From an uncultured Desulfobulbaceae bacterium (GTDB taxonomy: Bacteria; Desulfobacterota; Desulfobulbia; Desulfobulbales; BM004), in NCBI GenBank assembly GCA_945787325.1, contig CALZHP010000005.1, positions 476 to 64,475 of the forward strand: DNA of 64,000 nucleotides, written 5' to 3'. Below are positions 1-64,000 of the stretch, in pieces (the stretch's first letter is position 1; each line of letters opens with the position of its first letter). The notes beneath the pieces are model-generated. The model did not search any database. It was not told the DNA's origin and saw nothing but the letters and a program-made list of their open reading frames with translations. A program made the position numbers and the translations under genes.

Positions 1-408
1 TATTCCCATGTAGCGGCATGGTTTCCCGTCGGGGTTAGCATCAATTTCAACTTCCTCGTGTATATACCTGATAGCGCCACCAGGTATTACAATTCGATAG
101 TCAGAGCGGTGCGGTAATCCAGAATTGATTTGTTCTTCCAGCTTGTCACGGTCATCTTTATGAACTCTTTCAAGAAAATTATTATACAAACTGGATGCTT
201 TCATTGGATGAAGAGAAAAAATTCGATATAACTCATCAGACCACCAGAGTTTGCTGTTTTCAACATCGTAAATCCAATTGCCTATCTTGCCCAGCTTCTG
301 GGTTTTTTTCAGTTGTCTAATTAATGGTTCTTGATCTTCTATGCCGCTTATTTTGACTGGTTGCTTTTGGGAAGCTTTCTTGTAAGTTTTTGTTTTACTT
401 GTTTTCAT
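1..408 (-). CDS. PAS-domain sensor protein, N-terminal part (runs off the window edge)
   Basis: Hand translation of the minus strand from the ATG at 406-408 gives MKTSKTKTYKKASQKQPVKISGIEDQEPLIRQLKKTQKLGKIGNWIYDVENSKLWWSDELYRIFSLHP...IRYIHEEVEIDANPDGKP. The GNW-x-D...WSDELYRIF pattern is the usual PAS-fold signature of sensor kinases and GGDEF proteins. The frame stays open to position 1. It is absent from the track because it is truncated. Confidence 0.6.
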   Translation of the reverse strand, partial: MKTSKTKTYKKASQKQPVKISGIEDQEPLIRQLKKTQKLGKIGNWIYDVENSKLWWSDELYRIFSLHPMKASSLYNNFLERVHKDDRDKLEEQINSGLPHRSDYRIVIPGGAIRYIHEEVEIDANPDGKPCRYMGI

Positions 409-643
409 GAAATACCATACTTTCTTAATTGTTTTATGAAGTTTAAAATATTAAGATAATACAAATTTGTTAATTCTTTTAAACAAAACAATTAATCAGT
501 ATACTTAATAGTATCAAGTACTATTTTGTAAGCAAAGACAAATATATGCATAGAAGTATTTCAATTTTAATCTTCGCAATTTGTACACGTCTACATACTG
601 ATACCCCATTGAACCTAATGTAACTGGAGAATGACAGTTTGTC

Positions 644-1138
644 TTATTGGGGTGGAATTCTTAAATTCTGACCAACGTATATCTTATCCGGATCTGTCAG
701 CATCGGTTTATTTGCCTCAAAAATAACAGGATACTTAGATGCGCTGCCATAGAATTTCTTGGCAATTTTAGACAGCGTGTCTCCGGATTGAACTGTATAG
801 ATTGTTGACTCAGGTTCAGGTTCAGCTACATCCAACATGGAATTGACGCTGCCGATGCCATATTGATTGCCAGCCACCAATGATAATTTTTCGTAATTTT
901 CCTGGTTCTTAACTTTGCCGCCAAGCGTCACATTTTCGCCTTCAACCTTCACATCAAGCCCTTCAATATCAACGCCTGACTCCTCGATGTTTTCAATGAT
1001 GCTCTTTGCCCTCATATCATCGATTTTTTCCTGTTGAATTTCCTCCGCTTTAGTAAGGTCAATTTCATCGTGGGTCCAGTCAAAAATTTTACCACCCAAT
1101 TTGCTACCTGCTTTGGTTACAAAATTGAATAATCCCAT
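644..1138 (-). CDS. kbp: BON + LysM domain protein (Kbp/YgaU-like potassium-binding protein)
   Basis: The N-terminus MGLFNFVTKAGSKLG matches the characteristic Kbp/YgaU start. A central BON-like segment follows. The C-terminal LysM reads YTVQSGDTLSKIAKKFYGSASKYPVIFEANKPMLTDPDKIYVGQNLRIP. I moved the start to the ATG at 1138 because GGAGG lies 6 nt upstream; the track ORF starts 11 codons earlier. Confidence 0.8.
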   Translation of the reverse strand: MGLFNFVTKAGSKLGGKIFDWTHDEIDLTKAEEIQQEKIDDMRAKSIIENIEESGVDIEGLDVKVEGENVTLGGKVKNQENYEKLSLVAGNQYGIGSVNSMLDVAEPEPESTIYTVQSGDTLSKIAKKFYGSASKYPVIFEANKPMLTDPDKIYVGQNLRIPPQ

Positions 1139-1487
1139 TTTATTCCTCCATGATAAGTAGTTAGACATCAAGAAAAAGTTAAAAACTAGTTAGGAGTCAG
1201 TTAATTTATTTTGTTATTTTAACTATACCGGTAAGCATTTATCATTGGCGCAGCAATTCTTTTCATTCTATAAGCTGTAATTTTATATATAATTAAGGGG
1301 CTAGACTAGTTGAATAAAGCTGTCGTCACAACGTACATCAGTAAATGAAGGGATCCCATAGGGCCATTTTTTGTATTCACCAACAACTGCCAGACAGCCT
1401 CAGGCGATGATTATGGTGGTAATGTTTGCAAGTATTTTATCAGAATGGCCTTACAAGCTAGTAGATATTACAGTTCAAAATTCATCT

Positions 1488-2351
1488 TCAGTGTAATGGG
1501 GCTATATCAACACCCAATAAAAGATAATCGGTGTCTGCTTCTGTCACCAATCCTTTTTCGGAACGGCCAATTACTTCTGGTAGAATTACACGAAAAGCAT
1601 ATTCAGAACGATCTTTTATTCGTGCTGGAATTCCGTGTTTCCAGGCATGACCACTGCCGGCAATTACAACCACAGAATAATCAGGATTTTTATCCAAAAA
1701 TGCGATTAGATTTTCAGCCATTACATTGTCCCATAATAATTGGGCTTCACAGAAGTATTGAAACTTGACATCCTCATTAGCATGGCCGCCCAATGCACGT
1801 TTGATGAATTTTTCATAGGCTGGATCAATATTGCAAGTAACAATAGGTAATTCATTAAGCTGTTTTTTGGATAGCGATTTAAATCCGTTTCTGGCAACTT
1901 GCCTGGTTATGCTTCTTGAAAGATTGAGACCTATCATGGGTATTTTTTTAAAATATGAATGGTTAAAGATCTCACGATACTGATTAAAATCTGACCAGTT
2001 ATCATTGAATATATTCATGAATTGATGCAGAGACATTTTTCCATTTACCCATTGTTCAAGGTATTTCTGGCTGTCACTTCTAAACATCTCCAAACCAATT
2101 GCAACCTTTGTCCCACTATTTTCTAAGGCTTTGATAATTTGTAGCTGGGCACGATGATGTGCCGGATTATCATGAGATTCACCTATAAAAATTATTTGAG
2201 CTTTTTTTAAATCATTGATCATTTCTTCAAAGGTAGGTGTTGATTTGTCGGCAAGACGATATAGATGGGCATGACATTTTCCAATTGCAATGAAAATTGA
2301 AAAAGTGAAAATCAATAAAGTAAATATCAGGATGTTCAGTTTTTTCTTCAT
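1488..2351 (-). CDS. ChaN-family (haem-binding uptake/Tiki-like) secreted lipoprotein
   Basis: Signal peptide MKKKLNILIFTLLIFTFSIFIAIG. The motifs IFIGESHDNPAHH, AIGLEMF and VVIAGSGHA are typical of the ChaN/Cofac_haem_bdg fold. Confidence 0.6.
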   Translation of the reverse strand: MKKKLNILIFTLLIFTFSIFIAIGKCHAHLYRLADKSTPTFEEMINDLKKAQIIFIGESHDNPAHHRAQLQIIKALENSGTKVAIGLEMFRSDSQKYLEQWVNGKMSLHQFMNIFNDNWSDFNQYREIFNHSYFKKIPMIGLNLSRSITRQVARNGFKSLSKKQLNELPIVTCNIDPAYEKFIKRALGGHANEDVKFQYFCEAQLLWDNVMAENLIAFLDKNPDYSVVVIAGSGHAWKHGIPARIKDRSEYAFRVILPEVIGRSEKGLVTEADTDYLLLGVDIAPLH

Positions 2352-2404
2352 ATTTCACCATTTATCATTTGATGATATTCGTGTTGTTATCAGTTTCACT
2401 ACTG

Positions 2405-3559
2405 TTATATGGTACAAAGATTTAATTTGTTTCCATCTTCCCAGGTAATATCAAGTGTATCCATGAAGTTATCGATAATATCCCAATCTGAATCATTTAT
2501 AGGTAATGTTGAGGCGCTGAAATTACCAGTAATGGTTCCATATCTGGTTTTTTGTAGCAAAGATATGGCAAGCAGAAGAGACTTGCTGGTTTGAAACTGG
2601 ACAGCGTTAACTGAATGTTCTTTCATTGTCTGCGCATGGTCAGTTGCCCAAACTAGGGTTTGCTTCCTGTCGGAGTTAATATCTAATACCTGTACAGCTA
2701 CCTGTTCGAGACCAGTTACAGATGCAGTTTCATCTGGGATAGTAAGTGTATTTAGTGCAGTATCGACACTACCTTCCAGAACAGACATTACATCTTCGTG
2801 AAGCGCGTAAATAAAACTGGAGTTCCGTATATTGCCCAGGCGGCCGATGTTCCATATATCTTCATGTCCGACGATTCGTGATTCGACCGGTGTACCTTCC
2901 CAGATGGCGGTAATCCTGTCAGAGCCTTCTGTCTCAGGTTCTGATTCTTTTCCATTAACAAACTGGTAAGTAGGAGACTGCATTACTTCTTCGACAAGAG
3001 CGTCTGGACACCAGCCGACGGCAATTGATTTTCCAAAATCATGTGCATAAAGCCGGTCATATTCATACACTGAAACATCAAAAGTATTGTTCGATACACC
3101 GATGTCGTTCATTAGTTTTCTGGCGATAATCTCAACGAGACCAGGGTTGATTCCCCAGCATAACCACTGGGGATATCTGCTATTAATATTTGTAAGAGTA
3201 TACGGCATTAGCCTGCTGAAACGATACTCGTCACCAATAGTGCTGGCGCATGAATCGAGGTAAGCAACATCATAAAATGAAAGTATGCGACGCAGCGATA
3301 GATTATCCAGGCTTGAACAGACATTTACGAAAATTGCTGGTGAGGGCATATTTTCTAGTATACCGGAAACCAGGTTATCATCAAGGGTATCACCATGAAT
3401 GTATTCTGTTTTTTCGGTCGATGACGTAGTAGGGCAATCCAGGTTTTTGTCGATAAAAAGAACCTTTTCAAAAGATTCAAAAACTTCGCGGCCAAGCCTG
3501 TCGATGCTTTTACCGACTGCTCCGTAACCCGCAATTATCAATGTCTTATAATTATTCAT
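2405..3559 (-). CDS. Saccharopine dehydrogenase / homospermidine synthase-like NAD(P)-binding protein
   Basis: N-terminal Rossmann motif LIIAGYGAVGKSI. GINPGLVEIIARKL and GWCPDALVEE resemble homospermidine-synthase-family core motifs. The gene starts 12 nt downstream of the radical SAM gene, so it is probably co-transcribed. Confidence 0.55.
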   Translation of the reverse strand: MNNYKTLIIAGYGAVGKSIDRLGREVFESFEKVLFIDKNLDCPTTSSTEKTEYIHGDTLDDNLVSGILENMPSPAIFVNVCSSLDNLSLRRILSFYDVAYLDSCASTIGDEYRFSRLMPYTLTNINSRYPQWLCWGINPGLVEIIARKLMNDIGVSNNTFDVSVYEYDRLYAHDFGKSIAVGWCPDALVEEVMQSPTYQFVNGKESEPETEGSDRITAIWEGTPVESRIVGHEDIWNIGRLGNIRNSSFIYALHEDVMSVLEGSVDTALNTLTIPDETASVTGLEQVAVQVLDINSDRKQTLVWATDHAQTMKEHSVNAVQFQTSKSLLLAISLLQKTRYGTITGNFSASTLPINDSDWDIIDNFMDTLDITWEDGNKLNLCTI

Positions 3560-3570
3560 TATACTGCTAT

Positions 3571-4881
3571 TCAGGGCGTTACATCAGTAAATTGGGCAAA
3601 GTGAGCTGATTTATTATAAATATCCTGAAGCGATATATTATGCTTCATCAGCAAGATGCGAATTTCATCTGTATATTGTTTTACAATACCAACGTGCAGC
3701 CGCATAAGCTGGCAATACTGGGTCATCCTTTCGGTATCACTAATCTGGGCCTGCACCGGACAACGACCGCCGCAGTAATCATGCACTCCGCAGGTATAGC
3801 ACGACAGGTCCTTTTTATAGGCGACAAGACTTGAAAGGTCGGTATTGAACAGGTGGGGATTCCCTTCATCATCTATACTCCCGATTGCCATCTCAATCGG
3901 GAGATCGGCACAGGAATGGATCCTGCCGTCAATAATATCGTAATTTCCGGCAAGCTCAACTCCGCAGGCAGAGGAATTTCTCTTTTTCCCGGCCAGCATA
4001 AATATAATCAACTCATTGATGTGGACTATGGGAAGAATGTCTCCACTGAAAAGCCGGGAAACATACTCTTCCATAATTATATTTAGATCCCCTTCATATC
4101 TTTGTGCGTACTCCATAAGATCTGAAAACGGTTCTGCAGTTTCTACCCAGTGCCAGTAAAACTTGTCCGCCAATCCGTTTTCATGCAGAAATATGAACTC
4201 TTCAAAGCAATCAAAAAGGGATTGATCTTCACGCAGGGTTGACCACATGAGAACATGTCCCTTGCGAATCTTTTTAAGACTTTTAAGGGATTGGTGTACA
4301 TTCTCAAGACTTGTTCCAGCCCTGGTATTGTTGTGCTGCTTCTCTGTTCCATCTATAGAAACATTATACAGCCAGATAGCAGACATCAACTTCGGATACT
4401 TTTGAATAGCTTTATCAAGAAGTTCTCCGTTGGTGTAAAGCATGTACTTGGTCATTGTACCCGGCGTGCCGCTTTCGATAATCTCATAAACATCATTGAT
4501 CAGGTCGGTTCTTAGGAGCGGCTCACCGCCATAAAAGCAGATGGTGGCCTCCCCTGCTCCGTTCTGCCGGATGAGATTGAGAATGCAGCGCGCGTCCCTT
4601 TTGGAAACAGCATCGCTGATTCTCGTTGCGTTATCCTTGGAAATTAAAGAATTATTCTGGTGTGAATACGAATTTATACATCCTTCACATCTGGCATAGC
4701 AGTTTCCGGTAACTGAAAGATGATAATATGTTGGCGACGATTCGACAAAATCAAGACAGGAAGGTTTTGTGTCGTTTAAATTTACTGCTTTATGACGTGA
4801 CAGGTCACCAAAAAGTGTGTGATTCAGGGTGTTGTGTTGAGAATTGAAATATAGTTTATTTGAATATTTATTTTCTGCCAT
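3571..4881 (-). CDS. Radical SAM enzyme with C-terminal SPASM-type auxiliary cluster motif
   Basis: CX3CX2C motif in GNCYARCEGC. GGEPLL SAM-binding motif. C-terminal CYTCGVHDYCGGRC fits CX2CX5CX3C (SPASM signature). Confidence 0.75.
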   Translation of the reverse strand: MAENKYSNKLYFNSQHNTLNHTLFGDLSRHKAVNLNDTKPSCLDFVESSPTYYHLSVTGNCYARCEGCINSYSHQNNSLISKDNATRISDAVSKRDARCILNLIRQNGAGEATICFYGGEPLLRTDLINDVYEIIESGTPGTMTKYMLYTNGELLDKAIQKYPKLMSAIWLYNVSIDGTEKQHNNTRAGTSLENVHQSLKSLKKIRKGHVLMWSTLREDQSLFDCFEEFIFLHENGLADKFYWHWVETAEPFSDLMEYAQRYEGDLNIIMEEYVSRLFSGDILPIVHINELIIFMLAGKKRNSSACGVELAGNYDIIDGRIHSCADLPIEMAIGSIDDEGNPHLFNTDLSSLVAYKKDLSCYTCGVHDYCGGRCPVQAQISDTERMTQYCQLMRLHVGIVKQYTDEIRILLMKHNISLQDIYNKSAHFAQFTDVTP

Positions 4882-4957
4882 TTTTTATAATTTACCTTTA
4901 TAATGATTAATTATTTACAAAGATAATTACTAACAGAAGAAATTGAAATCAAGGTAA

Positions 4958-4994
4958 TAAAAAACCCGCTCGTTTGAAGTGAGCGGGTTTTTTA
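4958..4994 (-). terminator. Rho-independent terminator ending the WL/hdrA/mvhD string (bidirectional hairpin)
   Basis: Stem acccgctc / gagcgggt with a 9-nt loop, flanked by A-run and T-run. It lies 20 nt downstream of the mvhD stop. Confidence 0.75.
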
Positions 4995-5014
4995 TCGGAT
5001 ATATTTCGAAATAA

Positions 5015-5860
5015 TTATTTCTTTTTGGCGGTTGTTTTTTTCTTAACCGTTGATTTTTTCTTTTTGGCCGCTGCTTTTTTAGGAGCAGCCTTTTTGGCAG
5101 CCGGTTTCTTTTTAGCTGCTTTCTTTGCTTTAGGTGCAGCTTTCTTGGCGGGCTTCTTTTCTGCTTTTTTCGCAGGAGCCTTAGCCTTTTTTGGTGCTGC
5201 TTTGGCGGCAGGTTTTTTAGCTTTTTTCTCTGCTGGTTTTTCTTTATCTTCAGCTGGTGCAGAAAAAGCGGCAGTTACAGTTTTAGTCATTTTATCTTCA
5301 ATGACGGCTGCTATATATTCCCTGCTGTAGTTGGCTTCTTTACGTACTGCTTTAGTCGCATTTCCAAAGAACATACGAACTTTACGGTCGCTGATAACAG
5401 CAAGTGCTTTTTCAAGTTTACTTTTTATTTCAGCAGGCTCAAGGCCTTCTGCTTCACCTAACGGGCCTAGTTCTCTGACCTGTCCGGTAAAATCAGTTAT
5501 CAGTTTTACAAATCTGGGTGCCTCTGCAGCAGACGCCCATTGCAGACTCAGTCTTTCCTGCTTTACACCAGCTTCGTCGAGAACCATACGAACCAGAGAA
5601 TCCATTCCAATTGCGTCATAATTACCAACCTGGTAATGACATTCGCCCGGTTGTCATCCACCCGTGAAAATACCGGCTGCACCTTCCACAAAACCGCGTA
5701 TTACAAATGAAGGGTCAACACGTCCAGTGCACATTACCCTGATGGTCCTAAGATTCGGTGGATACTGGTATCGTGAAACACCTGCGGAGTCCGCAGCGGC
5801 ATAACAGCACCAGTTACAGAGAAATCCCAGAATCCTTGGATTGTATTCTTCTTTGCTCAT
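5015..5860 (-). CDS. mvhD: MvhD-type (methyl-viologen-reducing hydrogenase delta subunit-like) protein, selenocysteine-containing, with Lys/Ala/Pro-rich C-terminal tail
   Basis: Track ORFs 5654-5860 and 5015-5605 are in the same frame, separated only by the TGA at 5654-5656. Read-through gives ...GAAGIFTGG-U-QPGECHYQVGNYDAIGMDSLVRMVLDEAGV..., which matches the conserved MvhD GGC-x-x-G-x-CHY core with Sec replacing Cys. N-terminus reads FLCNWCCYAAAD...VMCTGRVDP. Confidence 0.8.
5621..5637 (-). promoter_or_regulatory. Candidate SECIS hairpin for mvhD UGA
   Basis: On the mRNA strand, AUUACCA-GGU-UGGUAAU forms a 7-bp perfect stem with a GGU apical loop. It starts 16 nt after the UGA. The position and G/U-containing loop resemble bacterial SECIS elements. 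Confidence 0.4.
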
Positions 5861-5951
5861 ATAGTGGTCCTCATCAGTATAGGCTGAAGGCCTTAATACC
5901 TGTTATTGATTATTTATTCGTAGTCCGGCCTTCTTGTTTATTTATTTTCGA

Positions 5952-8900
5952 TTATACTTCTTCAACCTCTTCAACTTTGCCAAAGGCACTGATCTGAGAA
6001 GTAATCTGTTCATTGGTAAATCCACCCATCGATATAGCAAAGGTAGGACAATGTGATGCACATATCCCACAAGCTTTACATGATGCAGTAATGGTTTCGG
6101 CTTTACGCTTACCATCAACCTTTAACATCTGAATGGCCTGATATGGACACAGGTTGGCGCAAAGACTGCAACCGATACATTCTTCCTTGTTAATGTTTGA
6201 GACAATCGGATCGACCGAAACATATCCCTTAACTAATGGTATAGCTGCTTTTCCCGCCGCAGCCTGTGCCTGAACAATAACTTCATCAATAGGTTTAGGT
6301 GAGTGGGCCAGACCGCAAACAAATACACCATCAACTGGTAATTCGACGGGGCGAAGTTTCACGTGGGCTTCCAGGAAAAAATTGTCTGCAGTTACTGGAA
6401 TTTTAAGCAACTTGCTTAAGTGGTCTGTATCCTCAGGAACAACACCTACACTTAACGCTACGAGGTCTGGAGTAAGTGTCATTTCTTCCTGTAGAATAGG
6501 GTCAAAATAAGTTACTTCAGTTTTCTTACCCTTAGACTTGATCGCAGGTTTTTCATCCATTTTGTATGGTACAAAAATCACACCTTTTTCACGAGCTTCA
6601 CGGTAAGCATCTTCAGCAAAGCCGTAAGTGCGAATATCCCTGTACAAAACAACTACCTGAGATTTATTGTCTATACTCTTGATTTTAAGTGCATTTTTTA
6701 TGGCATGATTACAGCAATTCTTGCTGCAGTATTTTAAATCGTCACCACGTGATCCGGCACACTGAATCATAACCGTCGATTTTGGTGCGCGGCTTTTTCC
6801 TTTACCGGCTAGTTTTTCTTCAAGTTCAAGCTGTGTAACAATATTGTCTGAATATTTAATCTTGTTGCCAAGAACTTCTTCAGGTTTATGTTCTTTACCG
6901 CCGGTGGCAACAATCATAACGCCGTGATCAACAGTAAGTTCCTCAGACTTTTTGCCTTTTGTAGTTGTTACAATTGAAGAAAAGTTGCCTACAAAGCCGT
7001 TTGTCTGCGTAAGTTCAGCATTGGTGATAACCTCAATGTTTTTGTCCTTTTTAACCTTGGCGGTTATGTCCTTAAGAAATTTAGAGGTATCTTCCCCAAA
7101 TAAAGTTGTGTTTACTTTATTAAGATTACCGCCAAGCTGAGGTCCTTTCTCAATCAGGTAACAGCCAAATCCCTGGTCGGAAAGATTCAGTGCTGCGGTC
7201 ATACCGGCAACACCACCACCAATAACCATCGCTTTAGCAGTCACAGGCACGGTCTGCTCAGGCAGAGGCTGAATGAGCTTTGCCTTTGCAACTGCCATGC
7301 GTACCAAGTCCATGGACTTGTCAGTTGCCTGATCCGGTTCATTGGCATGCACCCAGGAACATTGATCCCTGATATTCACCATCTCAAAAAGTGATCGGTT
7401 GAGGCCTGCATCTTTCAGGGTTTCCTGAAAAAGAGGCTCATGAGTTCTTGGGGAGCACGCGGCAATAACAACCCTATTAAGATTATGTTCTTTTATTTTT
7501 TCTTTTAATACCTTCTGAGCATCCTGAGAACAGCTGTAGAGGCTTTCGGCATAGTAGGAAACTCCATCCATTGTACCGGAATATTCACTTACCTTGTTGA
7601 CATCAACTACGCTGCTTATGTTGATACCACAGTGGCAAACAAAAACTCCAATACGGATTTCATCTTCTGGAGAAACGACAATCTCCTTGGGGTATTTCTT
7701 TACAACGACACCCTTGCCGCGATCCTTTTTAAGCAGACCGGCAATTTCACCGGCAGCACCGCTTGATTGCGTTACGCTCTCAGGAATATCTTTCGGCCCT
7801 TGGAAAGCACCGGCAACAAAAACTCCTTTTCTTGATGTTGCCAGAGGCTTAAAAGAGCTTGTTTTACAAAAATCATAGGTATTGAGATCAATCTTGGAAA
7901 CTTCTGCCAGATCTTTGGCACTGGCAGGTGAATCAAGTCCGACAGAAAGGACAACCATATCATGCGGAACAAATTTGTGTTCCCCTTCCATGGTTGAATA
8001 CGTGAGACGCAATTGATTTTCCCAGGGCATTACATCAGCAACCCTGGATCGAACAAACTTAATACCCATGCCTTCAGCTCGGGTTTTTGCTGCATCGAAA
8101 TCTTTTCCCTGTGTGCGAATATCCATATAATAAACAGTGATATCGACTTCCGGGTCATGTTCTTTGGCCACCATTGCCTCTTTGATTGCATACATACAGC
8201 AAACGGAAGAGCAATAACCGTTATCACAATTTAGGTCTCTGGATCCAACACATTGGATAAATGCTATACTTTTGGGATGTCGCTGGTCAGAAAGACAGAG
8301 AACTTCACCCTTAAATGGTCCAGATGGATTCGAGAGACGTTCGAATTCGAAGCTGGTAACAACGTCTGGGTGAATACCATAGCTGTATTTAGCCATTGTC
8401 TCATCTTCAATACGACCAAAACCGGGTGAAAGGACAACTGCACCAACATTTAATTCCCGATCCTGAGGGGCCTGGCTGAAATCAATTGCTTTACTCTGAC
8501 ATACCGGCACACAGATCTGGCAGGTATCGTGTTGAAGATGCAGACACTCTTTCGGATCAATATAGTACGTTGCAGGAACAGCCTGAGCGTAATCTATATG
8601 TATAGGACGCGTAAGTGAAAGATTTTCATTATACTCATCAACTAAATGACGCGGACAATAGGTGGTACACAGCCCACATGCTGTACAGTCATCAGCATTG
8701 ATATAGCGTGGATTAATGTTAATTTTAGCTGAAAACTTACCAGGACTTCCTTTAAGGGATTTAAGTTCAGCGTTTGTGATTATTTCGATATTTGGAGACC
8801 GACCGGCCTCTACCAATTTTGGCGCCAGGATTCAGAGCGAGCAATCATTGGTAGGGAACGTTTTGTCCAGTTGGGCCATAACACCGCCAACGGCAGCGGA

Positions 8901-9020
8901 TTTTTCAACAAGATATACATAATACCCCAGATCGGTAAGATCCAGAGCGGTCTGTACTCCGGCAATACCGCCTCCAACTACCATGACGGTACCAGCTTTT
9001 TTGTTTTTAGCTTTAGCCAT
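5952..9020 (-). CDS. hdrA: Heterodisulfide reductase subunit A-like flavoprotein, double-length (~1022 aa), selenocysteine-containing
   Basis: Track ORFs 8832-9020 and 5952-8816 are in frame across the TGA at 8832-8834. Read-through gives ...[30 protein letters not shown]..., the conserved HdrA DCSxC-ILAPK motif with Sec at the second Cys. There are two GxGxxG FAD/NAD motifs (VVGGGIAGV and VIGGGVAGM). Several CxxCxxC ferredoxin motifs are present, including the C-terminal [12 protein letters not shown]...[12 protein letters not shown]. Confidence 0.85.
8795..8810 (-). promoter_or_regulatory. Candidate SECIS hairpin for hdrA UGA
   Basis: On the mRNA strand, GAGGCC-GGUC-GGUCUC forms 6 bp including one G-U pair. 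It starts 21 nt after the UGA. As far as I recall, a GGUC apical loop is also the apical loop of the E. coli fdhF SECIS. Confidence 0.4.
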
Positions 9021-9102
9021 TACTTTACTCCAAGTAATAATTATCTGAGCAAAAACGGTTCAACATACACATGTAACATTATGTAATTGATTCAGAATTA
9101 AA

Positions 9103-10458
9103 TTATGCTGCAGGTTTCCACTCTTTAAGATAAGAAGGTAAATGACCTGCTTCCCTTGGACCGATTGTAATGGTCCAATCTGGAAGCTCTTCTTCCAACT
9201 CACCTTTAATAGTTGCAAGATAACCGGGTATGATTAACTCGCGATGCTTGACTTTTTCTTCAATGCCGTTCTTTTTAATGAACTGGGCAATAAGATCAGC
9301 ACCAAACTTACCTGCCGCCCAGGCAGTCAATACTGAAAGACCTTCCGTGTCCTTAATAAGGAGCCATGATGGGACTTTGCTGCCTTCAACCTCTCCGGAA
9401 ACAATAAAGTATGTAAGGGAGAAGTTACAGGTAATGATGACTGGTGAATTCTCATCGGGACCATTGATCGGGTATATATCTTCCTTAACGACCATTGGCC
9501 GTTGAGGATCGGTAAATATGTTGAGCCTTTCAAGGAACAGAGGAAAAAGTGTGTCGCCTTGAAGATCTGAAAGAACTACGACACCAGCATATTTGGCTAT
9601 CATTACAGATGCGATCATGGTTTCCATTAGAGGATCACCTGTCATTTCACATGGAAATGTAATTGTCGGGAAGCCAAGCGGTTTATACTTTTTGTTTACA
9701 GAAGCTCTTCGCGCAACAACATTGTCTTCAAATGCAGCCTTAATAGTTCTTGCACCAGTATCAACCGCCAAGTCTTTCAGACCGGCTTCGATAAGTTTTT
9801 CAGAAACTGCTATGGCATCGTCCAGGTTTTCGCCTTTAACCGCTAGCGGTAAACCCGTGTCCTTTGCAAGTGCGGCCATCGCATCTGTGTTACCATTGTT
9901 GGCACCAAAAAGAATTGGCCTACGATCACCACAAAGCTTAGCACCGGCAGCTAAGGTTTTATCATTGTCACTGATAAGGATCAGGTTGGCATCATCTGAT
10001 TTGTCCAGAACATTTTGAACAAGACCGGTAAATGATGCTTCATCATTCTTAGCATCCTTTACAGCAATGAGATCTGCCTTCATTAATACGCCAACACGCT
10101 CAATACGAAGGTCATTAAACCTTGCAATGCGACCGTCAATGTCGGAATCACTCATTTCCGTAGAAATAAGAACTGCAATACCGGTAGGATTTTCAAATCT
10201 CTTTTCATGGCGGAATTGGCATGTTTCACCACCCATTGTAAAAGCCGAATCACCAGCGCCAACTTTAATGGTCCTGATTGGCGGAGCAGAAGCTTCCCCT
10301 ATAGTTTCTTTTGCTTCGTCGCTCACATACGGACATTCGCCAATCTCACTCTGCCCGGCAGCTACTTTCATAGCAAATGCGAGACAGGTTGGGATCCCGC
10401 ACTCCCCACAGTTAGTTTTGGGAAGCATTTTAAGGATTTGTATACCAGTTAATGCCAT
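9103..10458 (-). CDS. acsC: Corrinoid iron-sulfur protein large subunit (CODH/ACS gamma)
   Basis: N-terminal 4Fe-4S motif LPKTNCGECGIPTCLAFAMKVA. The rest is a TIM-barrel plus corrinoid-binding-type sequence of typical length (451 aa). It lies between acsB and hdrA. Confidence 0.9.
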   Translation of the reverse strand: MALTGIQILKMLPKTNCGECGIPTCLAFAMKVAAGQSEIGECPYVSDEAKETIGEASAPPIRTIKVGAGDSAFTMGGETCQFRHEKRFENPTGIAVLISTEMSDSDIDGRIARFNDLRIERVGVLMKADLIAVKDAKNDEASFTGLVQNVLDKSDDANLILISDNDKTLAAGAKLCGDRRPILFGANNGNTDAMAALAKDTGLPLAVKGENLDDAIAVSEKLIEAGLKDLAVDTGARTIKAAFEDNVVARRASVNKKYKPLGFPTITFPCEMTGDPLMETMIASVMIAKYAGVVVLSDLQGDTLFPLFLERLNIFTDPQRPMVVKEDIYPINGPDENSPVIITCNFSLTYFIVSGEVEGSKVPSWLLIKDTEGLSVLTAWAAGKFGADLIAQFIKKNGIEEKVKHRELIIPGYLATIKGELEEELPDWTITIGPREAGHLPSYLKEWKPAA

Positions 10459-10546
10459 TTCTATTCCTCCAGTCTAACGGAAAATATATTTATCATTAAT
10501 TTAGATTCTAATTGAGCTGGTGTTTAAAAGTTTCCGAAATATATAT

Positions 10547-12751
10547 TTAAACAACTGCATCCATTTTGAGAGCAGGGTGGCCTTTTTCCTTCATGAACTT
10601 CAGCACTTCTTCTTCAGTAGTGCCAACTTCTTCGTCCGCGATCATATCGTAAAAGTCCGGGAGACCTATTTCCTTACCCCTTTCCATGAGCTTGTCTTTC
10701 AATTCTTCTTTCAGCATTTTAGGCAGCCATACGACACGCTGCAGACCACCTTCAGCTTTAAATAATTTTTTACTTGTAAGATAATGCTTACTAACACCCA
10801 TGAAACCTGGAGTTTGAGCACCACCTCCAGCCATACCGGCAAGAGAAGTAAATTTCATACCGCTTGGTGTCATTCCCATATAATCCCTATTAACAACCAT
10901 AATGCCATTGCATTGCGGCAGCATGGCGGCGATAGCTTCAAAACAACCACAGGCCGTCATCGGGTTTGTCATTAATGAATAGCAGCTGACATCAGGTACT
11001 GCTCCCCGGGAGGCTTGGTTGACAAAATCATTGATACCTATAAATGTCCCAAGGTCTTCATCAACGCATTCACCTTTTTGAATAGGCTGGTTAGGGCCTG
11101 TTGGGTTGATCTGGAAAGAAGCTTTCCCATCCAGCCAGTTGTAAGCACCGCACATTCCAACCCTTTCCGGCGTAATCACGCAGACATGGCTGGGTGCAAA
11201 AGACTGACAGAGTGTACATGAGTAAAACACCTCTTCAGTTTCATCTGTCATGTCGCCAAGGCGCTTATCACGTTCGTCGTATACACCCTTTGCAAGTTCT
11301 ACTACTTCTTCAACTTTATCTTGCTCGGTGTAGATCTTAACCTGAACCTTGTCAAGAATAGCACCGAACTCCTGGTGCAGTTTTCCATGCAGCACTTTGC
11401 CTATATGGGCAAAAGAGAAACCTTTCTCAACTGCAGCTTTCCCGATCCTGATCCACATGATGTTACGCTGGCCAATATGCATAATACCTTGAATGTAATT
11501 GATCAGGTGGTGAAACTGGCGTTCTAGGATAGGTTCAAAATCAGACTGCATTTCACGTCCAGCTACTTCAACCAGAATAGCAATCGGAAGATTCTGCCCT
11601 TCTTTAATATCCTGAATGTCAGGTCCTTCAACGACTACATGTCCGTCTTGTACTTCGTCTAATTCCTTGGATACCAGAACTTCAACTCCGGTGGTACGTC
11701 CACCGCCGCATTCCATAAACAGGTCGTCTTTTCTGATTCGCTCTCCCTCGAAGGCAGGTCCGAAAGATAGGGGTATGTCAATTTTGGAAATATTTACTTT
11801 CAGGCCTCGTACTTCAATGGCCTTTTGTACAAATTCTTCATGAGGTACTTTGCTGACAACATGTTCATAGGTACAAATTCCTGTTGGCAGTACTTCAGGA
11901 ATATCGTAGTCAGAAATGGTTGGGAAGCCCCAGTTGATTGCACCGGCTGCATTTGCGTACCATTCGTCACTAACTGGTCCAAATGCCATAACAAAAGCAA
12001 ATGTCCTGTCTTTGTTGTAAATAAGGTTTCCTTTATAGTCACCAGGTTTGATACCACCAAAAGCCATGGCAACACGACAGGCAAAACCAATAGCAAAAAC
12101 CGCAGTTGTATAGCTTTTACCAAAAGGAACCAGGCGGGTGTTCCAGCCGACTTGTACACTATTATCAAGAAGCTGTTCAGGCATGCTGATACCGTTGCTA
12201 TGATCATGCATGAATATATAGAGATTTTTCTCCTGGAGTTCGAGAGCGATATTACTTGCTATTTCCTTGGTTGGAGGTGCACCCATGATTGCAGCAAAAC
12301 CTGGTGCTGTTCCATCAACAAACTCAACGCCTCTTTTCCTGAAAATAACGTCGTCAGCAGCACCCAACCATAAGTTCTCATCGGTTGGATCTTCCGTTTT
12401 AGTGTAGAAATTCGGCTCATTCAGGTAGCGAATAGCTTCGTACATTTCCTCGGCGAAAAAAGTTGCCATACCGGCATCAAGTGCAGGAGCCAGATAAGGA
12501 AGCCAGACATTTTCACTTACGTCATCTGGAAGAAGATAACGACTTTCCTGAAAGATGTCTTTCATGTCTCCCAGTTTTTCAACCTTGGCACCGAGCATAC
12601 TGTAAATAATAGGGAGGAAGTATGCTGTATTTGGAAAAGCAACTTCCTGTTCCGGGCCATACTTTTTCAAAGCTTCTTCATATGATTGTTCGGCCATATC
12701 TACAATCTTATGGGCTCCTCTAATGGCGGCTGAGCATATTATTTTCGACAT
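10547..12751 (-). CDS. acsB: Acetyl-CoA synthase catalytic subunit (A-cluster; CODH/ACS alpha / CdhC-type)
   Basis: 734 aa. A-cluster region reads FYSCTLCQSFAPSHVCVITPERVGMCGAYNWLD, followed by TACGCFE. Conserved N-terminus SAAIRGAHKIV. Confidence 0.92.
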   Translation of the reverse strand: MSKIICSAAIRGAHKIVDMAEQSYEEALKKYGPEQEVAFPNTAYFLPIIYSMLGAKVEKLGDMKDIFQESRYLLPDDVSENVWLPYLAPALDAGMATFFAEEMYEAIRYLNEPNFYTKTEDPTDENLWLGAADDVIFRKRGVEFVDGTAPGFAAIMGAPPTKEIASNIALELQEKNLYIFMHDHSNGISMPEQLLDNSVQVGWNTRLVPFGKSYTTAVFAIGFACRVAMAFGGIKPGDYKGNLIYNKDRTFAFVMAFGPVSDEWYANAAGAINWGFPTISDYDIPEVLPTGICTYEHVVSKVPHEEFVQKAIEVRGLKVNISKIDIPLSFGPAFEGERIRKDDLFMECGGGRTTGVEVLVSKELDEVQDGHVVVEGPDIQDIKEGQNLPIAILVEVAGREMQSDFEPILERQFHHLINYIQGIMHIGQRNIMWIRIGKAAVEKGFSFAHIGKVLHGKLHQEFGAILDKVQVKIYTEQDKVEEVVELAKGVYDERDKRLGDMTDETEEVFYSCTLCQSFAPSHVCVITPERVGMCGAYNWLDGKASFQINPTGPNQPIQKGECVDEDLGTFIGINDFVNQASRGAVPDVSCYSLMTNPMTACGCFEAIAAMLPQCNGIMVVNRDYMGMTPSGMKFTSLAGMAGGGAQTPGFMGVSKHYLTSKKLFKAEGGLQRVVWLPKMLKEELKDKLMERGKEIGLPDFYDMIADEEVGTTEEEVLKFMKEKGHPALKMDAVV

Positions 12752-12820
12752 TGCTAAACTCTCCTCTAAAGATGAAAGTTGATACTTAATGTGTTCATTA
12801 AAATTATATAATCGGTGCTT

Positions 12821-15433
12821 TTATCCTGTAAGACCGTTTATAAGAGATTTAGTAAGAGCGATTGATTCTGGGTGACGCATAACAAGAACCTCTCCACCGG
12901 CAAGAAGCATGCAGGTTGCTGTAACAGCTTCCATCAATACACCGCGGCGTTCCTGATCTCCCATCATGTCATCTGTTGGAAGTTTACATTCTTTTGTTTT
13001 CCACACTTCACGTCCCAAGTTACAGATAAAAGGTACCTGCAATTTTTCATCACTCTGAGTCAATGCTGCCAGTCTGATACGTTCCATTACTGAATATGTA
13101 TACTCAATCCCGTATCCTAAAGCGCCGACAGAAGGATCTATAAGAATAGAATCAAGTGATACTCCCAGGTTCTCAAGCAGAATATTAAGCTGCTTTGCCA
13201 GGTTTACATCAATAGGTGATGAAGCGACCATCGGATGCTGGAAAGCCATGGCGGTTGCACCAAGTGATCTGTAGTTGGAATCTTCAAGAGGCGCCAGACA
13301 AACTTTTTTTGTACCAATAAGTGAGGTAATCTCTCGAAGAGTTTCCGTGTCTTTTTCAGAATTTCCACAACCCCATACAATTATTGGAACATCAATATTA
13401 CTAATGACATCTGCAGCCGTTTTAGCTGCATCAGCAGACGACCTGTTCATACCATTCGGATCTGTACTTACAAGAGAAAGACAAAGAGCTTCAGCATTGT
13501 AATCATCAACACATTTTTTGGCCCAGGCAACTGGATCATTCAATACACCTGCAAAGTGTCTTGTAAGAGTATCTGGCCATTCTTCCGGCTCTACATCATT
13601 AATGTCCATGGCTATCAGTGGTTGTCGCGGCATGTCTCCTTCAAACAACTGGAAAGGCATAGTATTTGTACCACCAACTGTTACTGCAGATTCATCATTA
13701 CCAAGAAGTGTTTCACGAATATTTCCAGTGTATGCTTCTTTATAATGATCTTCTGGTACCTTTGTAGCCCTTTCTGACAATGCAGTCTTCTCAGTTTCGA
13801 GAGCCGTTGCAACTAAACCTCCTGATGGAGCAGTAGGTGCAGCTTTCTTAGCTTCTTCAGCTTTTTTGGCTTCTTCTACGGCTTTTGCTTCTGAAGCTTT
13901 CTTGTCTTCTTTTGCGGCTTTCGCATCAGCTTCAGTTTTGGCCTCTGCTTTTTTAGCTTCTTCAGCAGCTTTTGTTTCTGAAGCTTTCATGTCTTCTTCG
14001 GATTTAGATTCTGCAGCTGCCTTGGCTTCAGCAGCTTTGTCATCTGCAGTTGCTTTTGCCTCTGCTTCTTTAGCAGCACTGTCATCTTTTACAGGTTGGG
14101 GTGCCGGAGCAACAGATGGTGCAGAAGGAGTTCCGGTTGCTAGTTTTGGTTCGCGGCTTAGAACTGCTTCAGCGCCAGCAAATTTTGTGAGTGCTTCGAA
14201 CTGATCGTCTGAAAGGCCGTAAGCTTTTTTCAGGGCATCAATTCCTTGCCGTACAGATTCCAACGCCGCGAGACGTTCTTTTTCATTCATTTCATCTTCT
14301 CCTGCATCCTCTGTTTCTATCGTTTCCAGAACACCAGCATCGGGTGCTTGTGTCTGCAATCCTGTAGCTTTAGCCTTGGCTTCAGCAATAATTTTTTCAG
14401 CCTCTACCCTGGCATCTGCAAGTATTGAGTCTCTGTCTTCACTGGTATAAGCAGTTTCACTAATTTCAATTGCTTCCGGACGAGTTTCAACTATAGATTC
14501 AATAACAGCCTCGTCAAACACAGGCCTATCAGAAAGTCCTGCGCGGCTTATAATTTCAGCGGCTGCTTCTTCCCATTCAATTGCCATTATATGAGCGCCG
14601 TCAACACCTTCAATATCTTTAACCTGATTGATGATATCGACAGCGATGTTAATGCCTTCATCCTCTTTATCTTTGGCATCTTTCATCCTGGAAATAATAT
14701 CGTCTGTCACTTCCAGGCCGGGTACAAACTTTTTCATATACCTGGCCATGCCAAGAGACCTGGGAGGAGTTATCCCGGCAAGGATGTGTACCTTGTCTCG
14801 TAAGCCAAGGTCCCTAACCATTGACATAAATTTATCAAACTTATCTACATTGTATATAATTTGAGTTTGGATAAAATCGGCACCATTTGCTACTTTCTTG
14901 CCAACTCGGGCAGCCCTGAATTCAAAAGGTCCGGCAAAAGGATTTGCAGCGGCACCCAAAAACAATTTGGGTTCGCTGCTTTTTATATCCTCACCACATT
15001 GAAACTTGCGATCATCACGTAAACCTCTCATCATGCCGAGAAGCTGGATGGAGTCCATGTCGAATACACCTTTAGCACCCGGATGGTTTCCAAACTTCTG
15101 ATGATCACCGGTAAGGCAAAGCAAGTTTTTTAATCCGAGTGCTGAGGCACCCAGTACATCGCTTTGCATTCCAATTCGATTTCGATCACGGCAAGTCATC
15201 TGGATAACTGGCTCAATCCCTTCGGACTGAGTTATCAAACCAGCTGCAATACTTGACATACGCACAATTGCTGTCTGGCAGTCGGTTATATTTACTGCAT
15301 CCACATGCCCTTTTAACAGGCGGGCTTTTTTTCGGACAACCTCTGGGTCTCCACTTTTAGGTGGTCCGAGTTCGCCTGTAACCGCGAATTCTCCAGCCTT
15401 TAGAACTCTTTCTAAATTGCTTCCCGATTTCAT
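12821..15433 (-). CDS. Fusion protein: methylenetetrahydrofolate reductase (MetF-type) N-domain + Ala/Glu/Lys-rich linker + corrinoid Fe-S protein small subunit (AcsD/CdhD)
   Basis: The first ~300 aa are MetF-like (GEFAVTGELGPPKS, VNITDCQTAIVRMS, MTCRDRNRIG, CLTGDHQKFGNHP). A ~190-aa low-complexity AEK-rich linker follows. The C-terminal ~310 aa are AcsD-like (IVWGCGNSEKDTETL, IDPSVGALGYGIEYTYS). It is one uninterrupted 870-codon frame. Confidence 0.85.
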   Translation of the reverse strand: MKSGSNLERVLKAGEFAVTGELGPPKSGDPEVVRKKARLLKGHVDAVNITDCQTAIVRMSSIAAGLITQSEGIEPVIQMTCRDRNRIGMQSDVLGASALGLKNLLCLTGDHQKFGNHPGAKGVFDMDSIQLLGMMRGLRDDRKFQCGEDIKSSEPKLFLGAAANPFAGPFEFRAARVGKKVANGADFIQTQIIYNVDKFDKFMSMVRDLGLRDKVHILAGITPPRSLGMARYMKKFVPGLEVTDDIISRMKDAKDKEDEGINIAVDIINQVKDIEGVDGAHIMAIEWEEAAAEIISRAGLSDRPVFDEAVIESIVETRPEAIEISETAYTSEDRDSILADARVEAEKIIAEAKAKATGLQTQAPDAGVLETIETEDAGEDEMNEKERLAALESVRQGIDALKKAYGLSDDQFEALTKFAGAEAVLSREPKLATGTPSAPSVAPAPQPVKDDSAAKEAEAKATADDKAAEAKAAAESKSEEDMKASETKAAEEAKKAEAKTEADAKAAKEDKKASEAKAVEEAKKAEEAKKAAPTAPSGGLVATALETEKTALSERATKVPEDHYKEAYTGNIRETLLGNDESAVTVGGTNTMPFQLFEGDMPRQPLIAMDINDVEPEEWPDTLTRHFAGVLNDPVAWAKKCVDDYNAEALCLSLVSTDPNGMNRSSADAAKTAADVISNIDVPIIVWGCGNSEKDTETLREITSLIGTKKVCLAPLEDSNYRSLGATAMAFQHPMVASSPIDVNLAKQLNILLENLGVSLDSILIDPSVGALGYGIEYTYSVMERIRLAALTQSDEKLQVPFICNLGREVWKTKECKLPTDDMMGDQERRGVLMEAVTATCMLLAGGEVLVMRHPESIALTKSLINGLTG

Positions 15434-15501
15434 CGGTAATTTAATCCTTATTAAGTGTATTTTGATAAATCAGAATTAAAATAGTCCTTGATCAAATGAG
15501 A

Positions 15502-17502
15502 CTAAACGTTGTGTTGAGGACCAGTACATCCAACATCACCAACACCGGATCCTGTGCCGAGGTCTCGACGCATTTCCATATCGAAAAGTACACGTTCGCG
15601 CTGCTTGTCAATTCCAAGAGCCGCTCGTTTTTGATCTATCTTCTCGATCATGAGTTTGGCAATTTCAAGAGGCTTTTCGGCGACATTCCATACAGCACCA
15701 TACGTATCCATCATTCCTTCAAGCAGATAATTGTTGAATGCTTTCGCCCCACTTGTAGGTAGATTCTGGAAAACAACCTGAGCACCGCTGGCAACAAAAT
15801 ATTGCCCAATGGCCACAGCTTTTTCACTCATCCATAAAGGAGCTGTACCGATTGCCGGAAGATCACTGATATCGTCTCCAAGTCCACCTTCACGCACCAT
15901 TTCAGTTGCAGCAATAAGTATTCTGCTGTTGTCAACACAGGAACCCATGTGAAGTACAGGTGGCATACCTACGGTCTCACATACTTCTCGTAATCCCGGC
16001 CCGGCATGCTCAATTGCTGCTGGCTGAACAAGACCTGCCCTGCCAAGTGATGTTGCAGCACAACCGGTTGCGAGCACAAGAACATCATTCTTAATTAACT
16101 CGCGGGCAATGATTTCGTGTGTGTCATCGGCAAGCTTGTAGTTATCGCAGCCGACAATGACACCAACTCCTCGAATACGGCCATTGATTATATTATCGTT
16201 CAATGGACGGTAACTGCCGCGGAATGTACCACCAAGCATCTTATTAATTGTCTCATGACTGAAACCGACAACAACATCAAGCTTGGTTTCCTCTGGTATA
16301 AAACAATCTCCACGCTTCTTGTAGTTGTTGATAGCTTTGGTAAGAATCTTTTTGGCTGATGCAAGAGCATCTGCTTCTTCAAACTGCAGATGAATTGAAT
16401 CAGGCATTTTGGCCCGATAGTTGGTAGTAATAATGTCTGTATGAAAGTTTTTGGCAACTTCAGCAACTGATTGCATGATACACTGGACATCAACGACCAT
16501 AGCCTCAACAGCGCCGGTAGCAAGTGCCATTTCCTGCTGAACAAATCCTGCCGCAACCGGAATTCCTCGTCGCATCAGGATTTCATTACCGGTACAACAA
16601 ACACCTGTCAGGTTGATTCCCTTGGCACCAACTTTCTTTGCCAAGGCAAGCATATCTTCTTCCTGGGCAGCAAGACAGAGGGCTTCTGCCAGCAAAGGTT
16701 CATGACCATGAACCGTGATATTGACCTGGTCATCTCGCAACACGCCTAGATCAACAATTGCCCGGCGCGGAACTGGTGTGCCAAACATGATGTCGGTAAG
16801 CTCTGTGGAAAGCATGGAAGAACCCCAGCCGTCAGCCAGTGCACAACGAGAACCCTGGAGCATTATATTTTTATATTCCTGGTCAACACCCATGTGGGTA
16901 CGGTGCATCATTTCGACAACTTCACGATCAACTCCTCGTGGACCAACATTTAGTTGTTTCCAGATCTCCTGCCTTTTTGCAGGAGCGCGTTTCAGCATTG
17001 TTAGTGTATTGTCATCCTGGCTGCCGAATTCAGCAAGAGCAAGCTCACCAATTTCAACGGCGATCTCATTTTTATCACGCCCTTCAGTTTCAACTCCAAA
17101 AATCTCGGCAAGCATGTGCAGTTTTTTTACATCTTTTATTTCATTAGGTGTCTCGCCTTTTGCTGTCGCAATGAATCCTTTTACCATTTCCCTGGCATGG
17201 TCAGTGTGAGCAGCTGTACCAGCAGCAATAACACGTCCAAAATTTCTGGCAGCAACAGTATCTGCAGTTGCTCCACAAATTCCGATCATGTCATCAACAC
17301 CATCAATTATCTGGCAAGGGCCCATATTGCAGTGCCGACAACATGTTCCTCCAGATCCGAATAGACAGGCAGACATACCACGAGCTTCAATACGGTCGTA
17401 TGCAGTTTTAACGTTCTTGGCAATATCCTGCTGCAATACTTGTTTGGTGGAATTACAGGTTATATCGACACAACCTTCACATCCATTTCTTGAACTAGCC
17501 AT
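15502..17502 (-). CDS. cooS: Anaerobic Ni-Fe carbon monoxide dehydrogenase catalytic subunit
   Basis: 666 aa. N-terminal D/B-cluster cysteines read CLFGSGGTCCRHCNMGPC. C-cluster region motifs include HGHEPLL, CCTGNE and GSCVDN. Confidence 0.92.
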   Translation of the reverse strand: MASSRNGCEGCVDITCNSTKQVLQQDIAKNVKTAYDRIEARGMSACLFGSGGTCCRHCNMGPCQIIDGVDDMIGICGATADTVAARNFGRVIAAGTAAHTDHAREMVKGFIATAKGETPNEIKDVKKLHMLAEIFGVETEGRDKNEIAVEIGELALAEFGSQDDNTLTMLKRAPAKRQEIWKQLNVGPRGVDREVVEMMHRTHMGVDQEYKNIMLQGSRCALADGWGSSMLSTELTDIMFGTPVPRRAIVDLGVLRDDQVNITVHGHEPLLAEALCLAAQEEDMLALAKKVGAKGINLTGVCCTGNEILMRRGIPVAAGFVQQEMALATGAVEAMVVDVQCIMQSVAEVAKNFHTDIITTNYRAKMPDSIHLQFEEADALASAKKILTKAINNYKKRGDCFIPEETKLDVVVGFSHETINKMLGGTFRGSYRPLNDNIINGRIRGVGVIVGCDNYKLADDTHEIIARELIKNDVLVLATGCAATSLGRAGLVQPAAIEHAGPGLREVCETVGMPPVLHMGSCVDNSRILIAATEMVREGGLGDDISDLPAIGTAPLWMSEKAVAIGQYFVASGAQVVFQNLPTSGAKAFNNYLLEGMMDTYGAVWNVAEKPLEIAKLMIEKIDQKRAALGIDKQRERVLFDMEMRRDLGTGSGVGDVGCTGPQHNV

Positions 17503-17622
17503 TTTAAAATCCTCACATAATAGTTGTTATCATGTACATATTACTTAGATTGACATGTATACGATAATCATTATCAACTAACCATGCTTCTCTATTAGTA
17601 AAATGATTTTTTTATCATTTAT

Positions 17623-18534
17623 TTAACTAATTCCGGCAGCTAATTTTGCTGCTTTTAAGGTATTTTTCATTAGCATGGTAATTGTCATAGGACCAACACC
17701 GCCTGGAACAGGGGTGATGGAACCGGCAATTTCTTTGGCTGCATCAAAATCGACATCACCTCGGAGAATAGCGACCATTCTATTGGGGTCTTTTGCGCTT
17801 GGTTTTTCTCCAACACGGTTAACGCCAACGTCAATTACACAGGCGCCGGGTTTTATCCACTCTGGCTTAACAAGACCAGGAACACCTGCGGCAACTATCA
17901 GAATATCAGCACGTTTGCAATGTCCTGCAAGATCTTTGGTACCGGTATGTACAATCGTAACAGTTGAGTTGGCGCCAACACCTTTTTGAAGCATCATATT
18001 GGCTATAGGTTTACCAACTATATTGGAACGGCCTACAACCACAACTTCAGCCCCCTTCGTTTCAACACCTGTCCTAACGATCATTTCTTGTATGCCAGCT
18101 GGGGTGCATGGTGGAAACTTAACCTCATCTCCTCCAATCATAAGTCTTCCAACATTAACGGGATGGAAACCATCTACGTCCTTATCTGGGTCGATGGCAT
18201 TTAATACTTTTTTATCATCGATATGTTTTGGTAAGGGAAGCTGAACGAGAATTCCATGGATGGAATCATCATTATTATATTTATCAATCAATGAGAGGAG
18301 GTCATCTTCGGAAATATCTGGGGACTGATTTTCTTGAACTTCATGAAAACCCAGTTGGTTTGCTGTTTTAATTTTAAGGGTTACATATGATATTGATGCA
18401 GGATTTTCGCCTACGAGAATCGTTACCAGACCGGGAACGACTCCATGTTTTTCTTTTATCATTTTTACTTCATCAGCAATCTCTTCAAGAATTTGTTCCC
18501 TGATCTCTGTACCACTTATAATCTTAGCACTCAT
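17623..18534 (-). CDS. folD: Bifunctional methylene-THF dehydrogenase / methenyl-THF cyclohydrolase
   Basis: GILVQLPLPKHID, DVDGFHPVNVGRL, VVVGRSNIVGKP and TPVPGGVGPMT are all classic FolD motifs. Confidence 0.92.
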   Translation of the reverse strand: MSAKIISGTEIREQILEEIADEVKMIKEKHGVVPGLVTILVGENPASISYVTLKIKTANQLGFHEVQENQSPDISEDDLLSLIDKYNNDDSIHGILVQLPLPKHIDDKKVLNAIDPDKDVDGFHPVNVGRLMIGGDEVKFPPCTPAGIQEMIVRTGVETKGAEVVVVGRSNIVGKPIANMMLQKGVGANSTVTIVHTGTKDLAGHCKRADILIVAAGVPGLVKPEWIKPGACVIDVGVNRVGEKPSAKDPNRMVAILRGDVDFDAAKEIAGSITPVPGGVGPMTITMLMKNTLKAAKLAAGIS

Positions 18535-18920
18535 GTAAACGTTCTCCTCTTATAAGGCTCCGGCTCAGTTAAAAAAATAAACCACTAATTGATTGCATTT
18601 TTCATGGACAACACAAAGGAAAATCTAGTCAAAAAAAAAGACGATCAACAATAATTAATTTTCGAACTTTTTCAACAAAAGATTTTGAAAATAATATGTT
18701 ACAGACGGGAGGCAAGGAGTTCAAAAATGCCAGAAATAAGCCGCAAAAAAAAACAAACAACTGAATAGCCGTTCATCTTATGTCTTTTTGTAATAATTTC
18801 GAGCGATACCTAACCAGTTCGTCACTTTAATAAAAAAATAAAAACTCAAAATTTATACATCAAATAAATAAATTTTCATAGTCTTAATTTGCTCTATAAG
18901 CATTAATTTTTTTTTGTCCA

Positions 18921-19388
18921 TTATTTATGATATTTTTCTCCACATTTAATTGTATAAGCTCTATAGATTTGTTCGATCAGTATGAGGCGTGTCATATCGT
19001 GAGTAAAAGTCATTTTCGAAAGAGAAATAACTGAGTCGGCTTTATTTATGACAGTCTGAGACAGTCCCAATGGCCCGCCGATTAGAAATGAAATTTTTTT
19101 CCTGCCCTGCCCTTCCCATTTGCTTAGCAATGAGGACAAATTTTCAGATGTTATTTGCTGTCCTTGCGGATCAAGTACAACCCGAAAGGAAGATTCCGAT
19201 TCTGATATCAGGATTCCGGCTTCGTTTTCTTTGACAACTTCATCGCTTGAGTTCTTTCTGCTTTTTTTGTCCTTCAAATATTTTATTTCTAGCTGGACAT
19301 AGCGACTTAAACGTTTTGTATATTTGTCGATTCCGGTTGAAAGATATGACTCTTTTGTTTTTCCTAAAAAAAGAAATAGCAGCTTCAA
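18921..19388 (-). CDS. rlmH: 23S rRNA (pseudouridine1915-N3)-methyltransferase (SPOUT family)
   Basis: 155 aa. Motifs IGGPLG...LSLSKMTFTHDMTRLILIEQIYRAYTI..GEKYHK match the RlmH C-terminal knot region. Confidence 0.85.
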   Translation of the reverse strand: MKLLFLFLGKTKESYLSTGIDKYTKRLSRYVQLEIKYLKDKKSRKNSSDEVVKENEAGILISESESSFRVVLDPQGQQITSENLSSLLSKWEGQGRKKISFLIGGPLGLSQTVINKADSVISLSKMTFTHDMTRLILIEQIYRAYTIKCGEKYHK

Positions 19389-19412
19389 CCGAAAACCTCA
19401 GAGTATATAAAA

Positions 19413-19817
19413 TTATTTTTTATTTTCAGAAATGAATTGTGAAAATTTTTCACAAAAATGCTCGTAACTCAAGGTGCGCGAAATACCAGGGCAGGATTCT
19501 TTAATTGCCTCAAAATTACTTTCATCATTCAGGATGCTTGGGTGCAAAGGCCACTGCGAACACCGCCAGGGTTTTCCTGAATGAATCGTGCATCCATTTT
19601 CAAAAAAGATACAATGGCCATCAATTGTTTTCATTTGTATAACTTTGCCAGTAATGCGCCAGTATTTATCTACAACTTCCTGCTTATGTAGTTTCAGGTA
19701 TCTCACCATTCTCTCAACGTCATTACTATCTAAAGACACTGTAGTTTCACCATGGCAGCAATAGCCGCATTGCTGACATTCAAACAATTCGCATTCTTCA
19801 ACCATGATTTGTTCCAA
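19413..19817 (-). CDS. YkgJ-family cysteine-cluster (putative Fe-S/zinc) protein
   Basis: The N-terminal FECQQCGYCCHGE CxxCxxCC motif and further C-terminal Cys residues are typical of UPF0153/YkgJ. Confidence 0.65.
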   Translation of the reverse strand: MEQIMVEECELFECQQCGYCCHGETTVSLDSNDVERMVRYLKLHKQEVVDKYWRITGKVIQMKTIDGHCIFFENGCTIHSGKPWRCSQWPLHPSILNDESNFEAIKESCPGISRTLSYEHFCEKFSQFISENKK

Positions 19818-19841
19818 TAGTAATTTACTGTTGTTATTTAG

Positions 19842-20732
19842 TTAACTTGGGAAAGATTTATCTGATAAAATAGGAGTGTAGATATAACCCAATGTGCGAT
19901 ATAATAATTTTGCTACAGAAAAGGCTGCATGAGGAGCACCTGAAGATGGTGCAAACTCGACAAAATCCATACCTACGATTTTGTTTGTACTAATTATTCT
20001 CTCAAGTATAGAACGGGCCATATCCCAGCTTAAACCGTCTGGCTCGGGGGTACCTGTTGCCGGCATAACAGAAGGATCGAGGCAATCTACATCAAAGGTA
20101 ATGTACACCGGCGCATCAAGTTCATCAAAAACTTCCTGCCAATCCAGATTTTCTCTTATTCTTTTTATGGTTATCGGTGACATACCTTTTTCGGTTATAA
20201 ATTTCCATTCTTCACTTGAAAATGAACGAATACCGACCTGTGTAAAAGGCACATCCATGTCATATATACGTCTCATAACGCAAGCATGGCTCAAAGTATT
20301 GTCCTCATATGTATGACGAAGATCAAGATGTGCATCGAATTGTACAACATGAAGATTGGGGTGTTCTCTTAGACATGCTTCAACAGCACCAATGGTTACT
20401 GTATGTTCACCGCCTATTATTACCGGGAGACGATCTCTTTTAATTTCGTTGTATACACTATCATAAATTAATTTACATGCATCCTGTGAAGAAAGACCGC
20501 TGAAGTCTAATGGCAGTAATGTGTCAAACCCGGCTCTGTACGTTTCAATCAATAATTCATCATCAAAAGCTTCAAGTACGGCTGAAGCTTTCACAATCTC
20601 TTCAGGACCGTTGTCGGTGCCTTTAATCCAGCTAACTGTATTGGCAAGTGGTGCAGGTATGAAAGAAACTCGTTTGGTTTGTACGTTGCTATTCAGTTCC
20701 GCATCATCAGGTATAAATTGAGGGTAATCCAT
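19842..20732 (-). CDS. speB: Agmatinase / arginase-family ureohydrolase
   Basis: Mn-binding motifs IIGGEHTVT, FDAHLDLR and FDVDCLDP. Length 296 aa. Confidence 0.8.
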   Translation of the reverse strand: MDYPQFIPDDAELNSNVQTKRVSFIPAPLANTVSWIKGTDNGPEEIVKASAVLEAFDDELLIETYRAGFDTLLPLDFSGLSSQDACKLIYDSVYNEIKRDRLPVIIGGEHTVTIGAVEACLREHPNLHVVQFDAHLDLRHTYEDNTLSHACVMRRIYDMDVPFTQVGIRSFSSEEWKFITEKGMSPITIKRIRENLDWQEVFDELDAPVYITFDVDCLDPSVMPATGTPEPDGLSWDMARSILERIISTNKIVGMDFVEFAPSSGAPHAAFSVAKLLYRTLGYIYTPILSDKSFPS

Positions 20733-20780
20733 TTGTTGATTTAGGGTTGTTACACTATTTTGTCAAATATAAAAGAATTA

Positions 20781-21335
20781 CTATGCTGATCCAATAACAT
20801 CGCCGAAAGTGGATATGTCGATGCCATATTTTTCTGCAGCTTTTTTCCATTTTAATTCATCAGGAGTATGGAATAAGACATCATCTTCAGCAGGCAAAGT
20901 AAGCCAGCCGTTAACTCCCAATTCATTTTCGAGCTGACCTGGAGACCAACCGGCATACCCAAGTAAAAAAAGATAATGCTGCGGTCCCCTGCCGACAGCT
21001 ATATCTTTTAGGATTTTTGGGTCACTGGATAAAGAAACCGTTTCGCTTACTTTCATACTATTTTGAGTGTCGTAATCAGAAGTATAAAGGATGAAAGCGC
21101 TTTCCATCTCAACAGGTCCTCCAAGGTAAACGGGAGGAAAAGATATTTCTTCGTCAACTTCAATATTAGCGCTTAATAAAACATCTGAAAGTGAAATATC
21201 AGTGATAGGATGGTTAACAATTACACCCATTGCACCATCTTCGTTGTGAGCACACATATATACGACACGCTCGCGAAAACGCGGATCTGGCATTTGAGAA
21301 GTTGATATTAGAAAATTGCCCTGAAGACTTTCCAT
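20781..21335 (-). CDS. YqgE/AlgH-family protein (UPF0301)
   Basis: FRERVVYMCAHNEDGAMGVIVNHP and GYAGWSPGQLENEL are characteristic of the family. Confidence 0.8.
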   Translation of the reverse strand: MESLQGNFLISTSQMPDPRFRERVVYMCAHNEDGAMGVIVNHPITDISLSDVLLSANIEVDEEISFPPVYLGGPVEMESAFILYTSDYDTQNSMKVSETVSLSSDPKILKDIAVGRGPQHYLFLLGYAGWSPGQLENELGVNGWLTLPAEDDVLFHTPDELKWKKAAEKYGIDISTFGDVIGSA

Positions 21336-21525
21336 TTTCCCAATAACAATAATAATTTAATTATGTTTTAAAAACTCTACACATAAACCATGTAAGTCAA
21401 ATAAATATGATTACATTTTACTTTACTATAGCATTGCATATAACATTGGCCATCATATTTTTATTATGATAGTATCTTGTTAGGACTAAATGTGAAAAAT
21501 ATAAAGGTGTTAGTTGGGTTTAAAT

Positions 21526-23760
21526 ATGAAAATAAATATTGAAACTGAAATCGCCAGATTGTTGGCGTCTGATCAGCACGACCCTTTTCAAGTTCTTGGA
21601 ATTCACTTCTTTAAACCAAGGAAAGGTTCAAAATCATCAGCACTTATCAGGACATTTCTTCCCCACGCAGACACCGTGCGACTCATAGTTGATGATAAAA
21701 AGCTGAAAGCTAAATACAACCATAAACATCTTTATAAAATGCGGGAAGACGGGCTATTTGAGATTGTAATTGATGATTGCTCGAGTCCTTTCAAATATCG
21801 TTTTGAAATAACGTATTACAACAAAAACGTTTATACCATTGACGACCCATATCAGTTTCTTCCTCAGCTTTCGGACATGGACCGTTTTCTTTTCAACAAT
21901 GGCACTCATTATGAGATGTATGATAAAATTGGTGCCCACTTAACAACATTAAATTCAATAGATGGAACGATGTTCAGGGTTTGGGCCCCATCAGCTCGCC
22001 GCGTTAGTGTCATTGGAAATTTTAATTCTTGGGACGGACGGGTTCACCAGATGAGGTCCCTTGAAAACTCTGGCATCTGGGAGCTTTTTATTCCTGGTAT
22101 TGGCAATGACGAAATATACAAATTCGAAATTCGAACTCAGGACATGAGCTTACTAGAAAAATCTGATCCAATGCAATTTTTTGGAGAGGTAAGACCAAGA
22201 ACTGCTTCAGTTGTCAGAGATATTTCAACTTATAAATGGCACGATAATGACTGGCTTGAAAAGCGGTCGAAATGCAAACCTTATGACAAGCCTGTTTCAA
22301 TCTATGAGGTACACCTTGGAACATGGCAGCGCGACCCCTCAGACCCGGAACGTCTCCTAACCTATAAAGAACTTGCAGACAAACTGATCCCTTATGTTCG
22401 CGATTTGGGGTTCACACATATTGAACTCATGCCGATTATGGAACACCCCCTGGATGAATCATGGGGGTATCAGGTTACTGGATATTACAGTGTAACCAGC
22501 AGATACGGCACTCCTGAAGAATTCATGCTTTTTGTTGACACATGCCATCAGAATAATATTGGCGTAATACTCGATTGGGTTCCGGCACATTTCCCATCAG
22601 ACGCTCATAGCTTGGCCCGGTTCGATGGGACAGCTTTATATGAACATGAGGATCCCCGCCAAGGAGCCCACCCTGAATGGGGTACCTTTATATTCAATTA
22701 CGGCAGGAAGGAAACCAGTAATTTTCTAATTGCCAATGCCCTCTTCTGGCTGGACAAATACCATATAGACGGTCTGCGTGTTGATGCAGTGGCATCCATG
22801 TTATATCTCGATTACTCCCGTGAAGAAGGAGAATGGATCCCAAACTGCTACGGTGGCAGGGAAAATCTGGAAGCAATAGAATTTATTAAACACTTGAACA
22901 GTATCATTTATGAGCGATTTCCAAACGTCATGATGGTTGCAGAAGAATCAACAAGTTTTTTTGGTGTTTCTAAACCTGCTGATCATGGTGGACTAGGTTT
23001 TGGATTTAAATGGAATATGGGATGGATGAACGATACCTTGAGTTACTTCAGTAAGGACCCGATATATCGTCGCTATCATCATAATGTTCTCACATTTTCT
23101 ATGCTATATGCATTTACAGAAAATTTCATATTACCAATGTCACATGATGAAGTTGTGCATGGCAAAAGATCACTGCTATCAAAAATGCCAGGTGACAGCT
23201 GGCAGCAGTTTGCCAATTTAAGACTTTTATACACATATATGTGGACGCATCCAGGCAAAAAGCTACTTTTTATGGGTAGCGAGTTTGGCCAGTGGTCAGA
23301 GTGGTATTGCAAAACCAGCTTGGATTGGCATTTATGCAACGCTGATGACAGGCATTCAAAATTACAGGATTTTGTTTCGGAGCTAAACCAGATGTATAAA
23401 GATAATCCTTCTCTTTGGGAAATAGATTTCAATTTTGAAGGTTTTAAGTGGATTGATTTCAATGATGTTGACGGTTCAATAATTGTTTATAGCAGGCACG
23501 CCAAAAACAATGGAGATCATCTTGTTTGTCTCATGAACTTCACGCCCCAGACTGTTTTTGACTATAAGGTAGGTGTTCCATCAAGTTCGAATTACAGAGA
23601 GATTTTCTGTTCTGATTATTCCAGATTCGGTGGCAGTGATTCCAGGAATCCTTTCCTGGGAGCACCAGTCAACGAACCACATGGAAATGCTCCCTGTCAT
23701 ATAAAAATTACCGTACCACCACTTGCTGGCGTAATCCTTAAACCTGAGGAAAACTTGTAA
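21526..23760 (+). CDS. glgB: 1,4-alpha-glucan branching enzyme
   Basis: GH13 motifs DWVPAHF, GLRVDAVASMLY, MVAEEST and SHDEVVHGK. The N-terminal CBM48-like region contains FRVWAP. I chose the ATG at 21526 rather than the TTG at 21514. Confidence 0.92.
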   Translation: MKINIETEIARLLASDQHDPFQVLGIHFFKPRKGSKSSALIRTFLPHADTVRLIVDDKKLKAKYNHKHLYKMREDGLFEIVIDDCSSPFKYRFEITYYNKNVYTIDDPYQFLPQLSDMDRFLFNNGTHYEMYDKIGAHLTTLNSIDGTMFRVWAPSARRVSVIGNFNSWDGRVHQMRSLENSGIWELFIPGIGNDEIYKFEIRTQDMSLLEKSDPMQFFGEVRPRTASVVRDISTYKWHDNDWLEKRSKCKPYDKPVSIYEVHLGTWQRDPSDPERLLTYKELADKLIPYVRDLGFTHIELMPIMEHPLDESWGYQVTGYYSVTSRYGTPEEFMLFVDTCHQNNIGVILDWVPAHFPSDAHSLARFDGTALYEHEDPRQGAHPEWGTFIFNYGRKETSNFLIANALFWLDKYHIDGLRVDAVASMLYLDYSREEGEWIPNCYGGRENLEAIEFIKHLNSIIYERFPNVMMVAEESTSFFGVSKPADHGGLGFGFKWNMGWMNDTLSYFSKDPIYRRYHHNVLTFSMLYAFTENFILPMSHDEVVHGKRSLLSKMPGDSWQQFANLRLLYTYMWTHPGKKLLFMGSEFGQWSEWYCKTSLDWHLCNADDRHSKLQDFVSELNQMYKDNPSLWEIDFNFEGFKWIDFNDVDGSIIVYSRHAKNNGDHLVCLMNFTPQTVFDYKVGVPSSSNYREIFCSDYSRFGGSDSRNPFLGAPVNEPHGNAPCHIKITVPPLAGVILKPEENL

Positions 23761-23964
23761 ATGTCAGATAGGGGCATCCAGCCTGAGGGCGAGAAAATTC
23801 GGAAAGCTGTACATTGGCTTTGTGAAGAGTTAAAATTACACCCGGAAAAGAGCCGCAAAAAGATCCTGGCTGAAGCAGAGTTGCGATTTGATCTCTCCCC
23901 ACTTGAATGTGATTTTATAAACAAAAAGTTAAGTGAAGAAATTAATAACAATAAAACAGGTTAA
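23761..23964 (+). CDS. Small hypothetical protein translationally abutting glgB
   Basis: 67-codon ORF whose ATG immediately follows the glgB TAA (taaATG). No recognisable motif. Its end overlaps the converging chemoreceptor gene by 4 nt. Confidence 0.35.
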
Positions 23965-26336
23965 TATTTGCCAAAATCCTCATCATCCAAAACTATTGTG
24001 TCTTTGCGGTAAATACCGGAAATTTCCTGATCTTCCTCCATACTTTTTTTAAGTAATTTACACTTATTATTTTTTTCATGATCTAATAAAGTTGGCTGGT
24101 CTGGCTGGTTTGAAACTGAATCATCGCTGACTTTATTCAGCTTAAATTTTGAAAGCATTTCTTCCAGCATCAAAGCCTGACCCGCTAACTGCTCTGAAGC
24201 GGATGCTGTCTCTTCGGAATTTGCTGTGTTTTCCTGAGTAACCTTGTCTATCTGTAAAATACCGTTACTTACTTCAGCAATACCAATTGACTGGTTTTCA
24301 GATGCTACAGCAATTTCAGCTACAATTTCGGATACATTGCTAATCCCTTCAACAATTTTTTCAAGTGAATAAGCAGACTTATCAGCTATTAATACTCCAT
24401 TTTGTGTTTTTTCAACTGTTTCTTCAATGAGATCAGCGATTTCCTTGGCAGCTTTTGAACTCCTGGCGGCAAGATTGCGAACTTCTTCCGCAACAACAGC
24501 AAAACCTTTTCCGTATTTACCGGCCCTGGCAGCTTCAACCGCGGCATTTAATGCAAGCAGATTCGTCTGAAAAGCAATTTCATCTATTACCTTGTTTATA
24601 TTGGATATATCCTGACCTGCCAAATTAATTTCATCCATGGCAACTATCATTTCTTTCATGTTAATATTACCATTTTTTGCTTCCTCTTTTGCTTCTTCAG
24701 ATATTTCTTTTGCCTTTTTCGCGTTTTCCGCATTCATATTTGTCTGCGACGTAAGCTCTGTCATTGACGACGATATTTCCTCCAGAGAACTTGCTGATTC
24801 AGTTGCTCCTTGGGCAAGAGACTGGCTCGCACGCGAAATCTGTTGTGCGCCAGTTGATATCTCGCTACCGGAGGTTTGAACGTTTGAAATGATCTGACTG
24901 AGACATTTCTGCATTTCCTGCAATGCCATTCCAAGCTTATCTTTATTGGATATGAGTTCTACAGTCATAGTCAGATCACCCTTGGCAATCTGCATAGCCA
25001 TTTTTCTTCTCATATCAAGTGAATTTGACAAACTGGCAATGATTGAACCGAGTTCATACAGCTCTGTTTTAGCACCATATAATTCACATGTTCTGCAATC
25101 CTCCCCTTTCTTAGCGCGAGGGCAATGTTTAACAGAGGCAAAGGAACCGCTGACAATCCAACAGTGATCAAGACAATTAAAGCTTGGACAATCACTATTT
25201 CCACATTTTTTTATATTTGAACAATCTACAGAATCTCCCACCGGTAATTTTGCATTATTATCACCATCAACAATATTTCTGATTACATCAATTGTATCGT
25301 TTAATGATGTTGTTATACTTCTATTTATAAAATAACCAGAAGTAAGAGCTATAAATCCGCCAAGAAACGCTATTATCGCGCTTAGCTTTTTAATTCTTTC
25401 AGCTTCAGATTTAACTGAGCGACTATATAAATTTGAATTAGCCGAGCTTAGTTCAGCTAAATTATTCAGTTGAGTCATACAGTCGTCAAAGGCTTTTTTT
25501 TCTTTTCCCAGTGCAATTTCAACTGCGGTATTAAATCTCTTATTATCATCGCGTACATTTTGAAGCACATCAGAAAAATAAAGCTCAATTTCTCTTAGTG
25601 ATGGAATAATCTTCGTGTCAAAAAGATCTCGAGCCTCTTTGGATTCGCCTGAAAACGTTAGAGTATTCAAGGCAATGATTCTATTTATGTCTTTGCCAAG
25701 TTCATGAAGATAGGTATGAGGAGTATCTATTTTTTTCAGTTTCTGATCAAATGCACTATCTCCGGATTGGAATGTGCTTTTCCATTTGCCGAAATTACAC
25801 AGGTTTGGATCAAGCTGTCCTGAAAATTCAATATTTTCAATAATAGCCCTGTCCAGACTTTCAACCCATTTGATATGGTCGATTTGCCTGGCAAGTAAAA
25901 TGGATTCAAGGGCGGCTATGTCATTAAATTTCACATCCGAAACAAGTTGTATAAGTTCCTTTTGAATTTCCTTCCATTTTTTTAAAGAATTTTGAAATCT
26001 TTCCCAAATTTCATTCTCATTCTCATGCCGGTCTACAGAATTATATATTTCATAACCTTCTTCAAAATCCTTCCATTGATTATCGATCGCACTTATCTCT
26101 TTTTTTCTTTGATCTGCTGTAAGACTGGATATTACCATCGTTCGTTCGTTTGACTTTATGGCATTTAATGATTTCATCATTAATCCCAATCCAAACGCAG
26201 AAGGCAAACGTTTTTCCGTCATAACATTCACTGATTTGCTTGCCGAACTTGATCCATACCATCCAAAAATACCTATTAAAATACATATAGCTGTTAAGAT
26301 AAAAAACGCGGATGCAAGCTTGACGGAAATTTTCAT
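23961..26336 (-). CDS. Methyl-accepting chemotaxis protein with extracytoplasmic CZB-type zinc-binding motif and Cys-rich insertion
   Basis: Two TM segments. C-terminal MCP signalling hairpin reads [38 protein letters not shown]. The start was moved to the ATG at 26336 because GGAGGAGGG lies upstream. See findings for the sensor motifs. Confidence 0.9.
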
Positions 26337-26596
26337 AACCTTTCCCTCCTCCAAGAAAGTAATAAAATTACTTTAACATCATCAGTACAAGAAAATTACG
26401 CTTAAAATGATTTATATGTATGTTTTATCGTAATATTTACAACAGATTTTATGATATATTTTTTGAACAATTTCGACAAATTAGATTATTTTGTCGGCTA
26501 GGGATAAATGCTGGTTCCAATATACAGCAATAATTATAAGTCATTTTATACAATTAATTTGACAGGCAAACAAACCAAAACTTAACAAAAATATAT

Positions 26597-26626
26597 AATA
26601 GGGCTTCAGTCGATATGAAGCCCTAT
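26597..26626 (-). terminator. Rho-independent terminator after the TM-helix-repeat gene
   Basis: Stem aatagggcttca / tgaagccctatt with a 7-nt loop, followed on the minus strand by a T-rich tract. It lies about 20 nt downstream of the stop at 26648. Confidence 0.55.
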
Positions 26627-26647
26627 TATGTAATAATTATATAAAAT

Positions 26648-28447
26648 CTATTTCTTTTTCTTATTTCCCTGCCATTCATTGAGCATGGCAGCAGCATAAT
26701 CCCTGCCTCCGAGGCCGAATGACAGTGCTATTGCAATTGCGATTGCACCAAGCAACAAACCAAAGGCCATGTTAATGATCTGGCTGGCGATACCCATTTG
26801 ACCCAGTGCCATAGCACTAGCAAATATTATAATTGCAACTCTTGACGCCAAAGAAACAAAATCAGCACTTGGCAGGCTGCTTGATTTGATAGCTTTAGAG
26901 GCCATATTGGCAAGTAAAAGGCCAATCGCAAGAATGATCACTCCGGTGAGAACCTGGCTTGCAAATACTATAAATTGGGAAGTCAAATCTGAAAGTATTG
27001 AAAATCCCAGCAATTCAGAGGCTTCAATTGCCGCAAAAAGCATTATACCCGCAAGCACAAGCCCCCCAACGAAAGTTGAAGGCGTTTTGACTATTTCGGC
27101 ACCCTTCCCTTCCTGCGCATCAACATCACAAGACAAACCAAGTTTCTCCGGAACAGAGTTAAAACCCATTCCTGCCAACATTTCAGCGATAAGCCTGGAA
27201 ACAATCTTGCCCACGTAATAACCAACAGCCAAAATAACAACCGCAGTAAAAATTGCAGGTAAAGAAGATAAAACTATATTAAGCATGTTGCTTATGGGAG
27301 CTGTAACTGCGTCCAGATCAAGGATATCAAGTGCTGTTATCAGAATAGGTACAATAATAAAGAAATAAACCAATGATCCGATAACGCCAGAAATTTTTAG
27401 TGCATCCCCACCTACTTTTTCGCTTAAAGTATCGGCACCTGCACTTGAGGAAATATCTGTTATGAATTTTCGTGCCAATCCGGCAAGCAAAAATCCAACT
27501 ATGAGAACTACTGCCGCACTTAATATAGATGGGATTTTTTCAAGAACGAGGTTTAACATATTGCTGATTGGATCTGTTATCGAACCCATATCCAGAGTAT
27601 CTAGTGCGAGAGTAACACCGGGTATAAGTATAAGTATGTAGACAATTGCACCGCCTATCGCAGAGAGTTTCTGCTTTTCCATGCCAATTTTCTCACCAAA
27701 TGTATCTGTTCCAAGCGAAGCTAGGAGGACAGTGACAATTTGCCTGACAATTCTGGCAATTATCCAAAAAACAAGCAAAATTACTGCTGCGGCAAATATA
27801 TTTGGGATAAATGCCATGGTCTTATCAAGAAGCCCTTGGACAGGTTCCAGTATACCGCTTAGTGCAGTCGTAGATAATGCTCCCATTATCCCTGGTAAAA
27901 AGAGTATAAAAACAAAAGCGAAAACAATTGTTCCAACTGTCTTGCTGAATGGGAAAGTCTCTTCAGGTTCTTTATCAAATAATTGAGATATTTTCTCATC
28001 TGCCTGCATTGCAGATAGACCTTTTGTGACAAGTATACGTAAAACCGCCGCTAGGGCCCATGCAATAATCAACATTACTCCTGCTCCAATAATGTTTGGC
28101 ACAAAAGCGGCCAAAGGAGACAGAAGGTTTTGGATAGGTTCTGTAATTATTTTCAGGTCCAAGGCCTCAAAAAATGCGACAAGGACGAATAACATAATGA
28201 GGTAAAACAGGCCTGTGCTGAGACCATCCGCAAGTGTAGTATCCTTTTCGGGGTCTACCGTAGTTCCTGAAACCTTACTTAACTTTTCACTGACATGTAA
28301 TTTATTGATGAGGTGTTTGAGGGCGACGGACAAAGCTTTGGCAACCAGCCACCCTACTATGAGAATGATAAGGGCTCCAAGTACCTTAGGGAGATAGGCA
28401 CCAAAATTTTCTAATACCTTTTGCATCATTAGCTGTACGTTCTCCAT
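26648..28447 (-). CDS. Polytopic membrane protein made of repeated 'conserved TM helix' units (MscS-N-terminal-like)
   Basis: Six iterations of a (L/I)P-x-(I/V)-x-x-A-x-(V/I)-(I/L)-L-(I/V)-V-G-(W/F/Y)-x-x-A pattern, for example LPKVLGALIILIVGWLVAKAL and IPNIFAAAVILLVFWIIARIV. No MscS beta-domain was recognised. Confidence 0.6.
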   Translation of the reverse strand: MENVQLMMQKVLENFGAYLPKVLGALIILIVGWLVAKALSVALKHLINKLHVSEKLSKVSGTTVDPEKDTTLADGLSTGLFYLIMLFVLVAFFEALDLKIITEPIQNLLSPLAAFVPNIIGAGVMLIIAWALAAVLRILVTKGLSAMQADEKISQLFDKEPEETFPFSKTVGTIVFAFVFILFLPGIMGALSTTALSGILEPVQGLLDKTMAFIPNIFAAAVILLVFWIIARIVRQIVTVLLASLGTDTFGEKIGMEKQKLSAIGGAIVYILILIPGVTLALDTLDMGSITDPISNMLNLVLEKIPSILSAAVVLIVGFLLAGLARKFITDISSSAGADTLSEKVGGDALKISGVIGSLVYFFIIVPILITALDILDLDAVTAPISNMLNIVLSSLPAIFTAVVILAVGYYVGKIVSRLIAEMLAGMGFNSVPEKLGLSCDVDAQEGKGAEIVKTPSTFVGGLVLAGIMLFAAIEASELLGFSILSDLTSQFIVFASQVLTGVIILAIGLLLANMASKAIKSSSLPSADFVSLASRVAIIIFASAMALGQMGIASQIINMAFGLLLGAIAIAIALSFGLGGRDYAAAMLNEWQGNKKKK

Positions 28448-28799
28448 AGCTTTTCCTCCAAGAATAGTTTTTCAATTGAACCGCAGATAGTCTAATAGTG
28501 AGGCAATGCGATTCACATTATTATGTAGAAAAACAACGTTATTTGAAAGAGCTGAATAGTTAAGGAAAATAAATGATATTTTTTAGATATACAGAATTCT
28601 CTAATAACTTATTATTTTGCTGTCAAATTTTAATTATTTTTTTTAAAATATGGCTTGCTTTCCTGATGACAGAAATAATGAGATAAAAGTAGAGGGGTTT
28701 ATCTTTTATAAAGAAAGCAGATATGAATGAAATTCAATAAGAAAAAATAGGAATGAGGTTTGAGAGTTTTAGTTCAGGTGATTAGCTAATTTTATATTA

Positions 28800-29240
28800 T
28801 CAATTTGTTTCTTTTTCACTTCTAGGCATGGGAATTTTCAACAGATCGATGCCTTCTTTTTCTAAAACTTTCTCATCTTCTTCTGAAACAACACCTCTTA
28901 TGTTTCGAGGTTCAGTAAGTCCATAATGGATCTTAAGGGATTCCTCAGCCATTTTTGTCCCAACATCCTCAAAGTTTGAGATAACGAAATCCTGAACATC
29001 TTTTAATATTTTGTTAGCGTTATCAATATCTGGCTGATCACCACTTTGAGATTGAGAATTTGCTTCGAATTCTTTTCTGCTGGAAGTTCTTACTGGTGAT
29101 AATATTTTGCGTACTTCTGTGCTCCCACATTTGGGGCAATGAAGAGTTTTTAGGTCAACCTGGTCAGATAATTCTTTGTTGTCCTGAAACCATCCTTCAA
29201 AGACAAGTCCGCAATCGCATGCAAGATCAAAAACTATCAT
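28800..29240 (-). CDS. DUF1178-family zinc-ribbon protein
   Basis: MIVFDLACDCGLVFEGWFQDNKELSDQ...LHCPKCGS matches the DUF1178 N-terminal pattern. Confidence 0.7.
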   Translation of the reverse strand: MIVFDLACDCGLVFEGWFQDNKELSDQVDLKTLHCPKCGSTEVRKILSPVRTSSRKEFEANSQSQSGDQPDIDNANKILKDVQDFVISNFEDVGTKMAEESLKIHYGLTEPRNIRGVVSEEDEKVLEKEGIDLLKIPMPRSEKETN

Positions 29241-29278
29241 ATTGTTTTTTCAAAACATTTGTAATGTATTACAGGCAC

Positions 29279-29758
29279 CTATTGCCAGCTTACAATATCT
29301 TCGTCTTCACCTTCTCCACCGGGTTGGTTATCTTTTCCATAAGAATAAATATCAATTTCACCATGCTCTCCGGGATTTGAATAATTGTACGGTTTATCCC
29401 ATGGATCAAGAGGAACCTCTTTTTTCAGGTAGGGTCCGTCCCATTTTTCTATTCCTGGATCAGTAAATAGAGCATCAAGACCCTGGTTATTATCCGGGTA
29501 GTCTCCTACATCAAGTCGATAAGCATCCAGGGTTGTCATCAACATTTCAATTTGTGCTTTTGCAGTTCCTTTCCTTGCAGTTCCAAGTTTACCAAACATT
29601 TGTGGACCAACAAGACCTGCTATGAGTCCTAGAATTACCATGACAATTAGAAGCTCTATTAATGAAAATCCTTTTTCTGAAAAAAAGTTAATGTTTCGAG
29701 AGAACTTTAATTCCATTTCATTTAAGCAGTCACTTTTAATCATATTGTTTTGTTCCAT
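29279..29758 (-). CDS. gspG: Type II secretion major pseudopilin
   Basis: Prepilin motif KG|FSLIELLIVMVILGLIAGLV. GspG core reads KAQIEMLMTTLDAYRLDVGDYP...DPWDKPYNY...GKDNQPGGEGEDEDI. The true start is uncertain (possible at 29716). It is transcribed divergently from gspE. Confidence 0.85.
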   Translation of the reverse strand: MEQNNMIKSDCLNEMELKFSRNINFFSEKGFSLIELLIVMVILGLIAGLVGPQMFGKLGTARKGTAKAQIEMLMTTLDAYRLDVGDYPDNNQGLDALFTDPGIEKWDGPYLKKEVPLDPWDKPYNYSNPGEHGEIDIYSYGKDNQPGGEGEDEDIVSWQ

Positions 29759-30025
29759 TAATCTAGATTTATAATTTCATTTTAATATTCGTAAATTCAA
29801 CTAAGTTTCTGTTTATCAATGTAATACAAATAATACTAATAAACGAACAGCATCAGGTAAACATGAAAATTATTAAACTGAAAGATGTTAAATCGTTCAC
29901 CATTGACTGGGTATTACAATTCAATTATAATAATTAAGATTGTAATTGAATAATTTTATTACAAAAAAAAGAAACATTCTTATAGATTTGTCTAATAAGC
30001 CTAATAAAATCCTAAGGATAAAAAT

Positions 30026-31708
30026 ATGCCTCATTCTGTGTTCTTTACAAAAAAAGAAATGATTGGCAACCTCCTGATCCAGAAAGGCAAGCTTCAACAA
30101 AATCAGCTTGAGAGAGCTCTTTCACATCAGGCCACCGTGCCACACCGAATTGGTGACATTCTTATATCTCTTGGTTTTATAAGTGAAGAAGATCTCCTGG
30201 CTGCGCTGGCAGAAGAACTTTCTTTAACAGTTTACACACCGGAAGATGAAGACCAATTTTTACCTATTGAAATATCCCAATTATTTCATCGCGAACATCC
30301 TTTCGCGCTGATTAAAAACAGTAGCGATCAAAATATTCTCGTTGTTTCCGATCCTCTGGATGGAGACATTCTTTCAGCTGCCGACATGCTTTCCCCCGAG
30401 CCCTTTATTGTTCAACTTATTCAGGAATCTCACCTTAAAAAAATCATGGACCAGCACTATGGTCTTTCAATAAACGAATTAAATGAAGACAATTTTACCG
30501 GTGAAGATGCAGATATTGACAAGCTTAAAGATATGGCATCTGAAGCCCCGGTTATCAAATATGTCAACAATTTAATTGATACAGCTATTAACAGAAGAGC
30601 AAGCGATATACACCTTGAACCCTTTGAAGAGGGCATGATTATCCGGTTTCGCATTGACGGCATACTTCATGATTTTGAAATTCCCCCACAATCAATTCAG
30701 GCAGCAATTATTTCCAGGACAAAACTCCTGGCTGCACTTGATATTGCCGAAAGAAGAATTCCTCAGGATGGAAAAATATCAATGCGTATTTCAGGCAAGG
30801 AAATAGATCTTCGAGTTTCTACCATGCCGACGGTATATGGAGAAGGAGTGGTCATACGAATTCTTGAAAAAGGAAATGTAATCCTCGAGATGAGCCGTCT
30901 TGGTATGAACCATGAAATAGAAGAAAGATTCAAGCAGTTAATTAAAATTCCTAACGGCATTATAATGGTTACGGGCCCAACAGGGAGTGGTAAAACAACC
31001 ACACTTTACTGTGCTCTCAACCACATCAATTCAGGTAATAACAAGATCATTACAATTGAAGACCCTGTTGAATATCAGCTTCACGGAATTAATCAGATAC
31101 AGGTGCGGCCTGAGATAGGCTTAACCTTTGCAAAGGGACTGCGGTCAATAGTTCGCCAGGATCCGGATGTTATAATGATAGGTGAAATCCGAGATTATGA
31201 TACAGCTGAAATTGCGGTTCAATCTTCTCTTACCGGTCATCTGGTATTCAGTACACTTCATACTAATGATGCAATTTCAGCTGTCGTACGCATGATCGAT
31301 ATTGGGGTTGAGCGATTTCTCATATCTTCTTCTCTGAGAGCTGTTCTAGCACAACGTCTCGTTCGATGTATATGTACTCACTGCAAGGAAAAAAAGGGTC
31401 ATGCCTCAGAAATATTAGGCTATAAACCAAATGATGAGGACTTTGAGGTATTCAAGGGTGCTGGTTGTCCACAATGTTCCAACACAGGGTATTCCGGGCG
31501 TATTGGCCTTTACGAGTTGCTTGAAATAGACGATTCATTAAGCAGAGGTATTTCGCAGGGTGTAGATTTGTCTGACCTCAAGAAAATTGCTGACGACAAT
31601 GGTTTCCACTCGATGTTTGACGATGGCCTCCAGAAAGTGAAAGAAGGGAAAACATCCCTGTCTGAAGTTATGAGGGTTTGCAGAGGAACAGAAAATGAAT
31701 CTTTATGA
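30026..31708 (+). CDS. gspE: Type II secretion ATPase
   Basis: N-terminal T2SSE_N-type domain (IGDILISLGFISEEDLLAALAEE). Walker A VTGPTGSGKTTT. Asp/His boxes. Tetracysteine motif CTHC...CPQC. Confidence 0.92.
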   Translation: MPHSVFFTKKEMIGNLLIQKGKLQQNQLERALSHQATVPHRIGDILISLGFISEEDLLAALAEELSLTVYTPEDEDQFLPIEISQLFHREHPFALIKNSSDQNILVVSDPLDGDILSAADMLSPEPFIVQLIQESHLKKIMDQHYGLSINELNEDNFTGEDADIDKLKDMASEAPVIKYVNNLIDTAINRRASDIHLEPFEEGMIIRFRIDGILHDFEIPPQSIQAAIISRTKLLAALDIAERRIPQDGKISMRISGKEIDLRVSTMPTVYGEGVVIRILEKGNVILEMSRLGMNHEIEERFKQLIKIPNGIIMVTGPTGSGKTTTLYCALNHINSGNNKIITIEDPVEYQLHGINQIQVRPEIGLTFAKGLRSIVRQDPDVIMIGEIRDYDTAEIAVQSSLTGHLVFSTLHTNDAISAVVRMIDIGVERFLISSSLRAVLAQRLVRCICTHCKEKKGHASEILGYKPNDEDFEVFKGAGCPQCSNTGYSGRIGLYELLEIDDSLSRGISQGVDLSDLKKIADDNGFHSMFDDGLQKVKEGKTSLSEVMRVCRGTENESL

Positions 31709-32912
31709 TTACACGGCGCTCGAACATGATAACACTTTAGCTGAAGGTGTCTTAGAAGATATTGACAAAGCCGCTGTAGCAAAACGACTTATAATGCAGG
31801 GCTTGAGGCCTTTGGAAATACACCCTCATACCAAGACAGGTAAATCTTCATTATTTCTTGAAAAGTTTCGTACTAGCAAAGTAACTCGCACCGATATTAA
31901 TTTTTTCACTAAACAGATTGCCCTTTTATTAAATGCAGGTCTATCGCTGGACATGTCTCTCAGGGTTATGAAAGATCAAGCGTATAAGCCCACATTTAAA
32001 GAGTTTGTTGGAATCATTGAAAGGGACCTAAAAGAAGGAAAATCTTTTTCCCAGGCACTGGCTAATCATCCAAAGCAGTTTCCACCAATGTATGTAAACC
32101 TTGTCAAGGCGGGTGAAGAAGGTGGCATCCTTCCTGCCATGCTTATAAAAACTTCTGAATACCAGTCAACATTCCAAGATCTCAGACAATTTGTGATATC
32201 AGCATCTATTTACCCTGTTATCGTAATGGTTGTTGGGATCATAGCTGTAATTATTTTACTAACAGCAATTCTGCCTAAATTTGAAATCTTGTTTTCCGGT
32301 ATAGATCAGCAGCTTCCTATTCATGTAAAGGTTATGATGGATACAGCTAATTTTTTGACGGATCATTTTTTTATATCATTCCTTATACTTGTTACTCCTA
32401 TTATTTTATTTATTGCTTATGTAAGGACTAAAGACGGCAGGAAGCAAATGGATCACCTGGCACTTCAGATTCCACTGTTATCTACATTTGTACGGGACCT
32501 GGAAACAACGAAGATTTTCAGAACTCTTGAGGTGCTAGTAAACAACGGTGTTCACTTGGCGACAGCACTTAAAATAAGCAGTGGGGTTGCCAGTAACCTG
32601 GAATTTCGCCGAATGCTTAACCGTGCCACCCAGGCACTTAAAGAAGGACAAAGAGTTGGAAAAAAAATTAAAGGTGAAGGTCTGTTACCTGGCCTTGCTG
32701 TAGATCTGCTGTCTATTGGGGAAGAATCGGGAGAGGTTGGCCATGTCTGCGGCCAAGTTGCAGACCATTATGAAAACGAATTACGTGTTAAAATCAAACG
32801 ACTCGTTTCCATTATAGAGCCTTTCTTTATCGTGATTATTGCCATTGTTACCGGCTATGTGGTTATTTCCATGCTTTCTGTAATTCTCAGTATCAACGAA
32901 ATCGCCGGATGA
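31695..32912 (+). CDS. gspF: Type II secretion inner-membrane platform protein
   Basis: 405 aa with duplicated GspF/PilC-type domains (FTKQIALLLNAGLSLDMSL; FRTLEVLVNNGVHLATAL) and three TM segments. It overlaps the gspE end. Confidence 0.9.
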   Translation: MNLYDYTALEHDNTLAEGVLEDIDKAAVAKRLIMQGLRPLEIHPHTKTGKSSLFLEKFRTSKVTRTDINFFTKQIALLLNAGLSLDMSLRVMKDQAYKPTFKEFVGIIERDLKEGKSFSQALANHPKQFPPMYVNLVKAGEEGGILPAMLIKTSEYQSTFQDLRQFVISASIYPVIVMVVGIIAVIILLTAILPKFEILFSGIDQQLPIHVKVMMDTANFLTDHFFISFLILVTPIILFIAYVRTKDGRKQMDHLALQIPLLSTFVRDLETTKIFRTLEVLVNNGVHLATALKISSGVASNLEFRRMLNRATQALKEGQRVGKKIKGEGLLPGLAVDLLSIGEESGEVGHVCGQVADHYENELRVKIKRLVSIIEPFFIVIIAIVTGYVVISMLSVILSINEIAG

Positions 32913-33403
32913 TTAATATGCCGACGTTTTTCCCTTTCTGTAAAATAAAATCCAGATCAAATCCATTAAACAGGCAGGGTAAAGAAGCACGCTTATCAGG
33001 TTTTTCATTATTTGAACTGCTCATTGTACTTCTCATACTGGGAATAATATCAACAGTTGCGATTCCCGGCATTTCTCGCATGTTAAACAAACTGGAATTC
33101 AGAAGACAGACACAGTTGGTTATGGCCACTTTACGATACGCCAGGTTGATATCCGTATCAAAAGGCAAGGAAGTTCATGTTGTCTTAGATCCGGACAACA
33201 ACAAATCAATGCTTTTAAGCGGTGCCGTTGATGAAATAAGAGAATTTGATTTTGGTGAAGATGGCAATATAACAATTGAACCTCCAAGAATTATTTTTCT
33301 TGCAGAAAGCCATGTAACACCAGCAACCATCCTTATAAATCAAGGGAAAAGAACCGTGAAGATTTTTATGGATCCACTGACGGCAATGCCGATAATGGAA
33401 TGA
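32909..33403 (+). CDS. gspH: Minor pseudopilin, GspH/FimT-like
   Basis: Prepilin-type motif SG|FSLFELLIVLLILGIISTVAIPG followed by RYARLISVSKGKEV, typical of GspH. ATGA overlap with gspF. Confidence 0.65.
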   Translation: MINMPTFFPFCKIKSRSNPLNRQGKEARLSGFSLFELLIVLLILGIISTVAIPGISRMLNKLEFRRQTQLVMATLRYARLISVSKGKEVHVVLDPDNNKSMLLSGAVDEIREFDFGEDGNITIEPPRIIFLAESHVTPATILINQGKRTVKIFMDPLTAMPIME

Positions 33404-33417
33404 ACCTTGCTGAATAA

Positions 33418-33969
33418 ATGAAGAACTTATTTACCCAAAAAGGTTTTACTTTAATAGAGCTTTTGGTTGCCGTCCTGCTTTTAGCAATGATTACCACCAT
33501 GGTTTATTCGATATTGAATGTTGGAATCAGAGCCCAGGATAAAGGAGGAAAAAAGCTGCTTGCCATGGAAAGGCAATTAGGACTTCTAAACCTCCTCCAT
33601 CACCAGGTGAATAGTGCTTGGTACGATGTCATGAAAGATGAAATCACAATTTCTTCGGATGGTAATTACCTTAGAATCATAACCCGATATCCGTTAATTA
33701 ACAGATCCTCGGGTATTGTATTGGCTATGTATCGTTATGATGAGGGCGAACAGACACTCTATTACCTGGAAAAAAAGGACTACTATAATATCGATTATGA
33801 TGATGAATACTTACCGGCAATTGATGAGATGTACTTTCTTACTAAAACAGATGGATCATTTTTCATGGAATACGATTCTGAAGAAGGAAATTTATTGGTT
33901 GAATATTTGGAAAATCAGTATGTCTTGTTACCGCGTTGTGGCTTTAACCCTTATGTTATTAATAAATAA
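33418..33969 (+). CDS. Minor pseudopilin, GspJ-like
   Basis: N-terminal KG|FTLIELLVAVLLLAMITTMVYS prepilin motif. 183 aa. Confidence 0.6.
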   Translation: MKNLFTQKGFTLIELLVAVLLLAMITTMVYSILNVGIRAQDKGGKKLLAMERQLGLLNLLHHQVNSAWYDVMKDEITISSDGNYLRIITRYPLINRSSGIVLAMYRYDEGEQTLYYLEKKDYYNIDYDDEYLPAIDEMYFLTKTDGSFFMEYDSEEGNLLVEYLENQYVLLPRCGFNPYVINK

Positions 33970-33979
33970 ATTCAACTTT

Positions 33980-34336
33980 ATGGATTATGGTGGAATGTTC
34001 AATAAGATTAAATCTTTTCATTTAAATGTCAGGGATGAAAAACAGGGCTTTACACTGCTTGAAGTTCTGGTTGCGGTTACCATACTTGGCCTAGCATATG
34101 TAGCTATATTACAGAATTTTTCTGTTTCAACCAGGAACATAATCCGACTCGAAAAAAATATGACTAGTGTCCTGGAAAGATCAATAGCATTTGATCAGGC
34201 ACTTATGGACCCAGAGAGTGAAGAATATGATATAGCAGAATCTGAAACACCTTTTTTAGAAGGTTTGCTGTTTAACCTGGTGGTGATATCAGACAAACAG
34301 GGCGATTACTCTACCTTAAAACTTTCAAGAAGGTAG
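33980..34336 (+). CDS. Minor pseudopilin, GspI-like
   Basis: QG|FTLLEVLVAVTILGLAYVAILQNF prepilin motif. The track ORF 33716-34336 extends upstream into the previous gene; I trimmed it to the ATG at 33980 (alternative 33995). Confidence 0.55.
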   Translation: MDYGGMFNKIKSFHLNVRDEKQGFTLLEVLVAVTILGLAYVAILQNFSVSTRNIIRLEKNMTSVLERSIAFDQALMDPESEEYDIAESETPFLEGLLFNLVVISDKQGDYSTLKLSRR

Positions 34337-34349
34337 CTCTGTATTAATT

Positions 34350-35360
34350 ATGACAAATGAATTGAGCATAGTTTTTAATATGTGTTTTTTGTACGCAAAA
34401 AATGATCACAGGCAAAATGAAAAGGGCTTTGCGCTTATTATAGTAATTGTAGCTATGCTCCTTGCCAGCTTTCTTGCTTCACAACTGATTTTACAGGTAC
34501 GTACAAATTTGAAAATAGCCGATAATGTAAAAAAAAGAACTGCAACACGATACACATCAGAGGCTGGTATAAACCTTGGTCTTTTCAGACTTATGGACAG
34601 ACCATTGGATTTTTATAATGAAGAATATAAAATTTTTAATCTGGGCTATATTTATGAAACTGAAATATCCGGCAGAACAGTCAGTTATTATGCGGTTAAC
34701 GAAACCGGAAAAATTGATTTAAATAATGCGCCACGTAAACTGTTAGAACTTTATTTTGAATATCAAGGGCTCGATCCCGACCAAACGGCAACTTTAATTG
34801 ACTCCATACTGGATTGGAGAGATACTGATGATTTGAATAGATTAAACGGAGCTGAACAGGAATATTACCAGGGTTTAGAAGATCCTTATATTCCAAGAAA
34901 CGGCAATATTCGTGATCCTGGTGAGTTTTTTATGATAAAAGGGTCTGAACCACTATCTGGAAAAATTGTATCGGATGAAGTGTTTACGATACATAATAAG
35001 CAGAAGAAAATTAACTTTAACAGCCTGACTCCTTCTATGCTTGAATTTATAACGGGTGGAGATCAAGAAACAATAGATGCCTATAAAGAATCACAGGAGA
35101 CATATGGTAAGTTATCAGCTGTCCAGGCAAAGCTAATTCTGGGTGATGAAAGATTTAGCCTACTTAGCCCATATTTGATATATACGAACGGCCAAAACAG
35201 AAATTATTTTATTGTCGGTTTAAGCAAGTCGAGTTACTCTCTCAGTCCAACTGATGAAAAAATTGAAAAAAAACATGGACCTGGAACAAAAATAAGCGTT
35301 ATTATCGTTCTGGATAAGTATGGTTATAAATACTTATCCTGGAAGGAAAGTCTTATATGA
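34350..35360 (+). CDS. gspK: Minor pseudopilin GspK-like
   Basis: N-terminal hydrophobic KGFALIIVIVAMLLASFLAS. Motifs GKIDLNNAP, ILDWRDTDD and GAEQEYYQGL are typical of GspK. Confidence 0.7.
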   Translation: MTNELSIVFNMCFLYAKNDHRQNEKGFALIIVIVAMLLASFLASQLILQVRTNLKIADNVKKRTATRYTSEAGINLGLFRLMDRPLDFYNEEYKIFNLGYIYETEISGRTVSYYAVNETGKIDLNNAPRKLLELYFEYQGLDPDQTATLIDSILDWRDTDDLNRLNGAEQEYYQGLEDPYIPRNGNIRDPGEFFMIKGSEPLSGKIVSDEVFTIHNKQKKINFNSLTPSMLEFITGGDQETIDAYKESQETYGKLSAVQAKLILGDERFSLLSPYLIYTNGQNRNYFIVGLSKSSYSLSPTDEKIEKKHGPGTKISVIIVLDKYGYKYLSWKESLI

Positions 35361-36502
35361 AAGATGCTCTCGAAATAATCATTGAGAAAAACGGTGTTAA
35401 CATTTGTCACCCATTCTCTAATGATGCAGATATGTTTATTGATAATAAAAGTCTGCTGGGTGAAAGGTTGCTCGCCTATTGTTCAAGGAACAATATATCT
35501 TTTAGCAAGGTTTCATTATTTGTATCAGAAGAGCTGCTTTTTTTTAAATCTATAAATCTTCCTCTTAAAACACGTGATATAAAACAAGCTGTCGAATATC
35601 AACTTGATATGCTGATACCGTTTCCAAAAGAAACGATGCTCTTCAGTTATACTAACGAGCGGTTAAAAGAAAACTACAGGTTGAACCTTGTTGCTGTTAA
35701 TAAACAACTTGTGGAGCCTGTCGCACAGGAAGTGTCTAATGCCGGTTATATCATTACCGGCCTATTTCCAGAAAGCCAAAGATATATCAACCGCCTGGCA
35801 CAGAAGTCTAAATGGGCACTTGTTTTGCCTGGGAGATTTTCCAAGGTTTATACTTTTATAGGATCTCAACTTGAAGATCGTTTCCTGTGTGGCAAGGAGC
35901 CATCTTTTTCAGAACTGACTTCTCTTTGTAAATGTGACACAATTTATCATCAGCAACCCGTACAAGGCAGCAGGTACCAAAATGCCAGAGAACTCCTTGA
36001 GCAGAATCCAATACTTAAAGATTTCAACATGCTGCCGGAATCTTTCCGTCAACCAGACTATTTTAAAGTTGCAATTGTTGCTTTGATAGGTCTTAACCTC
36101 GCAGCATTATTAGTTCTGGGCGGGATAAAAGGATTTTCTTTAATACGAGCAGATAATAAAGTTGAAAACGCAATTAGCGAAATTATGCCACAAGTTAATG
36201 AGGTTAACAAATTGCGTTCCAAAGAAGATATGCTTTTAAAGAACCTGAACACTGTAGAAAGTATAAGTAAGAATCCAGACCTTATTGGTTTTTTAAAGAA
36301 CCTTTCCGAAAAGTTGCCTGAATCATCATATCTGGATCAGATGCGAATGGACAAGAAAAGCAGATCGTTTCATATTCAGGGTTATACAGAGAATGTTGGT
36401 GAATTGACTACTCAACTTCAATCCATAGGTGAGTCAAAGCTTAAATCAACAAGTCGCAGGAGAAACAGAACATACTTTCAGGTGGAGATCAGCCTGCCAT
36501 GA
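35357..36502 (+). CDS. GspL-like / PilM-PilN-type bitopic assembly protein
   Basis: The ~230-aa cytoplasmic part is followed by a single TM segment (FKVAIVALIGLNLAALLVLGGI) and a ~130-aa periplasmic part. Position between gspK and a GspM-like gene, with start overlapping gspK. The call rests on architecture, not on motifs. Confidence 0.5.
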   Translation: MKDALEIIIEKNGVNICHPFSNDADMFIDNKSLLGERLLAYCSRNNISFSKVSLFVSEELLFFKSINLPLKTRDIKQAVEYQLDMLIPFPKETMLFSYTNERLKENYRLNLVAVNKQLVEPVAQEVSNAGYIITGLFPESQRYINRLAQKSKWALVLPGRFSKVYTFIGSQLEDRFLCGKEPSFSELTSLCKCDTIYHQQPVQGSRYQNARELLEQNPILKDFNMLPESFRQPDYFKVAIVALIGLNLAALLVLGGIKGFSLIRADNKVENAISEIMPQVNEVNKLRSKEDMLLKNLNTVESISKNPDLIGFLKNLSEKLPESSYLDQMRMDKKSRSFHIQGYTENVGELTTQLQSIGESKLKSTSRRRNRTYFQVEISLP

Positions 36503-37056
36503 CATACATTCTACAAAGGATAAAGAGTTATAGCACAAGAACGCTTCTTATTGCTTTTGCCGTGTTATTGCTCGTTCTAAACATTGGTCGTTTTGCAATA
36601 AATTATTATTCAGATAAAAAAATCGAAGTCACTAGTAAGTTTGATCTTCTTGAAAAATACAGATCCGCAGCCAATACTCTTCCGGCTCTTAAAAAAAGAG
36701 TTGAGGTCTTAGAGAAACAGCAAAAAGAGAATGACACCTATTTTTTTGCAGGCAAATCCGGTGAAGAAGCGTCATCATCCATGCAGTTAAAACTTCAGGA
36801 AAATATAAGTTCATCAGGCCTGGTTCTTGAAACTCTACGACCCTCATTTAAAAAGGAAAGTTCCGAAGAAAAAAATATAGGAGAAGTGCAAATTAAAATA
36901 AGGCTTTCCGGCTCAATTGATGGTTTTGGCCGTTTTATATCGAGCATATATGAGTCCGATAAGCTTTTTCAAATTGAAAGTTTTACACTAAAGCCTTTCA
37001 AAGGATCAGGCCTAAAAATTTTCCTGGATTTGAAGGGTTATTATAAGATCTCATAA
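36499..37056 (+). CDS. GspM/PilO-like bitopic assembly protein
   Basis: 185 aa with an N-terminal TM segment (LLIAFAVLLLVLNIG), a coiled-coil-like segment and a ferredoxin-like-sized C-domain. Start overlaps the previous gene. Confidence 0.45.
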   Translation: MTYILQRIKSYSTRTLLIAFAVLLLVLNIGRFAINYYSDKKIEVTSKFDLLEKYRSAANTLPALKKRVEVLEKQQKENDTYFFAGKSGEEASSSMQLKLQENISSSGLVLETLRPSFKKESSEEKNIGEVQIKIRLSGSIDGFGRFISSIYESDKLFQIESFTLKPFKGSGLKIFLDLKGYYKIS

Positions 37057-37092
37057 TAACGGTTTGTTGAATTATTAATATTATTTGAAATT

Positions 37093-37869
37093 ATGTTACG
37101 AATTACATTAATCGCAGTTCTGGTATTATCTTTTTTCTATTTGGTGAAAGCCGGTACGATCAGTTGGCAATATGAATCAGATGAAAAAGAAATTATTTCA
37201 AAGAAAGCAGAATCTAACCAAAAGCTGTTAACTAAAAAGATAAGCTTCTATCCTGCTGTTTCAGACCCTTTACCAGATCTTAATGAAGGGTATCTCTTCA
37301 GTGAATCACGGCAAGCGGAGGTAGTCGATTCTGTAGGTATAACTGATTCTGAAGCTGCAGATAGTAATATTGATTTGGATGTAATTATGTATACCGGTTC
37401 AATAATAACACCAACTGCTCGTAAAGGTATAGTAACTTACCAGGTAAAGGAAAAAGTTGTTCGTCGAGGTTCAAGCCGTATCAGAGGAAAGGTAGCAATT
37501 ACTAAATCCGAAAACAAGCTACTTGTTCTGGGAGATTCTATTGACGGGTACGAGGTCAACGAGATTTTACCCGAAAAAATAGTATTTGTTAAAGGTGAAG
37601 ATACTGTTGAAAAACCTTTATACGATCCTGATAAGGTGAGAAAAACTCCGCCTCAACCAGCACGTAAAAAGAAAAAAGCAGCTACTGTTAAGAAACCCAC
37701 TGCTCCAGTTGTCAGAACTTCGCCAGGCACTAAAGCAACTGCAAAATCACCTGTTGACACAAAAAAAACTAGGCAACCTGGTATAATATCTCCAAGAATA
37801 CGCAGGCCACCCGCTGCTAGTCGCTTAGTCCCTTCGACTGGTCGACTACCCAGGCCTTCTGATCCATGA
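37093..37869 (+). CDS. T2SS-associated bitopic protein of unknown function with basic Pro-rich tail (possible GspC/PilP/GspN substitute)
   Basis: N-terminal TM segment (ITLIAVLVLSFFYLV). C-terminus reads KKKKAATVKKPTAPVVRTSPGTKATAKSPVDTKKTRQPGIISPRIRRPPAASR. It lies between the gspM-like gene and gspD. Confidence 0.35.
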   Translation: MLRITLIAVLVLSFFYLVKAGTISWQYESDEKEIISKKAESNQKLLTKKISFYPAVSDPLPDLNEGYLFSESRQAEVVDSVGITDSEAADSNIDLDVIMYTGSIITPTARKGIVTYQVKEKVVRRGSSRIRGKVAITKSENKLLVLGDSIDGYEVNEILPEKIVFVKGEDTVEKPLYDPDKVRKTPPQPARKKKKAATVKKPTAPVVRTSPGTKATAKSPVDTKKTRQPGIISPRIRRPPAASRLVPSTGRLPRPSDP

Positions 37870-37967
37870 TAAATATTGAAAATAATAGTCTTATATATAG
37901 AAATTTGTTAATTATTTTTTTATAAATCAATGATGATTCCAATATACATTTCTTTTGAAGGTGAATT

Positions 37968-40148
37968 ATGCGATTTAAAATAATCGTTTCAACACTTCTT
38001 TTCTTAAACATTTTTATCATTTCAGGATGCACTCCACCTAAATATTCTGACCAGAGAATGGTTAGCAAGGTTGATATTTCTGAGATAAGCAAAAAAATAT
38101 CAAGAGAAGATGCAAAAAGTGCCCTGTTAGATGTATCTGAGACAGTTGAAAAAGAGCCTCCGGGTCCGAAAATTAAAGATTTATCTGTAGAAACCTTTGA
38201 TAGAAATCCTTACCTCGACAACGTTTCAGTCCCAAAAAAAAGAAAATTACCTAAAGCTGTTGAAGGTGAAGGAATACTTCTTAACTTTGACAATGCAGAT
38301 ATATACGAAGTAATTCAGGTCATTGCTGAAACATTAGGCCTGAATTATATAATCGATCCCCAGGTTAAAGGTATTGTTAATATACGTTCCGGACAAAAGA
38401 TTCCTATGAATCAGCTATCTGTACTTTTTCGGAAAATCCTTAATATAAATGGATTGGATATCAGGCAGGAGGGAGAATACGAGTATATATTTGTTTCGAA
38501 TAAGCTTGCTTCACAAAACTTTTTTGGGCCTGGCCAGATGGGCGATCTCAAAAAATCACCCAGAATGGTTATCCAGGTATTGCCGTTGATGTACATGTCA
38601 TCGACAGAAGCCATGCAGCTTATCGAACCTTATATATCCGAACAGGGATCTGTCCACAATCTAACCAGCTCAAACACGCTTATAATTACTGATTTCGAAT
38701 CAAAAGTTATAGATTCATTAATGCTCCTTAGTCGTATTGACATTTCCCCTCTTTCATCTCTTAAGGTTCGCCTGGTTAAAATTGAAAACGCACCACTCTT
38801 TGACTTGCGTGATGAGTTACTTGAAATCCTTTCAGCACTTCAAATAAACAAAAAAGACCGTGATGCCATATCAGTAATTCCTCTTGAAAGAGTAAATTCT
38901 ATTTTATTGGTCAGCAATAACAGAAAGCTCATTGAGAGTGCAGAAGAGTGGGTAAGTGAACTTGATGTTGTTCCAACTCAGGGTAGAGATAACATATATA
39001 TATATAATGTAAGAAACTCAGTTGCATCAGATCTTGCTGATCTGGTTAATACTTTAATTAGTGACCAGGGGGATGGCAAAACATCCCAAACAAGAAGACC
39101 GGCACCTATTAGACCGGCTTCAGCAACAGAAGATTCGACAACACGGGCTGCTGCTCCTTCAACAGCTTCCAGAGGTGTCAGTTCTGGAGAAACATCTTCT
39201 TCTTTGCATTTTGCTGGTGAACCAGTTCTTATAGCAGATGACAGCCGCAACATTATTCTCTTGAGGGCTCTACCTGTTGATTATTCAAGGCTGGCCAAAC
39301 TTCTTGAACGGCTTGACAACTTACCGCGTCAGGTACTTATTGAAGTTTTGGTAGCCGAAGTGACACTAAGTGACGGGTGGGAGTTTGGTATTGAGTGGGC
39401 GTTGAAAGACAATAATCTAAATATAAATCATCATGATTACACCCAGACTTACAGTACAGAATTCGACCAAGTGGCTGCAGGTGCACTTGGAGGTTTCAGC
39501 TACAGTGCTATAAGTAATAGCGGTAGACTGATTACAGTTCTAAATGCACTTGCTGATAAAGATGATGTTTCAATACTTTCTTCTCCACAGGTGCTGGTAT
39601 TAAACAATGAAACAGCAACAGTTAATGTAGGTCAAGAAGTTCCTATTGTTACCACAGAAACCATTAATGACGATGTTAACACCAACAATACCAGAACCGT
39701 TCAATATCGTGATACTGGTATTATTTTAAATGTTACGCCAAGAATTAACTATGACGGTATTATTATACTTGATATCGACCAGCAAGTAAGTGAAGCATTG
39801 ACAGAAAACGTGACATCGGGCATAGACTCACCCGTTATCACATCCCGAGAACTCAAAACAAAACTTGCCGTAAAAGATGGACAATCCATTTTGATGGGAG
39901 GATTAATTGAAAGAAAAACTGAAAGTGGTGAAGTTGGGGTTCCATTGTTGAAGGACATACCTGTTTTGGGATGGCTTTTTAAATATCAAACCGAGACAAA
40001 CGATAAAACTGAACTGGTAATAATGATTACTCCATATGTTATTGAATCTGAAGATGTACTAGATCAGTACATAAGCCAGTTTAAATTAAAGATGGATGAG
40101 CTGCGGGGAGAGTTAACTGGCGCTGAAAGTCAAATTATGACCCAATAA
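37968..40148 (+). CDS. gspD: Type II secretion outer-membrane secretin (lipoprotein-type signal)
   Basis: Lipobox IISGC. N0 domain LNFDNADIYEVIQVIAETLGLNYIIDPQVKG. Secretin domain SSPQVLVLNNETATVNVGQEVPIVT...GIPLLKDIPVLGWLFK. Confidence 0.9.
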   Translation: MRFKIIVSTLLFLNIFIISGCTPPKYSDQRMVSKVDISEISKKISREDAKSALLDVSETVEKEPPGPKIKDLSVETFDRNPYLDNVSVPKKRKLPKAVEGEGILLNFDNADIYEVIQVIAETLGLNYIIDPQVKGIVNIRSGQKIPMNQLSVLFRKILNINGLDIRQEGEYEYIFVSNKLASQNFFGPGQMGDLKKSPRMVIQVLPLMYMSSTEAMQLIEPYISEQGSVHNLTSSNTLIITDFESKVIDSLMLLSRIDISPLSSLKVRLVKIENAPLFDLRDELLEILSALQINKKDRDAISVIPLERVNSILLVSNNRKLIESAEEWVSELDVVPTQGRDNIYIYNVRNSVASDLADLVNTLISDQGDGKTSQTRRPAPIRPASATEDSTTRAAAPSTASRGVSSGETSSSLHFAGEPVLIADDSRNIILLRALPVDYSRLAKLLERLDNLPRQVLIEVLVAEVTLSDGWEFGIEWALKDNNLNINHHDYTQTYSTEFDQVAAGALGGFSYSAISNSGRLITVLNALADKDDVSILSSPQVLVLNNETATVNVGQEVPIVTTETINDDVNTNNTRTVQYRDTGIILNVTPRINYDGIIILDIDQQVSEALTENVTSGIDSPVITSRELKTKLAVKDGQSILMGGLIERKTESGEVGVPLLKDIPVLGWLFKYQTETNDKTELVIMITPYVIESEDVLDQYISQFKLKMDELRGELTGAESQIMTQ

Positions 40149-40174
40149 AACATTCTATATAAATATTATATAAT

Positions 40175-40210
40175 AGCCTTACGTTAAGCAACGTTAGGCT
40201 GTTTTTATTT
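40175..40210 (+). terminator. Rho-independent terminator after gspD
   Basis: Stem agccttacgt / acgttaggct (9 of 10 bp) with loop taagca, followed by gtttttattt. Confidence 0.65.
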
Positions 40211-40228
40211 CTAACTAATAAATCATTC

Positions 40229-40426
40229 AACGCCATCTGTTGAACCACTAGCCCACTTCCCTTTAATAACCCATTATTTTTTTATAACAGACTGCGGGCG
40301 CAGTCTGTTATAACGTCCTTGATAGGTGGAGTGCGAGCGAATCCACAAGGGTGTTCTTTCCGAAGTGTTCAACTGTAGGCGATAAGTGAAACCGGTGAGT
40401 GATATCGAGCGGTCTCACTTATCAGT
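40229..40426 (-). repeat. ~195-nt structured repeat, copy A (inverted relative to copy B at 46271-46465)
   Basis: The reverse complement aligns by eye along its whole length with 46271-46465. Both copies share the start tgataagtgagaccgc...cacttatcgcc and the end ...caacag..ggcgtt. Copy A contains a 13-bp perfect hairpin (40283-40312) and a 12-13 bp hairpin gataagtgaaacc/ggtctcacttatc. Confidence 0.7.
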
Positions 40427-40819
40427 ATATATATATTATTAAATTTGATTTGAATAACGATAAAATTTACAGGTGAATTTATTTACCTTAAATAACATTC
40501 TTAAGTTATTCATTAGTCACATAATTTCATATTATCTTTCAGTATCAGTAAATGACTTATTAACATCTAATTATTTCAGTAATATTAATTAAAAATTTGA
40601 AATACTTTGGGAGTTATAAGTCTTATTTTAAAATGTTTTAAGAAAACAATAATTCCTATGTAATGTATTTATATTCCTTGTATCCGGAATTCCTTGCCTT
40701 AATTTCTCTACTTAATTATCGGTTTAATATTTCTTATGTCATTGTTCTATTGTTATATTTGTCTTTATATTTTACACATGTGGCACAATGTGGCAGAAAT
40801 TATTTTTTTATATCGAAAA

Positions 40820-40897
40820 TTGACACATTTTGTCAATTTATAGCCATAATTGACAAAATGTGTCACACAGGGTATACATATTGACAAATATTGTCAA
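40820..40897. promoter_or_regulatory. Array of three 17-bp TTGACA-N5-TGTCAA palindromes (candidate enhancer-binding-protein sites)
   Basis: The three sites are 40820-40836 ttgacacattttgtcaa, 40850-40866 ttgacaaaatgtgtcac and 40881-40897 ttgacaaatattgtcaa. Centre-to-centre spacing is 30-31 bp. They lie 150-230 bp upstream of the sigma54-type promoter. Confidence 0.55.
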
Positions 40898-41046
40898 TTG
40901 TGTTATAGGAAATTTATTTGATAATATTAATATGTTACATGTCATTATTAATGAAAAATGGGAGTGTCATAGTATTATAAATTTTTAAATTAGGTAAATT
41001 AAAAATCAATTTTCTTTTAGCAGACTTTATTTATATCCCCCTACCC

Positions 41047-41062
41047 AGGCACAGTTCTTGCT
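41047..41062 (+). promoter_or_regulatory. Sigma54-type -24/-12 promoter of cytochrome cassette 1
   Basis: aGGCACagttcTTGCt matches TGGCAC-N5-TTGC in 9 of 10 core positions with correct spacing. It lies 87 nt upstream of the ATG at 41148. Confidence 0.6.
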
Positions 41063-41147
41063 ATAAATAACTTTGATTCAAAATATATGTTCTTAAATGA
41101 TAAACTGGAAAGTTAATTGTTAAGTAACTTTTACTAGAGGGAAGAAA

Positions 41148-41498
41148 ATGAGAATTGGAAAAAGTAAATTTTTATTTGGCGTTTTTACATTTTTAATAGC
41201 AGTGAGTTTCATCTGCATTTCTGTAGACAATGCAGATGCTCGTAGAAGACGGAGAAGAAGACCGCCACCACCAGTATCTGAAACTGTTGGTACAGTTGAA
41301 CAGGTAATTCAGAATGAAGAAATTACCATTGTTCAAATAAACAATGGTTCTACTTTATCCTGGGTGGCTACTCCTTCAATACAGGTTTCTGTAGGCGATA
41401 GTATTTCATTAAGACCCGGCAATAGAATTAACGGCCAACACATGAGGAGACTGAACAGAACATTTGATTCCATCATCTACTCTGATGGGCCAAATTGA
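41148..41498 (+). CDS. Small secreted protein, cytochrome-cassette partner (paralog of 46857-47201)
   Basis: RBS gaggga. Signal peptide, then RRRRRRPPPP, then an ~70-aa segment (WVATPSIQVSVGDSISLRPG...RRLNRTFDSIIYS). That segment aligns with WVAVPATDISVGDRVLFKPG...KSLNRTYSRIVLS in the paralog. Confidence 0.7.
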   Translation: MRIGKSKFLFGVFTFLIAVSFICISVDNADARRRRRRRPPPPVSETVGTVEQVIQNEEITIVQINNGSTLSWVATPSIQVSVGDSISLRPGNRINGQHMRRLNRTFDSIIYSDGPN

Positions 41499-41554
41499 TT
41501 TTAATATAAAATGTCTAAGTAACAACAAAATTACAGAAGCTTTGGGAGGTCACG

Positions 41555-44500
41555 ATGGGAAGAGAGGTATTTAAACATAGGCTGCTCTTCTTAACCCTTT
41601 TATGTTTTATAGGGTTATGGGGAGCTATTAACGCTGGCAACGCACAAGCTGTACTTACTGATGCGGATTGTGCCGTCTGCCATGCTGTTGTGGCAGCAGA
41701 TCCAATAACTCCACACCATAACCTTGCTTTTCAGCAAGGTAAATCATGTTCAGAGTGCCATAGGCAGGCTAACCCTGGTTGTACAGACTGCCATGGAGAC
41801 CCAATTGTAGACCCGGCATTTCATGAAAACGCTCACAATAAAATTAGCATAGCAACAGATTGTGCCGCCTGTCATGGAAGCCCGGACATTATTGAAGTTA
41901 CACACATGGAAAACTGCTTTGGTTGTCACGAGAGCACTGATCCAAATATCATCTCTATCATTGACAACGCCATTGCAGATCCCAATGCTTCGGTAAATTG
42001 TGAAACATGTCATGGCATGCTTGGCAACCCTCAACACGCCGACCCGGACCATAGCAGGATTAACATTTTTTCTGAATGTGCAACCTGCCATGGCGATCCT
42101 GAAATTGTTGGTATAACACATCTTGACAACTGTGCTACCTGTCATAGCAGCCCTCGACCAGAAGTACAAACAATTATCGATAATGCGGTTGCTGATCCCA
42201 CCCTGCAAGTTAACTGTGCTGATTGTCACGGTGTACTCGCGGAAGCTCATGCCGCTCCAGATCATACGGAAATTCAAATTTCCGCTGATTGTCAGGAGTG
42301 TCACGGCAGCCCGGATATTGTACCGGTAACCCACTTGAACAACTGTGCTACATGTCATGCCGCACCACAGGCAATTCAGGATATTATAGATGCTGCCCTG
42401 AATAATACTGCGGTTGCTACCTGTAATGCTTGTCATGGTATATTTAATGTACAACATCCTGAGCCTATACATGACAGCCTTTCCATCTTCCCGGAATGTG
42501 CTACATGTCATGGAGACAGTGATATAATTGGCGTAACTCATATGGTGCCTTCTACATATCCATGCGGGTACTGTCATGTCAGCACAGACCAGAATGTTAT
42601 TGATACGATCAGCGCTGGCGCTGCAGGTACACCTGTTAACTGTTCAGGTTGTCATGGTACGCTCGTAGTTGTTCATGCCGCACCGAATCATACTGAAATA
42701 CAGATTTCCGCCGACTGTCAGGCATGTCACGGCAGTGTTGATATCGTGCCGGTAACCCATAATAACAACTGTGCTACCTGCCATGCCGCACCACAGGCAA
42801 TCCAGGATATTATAGATGCTGCCCTGAATAATACTGCAGTAGCTACTTGTAACGCTTGTCATGGTACCTTCCAGGAACAGCACAATAATCCGCAGCACAA
42901 CCAGATTTCAGTATTTTCTGAGTGTGCCACCTGTCATGGGGATGCTGATATTGTCGGTGTAACCCATAGAGGCTTATGTGAATCATGCCATACAAGCACA
43001 AGTCAGAATGTTATTGATACAATCGCTGCTGGTGTAGCTGGTACTCCTGTAGATTGTTCTAACTGCCATGGAGTACTAGCAGAAGCACATGCAGCTCCTG
43101 ATCATACGGAAATTCAGATTTCCGCTGATTGTCAGGATTGCCACGGCAGTACTGACATTGTGCCGGTAACCCATAATAACAACTGTGCTACCTGCCATGC
43201 TGCACCGCAGGCAATACAAGCCATTATAGATGCCGCTCTTAACAACACGGCTACTGCAACTTGTAATGCCTGTCACGGAGTGTTCCAGGAAGTACATGCT
43301 AATGTAACTCACAGCAATGTTGAAATTTCACAGCCATGTACTACATGCCATGGTGTGAACCAGACTCCGATCGGTGTTCATAATGATGATTGTCTGCTGT
43401 GCCACACCAGCACAAGGCCAGATGTCATCCAGACCATTGAGGACGGTAAAGCCGGTCTACTGGTTGGTTGTGTAGACTGTCATGGTAACGTAGACACAAC
43501 TGGCCTGAACCATCTGCCGCAGCATGATACGGAAACGCCAGAGCCATTATGTCTCGATTGCCATGATCCGAACGTTGCTCGTGAGCATTTGAATATATAC
43601 CCCGACATTGTCGAAAACTGTTTCATTTGTCATGGTGATCCAATACTTCAATCTGTAATTGAAGCCGGCAGAAGCTCGAATCCGAATGCAGTAATCATTA
43701 CATGTGCAGACTGCCATATGTTCACAACATTTGAAACCCACAATGTTGCTCATACACAAGTTGTACTTCCGTCCGACGGCTGTATTGACTGCCACGATGC
43801 TAACACTGCTACTGAACATGTTGACGTGAGAGGATGGGGTTGTACAACCTGTCACAGCAGTACACGCCAGGATGTGCAGGATGCAATTGCCAGCGGTAAA
43901 GCTGGAAATCTTGTCAACTGTACAGATTGTCACCAAGGGCCACTTGATCATGCTGCACAGCATGACCACACATTCCTGAACGCACCGGAATGTGCAGACT
44001 GTCATAGTGCTAACGTCGTCACTGAACATGTTGACAACCAGGGCTTTGGCTGCGGTATCTGTCATGACGATCCGCTCCTGGTTGAATTCATTATTAACCC
44101 GGGTATGGCCGGTACCGACATATTCTGTCAGGATTGTCATATACCGCCAACCGATCACACCAATGCTCATAATATGACGGATGTAACTGATCCTGCCTGT
44201 CTTGAGTGTCATGATTCGGATGTATCTGTAGAGCATGTGACAAACAATGGACTCAGCTGTACTGTCTGTCATGGTAACCCTGCATACGATCCTATCATTG
44301 ATAGCGGCAAGGGAGACACAGGTACACTTGTAACCTGTGATGCCTGTCATGGTGCAAACGCAGGAGATCATGTGGCGGCTCATGATATGACCCGTCTCAA
44401 CACAGGCAACTGTGCGGACTGTCACAACGCAAATGTTGTTACTGAACATGTAACTGATCACCTGTTAAGCTGTTCAACATGCCATTCAAGCACAGATCCT

Positions 44501-45952
44501 GCAGTTCAGGCCGCAATTTCTGCTGGTCAGGCCGGCCAGGAAGTATTCTGTTCAGATTGTCATGTCGGAGCCGGTATGCATACCGAACAGCACGATATGG
44601 TCATTCTGCCTGAAGCATACTGCGCAGACTGCCATGCTGGCAATGTGGTTATAGAACATGTTGACAACCGTGGTCTCAGCTGTGATACATGTCATGGCGA
44701 TCCTGTCCTACAGGATATAATTCAGGCAGGAATGAATGGCACTGCGCTTGATTGTTTGGATTGTCATATGACTACAGATCATATTACAGCCCATGACAAT
44801 ACAGATGTACCATCTCCTGAATGTGCCGACTGTCATAACGGCAATGTTGCCACCGAGCACTTCACCGATGGCGGCCTGAGTTGTCTGGTATGTCATGGTA
44901 ACACAGCTTACGATGCAATCATTGCTGCCGGCCAGGCTGGGACACTTGTAACGTGTACTGATTGTCATGGAGTATCTGATCATAGGGATGCGCACGACAT
45001 GACGGTTGTACCGCAGCCTGTTTGCGCTGACTGCCATGATCCGAACGTAGTCGTTGAGCATGTTGATAACCGTGGTTTGGATTGCGGTGTATGCCATAAC
45101 GCAACCTATCAGAGTATCATTGATTCCGGTATAGCCGGCAACCAGGTTAGCTGCCTGGCCTGTCATGGTGATCCGGACCATCATACCAACTCTAATGAAG
45201 CTTTAACCGGTAATTGTACCCATTGTCATGCTCCACCAAACAGCGCAATGGACGCACCTGTTCAGGGAGCTTGTCGTCAATGTCACATAAACAGCAACGG
45301 CTATGTACAGACATTTAATGGTACTACTGTACATGCATTTAATACCAACGGTGCTATTCAGGACTTTGGTGCCTGTTTTGCCTGCCACTCACCGCAGCCT
45401 TACCATGGTAAGCCCAACACTTGGCCTGGCTTTTTCAATGAAAATGCCGTTGCCCCGGGTAGAGGATCTTTTAATATCTTCTTCAGTCAGTTTAATCCGA
45501 GTTGTGCACCTGATTGTGAAGGTACATTCTATGAAGATCTAAACGGATACGGAGAGGACGGTCAACCCCAACGAGATGGTGGCGATACTTGGCGCAATCC
45601 AGCTATTAACTTTGACTGGGTAACAATTGAGCACATGGGTAATATGTATGATGTACCTGCATTCTCAAGCAGCCCAATGAATGGCGGAGGAGGTGATCCT
45701 CCTACCATGAATGACTCCGTGGTTATCACCTATGCTGATTACTCTTCTTGGAGTGATAGACTGACAGTTTACGCTGAGAACGCACTCGATGACGGAGCTA
45801 ATCTGAGCTTAACCTGGTGTGGTGACTCTTATTCAATGAGTTACAGTTCGAATAATGACCGCTGGGAGAAGCAAGTTGATAATGTAAACGACTGTGGTGA
45901 TGTCACTGTAACATCTGACATGGGTGGTAGTGACACTGCAACACCCAATTAA
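41555..45952 (+). CDS. Giant multihaem c-type cytochrome (about 54 CxxCH motifs, 1465 aa), secreted
   Basis: RBS gggagg. Signal peptide ending AQA. My hand count finds 54 CxxCH motifs between residues ~38 and ~1240. A haem-free ~225-aa C-terminal region follows. Confidence 0.9.
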   Translation: MGREVFKHRLLFLTLLCFIGLWGAINAGNAQAVLTDADCAVCHAVVAADPITPHHNLAFQQGKSCSECHRQANPGCTDCHGDPIVDPAFHENAHNKISIATDCAACHGSPDIIEVTHMENCFGCHESTDPNIISIIDNAIADPNASVNCETCHGMLGNPQHADPDHSRINIFSECATCHGDPEIVGITHLDNCATCHSSPRPEVQTIIDNAVADPTLQVNCADCHGVLAEAHAAPDHTEIQISADCQECHGSPDIVPVTHLNNCATCHAAPQAIQDIIDAALNNTAVATCNACHGIFNVQHPEPIHDSLSIFPECATCHGDSDIIGVTHMVPSTYPCGYCHVSTDQNVIDTISAGAAGTPVNCSGCHGTLVVVHAAPNHTEIQISADCQACHGSVDIVPVTHNNNCATCHAAPQAIQDIIDAALNNTAVATCNACHGTFQEQHNNPQHNQISVFSECATCHGDADIVGVTHRGLCESCHTSTSQNVIDTIAAGVAGTPVDCSNCHGVLAEAHAAPDHTEIQISADCQDCHGSTDIVPVTHNNNCATCHAAPQAIQAIIDAALNNTATATCNACHGVFQEVHANVTHSNVEISQPCTTCHGVNQTPIGVHNDDCLLCHTSTRPDVIQTIEDGKAGLLVGCVDCHGNVDTTGLNHLPQHDTETPEPLCLDCHDPNVAREHLNIYPDIVENCFICHGDPILQSVIEAGRSSNPNAVIITCADCHMFTTFETHNVAHTQVVLPSDGCIDCHDANTATEHVDVRGWGCTTCHSSTRQDVQDAIASGKAGNLVNCTDCHQGPLDHAAQHDHTFLNAPECADCHSANVVTEHVDNQGFGCGICHDDPLLVEFIINPGMAGTDIFCQDCHIPPTDHTNAHNMTDVTDPACLECHDSDVSVEHVTNNGLSCTVCHGNPAYDPIIDSGKGDTGTLVTCDACHGANAGDHVAAHDMTRLNTGNCADCHNANVVTEHVTDHLLSCSTCHSSTDPAVQAAISAGQAGQEVFCSDCHVGAGMHTEQHDMVILPEAYCADCHAGNVVIEHVDNRGLSCDTCHGDPVLQDIIQAGMNGTALDCLDCHMTTDHITAHDNTDVPSPECADCHNGNVATEHFTDGGLSCLVCHGNTAYDAIIAAGQAGTLVTCTDCHGVSDHRDAHDMTVVPQPVCADCHDPNVVVEHVDNRGLDCGVCHNATYQSIIDSGIAGNQVSCLACHGDPDHHTNSNEALTGNCTHCHAPPNSAMDAPVQGACRQCHINSNGYVQTFNGTTVHAFNTNGAIQDFGACFACHSPQPYHGKPNTWPGFFNENAVAPGRGSFNIFFSQFNPSCAPDCEGTFYEDLNGYGEDGQPQRDGGDTWRNPAINFDWVTIEHMGNMYDVPAFSSSPMNGGGGDPPTMNDSVVITYADYSSWSDRLTVYAENALDDGANLSLTWCGDSYSMSYSSNNDRWEKQVDNVNDCGDVTVTSDMGGSDTATPN
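42230..43290 (+). repeat. Three tandem near-identical ~414-426-nt coding repeats inside cytochrome 1 (six CxxCH per unit)
   Basis: Units start at about 42230, 42656 and 43070. Long stretches are nearly identical at DNA level. One example is ccggtaacccataataacaactgtgctacctgccatgc.gcacc.caggcaat.ca.g..attatagatgc, which encodes HAAPDHTEIQISADCQxCHGSxDIVPVTHxNNCATCHAAPQAIQxIIDAALNNTAxATCNACHG. Confidence 0.8.
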
Positions 45953-45991
45953 TATAAACCAACTGCTTTATTATAAGCAGTACAAACCAAA

Positions 45992-46030
45992 AGGGGCGGC
46001 TTCGTGAATCGAGGCCGCCTCTTTTTTTTA
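45992..46030 (+). terminator. Rho-independent terminator of cassette 1
   Basis: Stem aggggcggcttcg / cgaggccgcctct (with G-U pairs) and loop tgaat, followed by ttttttt. Confidence 0.8.
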
Positions 46031-46270
46031 TCTATTGTATGCATGGATTAAAAGAACCTTCTTCCTGTTTACAGAATTAGATATCTTTGAAGTACTTATT
46101 CAGTTTCCTAAAAATGAAGCATATACAACCTTGATCATTTAGTAAGATTACCGCTTCCTCCTAAATAAATTTCCAGTAAATTTGCAGGATATTCTCAAAG
46201 TGAAAATACATTCTTATTCACTGTACAAACTTAACCAAATTGTAATTTATGTAATTTCTGTTTATTATCA

Positions 46271-46465
46271 ATGATAAGTGAGACCGCCCGCTATCGCTCA
46301 CCTGTCTCACTTATCGCCGGCTGTTGAGCCCTTCGGCACGAACACCCTCGAGCGTTGCTCACGCTCCACCCTTTAAATGCGTTCTAACAAACTGCGTCTG
46401 CGGTCATTTATAAACATGAATGATTATAAAAGGTACGCGGGCTCGCGGCTCAACAGCCGGCGTTA
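46271..46465 (+). repeat. ~195-nt structured repeat, copy B
   Basis: See copy A. Copy B has the 12-bp hairpin gataagtgagac/gtctcacttatc (46274-46314). It also has a perfect 15-bp long-range stem, gccggctgttgagcc (46316-46330) with ggctcaacagccggc (46447-46461). Confidence 0.7.
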
Positions 46466-46607
46466 TGTTTTATAATAAGTGTAGACATTTTAATTCCTTA
46501 GCTATTACAACTATCTCAATCCTCATATTTTTGATGATACTACGTCAATCTTAACTTGATTCTTCAAATAATTAAATCGCAATATAAATTGATAAAAACA
46601 AACCAAC

Positions 46608-46655
46608 TTGACACAAAATGTCAGCTCAATATCGAATATTGACATTAATTGTCAC
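46608..46655. promoter_or_regulatory. Two 17-bp TTGACA-N5-TGTCA palindromes upstream of cassette 2
   Basis: Sites are 46608-46624 ttgacacaaaatgtcag and 46639-46655 ttgacattaattgtcac, spaced 31 bp apart. They lie 100-150 bp upstream of the sigma54-type promoter. The half-site is the same as in cassette 1. Confidence 0.55.
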
Positions 46656-46753
46656 TTCCCCGTGTTTTTCTTTTTTACAACAACAACTCATAAATATAGC
46701 CTTTTCTTTGATGTCAAAGGGATAATGATATATATCTTGTTTAATAATCTTAT

Positions 46754-46769
46754 AGGCACATATTTTGCT
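46754..46769 (+). promoter_or_regulatory. Sigma54-type -24/-12 promoter of cytochrome cassette 2
   Basis: aGGCACatattTTGCt has the same core and spacing as the cassette 1 promoter. It lies 89 nt upstream of the ATG at 46857. Confidence 0.6.
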
Positions 46770-46856
46770 TGTTTATGTTTTAATTGCTGTTATACGGACT
46801 TTATAGTTCGTAATTGCGAACAAAAAGGTAAAATTAAAGATTAGGTGGAGCTGAGT

Positions 46857-47201
46857 ATGACCAAATTGAATTATAAACAAAAACTCTTTATTGCTATCCT
46901 GTCTGTTTTCATCTTTACACTCTTTGGATTTTTAAATTTCAAAACTTCTCCATCAATCGCAGCCGAAATACAAATGGATACAGTTTCTGGGTCCGTTGTT
47001 GAAGCACACAATGTTGGAGACCGACTACTTGTATTAATTAAAAACAGAAAGGACATGTCCAAGAAGTGGGTTGCCGTTCCAGCAACTGATATTTCTGTTG
47101 GTGACAGGGTCTTATTTAAGCCCGGTATAGTTATGAATAATTTCAATATAAAAAGTTTAAACAGAACTTATTCAAGAATTGTATTATCACCCGGATCTTG
47201 A
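46857..47201 (+). CDS. Small secreted protein, cytochrome-cassette partner (paralog of 41148-41498)
   Basis: I chose the ATG at 46857 because aggtggag lies 8 nt upstream; the track starts at the GTG at 46845. Signal/TM segment LFIAILSVFIFTLFGFL. The C-terminal segment is homologous to the cassette 1 partner. Confidence 0.7.
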   Translation: MTKLNYKQKLFIAILSVFIFTLFGFLNFKTSPSIAAEIQMDTVSGSVVEAHNVGDRLLVLIKNRKDMSKKWVAVPATDISVGDRVLFKPGIVMNNFNIKSLNRTYSRIVLSPGS

Positions 47202-47269
47202 TCCGAGTCACTAATATAGGTTGAAGCATGAACGCAACTATTAAGGAAGGGAAAATCGGGAGGTATCAA

Positions 47270-50200
47270 ATGGGGATTATTACATTAAATACACGGTTAT
47301 TTCTGATAACCATGTTTGCCGCTGCCGCGCTTTGTTTTATCTATACAGGTAACGCCATGGCATTGACATCGGCAGATTGTGCAGAATGCCATGCACCAAT
47401 TGTCGCTGACCCAATAAGTCCACATCATAATCTTGCAACTCAACAGGCCCTTTCGTGTTCAGCATGTCACCGTATGGCAAGTCCAACCTGTACTGACTGC
47501 CATGGAGACCCAATAATTGACCCGGCATTTCATGAAAATATTCATTCGAACATCAGCATCGCTCCTGACTGTTCCTCATGCCATAGCAACCCTGATATTA
47601 TCCCCGTCACTCACTCTAATAACTGTACAGTTTGCCATGACAGTACTAACCAGGTTGTTATTGATACCATAGCAGCCGGTTCGCAAGGTACTGCCGTCAA
47701 CTGTGAAAACTGTCACGGTGCCCTTTCTGAAGTACATACCCCAACACACGCTCAAATCAGTATCGCAACCGATTGTGCCGGCTGTCACGGTGACCCCGCC
47801 ATAGTACCTGTTACTCATAGCGATAACTGTGCAACATGTCATAACAGTACTGACCAGGCAGTAATTGATACCATTACTGCAGGTTTCAATGGCACACAGG
47901 TCGACTGTAACAATTGTCATATAAGCATTAACCATACAGCGCAACACGATCAAACCTTTGTACCTGAAGCGATTTGCGCCGATTGTCATGACGGTAATGT
48001 TGCGGTAGAACATACAGTTAATCACTCTTCAACTTGTACTGCTTGTCATAATGACCCATTGCTTGCTTCAATAATTGATAGTGGTAAAGCGGGCAATGCT
48101 GTAGTTTGCACGGACTGTCATACAGCTACAACACTTGCTTCTCATAATTCTCTTCATGACAAAACAGTACTTCCATCAGATGGATGTATTGAATGTCATG
48201 ATGCCAATGTAGCAGTTGAACATGTTGATAACAGGTCAATAGGCTGTACAGACTGCCATAACAGTACTCGACAAGAAGTACTGGATGCAATCGCCAACGG
48301 TATCTCTGGAATGACAGTTAACTGTTCAGATTGTCACCTTGGACCTCTTGATCATCAGGCAGCTCATGATATGACAAGGACAGACGATGTTTCCTGTCAG
48401 GACTGTCATAACCAGAATGTTGTAACAGAGCATGTCGACAACCAGGGCATTAGTTGCAGCAGCTGTCATGATGACCCAATGATACAAACTATCATTGCTT
48501 CAGGTGTGGCTGGCAACATTGTAGTGTGTGCTGACTGCCACATTATGTCCGACCACACAAACGCCCATAATAATACAGATGTAACGGATTCTGCCTGTCT
48601 CGAATGTCACGATCCGGATGTATCTGTTGAACACGTTGCCAACGGCGGCCTCAGCTGCCTTGTTTGCCATGGCAACACGACTTACGATGCGATCATTGAC
48701 AGCGGTAAAGGTATAGCAGGTACACTCGTAACCTGTGATGCATGTCACACAAATGCCGGTGATCATACAGCGGCACATGATATGACAAGTCTTAACTCAG
48801 GCGACTGTGCCGAGTGTCATAATGCCAATGTAGTTACAGAGCATGTTGATGTACGACTGTTAAGCTGTTCAACATGCCACTCTAGCACAGATGCTACGGT
48901 TCGGGCTGTAATAGAATCCGGCCAGAACGGTCAGGAAGTATTTTGTTCAGATTGTCATGTGGGTGCCGGAATGCACTCAGATGAGCATGATATGGTAGAC
49001 GTACCAGATTCTTTATGTGCAGACTGCCATAATGGAAATGTTGTAATTGAGCACGTTGATAATCGAGCTCTTACCTGTAATACATGTCACGGTGATCCTG
49101 AACTTCAGAGAATCATTCAGTCCGGCATGAATGGAACTGCTCTTGATTGTTACGATTGTCATATGACAACTGATCATGCAGCTGAACACGACAATACAGA
49201 CGTTCCATCAGCGGAATGTGCAGAATGTCATGACGGCAATGTTACAGTAGAGCATATTGACAACCGCGGCTTAAGTTGTCTTGTCTGTCACGGCAGTGCT
49301 ACGTACGACTCAATCATTGCAGCGGGACAGACTGGTACACAAGTAACATGTACAGACTGTCACGGTGCAGCAGATCATAGTGCGGCCCATGACATGACTG
49401 TTGTACCGCAAGCGGTATGTGCTGATTGTCATGATCCGAATGTAGTAGTAGAACACGTTGATAACCGAGGTTTCGATTGCGGAATCTGTCATAACAGCTC
49501 ATATCAAGGCATAATTGATTCAGGTATTGCCGGCAATCAGGTTAGTTGTTTAAACTGCCATAATACTCCGGATCATCATGCAAACTCGAATGACGCAAAA
49601 TCAGGGAACTGTACACTGTGTCATCAAGTAACGAGTAGTGCAATGGATGCTCCTGTTATTGGCGCCTGTCGCGAATGTCATATAAATAATCAGGGATATG
49701 TCCTTCAGAAGAACCTGTCGAGTGTGTTAACTAGCCATAGAATTAACACCCAGGGCGATATCCAGGATTTTGGTGCCTGTATTACCTGCCACAACTACAG
49801 CAGCAATTCTGCTCCTTATGTCCAACCTTATCACGCTAAGCCGAGCAGCAAGCCGCGATACTATATCAACAACATTACCGAGGCTCCGGGCCGTGGTTCC
49901 TTCAACCTCTTCTACGACCAATGGCATAGAAATAGTGGCGAAGACAACGAAGGCAAGGAACCAGGATGTGGTGAAGATAGCAGCTGTAACGGTAGCAGCT
50001 GGCGCAATCCAGAAATCAGTTTCCAGTGGTTAACTATAGATTACAATGGAAATCTGTATGATGTACCGGCTTTCTCTGATAGTGGTAATAGACCGGACGG
50101 AGGAGGTCCTCCTGTTGATCCGCCTACCGGTGGTGGCTGTGAAATTGATGCGAATGGGACCTATGTTGAATCCGAAAATTATAATGCCCTTGGCAACAAC

Positions 50201-50917
50201 TGGTCCGTACAAAGTGGCGACGGAAACGGCAATGGTTATCTGTATGCTACAGCAAACAGCACTAGCTCTGTTTCCGGTAGCCCGGCTGAATACGACCTTA
50301 CCTTTACCGAGTCCGGCACCTACTACATCTGGTTCCGTGGTAAAGATAATGGAAGTTCAGATGACAACTCACTCTGGTATGGAGTTGATGGTTCCATGAA
50401 AGGCAACGCTACAACTCCTGCAACAAACAATAACTGGAGTTGGACAAGGACCCCTCATAATACTGGTCCAAATCCAACCCGCATAACCATAAACAGCGCC
50501 GGCACATATACCGTTACTATATGGGCCAGGGAGAATGGCTTCCGATTCGACGGCTTCTATGTAACCAAGAGCAGCAGCTCAATATCCGGTTCCATTCCCA
50601 GCGGTGCTGACATTGTTGATCCCACCAACTGCGGTGGCGGAGGTGAACCACCTGTAGATCCACCTCCTGCTAACGATGACTCCGTAAACATCACCTATGC
50701 AGATTATTCATCATGGAGAGATAGGTTAAGGGTCTATGCTGAGAATGACCTCGATGATGAAGCGAATCTGAGCTTGACCTGGTGTGGAGAATCCTATTCG
50801 ATGAGTTATATTTCGAGTAATGACCGCTGGGAGAAGGAAGTCAACAACGTCAACGACTGTGGTGATGTTACGGTAACTTCAGATAGGGGCGGCAGTGATA
50901 CTGCAACGGCCAACTAA
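47270..50917 (+). CDS. Giant multihaem c-type cytochrome (about 36 CxxCH motifs) with lectin/CBM-like beta-sandwich insertion, secreted
   Basis: I preferred the ATG at 47270 (gggagg RBS; MGIITLNTRLFLITMF... parallels the cytochrome 1 N-terminus). The track start is 47228. My hand count gives 36 CxxCH motifs. Long stretches are collinear with the C-terminal two thirds of cytochrome 1. Confidence 0.9.
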   Translation: MGIITLNTRLFLITMFAAAALCFIYTGNAMALTSADCAECHAPIVADPISPHHNLATQQALSCSACHRMASPTCTDCHGDPIIDPAFHENIHSNISIAPDCSSCHSNPDIIPVTHSNNCTVCHDSTNQVVIDTIAAGSQGTAVNCENCHGALSEVHTPTHAQISIATDCAGCHGDPAIVPVTHSDNCATCHNSTDQAVIDTITAGFNGTQVDCNNCHISINHTAQHDQTFVPEAICADCHDGNVAVEHTVNHSSTCTACHNDPLLASIIDSGKAGNAVVCTDCHTATTLASHNSLHDKTVLPSDGCIECHDANVAVEHVDNRSIGCTDCHNSTRQEVLDAIANGISGMTVNCSDCHLGPLDHQAAHDMTRTDDVSCQDCHNQNVVTEHVDNQGISCSSCHDDPMIQTIIASGVAGNIVVCADCHIMSDHTNAHNNTDVTDSACLECHDPDVSVEHVANGGLSCLVCHGNTTYDAIIDSGKGIAGTLVTCDACHTNAGDHTAAHDMTSLNSGDCAECHNANVVTEHVDVRLLSCSTCHSSTDATVRAVIESGQNGQEVFCSDCHVGAGMHSDEHDMVDVPDSLCADCHNGNVVIEHVDNRALTCNTCHGDPELQRIIQSGMNGTALDCYDCHMTTDHAAEHDNTDVPSAECAECHDGNVTVEHIDNRGLSCLVCHGSATYDSIIAAGQTGTQVTCTDCHGAADHSAAHDMTVVPQAVCADCHDPNVVVEHVDNRGFDCGICHNSSYQGIIDSGIAGNQVSCLNCHNTPDHHANSNDAKSGNCTLCHQVTSSAMDAPVIGACRECHINNQGYVLQKNLSSVLTSHRINTQGDIQDFGACITCHNYSSNSAPYVQPYHAKPSSKPRYYINNITEAPGRGSFNLFYDQWHRNSGEDNEGKEPGCGEDSSCNGSSWRNPEISFQWLTIDYNGNLYDVPAFSDSGNRPDGGGPPVDPPTGGGCEIDANGTYVESENYNALGNNWSVQSGDGNGNGYLYATANSTSSVSGSPAEYDLTFTESGTYYIWFRGKDNGSSDDNSLWYGVDGSMKGNATTPATNNNWSWTRTPHNTGPNPTRITINSAGTYTVTIWARENGFRFDGFYVTKSSSSISGSIPSGADIVDPTNCGGGGEPPVDPPPANDDSVNITYADYSSWRDRLRVYAENDLDDEANLSLTWCGESYSMSYISSNDRWEKEVNNVNDCGDVTVTSDRGGSDTATAN

Positions 50918-50960
50918 TAATAAGGCAATCCTGCTGATGTAAGCAGTATAACTATAAAAA

Positions 50961-50998
50961 GCGGCTTCGCAAAATCGAAGCCGCTTTTTTATTTTTTT
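50961..50998 (+). terminator. Rho-independent terminator of cassette 2
   Basis: Stem gcggcttcg / cgaagccgc with loop caaaat, followed by ttttttattttttt. Confidence 0.85.
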
Positions 50999-51116
50999 CA
51001 ATCAATAACCTTTTAAAAAAAAGCAAAATTATTGTTTCCTTGTTATATTAGTAATGTTTGTCTTTAGAACTGGATAAGTTATTTGTAGTTCTTGAGGCTT
51101 TCATAAGGTATTATTT

Positions 51117-51917
51117 ATGCTTCAAATCAATGAAAAAGAAATTCCTTTCTCTGAAGGTTTAACTCCTGCCGATTTTGCCCAGACAGTTAAACCTGACGCT
51201 GATCTTTTTATTGTCAATGGTTATCCTGTTTCCTCTGATACTCCTTTGCGTGATGGTGATGTTTGCTGTTGTATCAAAAAAGGAGAAATACCTTCTCATG
51301 AAGAAATGGAATGCCTTCTTACTGCACGTCATACTCCAGGTGTTCATAAAATAGCGAAAAAGTCAGTTGTCGGTATTATGGGACTTGGCGGACTTGGTTC
51401 CCCATTGGCTGTTGCTTTGACCAGGGTCGGTGTTGGAAAACTGTTGCTTGCAGATTTTGATGTGGTAGAACCCAGCAATTTAAACAGGCAACAATATTTT
51501 GTTGACCAGATTGGCAAAAAAAAAACCGAAGCTTTGAAAGAGAATCTGCTTCGCATGAATCCTTATATTAATATTGAAACAATCGACAAACGACTAACAG
51601 AAGATAACATTGCAAACATTTTTGATAATGTTGATGTGTTGGCAGAATGTTTTGACGATGCAGTAATGAAAGCGGCGGCACTTAGAGCTGTATTAACCAG
51701 TCTACCCGATACTTACTATGTCGGAGCTTCAGGTATGGCTGGTTATGAAGAAAATAATATGATAACTACAAAGCAGTTATACCCTAAAGTTTTTATTGTT
51801 GGTGATGGCACCTCTGCCGCTTGCCCCGGCCAGGGATTAATGGCACCACGTGTAGGTATCGCAGCGCATCATCAGGCTAATCAGGTTTTACGGCTGCTCA
51901 TAAAAAAAGATAATTAA
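51117..51917 (+). CDS. thiF: ThiF-family E1-like adenylyltransferase with N-terminal ThiS/MoaD-like beta-grasp domain
   Basis: Residues 1-60 are ThiS-like but lack a C-terminal GG. The ThiF core follows: VGIMGLGGLGSPLAVALTRVGVGKLLLADFDVVEPSNLNRQ. The short family-2 ThiF architecture ends with GLMAPRVGIAAHHQAN. Confidence 0.75.
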   Translation: MLQINEKEIPFSEGLTPADFAQTVKPDADLFIVNGYPVSSDTPLRDGDVCCCIKKGEIPSHEEMECLLTARHTPGVHKIAKKSVVGIMGLGGLGSPLAVALTRVGVGKLLLADFDVVEPSNLNRQQYFVDQIGKKKTEALKENLLRMNPYINIETIDKRLTEDNIANIFDNVDVLAECFDDAVMKAAALRAVLTSLPDTYYVGASGMAGYEENNMITTKQLYPKVFIVGDGTSAACPGQGLMAPRVGIAAHHQANQVLRLLIKKDN

Positions 51918-51934
51918 TACCAGGAATATATTTA

Positions 51935-52135
51935 ATGAAAATTATTTGTAACGGAACAGAAAAAGAAATCCGTTCAGGCATCACGCTTATAGATTTTATT
52001 TCGGAACAGGATTTGAATCCTGATACAGTTGTTGCTGAATACGAGGGAAAAATCATTAGTAGAGACGAATATGAAACTCTTATGCTTGAAGAAAACAGCA
52101 AACTTGAGCTCATTCGATTTGTTGGAGGCGGATGA
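51935..52135 (+). CDS. thiS: ThiS-type sulfur-carrier / ubiquitin-like beta-grasp protein ending in GG
   Basis: 66 aa. MKIICNGTEKEI...ELIRFVGGG matches the canonical ThiS length and C-terminal Gly-Gly. Confidence 0.8.
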   Translation: MKIICNGTEKEIRSGITLIDFISEQDLNPDTVVAEYEGKIISRDEYETLMLEENSKLELIRFVGGG

Positions 52136-52136
52136 C

Positions 52137-54206
52137 ATGAATAACTGTTGTCATTATCAACATTTTATTTGCTTCAACAAACAAAGCGGACGATCTTTTC
52201 AAAGATTTAAATATTCACTTATGTTAACCGCTCTGTTTTTGGCTTGTTTTTCATTCGCAATTGCACCCTCCCCTTTATTATCAGCAGAAGGTAATACTAA
52301 AACTATCGAAATTGCCGGAAGAGTTTTTTCGAAATACGGACCATTAAGCGGAGCTGTCATTGAAGCTTATTCACATTATGCCGATATTCGTTCAGGTTCC
52401 CCATTGTTTTCATCTAAACCATCAGATAAAGATGGCCTATACAAACTCACCCTCCCAGAAGGTAAATACTATTTTACCGCAAGAGGAACTGTAAACAACG
52501 AAGATCAATTTGCTTTCCACGGCAACAATCCAATTGGAATAACTTCAGATGATGTCTGGATTCCTTTTATGACCAATAAAGTTACCCAGGCTCAATATAC
52601 TGATGGTGAAGGTTTGATAAAAGGCGTCATAACACTTAAAGGAAAACCTCTAAAAAATGCTTACATAACAGCTTATCTGGCAAGTGCAAAAACATTCAAA
52701 GGTCTTGGCTTCAAAACACAATCCGCTCGTGATGATGGCTCGTTTCAAATGTCACTTCCTGTAGGAGAATATGTTATTGTCGCAAAGAGGATGAAGGACG
52801 GCGGCGGAGTTCGACCTTTACAACGTGGTGATCTTATCGGATATTTCCCCGGGAATCCGGTTGAAATCAGGCCTTGGCAAGATGTGCAGGTCGAAGTTCC
52901 CACCTATCCGAGGGGTGACCGTACAGCATTTATCGATGTGCCGGAAATCAAGGATAACGATTTCACAATCATTGAAGATCTTGCACTTCAGACAGGTACG
53001 GGTATTAAAGGAAAAGTTGTTGATGTCAACAATAAGCCCTTATCCGGAATTTACGTATTAGCTTATAAAACAACTTCCGATACCGTTTTCCAGATGTATC
53101 ATCTTAGTCATGGTACGCAATATTCTTCAAAAACAGATGAAAAAGGCAACTACTTTATTCCTGTTGATAACTCAGGTACTTATTACGTAGTTGCCAGAAA
53201 CATACTCGGTGATGGACCACACCGCGATGAAATTTACGGTCTCTTCCAAGGAACAGCAAATCATACAGTATTATTTAAAGAAGGAAAACACCTGGAAAAT
53301 ATTGACATTGTTGCCGGAGTGACCATGGACCAGAATTCGGTAGTCCAGCTGAAAGCTGCCCCCACTCGTATTGAAAATCCGGTGATTGAAACTGATACTA
53401 CAATATCTGAAAATACTATCTGGGCGGGAGTAGCAACTATTAATGGTGTAGTTTCTATAAAACGAGGTGCGACTCTTGTTTTAGAACCGGGCACCGTGGT
53501 CAAATTCAAAAAGCTTGACCGAGACCGCAACGGCATAGGTGATGGTGAAATCCTAGTTGAAGGAACTATCATTGCTAAAGGAACACCTGATAGAAAAATT
53601 ATATTCACTTCAGCTGAAGCTGAGCCCAAAGCACGTGATTATTCGTACGTTAATATTTTAGCAACTGAGACGGAAAACATTTTTGAATATTGTGTTTTTG
53701 AATATGGTTTTTCAGGTATGCAGATTCATTATTCAAATGCAACAATAACAGACAGCCTTTTTCATAAAAATGGTGAAGGACTACATTTCAACACAGTCAA
53801 TGTGAATGCTTTTCACAATGTCTTTTCTCAGAACGGAGTTGGTATAAAGTTTTCACGACTTGAAGGGAAAGTGCTTATAAAGAATAATTTGGTTACCGAT
53901 AACAAAATTGGTATCCAGTTTGTACACCAGCATATTAATGCAGTTGATTTTGATAATTTACACAAGGTGTTGGAGCCCCCCGTTTTTGTTAATAACAACA
54001 TATTCAACAATAAAAAATACAACTTCACTATTGGAGACCGCCAGGAGATCGACATTAAGGTAAAAGATAACTGGTGGGGAAGTGATGACTCCAACAAGAT
54101 TGCTGATTCTATTTTTGATAAAGTAGATGATGACGAGTTGGGTCAGGTGTTTTATGATCCATTCCTGACGCAGATCTATCCCGATGCTGGCATAAGAACA
54201 AACTAA
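52137..54206 (+). CDS. Secreted protein: three carboxypeptidase-regulatory-like (CarboxypepD_reg) domains + right-handed parallel beta-helix (NosD/PbH1-like) domain
   Basis: Start set at the ATG at 52137 (ggagg 8 nt upstream, 1 nt after the thiS stop). The track ORF begins inside thiS. Signal/TM segment LMLTALFLACFSFAIAP. Repeated G-(R/K)-V-x-x-x-x-G-x-P-L-x-x-A-x-(I/V)...DG-x-(Y/F)-x-(L/I/M)-x-(L/V)-P-x-G-x-Y units. PbH1-type repeats end in DNWWGSDD. Confidence 0.65.
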   Translation: MNNCCHYQHFICFNKQSGRSFQRFKYSLMLTALFLACFSFAIAPSPLLSAEGNTKTIEIAGRVFSKYGPLSGAVIEAYSHYADIRSGSPLFSSKPSDKDGLYKLTLPEGKYYFTARGTVNNEDQFAFHGNNPIGITSDDVWIPFMTNKVTQAQYTDGEGLIKGVITLKGKPLKNAYITAYLASAKTFKGLGFKTQSARDDGSFQMSLPVGEYVIVAKRMKDGGGVRPLQRGDLIGYFPGNPVEIRPWQDVQVEVPTYPRGDRTAFIDVPEIKDNDFTIIEDLALQTGTGIKGKVVDVNNKPLSGIYVLAYKTTSDTVFQMYHLSHGTQYSSKTDEKGNYFIPVDNSGTYYVVARNILGDGPHRDEIYGLFQGTANHTVLFKEGKHLENIDIVAGVTMDQNSVVQLKAAPTRIENPVIETDTTISENTIWAGVATINGVVSIKRGATLVLEPGTVVKFKKLDRDRNGIGDGEILVEGTIIAKGTPDRKIIFTSAEAEPKARDYSYVNILATETENIFEYCVFEYGFSGMQIHYSNATITDSLFHKNGEGLHFNTVNVNAFHNVFSQNGVGIKFSRLEGKVLIKNNLVTDNKIGIQFVHQHINAVDFDNLHKVLEPPVFVNNNIFNNKKYNFTIGDRQEIDIKVKDNWWGSDDSNKIADSIFDKVDDDELGQVFYDPFLTQIYPDAGIRTN

Positions 54207-54222
54207 ATATTCTGATAATCAC

Positions 54223-55089
54223 ATGAAAATATTTTTATATTACGTATTGTTTTTCTCCCTTATGTTTTCCTCCTATGCGTTTGCGCAAGAGGGAAAAAAA
54301 CCGCAAACAATTGGAATTGGATCATTAAGCGGTAGAATAATACCAAATGACCAGAATAGAGAATCCATACAATCTGGTGCGACCATAATTGCCTTTTTCA
54401 ATAAGGCCTCAGGCCCACCACCATCACCAGGTCGTAGACATAGAGTGCCAGATCAAATTACAAGGTTAGGAAGTGATTTACTTTTTAAAACTTCTCTTTT
54501 AGAGGGTGAGTACTATATCGGGGTTATATCGAGAAAATCACCTCGGGCAATTGGTCCTCCACAAGAAGGTGATTTTTCTTTTGTTGCTTTTGATAATGAA
54601 AATAAACCGAAGGTTTTTTTAGTCAAGGCAGGTGAAAATACTGACACAGGACCTCTCGAGGGAAAAGTTTTAAGAGAAATCAAAGAGGTAAAATCCGATG
54701 TAGAATACTTTACTATTGAGGGATTTATAAAAGACGGCTTGGGAGCACCTCTAAAAGAGGCAGTTATTATTGCTTTCAAGGTGGGAGAAAGTCGCAGGCG
54801 TCCTGAATACGTACTACGTAACAGCAGCGAAGAAGGACATTATTCAATTAAGCTTGCTACTAGGAATTCGTATTTCATAACAGTGCGAACAGGTATTGGA
54901 GGCGGACAACCATCTCCGGGTGAATATATTGGCCGCTATGGCGGCAATAACCCTATAACTGTTTCCGGCAACAAAGATGAGATATTAAAAGATATAAATA
55001 TTAACGTATTCAAAATTCCAGAACCTGGCGCGAGCAAAGATAAATTCAATAACAGACCGGGTGTAGCACCTCGCCCGCAAGGTCCTTGA
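54223..55089 (+). CDS. Secreted protein with carboxypeptidase-regulatory-like beta-sandwich repeats
   Basis: Signal peptide MKIFLYYVLFFSLMFSSYAFA. Segments LEGEYYIGVISR and GHYSIKLATRNSYFITVR resemble those of the neighbouring CarboxypepD_reg proteins. Confidence 0.5.
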   Translation: MKIFLYYVLFFSLMFSSYAFAQEGKKPQTIGIGSLSGRIIPNDQNRESIQSGATIIAFFNKASGPPPSPGRRHRVPDQITRLGSDLLFKTSLLEGEYYIGVISRKSPRAIGPPQEGDFSFVAFDNENKPKVFLVKAGENTDTGPLEGKVLREIKEVKSDVEYFTIEGFIKDGLGAPLKEAVIIAFKVGESRRRPEYVLRNSSEEGHYSIKLATRNSYFITVRTGIGGGQPSPGEYIGRYGGNNPITVSGNKDEILKDININVFKIPEPGASKDKFNNRPGVAPRPQGP

Positions 55090-57644
55090 TTTCAAATATC
55101 ACCATGATTGTTTATAATTCATTACTGCAGAATTTTATTTTAAAGCTGCATGCTTCAATCATATTGCCTTTTGCGGTTCTTTTCATATTTATTCCGACTA
55201 TCTCCAACTCCTCTGTTCTTACCGAAGATGCTGTATGGAGTGGCAAAATCGAAATCACAGAAGATCTGTTAATTCCAAACGGCATAACTCTTACCATTGA
55301 AGCAGGGTCTACTATTATAATTTCTCCAGCTGACAGCACGAAAACAGATCCTGAATACCTGTCACAATTAACCGAAATTACTGTCAGAGGACATCTTGAA
55401 GTTGAAGGAGAGCCTGACAAACCGGTTACATTCAGACTATCTTCAGGAAATGAAAACAAACAATGGGCCGGTATTATTATAGATGAAGGCAACGCATGGC
55501 TGAGAGCTGTAAAGATTCAGGATGCTGAAGTAGCAATTAATATTTTAAGGGGCTGGACAAAATTAAAAGAATCTATAATCTCCGGTAACCGCTATGGAAT
55601 TGTTGCACAAGGGGAAAACACAGGCATTAAAATTGAGAAATCGACAATATCAAAAAACGATTACGGTATTTCCATCCTGAATAATGCCAAGTATATCAAT
55701 CAACAAAGCACAATTTCAGAAAACAATAAAAAGGATACTTTTGTCCATATTGCTTCTTTGAAAACATCTGTTCCAACATTAAACAAATCCAGCGATAAAG
55801 AACAAAAACCTATAACCAGAGTCTATAAGAACGAATCTCTCCTCGGCACAACAATTTGGGACGGAAGAATCGTAGTCAATGGAGTTGTGAGAGTTCCTCC
55901 GGATAGCCGTCTTATAATATATCCTGGTACCATCATTGAATTTAGTAAACGAGATACTAATAAAGACAATATTGGCGAAAACGGCCTGCTGCTGCAGGGA
56001 ATAATTATTGCAAAAGGAACAACCGATAAACCTATATATTTCCGCTCTGGAGAAACTGTCAGAAATATAGGTGATTGGGATTCAATTAATATATTGGGTA
56101 GTGACGGCACACAAAACATTATAGAAAATTGTTTCATTGAAAATGCATACCGTGGCATGCATTTTCATTTTTCAAATGTTGCTGTCAATAAAACAGTCTT
56201 GAGAAATAATTACCGTGGTATTCAGTTCCAGGAATCAATAGTAAATCTTACTAATAATACATTTATTGACAACAAAAGCGGGATACAGGCAAGAGATTCA
56301 GACGTCACTTTCCAGCACAATAAACTGATTAATAACTATACCGGAGCAAATTTTTTCAGGCTCAACCTGCAGGCTCTTAATAACAGCTTTAGCAATCATT
56401 CCGGTGATGGAATCCGTATAAGAGAAGGGCGCCCTACCCTTATCAACAACTCTGTTACTTCTAACAGGTTCGGTATACGAGTTGCCGATGTGGTCTACGG
56501 CAGCTTCAATAATAATATTGTTAACGGAAATAATGAAACCGGTATTTCGCTCCGCAACAATGACAATTTTGAGATTGCCGGTAATGTAATTCAATATAAT
56601 GGTATTAACGGTATCAGTACTCAGGATTCCAGAGGTATTATCAGCAATAATCTTATCTCTGACAACCAAGAACGAGGCATTGGTATCGATTCTTTTACCG
56701 GCATTATTAGAGAAAATAATTTTGCTAATAACGGGTTATTTGCGATTGAGTTGGAAGGAAAAGAAGACGTTTCAGCTCCTAATAACTGGTGGGGTTATCG
56801 TGATGCAAATTCAGCTGTGTTTGATCGATTTGACGATAATATACGAGGAAAAGTCTGGATAGACCCTGTCAACCCAAACGCCCTTCCCTTTCAATGGTCT
56901 AAAAATATTATAGATACAGACATAGCCTGGCACGGTAGTTTAGGAGTCTCAGGAACTCTTACTATTAATGAAAGAACAACGTTAAATATTGCACCAGGTA
57001 CTACGGTTTTGCTGGCTAAAAAAGCAGAACTTGACATACATGGGTCAATTAATGCCATTGGTACACCAACAGATCGGATCCTTTTTACTTTATCTGATGA
57101 AACAAAACCAACTTCTCCTGAAACCGAATCCGGTTGGGGGGAAGTCCGTTTAGAACGCTCCAAAGGCAGTGAATTCAAGTATTGTGATTTTCAGTATGCT
57201 ACATGGGGGATACACAGTCATTTCTCCTCTTTGAATATAACTTATTGTACTTTTACTAATAGTTATGGCGGCATCAGATTCCGCAGCGGTCCCCTTAATG
57301 TAAATCGCTCCAGTTTTGAACGTAATATGATTGGAATGCGGTCTTTTGTTGGTAAAGGAACTATTACTGAAAATAATTTCAGTAATAATGAAATTGCTAT
57401 CTTTGTTCGTGCTGGCGGGGATGGTTTGCAGATCAACAGGAACAATATTGGCGAAAACTTAAGGTACAGTATTCGGCTTGGGGATTTCAATAAAGAGGAT
57501 GTTGATGCCCGGGAAAACTGGTGGGGAACGGATACACCTAGCGAAATCATTTTTGATGATAACGATGAACCTGAAATCGGCAGGGTATTGATCGATCCAC
57601 TTCTAAAACAACCATTAGATTTGGGAAATTACAGTATAAATTAG
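55086..57644 (+). CDS. Secreted right-handed beta-helix (PbH1/NosD-like) repeat protein with three beta-helix modules
   Basis: N-terminal TM/signal segment. Repeated N-x-(I/F)-x-x-N-x-x-G-I motifs. Two NWWG motifs (NNWWGYRD, ENWWGTDTP). The start is uncertain: TTG at 55086 or ATG at 55104. Confidence 0.65.
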   Translation: MISNITMIVYNSLLQNFILKLHASIILPFAVLFIFIPTISNSSVLTEDAVWSGKIEITEDLLIPNGITLTIEAGSTIIISPADSTKTDPEYLSQLTEITVRGHLEVEGEPDKPVTFRLSSGNENKQWAGIIIDEGNAWLRAVKIQDAEVAINILRGWTKLKESIISGNRYGIVAQGENTGIKIEKSTISKNDYGISILNNAKYINQQSTISENNKKDTFVHIASLKTSVPTLNKSSDKEQKPITRVYKNESLLGTTIWDGRIVVNGVVRVPPDSRLIIYPGTIIEFSKRDTNKDNIGENGLLLQGIIIAKGTTDKPIYFRSGETVRNIGDWDSINILGSDGTQNIIENCFIENAYRGMHFHFSNVAVNKTVLRNNYRGIQFQESIVNLTNNTFIDNKSGIQARDSDVTFQHNKLINNYTGANFFRLNLQALNNSFSNHSGDGIRIREGRPTLINNSVTSNRFGIRVADVVYGSFNNNIVNGNNETGISLRNNDNFEIAGNVIQYNGINGISTQDSRGIISNNLISDNQERGIGIDSFTGIIRENNFANNGLFAIELEGKEDVSAPNNWWGYRDANSAVFDRFDDNIRGKVWIDPVNPNALPFQWSKNIIDTDIAWHGSLGVSGTLTINERTTLNIAPGTTVLLAKKAELDIHGSINAIGTPTDRILFTLSDETKPTSPETESGWGEVRLERSKGSEFKYCDFQYATWGIHSHFSSLNITYCTFTNSYGGIRFRSGPLNVNRSSFERNMIGMRSFVGKGTITENNFSNNEIAIFVRAGGDGLQINRNNIGENLRYSIRLGDFNKEDVDARENWWGTDTPSEIIFDDNDEPEIGRVLIDPLLKQPLDLGNYSIN

Positions 57645-57666
57645 TTTTTAATGATAACTGGATAAT

Positions 57667-58389
57667 ATGAATATTATACTAAACACAATAATATACACGC
57701 TGATATATTTAGTTGTTGGTTTCAGTTGCATTTCAAGTTCCTTCGCTGCAGATATTGGCGTTTTACGCGGTAAAATAATTGACGTAAAAGATACGCCTGT
57801 AACGGGAGCAGATGTATACATTTACGACAGTAAAAATGTAAAAAGACCTGCCGATTATATTTCAAACAAAACTGGTGTTGATGGTACATATAGCGTCGCT
57901 GTTCCTGAAGGCAGATACTGGGCAGTTGCAAGGCAACGCACTGATAACGCTAAATTCGGCCCACTCTCTCCCGGAGACAAACATTCCGGAGATCCTGAGA
58001 TTATTGAAATCTCTTCCGGTCAGGATTTAGCAAAGAATTTTATCGTAGCAGATATTAGGGAAGCAGCTTTGCTTAGCACGAAAAAACGAGAAGATTATAC
58101 CCGGATCAATGGTCGCATAATTGATGAAAAAGGAAAACCTGTTGCTTTGGCGTATGCCATAGCTAACAGCCGAAAAACATACTCGGAGATTCCCGAACAT
58201 GTTTCCACCTGGACAAATGTTGATGGACAATTCTCCCTGTATCTTCCTAAAGGAGACTTTTTTTTGGGTGCTTCAAAACATTTCCCCCCTGAACAAGATT
58301 GCGTATTAAATCTTAAAGTAACATCAGAAACCGTAAAAAAAAATATTGATATAATCATAAATTGTAGCTTGGAACCAACAAAAAACTAA
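57667..58389 (+). CDS. Secreted protein with two carboxypeptidase-regulatory-like domains
   Basis: Signal peptide. GKIIDVKDTPVTGADVYIY...DGTYSVAVPEGRYWAVAR and GRIIDEKGKPVALAYAIA...DGQFSLYLPKGDFFLGA. Confidence 0.55.
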   Translation: MNIILNTIIYTLIYLVVGFSCISSSFAADIGVLRGKIIDVKDTPVTGADVYIYDSKNVKRPADYISNKTGVDGTYSVAVPEGRYWAVARQRTDNAKFGPLSPGDKHSGDPEIIEISSGQDLAKNFIVADIREAALLSTKKREDYTRINGRIIDEKGKPVALAYAIANSRKTYSEIPEHVSTWTNVDGQFSLYLPKGDFFLGASKHFPPEQDCVLNLKVTSETVKKNIDIIINCSLEPTKN

Positions 58390-58410
58390 AACATTTTAAA
58401 GGAGAACCTG

Positions 58411-58992
58411 ATGTATAAAAAACTCCTGATGATCTTATTGTTAATCTTCATTAGTGCAAATCAGTCATTCGGCTGTGTTGGAAGAATTCTTACTATCGGA
58501 TCCGTTGACACACCGGTCGGAAGGGTTATGACGGAAACTCTTGCTCTGTTAATTACTGAAAGAACCGGAACAACTGTGCATACAAAGTACTTCAGCAATA
58601 TGAATGACCTCTATACATCAATTCGTACTGAAGAAGTTGGCATATTAGTTGAGAATTCTTCTAGTGCTTTAAAAATGCTTGGCTTGCCTGAAATTAAAGA
58701 TCATGAAAAAGCATATCTGCAGGCGAAAGAAAAATACAGAAAAAATATGGATCTTATATGGTTAAAGCCTTTTCATTTTCTGTATGCGAATTCCAGTGAC
58801 CAAAAATCTGCAACAGCTACTGTACTAAGCCTAAGCGTAATGACAGATTTCCCAGGTCTTCTGCGTCTATTGAATAAACTTTCTAAAAAAGTTGATGAGA
58901 AAGAGTATTCTGAGCTCTTAAAGCTTGCCAATTCAGGGAAAAAGCCTACAAACATAGCCAAAGATTTTCTCGAAGCAAAGAAGCTGATATAG
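58411..58992 (+). CDS. Short OpuAC/glycine-betaine-binding-fold-like lipoprotein (paralog of 61551-62153)
   Basis: Lipobox-like SFGC. The segments GRILTIGSVDTPVGRVMTETLALLITERTG, KEKYRKNMDLIWLKPFHF and the C-terminal AKDFLEAKKLI resemble N- and C-terminal parts of OpuAC-type binding proteins. At ~190 aa it is only about two thirds of normal length. Confidence 0.45.
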   Translation: MYKKLLMILLLIFISANQSFGCVGRILTIGSVDTPVGRVMTETLALLITERTGTTVHTKYFSNMNDLYTSIRTEEVGILVENSSSALKMLGLPEIKDHEKAYLQAKEKYRKNMDLIWLKPFHFLYANSSDQKSATATVLSLSVMTDFPGLLRLLNKLSKKVDEKEYSELLKLANSGKKPTNIAKDFLEAKKLI

Positions 58993-59021
58993 CTTCTAAA
59001 TATGAAGTAATCAGCTAAACC

Positions 59022-59942
59022 ATGACGCTAACATTTATACTAAATCGAAAACTATTATTTTCTTGCTGCTTATTACTGTTTGTTCTTCTAAGCTCATGTT
59101 CCCAAAAGGATGTGCAAAAAGAAATTCCTACATATCGTATAGGCTACATGATCTGTAATAGTGCTGAAGAAACGCTTTACAGATTCCGTCCCATGACGGC
59201 ATATCTTTCCAATAAACTTGGGGTAAACTTCGAACCTGTTGCAATTGATACCATTAATTTCACAAAACGAATCGACGAAGTTGATTTTACACACTCAAAT
59301 TCCCTTCTCTATATAATTTTGCACCGCCTGCACGGTGTAGAAATTATTGCAGGTGAAAAAGCCGGTTCTCTTGGGCCAAAAACCCAGGGAGCAATTGTTG
59401 CGTTGAAAAAAAGCGGCATAAAGACGATGGAGGACCTTAAGGGAAAGACCATGATGTTTGGCCCTATGTATGCGCCATCTACGTACCTTACCCAACTCGA
59501 TCTTCTTCTGAAAGGGGGCATCGATCCTGAGGACGACTTGGCCTTCTATTCCATACCCAGAGGCTCTTTCAAACACGAAAAAGTTATATATAGTGTTCTT
59601 TTCGGTAAAGCTGATGTTGGCGCATTTCCTATGCTGGATTATGAAAGAATGGTCAAGGCTGGAAAAATCTCGGAAGATGATTTTACAATGATTGCCATGG
59701 GACAGCCTATCGCCTACTGCAATTTCGCGGCAACCCAGAAAGTTGACGAGCCGTTTGTGAAAAAGTTTAAGGAAGTCCTTCTTGGTATCACTCCTGAAAC
59801 AACTGTACAAATAGATGGTGAGACAATCAAAGTGCTGGCGAGGGCAGCCGTAGAAGGTTACGAAATATTTACAGACAGTGATTTTGACGATGTTAGGAAA
59901 ATGGCTAAAAGAACAAATATGCCGCCCTACCAAACGTATTAG
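59022..59942 (+). CDS. PhnD/SsuA-type periplasmic substrate-binding lipoprotein
   Basis: Lipobox LLSSC. YRIGYMICNSAEETLYRFRPMTAYLSNKLGVNFEP, DLKGKTMMFGPM and GSFKHEKVIY are present. It aligns end to end with the 60037-60984 product. Confidence 0.7.
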   Translation: MTLTFILNRKLLFSCCLLLFVLLSSCSQKDVQKEIPTYRIGYMICNSAEETLYRFRPMTAYLSNKLGVNFEPVAIDTINFTKRIDEVDFTHSNSLLYIILHRLHGVEIIAGEKAGSLGPKTQGAIVALKKSGIKTMEDLKGKTMMFGPMYAPSTYLTQLDLLLKGGIDPEDDLAFYSIPRGSFKHEKVIYSVLFGKADVGAFPMLDYERMVKAGKISEDDFTMIAMGQPIAYCNFAATQKVDEPFVKKFKEVLLGITPETTVQIDGETIKVLARAAVEGYEIFTDSDFDDVRKMAKRTNMPPYQTY

Positions 59943-60036
59943 CCTGCAAAGATCTGTCTTTCAGAAAATACTCACCTGATAAACCTAAAAGCAGATATCT
60001 AGCTTTTAAAGAAGTCCTTTCAGATTTAATTATATG

Positions 60037-60984
60037 CTAAAATTTCTGATACGGTGGCATATTGGTACGCTTTGCCATTTCGCGGACAATATCAAAATCG
60101 GCATCCGTAATATCCCTAAACCCCTGCACCAATGCGGTTTCCAGTACCTTTACCCTTTCACCGTTAATTTCAACAGTGTCGTCTTCGGTAATGGCAAGAA
60201 TCGTTTTTTTAAATTTTTCGGCAAATGCTTCATCGATTCTCTGTGTGACACCGAAATTACAGTATGGAATTGGCTCAGCCTCTGCGACAATCTTGAAGTC
60301 TGACTGATCAATTCTTCCTGCGGCATGCATAACTTCAATATCATCTATTGGTAATGCACCAGCGTCATATTTATCAAACATAACACCATAAATGACTTTC
60401 TCATGCTTAAATGATCCGCTGGGAATTGTATAAAAAGCAAGATCCTGTTCCGGGTCAAAGCCTGCCTGCTGCATTACATCAACCTGACTCATAAATCCTG
60501 TAGGAGCAAGCATGGGTCCGAAAATCATTGTTTTACCCTTAAGATCCTGTATGCTGTTTATATCACTGTCTTTTTTAGTCACAATAACACCCTTTGATAA
60601 ATAACCCAGGGAGCCTTTCTTTTCAGCAGCCAGTATATCAACACCATTAAAACGCTTTAGCATTATATACAGAAGCGAATTAGTGTGAGTAAAATCGAGA
60701 TTTTCAACTTCCTTTGTGAAGTTAATTGTGTCAATTGCGCTCATTTCAAAATTGACATTCATCTTCTCACTTAAATATTTAGTAAATGGAAGAAATCGAT
60801 CCAGTGTCTCTTTTTCACTGTTACAAATCATGTATCCGATACGATATGTAGGAAGTTCTTTGGTGTTTTTTTCAGGAGCTGTAGATGAACAGGAGGTTAT
60901 CAGAAAAAGAATCAGAATATATGTTAGAGCTCTAAGACAACTTTTCATGTTTTTGTTACTGTTATTTTGCATGATTCGTCTCAT
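60037..60984 (-). CDS. PhnD/SsuA-type periplasmic substrate-binding lipoprotein (paralog of 59022-59942)
   Basis: Lipobox ITSC. It shares YRIGYMICNSEKETLDRFLPFTKYLSEKMNVNFE...MAKRTNMPPYQ with the converging paralog. Confidence 0.7.
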   Translation of the reverse strand: MRRIMQNNSNKNMKSCLRALTYILILFLITSCSSTAPEKNTKELPTYRIGYMICNSEKETLDRFLPFTKYLSEKMNVNFEMSAIDTINFTKEVENLDFTHTNSLLYIMLKRFNGVDILAAEKKGSLGYLSKGVIVTKKDSDINSIQDLKGKTMIFGPMLAPTGFMSQVDVMQQAGFDPEQDLAFYTIPSGSFKHEKVIYGVMFDKYDAGALPIDDIEVMHAAGRIDQSDFKIVAEAEPIPYCNFGVTQRIDEAFAEKFKKTILAITEDDTVEINGERVKVLETALVQGFRDITDADFDIVREMAKRTNMPPYQKF

Positions 60985-61525
60985 CTAATAATTTTATTGC
61001 TTTTTGAAACCGTGCAAGATCATTGGCATAATGGCCATCCCTGGATGTTTGCGGAATACTTTCATGGTTTTTCAAAGCAGTATTATAGGCACCTGCAGCC
61101 TCAACAAACATGCCCGCACTTTCATAGGCCATTCCAAGATAATAATAGATGTGATTGTCTTCCGGTTTGATATTTATGGCGCTTTTGAATAGTTCTATGG
61201 CACCTTTGTGATCATTTAATGCTGTTTTAATTTGTCCCAAGCCTTCGTATGCATGAAAATGATCGGGATCTTTTTTTACTACACTTATTAACTGATCTGC
61301 TGCTTCTTCATATTTTTTCTGACGGTAATATACCATTCCAAGTTTGTACCTGGTTTCAATATCACCTGGTTTCATGTCAAGCAACATGAGATATTCAACT
61401 TCAGCAACAGAATCCGGCATATCCGGTTCAACATGAGCATATGCAACTTCTGATAAACCAAATAATACAAAAATTGAAAGAAAAAAGGCGAGACCTTTAG
61501 GAAGGTTTTCGTATTTAACAATCAT
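60962..61525 (-). CDS. Secreted tetratricopeptide (TPR) repeat protein
   Basis: Signal peptide. Three to four TPR-like units (YKLGMVYYRQKKYEEAADQL, YEGLGQIKTALNDHKGAIELF, YYYLGMAYESAGMFVEAAGAY). Confidence 0.7.
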   Translation of the reverse strand: MIVKYENLPKGLAFFLSIFVLFGLSEVAYAHVEPDMPDSVAEVEYLMLLDMKPGDIETRYKLGMVYYRQKKYEEAADQLISVVKKDPDHFHAYEGLGQIKTALNDHKGAIELFKSAINIKPEDNHIYYYLGMAYESAGMFVEAAGAYNTALKNHESIPQTSRDGHYANDLARFQKAIKLLDETNHAK

Positions 61526-61550
61526 GATTGTTTAGTATAAGTATTATTAA

Positions 61551-62153
61551 TTAGATAAATTTACGGGACCGCAGAAAATCCTTAGCAACATTTTTTGCTT
61601 TATCGCCGGACTCTACTTTTGTATTAAGAGAGGAATAAGTCTCATCATTAATTGCCCCTGAAAGTTTATTCAATATTCGGGGCAATAGAGGAAAGTTGGT
61701 TAAAACATCACGACGTACCAGTGGTGCCGATACAGTGGGTTTTCCAGAAGATTTATTATTTGAAAAACCGAAAGGATTCAACCAGATTATGTTGAGTTGA
61801 GCTTCGTATTTATCTTTAATCTCAAGATATTCCTTATCAATGTTTGTCATCCTTTCCTGCCCGAGAATTGACGAAGCATCATTGGTGTCTTCAACAATAA
61901 TGTCCACCCGGCTTTCTTCGTCGTTTGATTTTAGAGCAGTATATATCTGGTCCTGTGAATCGAAGTATCGAATCTGAACATTTGTACCTGTCCTTTCATT
62001 AATCAATAGAACAAGCAGTTCGGCCATTACTTTGTCTTCGGTTGAATTCTGAGCACCAACATAAAGTACTCGCCCAACACAGCCAATAGCTGGTGTAGAA
62101 AGAAAAATTATTAAACCTGAAACCAATAAGAATCGTGTTAATAAAGAACGCAT
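61551..62153 (-). CDS. Short OpuAC-fold-like lipoprotein (paralog of 58411-58992)
   Basis: AIGCVGRVLYVGAQNSTEDKVMAELLVLLINERTG...NIIWLNPFGF...AKDFLRSRKFI is collinear with the 58411-58992 product. Confidence 0.45.
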   Translation of the reverse strand: MRSLLTRFLLVSGLIIFLSTPAIGCVGRVLYVGAQNSTEDKVMAELLVLLINERTGTNVQIRYFDSQDQIYTALKSNDEESRVDIIVEDTNDASSILGQERMTNIDKEYLEIKDKYEAQLNIIWLNPFGFSNNKSSGKPTVSAPLVRRDVLTNFPLLPRILNKLSGAINDETYSSLNTKVESGDKAKNVAKDFLRSRKFI

Positions 62154-62407
62154 ATCAGAAACCTCTAAACTTATTCATACACATATATTTTACCATCTGG
62201 TTGAAATATGATTAAATCAACCCGGCACAACATTGTAATTATAACATAAATACAGTTAAACTCATAAAAAAATACCATTTAATATTTGAAAATAATAACA
62301 TACAATAAATGTAAATATTTAATGAACTTAAAACAAAGAAGTGGACACCTGATATTGGCTTATCGAGAGATTAATTTGTATGACAGGTTTTACATTCAAG
62401 TTTGATG

Positions 62408-63922
62408 TTATTTATTATTAAGATTGCAAAATCCTTGTTTATCAGAGAATGGACAAAAGAATTTCTTTTCGGAATTCAAAGTTTGAGTATTTAATTTTTC
62501 CCGGACAATTGTAACCATACGGTCAGTAAGATCTCCTGCAAGCCCTGTATGATTTGCAGGCTTGAGGGCATCTTTCAGATCCTGAGGTTTAAAGTGCTTT
62601 TTAACTGCTGAATCTTCAAGGAGTATATCAACAAGAGATATATTTTCATTATAGGCTTTCATTGAGGCTTCATAAAGTAATTTATGAGCCGACTGTTTAC
62701 CGATTTTTCGTCCAAGTAAAAACATAAGCGCCTCAGTCGAAATAAGAATTGATGCCTTTTCAACATTTGTATTCATTGCCTTTTCATGCACGATAAGATT
62801 GTTAAGAATTTTCTTCATTAACGACAGGGAAGCGCAGAAAAAAAGTGATGCATCTGTTATCGATACCCATTCGAGTCTCACCGCCCGATAGTCTCTTTCA
62901 TGTTCATTGATAAGAGCATCGAAGCCAAGTACCGCATTAGATTTAATCAGTTTTGCTAAGACAACCACTTGCTCGCATAATTCGGGATTCCTCTTGTGAG
63001 GCATGGTAGTACTGCCTATTTTTCCCATGTGAAATGGTTCTTCAAGTTCAGCAATTTCATTTCTTGAAAGTTGGCATATTTCATTGGCAATATTTGCGAA
63101 ACTTCCTGAAGTAATCGCCATAAAAGAAAGAAGTTCCGCATTTCGGTCTCTCGCTGAATGCCACGCTGTGAGCGGTTCTATCAACCCAAGTTTTTCTGAA
63201 AACATTTTGATGAGTTGTATCCCATTCTCACCCAAAGCATCCATCGTACCTACACCGCCAAACAATTGGCTGACAAGTACTCTGTTTTTACACTCTTCTA
63301 ATCGTGCTAGGTTTCTGTATAATTCATCAAGCCACACAGAGGCCTTTAATCCAAAAGTGGTTGGCAGAGCATGTTGGCCATGAGTCCGGCCAATCATAAC
63401 CTGGCTCTTATAACTTTCGGCGATTGACGTCAGGTTTTCTGCAATGATATAAATGTCCCTTTCCGCAATTTTCAGTATATCTTTAACTTCCAGTGAATGG
63501 GCCGTATCTTGAATGTCCTGTGTTGTGGCTCCATAATGGATATACTGGCCGGCATCTCGGGATGCAACTTTTTGCCAGGATGTTAGCAATGGAACCAGAG
63601 AGTGATTTGTGGTTTGTATATCATTTAGAATTGTATCGATATCAAAATATTCAAGCTTGGCTGACCGTTCAAGTTCAAGTGCTGTGGCAGGAGGTATAAT
63701 GCCAAGCTCAGCCTGGCTTACAGCAAGAGTAACTTCTACGTCAAGCCAGCGCTGCATGCGCCTTATATCACAAAAAACATTTCGTGCTTCAGTTGTTGAA
63801 TAACCGCTGCTGTAAAAACGTGAGTCAGTTATGTGCCCTGAAAGTGTAGAACACTTATTCACTTTTAAAGAACCCCCGATCAGTCTTGCGCATCTGGTGA
63901 ATTTCACTGATTGAAGCATCAA
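62408..63922 (-). CDS. Fumarate-lyase superfamily enzyme (adenylosuccinate lyase / 3-carboxymuconate cycloisomerase-like)
   Basis: Motifs GATTQDIQDTA, GRTHGQHALPTTFG and the signature GSTTMPHKRNPE. The N-terminus is uncertain; an in-frame GTG at 63862 is a plausible alternative start. Confidence 0.75.
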   Translation of the reverse strand: MMLQSVKFTRCARLIGGSLKVNKCSTLSGHITDSRFYSSGYSTTEARNVFCDIRRMQRWLDVEVTLAVSQAELGIIPPATALELERSAKLEYFDIDTILNDIQTTNHSLVPLLTSWQKVASRDAGQYIHYGATTQDIQDTAHSLEVKDILKIAERDIYIIAENLTSIAESYKSQVMIGRTHGQHALPTTFGLKASVWLDELYRNLARLEECKNRVLVSQLFGGVGTMDALGENGIQLIKMFSEKLGLIEPLTAWHSARDRNAELLSFMAITSGSFANIANEICQLSRNEIAELEEPFHMGKIGSTTMPHKRNPELCEQVVVLAKLIKSNAVLGFDALINEHERDYRAVRLEWVSITDASLFFCASLSLMKKILNNLIVHEKAMNTNVEKASILISTEALMFLLGRKIGKQSAHKLLYEASMKAYNENISLVDILLEDSAVKKHFKPQDLKDALKPANHTGLAGDLTDRMVTIVREKLNTQTLNSEKKFFCPFSDKQGFCNLNNK

Positions 63923-64000
63923 TTATTTCAATTGCATGCCCCACATATAACTCAGGTTTTTCAAGAACTTTATAATCTGAATCCATAAGTATTGTTCCTG

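What the first reader, a model, noticed from the sequence alone, without database searches (positions are those of the whole stretch)
43781..45186. Iterated ~66-70-aa trihaem module (7 consecutive copies), shared by both giant cytochromes
Seen: seven back-to-back units follow one pattern: C-x-(D/E)-CH-x-x-N-V-x-x-EH-(V/F)-x-x-x-G-x-x-C-x-x-CH-...-II-x-x-G-x-x-G-x-x-V-x-C-x-DCH-...-(D/M)H-x-x-x-H-(D/N). Each unit has three CxxCH motifs plus three further conserved His residues (EH, DH/MH, xHD).

The same module series appears in cytochrome 2 at roughly 47950-49560.

Inference: three spare His per three haems fits bis-His ligation of every haem in a repeating, rod-like trihaem building block. 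I do not recognise this as a described multihaem repeat family, but I cannot search.
Basis: partly seen in the sequence, partly recalled or inferred. Interest (0 to 1): 0.6.

Follow-up and report, generated by a model that had tools for sequence, protein, structure and literature searches.

The report
Tandem trihaem repeat in giant cytochromes
Two neighbouring giant secreted cytochromes (54 and 36 haems) are built almost entirely from a repeated 67-70-residue three-haem unit that is real and widespread in uncultured bacteria, is not the known c7-type "nanowire" repeat, and has no solved structure.

Summary

**What is there**
- The seven units at 43781-45186 (P1 residues 743-1210) belong to an array of 16 units in cytochrome 1 (1465 aa, 54 CxxCH).
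- Cytochrome 2 (1229 aa, 36 CxxCH) carries 10 units.
- All 26 units keep three CxxCH motifs and two spare His (H13, H57). The third, H61, is missing only from the last unit of each array.
- Spare His roughly equal haems (59/54 and 39/36), and no Met is conserved. This fits bis-His ligation of every haem.

**What it is not**
- The unit fails the curated GSU1996 repeat model TIGR04257, scoring 14.4 bits or less against a 40-bit cut-off. True c7-like proteins in the same genome score 70-82 bits.
- It fails a profile comparison with c7.
- It reaches only near-threshold scores in the catch-all Pfam Cytochrome_C7 family.

**Nearest relatives**
- No PDB entry matches by sequence better than E about 1e-7, and Foldseek found nothing.
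- The closest motif spacing is that of STC, MtrA, NrfH and OmcA.
- The same unit builds about 95-340 clusters of giant cytochromes, including a 27-haem Geobacter sulfurreducens lipoprotein.

**Verdict**
This is a new variant of the known haem-wire kind, of moderate interest. A T2SS cluster lies directly upstream.

The parts
41555..45952 (+). Cytochrome 1 (P0001), 1465 aa, 54 CxxCH, Sec signal peptide (…GNAQA|VL)
   Evidence: Pfam PF14522, PF14537 and PF22113 hit it.
41555..41860 (+). P1 signal peptide plus N-terminal 3-haem cap (residues 1-102; CxxCH at 39, 65, 76; HH at 54-55; F-H-x3-H at 89-94)
   Evidence: The same cap motif (LT..DC..CH…HH…) is seen in the short homologues P0313, P0316 and P0318.
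41861..43549 (+). P1 'TH-type' trihaem units 1-8 (residues 103-665). They include recent two-unit (hexahaem) duplications.
   Evidence: In the identity matrix, units 246/388/526 are 71-80% identical and units 315/457 are 74% identical. TRF finds a 426-nt period.
43550..45214 (+). P1 'EH-type' trihaem units 9-16 (residues 666-1220).
   Evidence: An AF2 model of residues 736-1030 has mean pLDDT 82.4.
45215..45439 (+). P1 C-terminal 3-haem cap (residues 1221-1295; motifs HH…TGNCxxCH…ACRQCH…IQDFGACFACH…PYH(G/A)KP)
   Evidence: Alignment A4 is conserved in 16 homologous segments. The PF22113 MtrC/MtrF domain II/IV match spans residues 1133-1281. The AF2 model is of low confidence here.
45440..45949 (+). 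P1 haem-free C-terminal tail (residues 1296-1465), shared with P2
   Evidence: No Pfam family hits it.
47228..50917 (+). Cytochrome 2 (P0002), 1229 aa, 36 CxxCH, paralogue of P1
   Evidence: The eight EH units correspond one-to-one with those of P1 at 50-82% identity.
47570..47974 (+). P2 TH-type units 1-2 (residues 115-249)
47975..49609 (+). P2 EH-type units 3-10 (residues 250-794)
49610..49834 (+). P2 C-terminal 3-haem cap (residues 795-869)
30026..40148 (+). Type II secretion cluster directly upstream (GspE, GspF, pseudopilins, GspK, L/M-like proteins, secretin GspD). This is context for export.
   Evidence: Pfam hits T2SSE, T2SSF, N_methyl/GspH, T2SSK_1st, PilN/PilO/T2SSM_b and Secretin.

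Best explanation
Both genes encode Sec-exported c-type cytochromes. Most of each chain is a head-to-tail array of one 64-77-residue unit (16 copies in P1, 10 in P2). Each unit covalently binds three haems through CxxCH and supplies three distal histidines. Every haem should therefore be low-spin bis-His, and the haems should form one continuous electron-conducting chain of 54 or 36 haems per polypeptide.

The unit is a distinct repeat family. It is not the c7-type domain that builds Geobacter GSU1996. Its motif spacing (A-20-B-26-C-24-A') and its sub-motifs (HD-x6-10-CAxCH and CxxCH-x7-H-x3-7-CxxCH) are those of the STC, MtrA, NrfH and OmcA group of linear haem chains.

H57 most likely closes a haem of its own triad and H61 the first haem of the next triad. 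If so, each linker stitches two triads together.

Inferred, not shown: the holo-proteins are passed across the outer membrane by the adjacent type II secretion system. There they would act as cell-surface or extracellular wires tens of nanometres long, carrying electrons to minerals or partner cells in an anaerobic, Wood-Ljungdahl-bearing member of the Thermodesulfobacteriota.
For: - **Repeat and invariant residues:**
- **Specificity:** the unit profile finds 26 matches in the genome, all in these two genes.
- **Signal peptides** are visible. Cytochrome c assembly genes are present in the genome.
- **Not c7:**
  - TIGR04257 scores 14.4 bits or less against a 40-bit cut-off, while true c7-like ORFs of the same genome score 70-82 bits.
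  - hhalign against c7 gives probability 32%, with the ligand His out of register.
  - The PpcA score (17.5) lies below the mean of 60 spacer-shuffled controls (23.7).
- **STC/MtrA-like:**
  - hhalign against STC gives probability 94.6% with four haem motifs in register. The real score is 46.3 against shuffled 35.0 +/- 5.3, and 2 of 60 shuffles reach it.
  - The best PDB profile hits are MtrA, OmcA, NrfH, MtrF and HmcA, at E 1e-7 to 1e-4. c7 and GSU1996 score E 0.1-0.2.
  - TIGR03508 gives a partial score.
- **Phase of the ligand set:**
  - The mature N-termini of the short complete homologues P0293 and P0278 begin 1-2 residues before an H61-like His.
  - P0316 and P0010 end with a single His 4 residues after the last CxxCH.
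  - P0316 has 9 haems and 9 spare His.
  - The pLDDT minima of the AF2 model fall on the H57-H61 segments.
- **Export context:** a complete T2SS cluster lies upstream.
- **Family breadth:** 1472, 342 and 95 representatives at E <= 1e-3, 1e-10 and 1e-30. The G. sulfurreducens homologue is AAR36279.1.
Against: - No haem-containing model or coordinates were available. Ligand pairings and rod shape are therefore inferences.
- Most of the hhalign signal to STC comes from CxxCH spacing alone (shuffled mean probability 75%).
- Foldseek found no PDB neighbour at all, not even STC or MtrA. No positive control could be run.
- T2SS adjacency is not conserved around the homologues P0008 and P0011. Secretion by this system is therefore unproven.
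- The chain-end analysis rests on a few homologues, and the wider survey is noisy.
Confidence: 0.7

Rival explanations
1. The unit is a c7-type trihaem domain, and the proteins are simply longer members of the GSU1996 family of c7 polymers (periplasmic electron capacitors).
For: - Pfam Cytochrome_C7 (PF14522) scores 230.7 bits over 21 stretches in P1 and 148.2 bits in P2.
- There are three haems per roughly 70 residues, joined by short linkers, as in GSU1996 (PMC10138318).
Against: - TIGR04257 nanowire_3heme scores 14.4 bits or less per repeat against a 40-bit cut-off. The same model gives 70-82 bits to c7-like ORFs elsewhere in this genome.
- Per-repeat PF14522 scores are only 21-30 bits, and that model also matches in E. 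coli, Thermus and Bacteroides controls.
- hhalign gives probability 32%, and the real score is below the shuffled controls.
- PDB c7 and GSU1996 score E 0.1-0.2.
- Three different tools align c7 to the unit in three different phases.
- There is no conserved Met for a His-Met haem.
Confidence: 0.1
2. The proteins stay in the periplasm or on the inner face of the envelope, as electron stores or periplasm-spanning wires. The neighbouring T2SS is unrelated to them.
For: - The homologues P0008 and P0011 have no T2SS within 10 kb.
- GSU1996 is periplasmic.
- PMC11492766 notes a pool of periplasmic wire cytochromes.
Against: - The T2SS cluster ends about 1.4 kb upstream on the same strand.
- Both proteins carry haem-free C-terminal domains. 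P2 has an extra beta-sandwich-like insert, typical of surface or substrate-binding proteins.
- From established knowledge, Shewanella MtrC and OmcA are T2SS substrates.
- At about 0.8-1.3 nm per haem, 36-54 haems would far exceed the width of the periplasm (inference).
Confidence: 0.2
3. The CxxC pairs bind zinc (DnaJ-type zinc-finger repeats) rather than haem.
For: Pfam DnaJ_CXXCXGXG scores 101.9 bits summed over 9 stretches in P1.
Against: - Every one of the 90 CxxC pairs is followed by His, giving CxxCH.
- The DnaJ match comes from CxxCHG in the TH-type units. In P2 it falls below the cut-off (21.2 bits against 32.7).
- The homologues are annotated cytochromes.
- Cytochrome c maturation genes are present.
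Confidence: 0.01

Closest known systems
GSU1996 of Geobacter sulfurreducens (dodecahaem 'nanowire'; four c7-type trihaem domains; NCBIfam TIGR04257; PDB 3OV0/3OUQ)
   Same: One polypeptide is made of tandem units of about 70-80 residues, each with three haems, joined by short linkers. Together they form a continuous haem wire.
   Different: - The unit fails TIGR04257 and the c7 profile tests.
- The order of ligands and motifs differs: H-CxxCH-H-CxxCH-CxxCH-H here, against H-x2-H-CxxCH-(H/M)-CxxCH-CxxCH in c7.
- Ligation here is all bis-His. GSU1996 has one His-Met haem per domain (PMC10138318).
- There are 16 and 10 units here instead of 4.
- N- and C-terminal caps and haem-free tails are present.
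Small tetrahaem cytochrome STC (PDB 1M1P/1M1Q) and the MtrA/DmsE decahaem family (PDB 6R2Q chain A; TIGR03508)
   Same: - CxxCH spacing of about 20-26 residues.
- An 'H-D-x5-9-C-A-x-C-H' motif before a haem.
- Linear chains of bis-His haems.
- hhalign probability 94.6% to STC with four motifs in register.
- MtrA is one of the two best PDB sequence hits, with OmcA.
   Different: - The scores are weak and mostly reflect spacing.
- TIGR03508 reaches 134.5 bits against a 192.2-bit cut-off.
- STC's two His between haems 2 and 3 have no counterpart here.
- Foldseek finds no structural match.
- STC and MtrA are not built from an iterated trihaem unit.
Giant single-chain 'wire' cytochromes of Desulfuromonadia described from AlphaFold models (Soares et al. 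2024, PMC11492766), and the 884-aa 27-haem PKD lipoprotein cytochrome of G. sulfurreducens (AAR36279.1)
   Same: - The Geobacter protein carries the same unit, with spacing 19-26-22, motifs EH…HxxxHD, and 27 spare His for 27 haems.
- The paper describes extracellular 27-haem wires that are not part of porin-cytochrome operons.
   Different: - Those proteins are uncharacterised experimentally.
- In the sections of PMC11492766 read here, the repeat unit, its ligand set and its boundaries are not defined.
- The present proteins are longer (54 and 36 haems), lack PKD domains, have a different tail, and lie next to a T2SS.

Membership tests
c7-type nanowire trihaem domain (GSU1996; NCBIfam TIGR04257) | Match to the curated model at or above its 40-bit cut-off | tested here: not met
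   The best repeat in the two genes scores 14.4 bits (E 0.1). c7-like ORFs on contig 28 of the same genome score 70-82 bits. TIGR04257 is also absent from the NCBIfam scan at E <= 1.
c7-type nanowire trihaem domain (GSU1996; NCBIfam TIGR04257) | Order of ligands and motifs H-x2-H … CxxCH … (H or M) … CxxCH … CxxCH, with spacings of about 24 and 14 | tested here: not met
   The order here is H … CxxCH-x7-H-x3-7-CxxCH-x21-CxxCH-x5-H, with spacings 18-20, 26 and 24. hhalign against c7 gives probability 32% with His out of register. The real score is below the shuffled controls.
c7-type nanowire trihaem domain (GSU1996; NCBIfam TIGR04257) | One His-Met haem per domain (PMC10138318) | tested here: not met
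   No conserved Met column in 26 units. There are three conserved spare His per unit.
c7-type nanowire trihaem domain (GSU1996; NCBIfam TIGR04257) | Tandem trihaem units of about 70-80 aa in one chain | tested here: met
   16 and 10 units of 64-77 aa.
Pfam Cytochrome_C7 (PF14522) | Whole-protein score above the 24.8-bit gathering cut-off | tested here: met
   230.7 and 148.2 bits. This is summed over 18-21 stretches of 21-30 bits each. The model also matches in E. coli, Thermus and Bacteroides controls, so membership says little.
STC / MtrA-DmsE linear haem chains | Sequence-profile similarity with haem motifs in register | tested here: inconclusive
   hhalign against STC gives probability 94.6%, but spacer-shuffled STC still averages 75%, and 2 of 60 shuffles reach the real score. 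MtrA scores E 1e-7 to 2e-6. TIGR03508 reaches 134.5 bits against a 192.2-bit cut-off.
STC / MtrA-DmsE linear haem chains | Superposable haem packing (alternating stacked and T-shaped pairs) | not testable with these tools
   The models come without coordinates or haems. Foldseek against the PDB returned no match with E <= 10 and only one noise hit.
MtrC/MtrF domain II/IV (PF22113) | Score above the 30-bit cut-off | tested here: met
   42.9 bits for P1 residues 1133-1281 only, covering the last two units plus the cap. The match does not extend to the repeat array.
All-bis-His low-spin multihaem cytochrome | One spare conserved His per haem and no alternative ligand | tested here: met
   Sequence level only. 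H13 and H57 are invariant and H61 nearly so. Spare His versus haems are 59/54, 39/36 and 27/27.
All-bis-His low-spin multihaem cytochrome | Spectroscopic low-spin bis-His signature and His-Fe distances | not testable with these tools
   Needs EPR, NMR or a haem-containing structure.

The most novel reading that the evidence does not exclude
The unit is a previously uncurated fold family of haem wires in which triads are not independent domains. Each linker donates one His backwards (H57) and one forwards (H61), zipping successive trihaem groups into a single continuous chain. Tandem duplication of one or two units can lengthen that chain. The family would yield T2SS-secreted single-polypeptide wires of several tens of nanometres, a third architecture beside c7 polymers and polymerising OmcS/E/Z filaments.
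Probability: 0.3. Interest if true: 0.6.

Novelty: new variant of a known kind. Interest (0 to 1): 0.45.

Why it matters
Single-chain haem wires are candidates for long-range extracellular electron transfer and for bioelectronic materials. The only characterised modular example is the 12-haem GSU1996.

A second, different trihaem repeat that scales to at least 54 haems would be useful in three ways:
- It is all bis-His and occurs in roughly a hundred to several hundred protein clusters (at 50% identity) in public genomes and metagenomes.
- It gives a defined, expressible unit for structural and redox work.
- It gives a better profile than the catch-all Pfam families for annotating giant cytochromes in metagenomes.

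It does not overturn current ideas. Giant modular cytochromes are already expected in this phylum.

Tried and rejected
1. **Whole-protein phmmer against PDB sequences:** no hit.
2. **Foldseek of two AF2 models against the PDB:** no match with E <= 10, then one noise hit.
   - The second model is poor in the C-terminal cap, with pLDDT below 50.
3. **c7 homology** was tested in three ways and rejected.
   - Pfam, hmmsearch and hhalign each placed c7 on the unit in a different phase.
   - I take this as evidence of generic CxxCH matching.
4. **Search for a free-standing single-unit protein of 39-124 aa** with the unit profile: none at E <= 1e-3 among word-sharing candidates.
5. **The search for related loci in genome contigs:** P0001 returned only one distant Chloroflexota locus.
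6. **The look-up of encoding contigs for P0001:** not on record.
7. **The look-up of sequencing runs:** Read support for the assembly of the repeat arrays could not be checked.
   - This matters mainly for the near-identical TH-type units at 42233-43233.
8. **The DnaJ zinc-finger hit** was judged a false positive.
9. **The locus tag of the Geobacter homologue** could not be fixed from the papers searched. Only the accession AAR36279.1 is cited.
10. **A systematic survey of chain-end units across 246 cytochromes** was noisy. Only the true termini were used.

Full report
**1. What is in the sequence**

ORF 41555-45952 (+) encodes a 1465-aa protein (P0001) with 54 CxxCH motifs. ORF 47228-50917 (+) encodes a 1229-aa paralogue (P0002) with 36. 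No other CxnCH variants occur.

The distances between successive CxxCH motifs cycle with period three. They run 18-26-25 in the first half of P1 and 20-26-24 in the second half.

Cutting at the first haem of each cycle gives 16 units in P1 (residues 103-1220) and 10 in P2 (residues 115-794). Each unit is 64-77 aa long.

In a MAFFT alignment of all 26 units the invariant columns are C1, C4, H5, H13, C21, C24, H25, I36, C47, C50, H51 and H57. H61 is missing only from the last unit of each array.

There are two sub-types:
- 'TH' units read CxxCHG..DIV.VTH…NCxxCH. P1 has eight and P2 has two.
Each protein has eight.

**2. History of the arrays**

The eight EH units of P1 correspond one-to-one with those of P2 at 50-82% identity. 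Units within one array are only 40-57% identical. The eight-unit array therefore predates the gene duplication and is old.

Tandem Repeats Finder (TRF) sees no DNA repeat in the EH region.

The TH part of P1 contains recent two-unit (hexahaem) duplications:
- Units 246/388/526 are 71-80% identical.
- Units 315/457 are 74% identical.
- TRF finds a 426-nt period at 42233-43233.

The wire has therefore been lengthened recently by tandem duplication.

**3. Ligands**

Each unit has three spare His and no conserved Met. The whole-protein budgets fit one distal His per haem:

| Protein | Spare His | Haems |
|---|---|---|
| P1 | 59 | 54 |
| P2 | 39 | 36 |
| G. sulfurreducens homologue | 27 | 27 |

This supports bis-His ligation at sequence level. 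Distances to iron could not be measured.

Which His serves which haem is inferred from chain ends of short, complete homologues found and read:
- The mature chains of P0293 and P0278 start 1-2 residues before an H61-like His (GHQSILNPEC…, SEHQGTLNPEC…).
- P0316 and P0010 end with a single His four residues after the last CxxCH (…CSNCHSVIH…).
- P0316 has nine haems and exactly nine spare His.

H57 therefore appears to belong to the preceding triad and H61 to the following one. The self-contained ligand set would run from H61 of the previous unit to H57.

The four-unit AF2 model has mean pLDDT 82.4. Three of its four pLDDT minima fall on the H57-H61 segments, and the fourth falls in the loop before haem C of the third unit.

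A broader automated survey of chain-end units was noisy and is only weakly supportive.

**4. Is it a known repeat?**

*Pfam.* Pfam assigns Cytochrome_C7 (PF14522; 230.7 bits over 21 stretches) and Cytochrom_c3_2.
- Each repeat scores only 21-30 bits against a 24.8-bit cut-off.
- Genuine c7-like ORFs of the same genome score 51-64 bits.
- The model also matches in E. coli, Thermus and Bacteroides controls.

*The curated GSU1996 model.* TIGR04257 (nanowire_3heme, cut-off 40 bits) gives 70-82 bits to those c7-like ORFs. It gives no more than 14.4 bits to any repeat here.

*Profile comparison with c7.*
- hhalign of a two-unit profile against a c7 alignment gives probability 32%, with the ligand histidines out of register.
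- Against PpcA alone, the score (17.5) is below the mean of 60 controls (23.7). In those controls only the residues between fixed CxxCH motifs were shuffled.
- Pfam, hmmsearch and hhalign each place c7 on the unit in a different phase.

I conclude that the unit is not a c7-type domain.

**5. What it resembles**

*PDB sequence searches.* Profile searches in two phases give only weak hits:

| PDB hit | E-value |
|---|---|
| MtrA (6R2Q chain A) | 1e-7 to 2e-6 |
| OmcA | 2e-7 |
| NrfH | 1e-5 |
| MtrF, HmcA | about 5e-5 to 1e-4 |
| STC | 0.02 |
| c7 and GSU1996 | 0.1-0.2 |

*Shared sub-motifs.* The alignments show 'HD-x6-10-CAxCH' (MtrA, STC) and 'CxxCH-x7-H-x3-8-CxxCH' (OmcA, NrfH).

*STC.* hhalign against STC gives probability 94.6% with four haem motifs in register. 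I recalled the STC sequence from memory and verified it as 100% identical to 1M1P. Most of this score is spacing: shuffled STC averages 35.0 +/- 5.3 against 46.3 for the real sequence, and 2 of 60 shuffles reach it.

*Other models.*
- TIGR03508 (DmsE/MtrA) reaches 134.5 bits, below its 192.2-bit cut-off.
- PF22113 (MtrC/MtrF domain II/IV) matches only the last two units plus the cap.

*Foldseek.* The confident four-unit model found no PDB match with E <= 10. A second model, of two units plus the cap, was poor in the cap and gave only noise. No positive control was possible, so this is suggestive only.

**6. Distribution**

- The unit profile finds 1472, 342 and 95 proteins at E <= 1e-3, 1e-10 and 1e-30 among 1.84 billion representatives. 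Most are giant proteins with 10-50 matched stretches.
- The search for homologous proteins gave 453 relatives of P1.
- 23 of the 121 proteins examined (the 120 listed plus P0002) carry four or more strict EH units.
- One is the 884-aa, 27-haem PKD lipoprotein cytochrome of G. sulfurreducens (AAR36279.1).
- Among 40 relatives, 3 of 18 genomes of the same family and 5 of 22 from other families of the order have the unit. The distribution is patchy.
- No free-standing single unit was found.

*Literature.* GSU1996 is described as four c7-like trihaem domains with one His-Met haem each (PMC10138318). Soares et al. 2024 describe AlphaFold-predicted extracellular 27-haem wires and note that only GSU1996 has been characterised (PMC11492766). 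A phrase search for trihaem repeats or modules found only GSU1996-related work.

**7. Context and function**

- A complete T2SS cluster (30026-40148) ends about 1.4 kb upstream on the same strand.
- Both cytochromes have Sec signal peptides, and cytochrome c assembly genes are present.
- The window also carries a CODH/ACS Wood-Ljungdahl cluster.
- A PurB-like marker is 58-61% identical to its best named hits, from Desulfobulbales, Desulfobulbaceae and Thermodesulfobacteriota. No close named relative exists.

I infer an anaerobe that secretes single-chain haem wires for extracellular electron transfer. Secretion by this T2SS is not shown, and T2SS adjacency is absent near two homologues.

**8. 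Verdict**

The feature is real. The bis-His reading is plausible. The unit is a distinct variant of the known modular haem-wire theme, with no curated model and no solved structure. It belongs to an already recognised class of giant cytochromes and occurs in Geobacter. Interest is moderate.

The scan had noted the same genes in sibling notes. Follow-up reports that overlap this stretch were withheld.

Noticed in passing
window 9103-17502 (-): A Wood-Ljungdahl carbonyl branch cluster. It comprises CooS/AcsA (15502-17502), an MTHFR-CdhD fusion (12821-15433), AcsB (10547-12751) and CdhD/AcsD (9103-10458). A large Fer4/pyridine-nucleotide oxidoreductase follows at 5952-8816.
   Followed up: no
window 42233-43233: A 426-nt tandem DNA repeat (2.4 copies, 75% matches) inside cytochrome 1. 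It corresponds to recent two-unit (hexahaem) duplications.
   Followed up: partly
P0004, P0005 (homologues): Some homologues contain two or three concatenated super-modules. Each super-module is a unit array, the conserved 3-haem cap, and then about 120 haem-free residues. The cap is therefore not only a chain terminus.
   Followed up: no
window 41148-41498 and 46845-47201 (+); L004 9360-9962: A small ORF with no Pfam match precedes each giant cytochrome. The homologue P0008 is likewise preceded by a 200-aa ORF with no Pfam match. This may be a conserved partner, but homology was not tested.
   Followed up: no
window 50130-50640 (P2 residues about 1007-1112): The haem-free insert found only in cytochrome 2 gives a weak, sub-threshold Pfam match to GH115_C (E 0.0078, 16.5 bits against a 24.1-bit cut-off). 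This is compatible with a beta-sandwich binding module.
   Followed up: no
window 51117-57644 (+): Downstream lie a ThiS-like/ThiF fusion and several secreted CarboxypepD_reg and right-handed beta-helix (NosD-like) proteins.
   Followed up: no
G000 contig 28 (L002 949-1386, 12261-12695, 12764-13345): These are genuine c7-like trihaem proteins (TIGR04257 70-82 bits). They lie in operons with NrfC-like 4Fe-4S and NrfD-like membrane subunits and with further multihaem cytochromes. They probably form quinone-interacting respiratory complexes.
   Followed up: partly
P0001, Pfam scan: DnaJ_CXXCXGXG scores 101.9 bits on cytochrome 1 because CxxCHG repeats mimic the zinc-finger motif. This is a likely source of mis-annotation, as in the JGI name 'PKD repeat protein/DnaJ-class molecular chaperone' for the Geobacter homologue.
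   Followed up: yes
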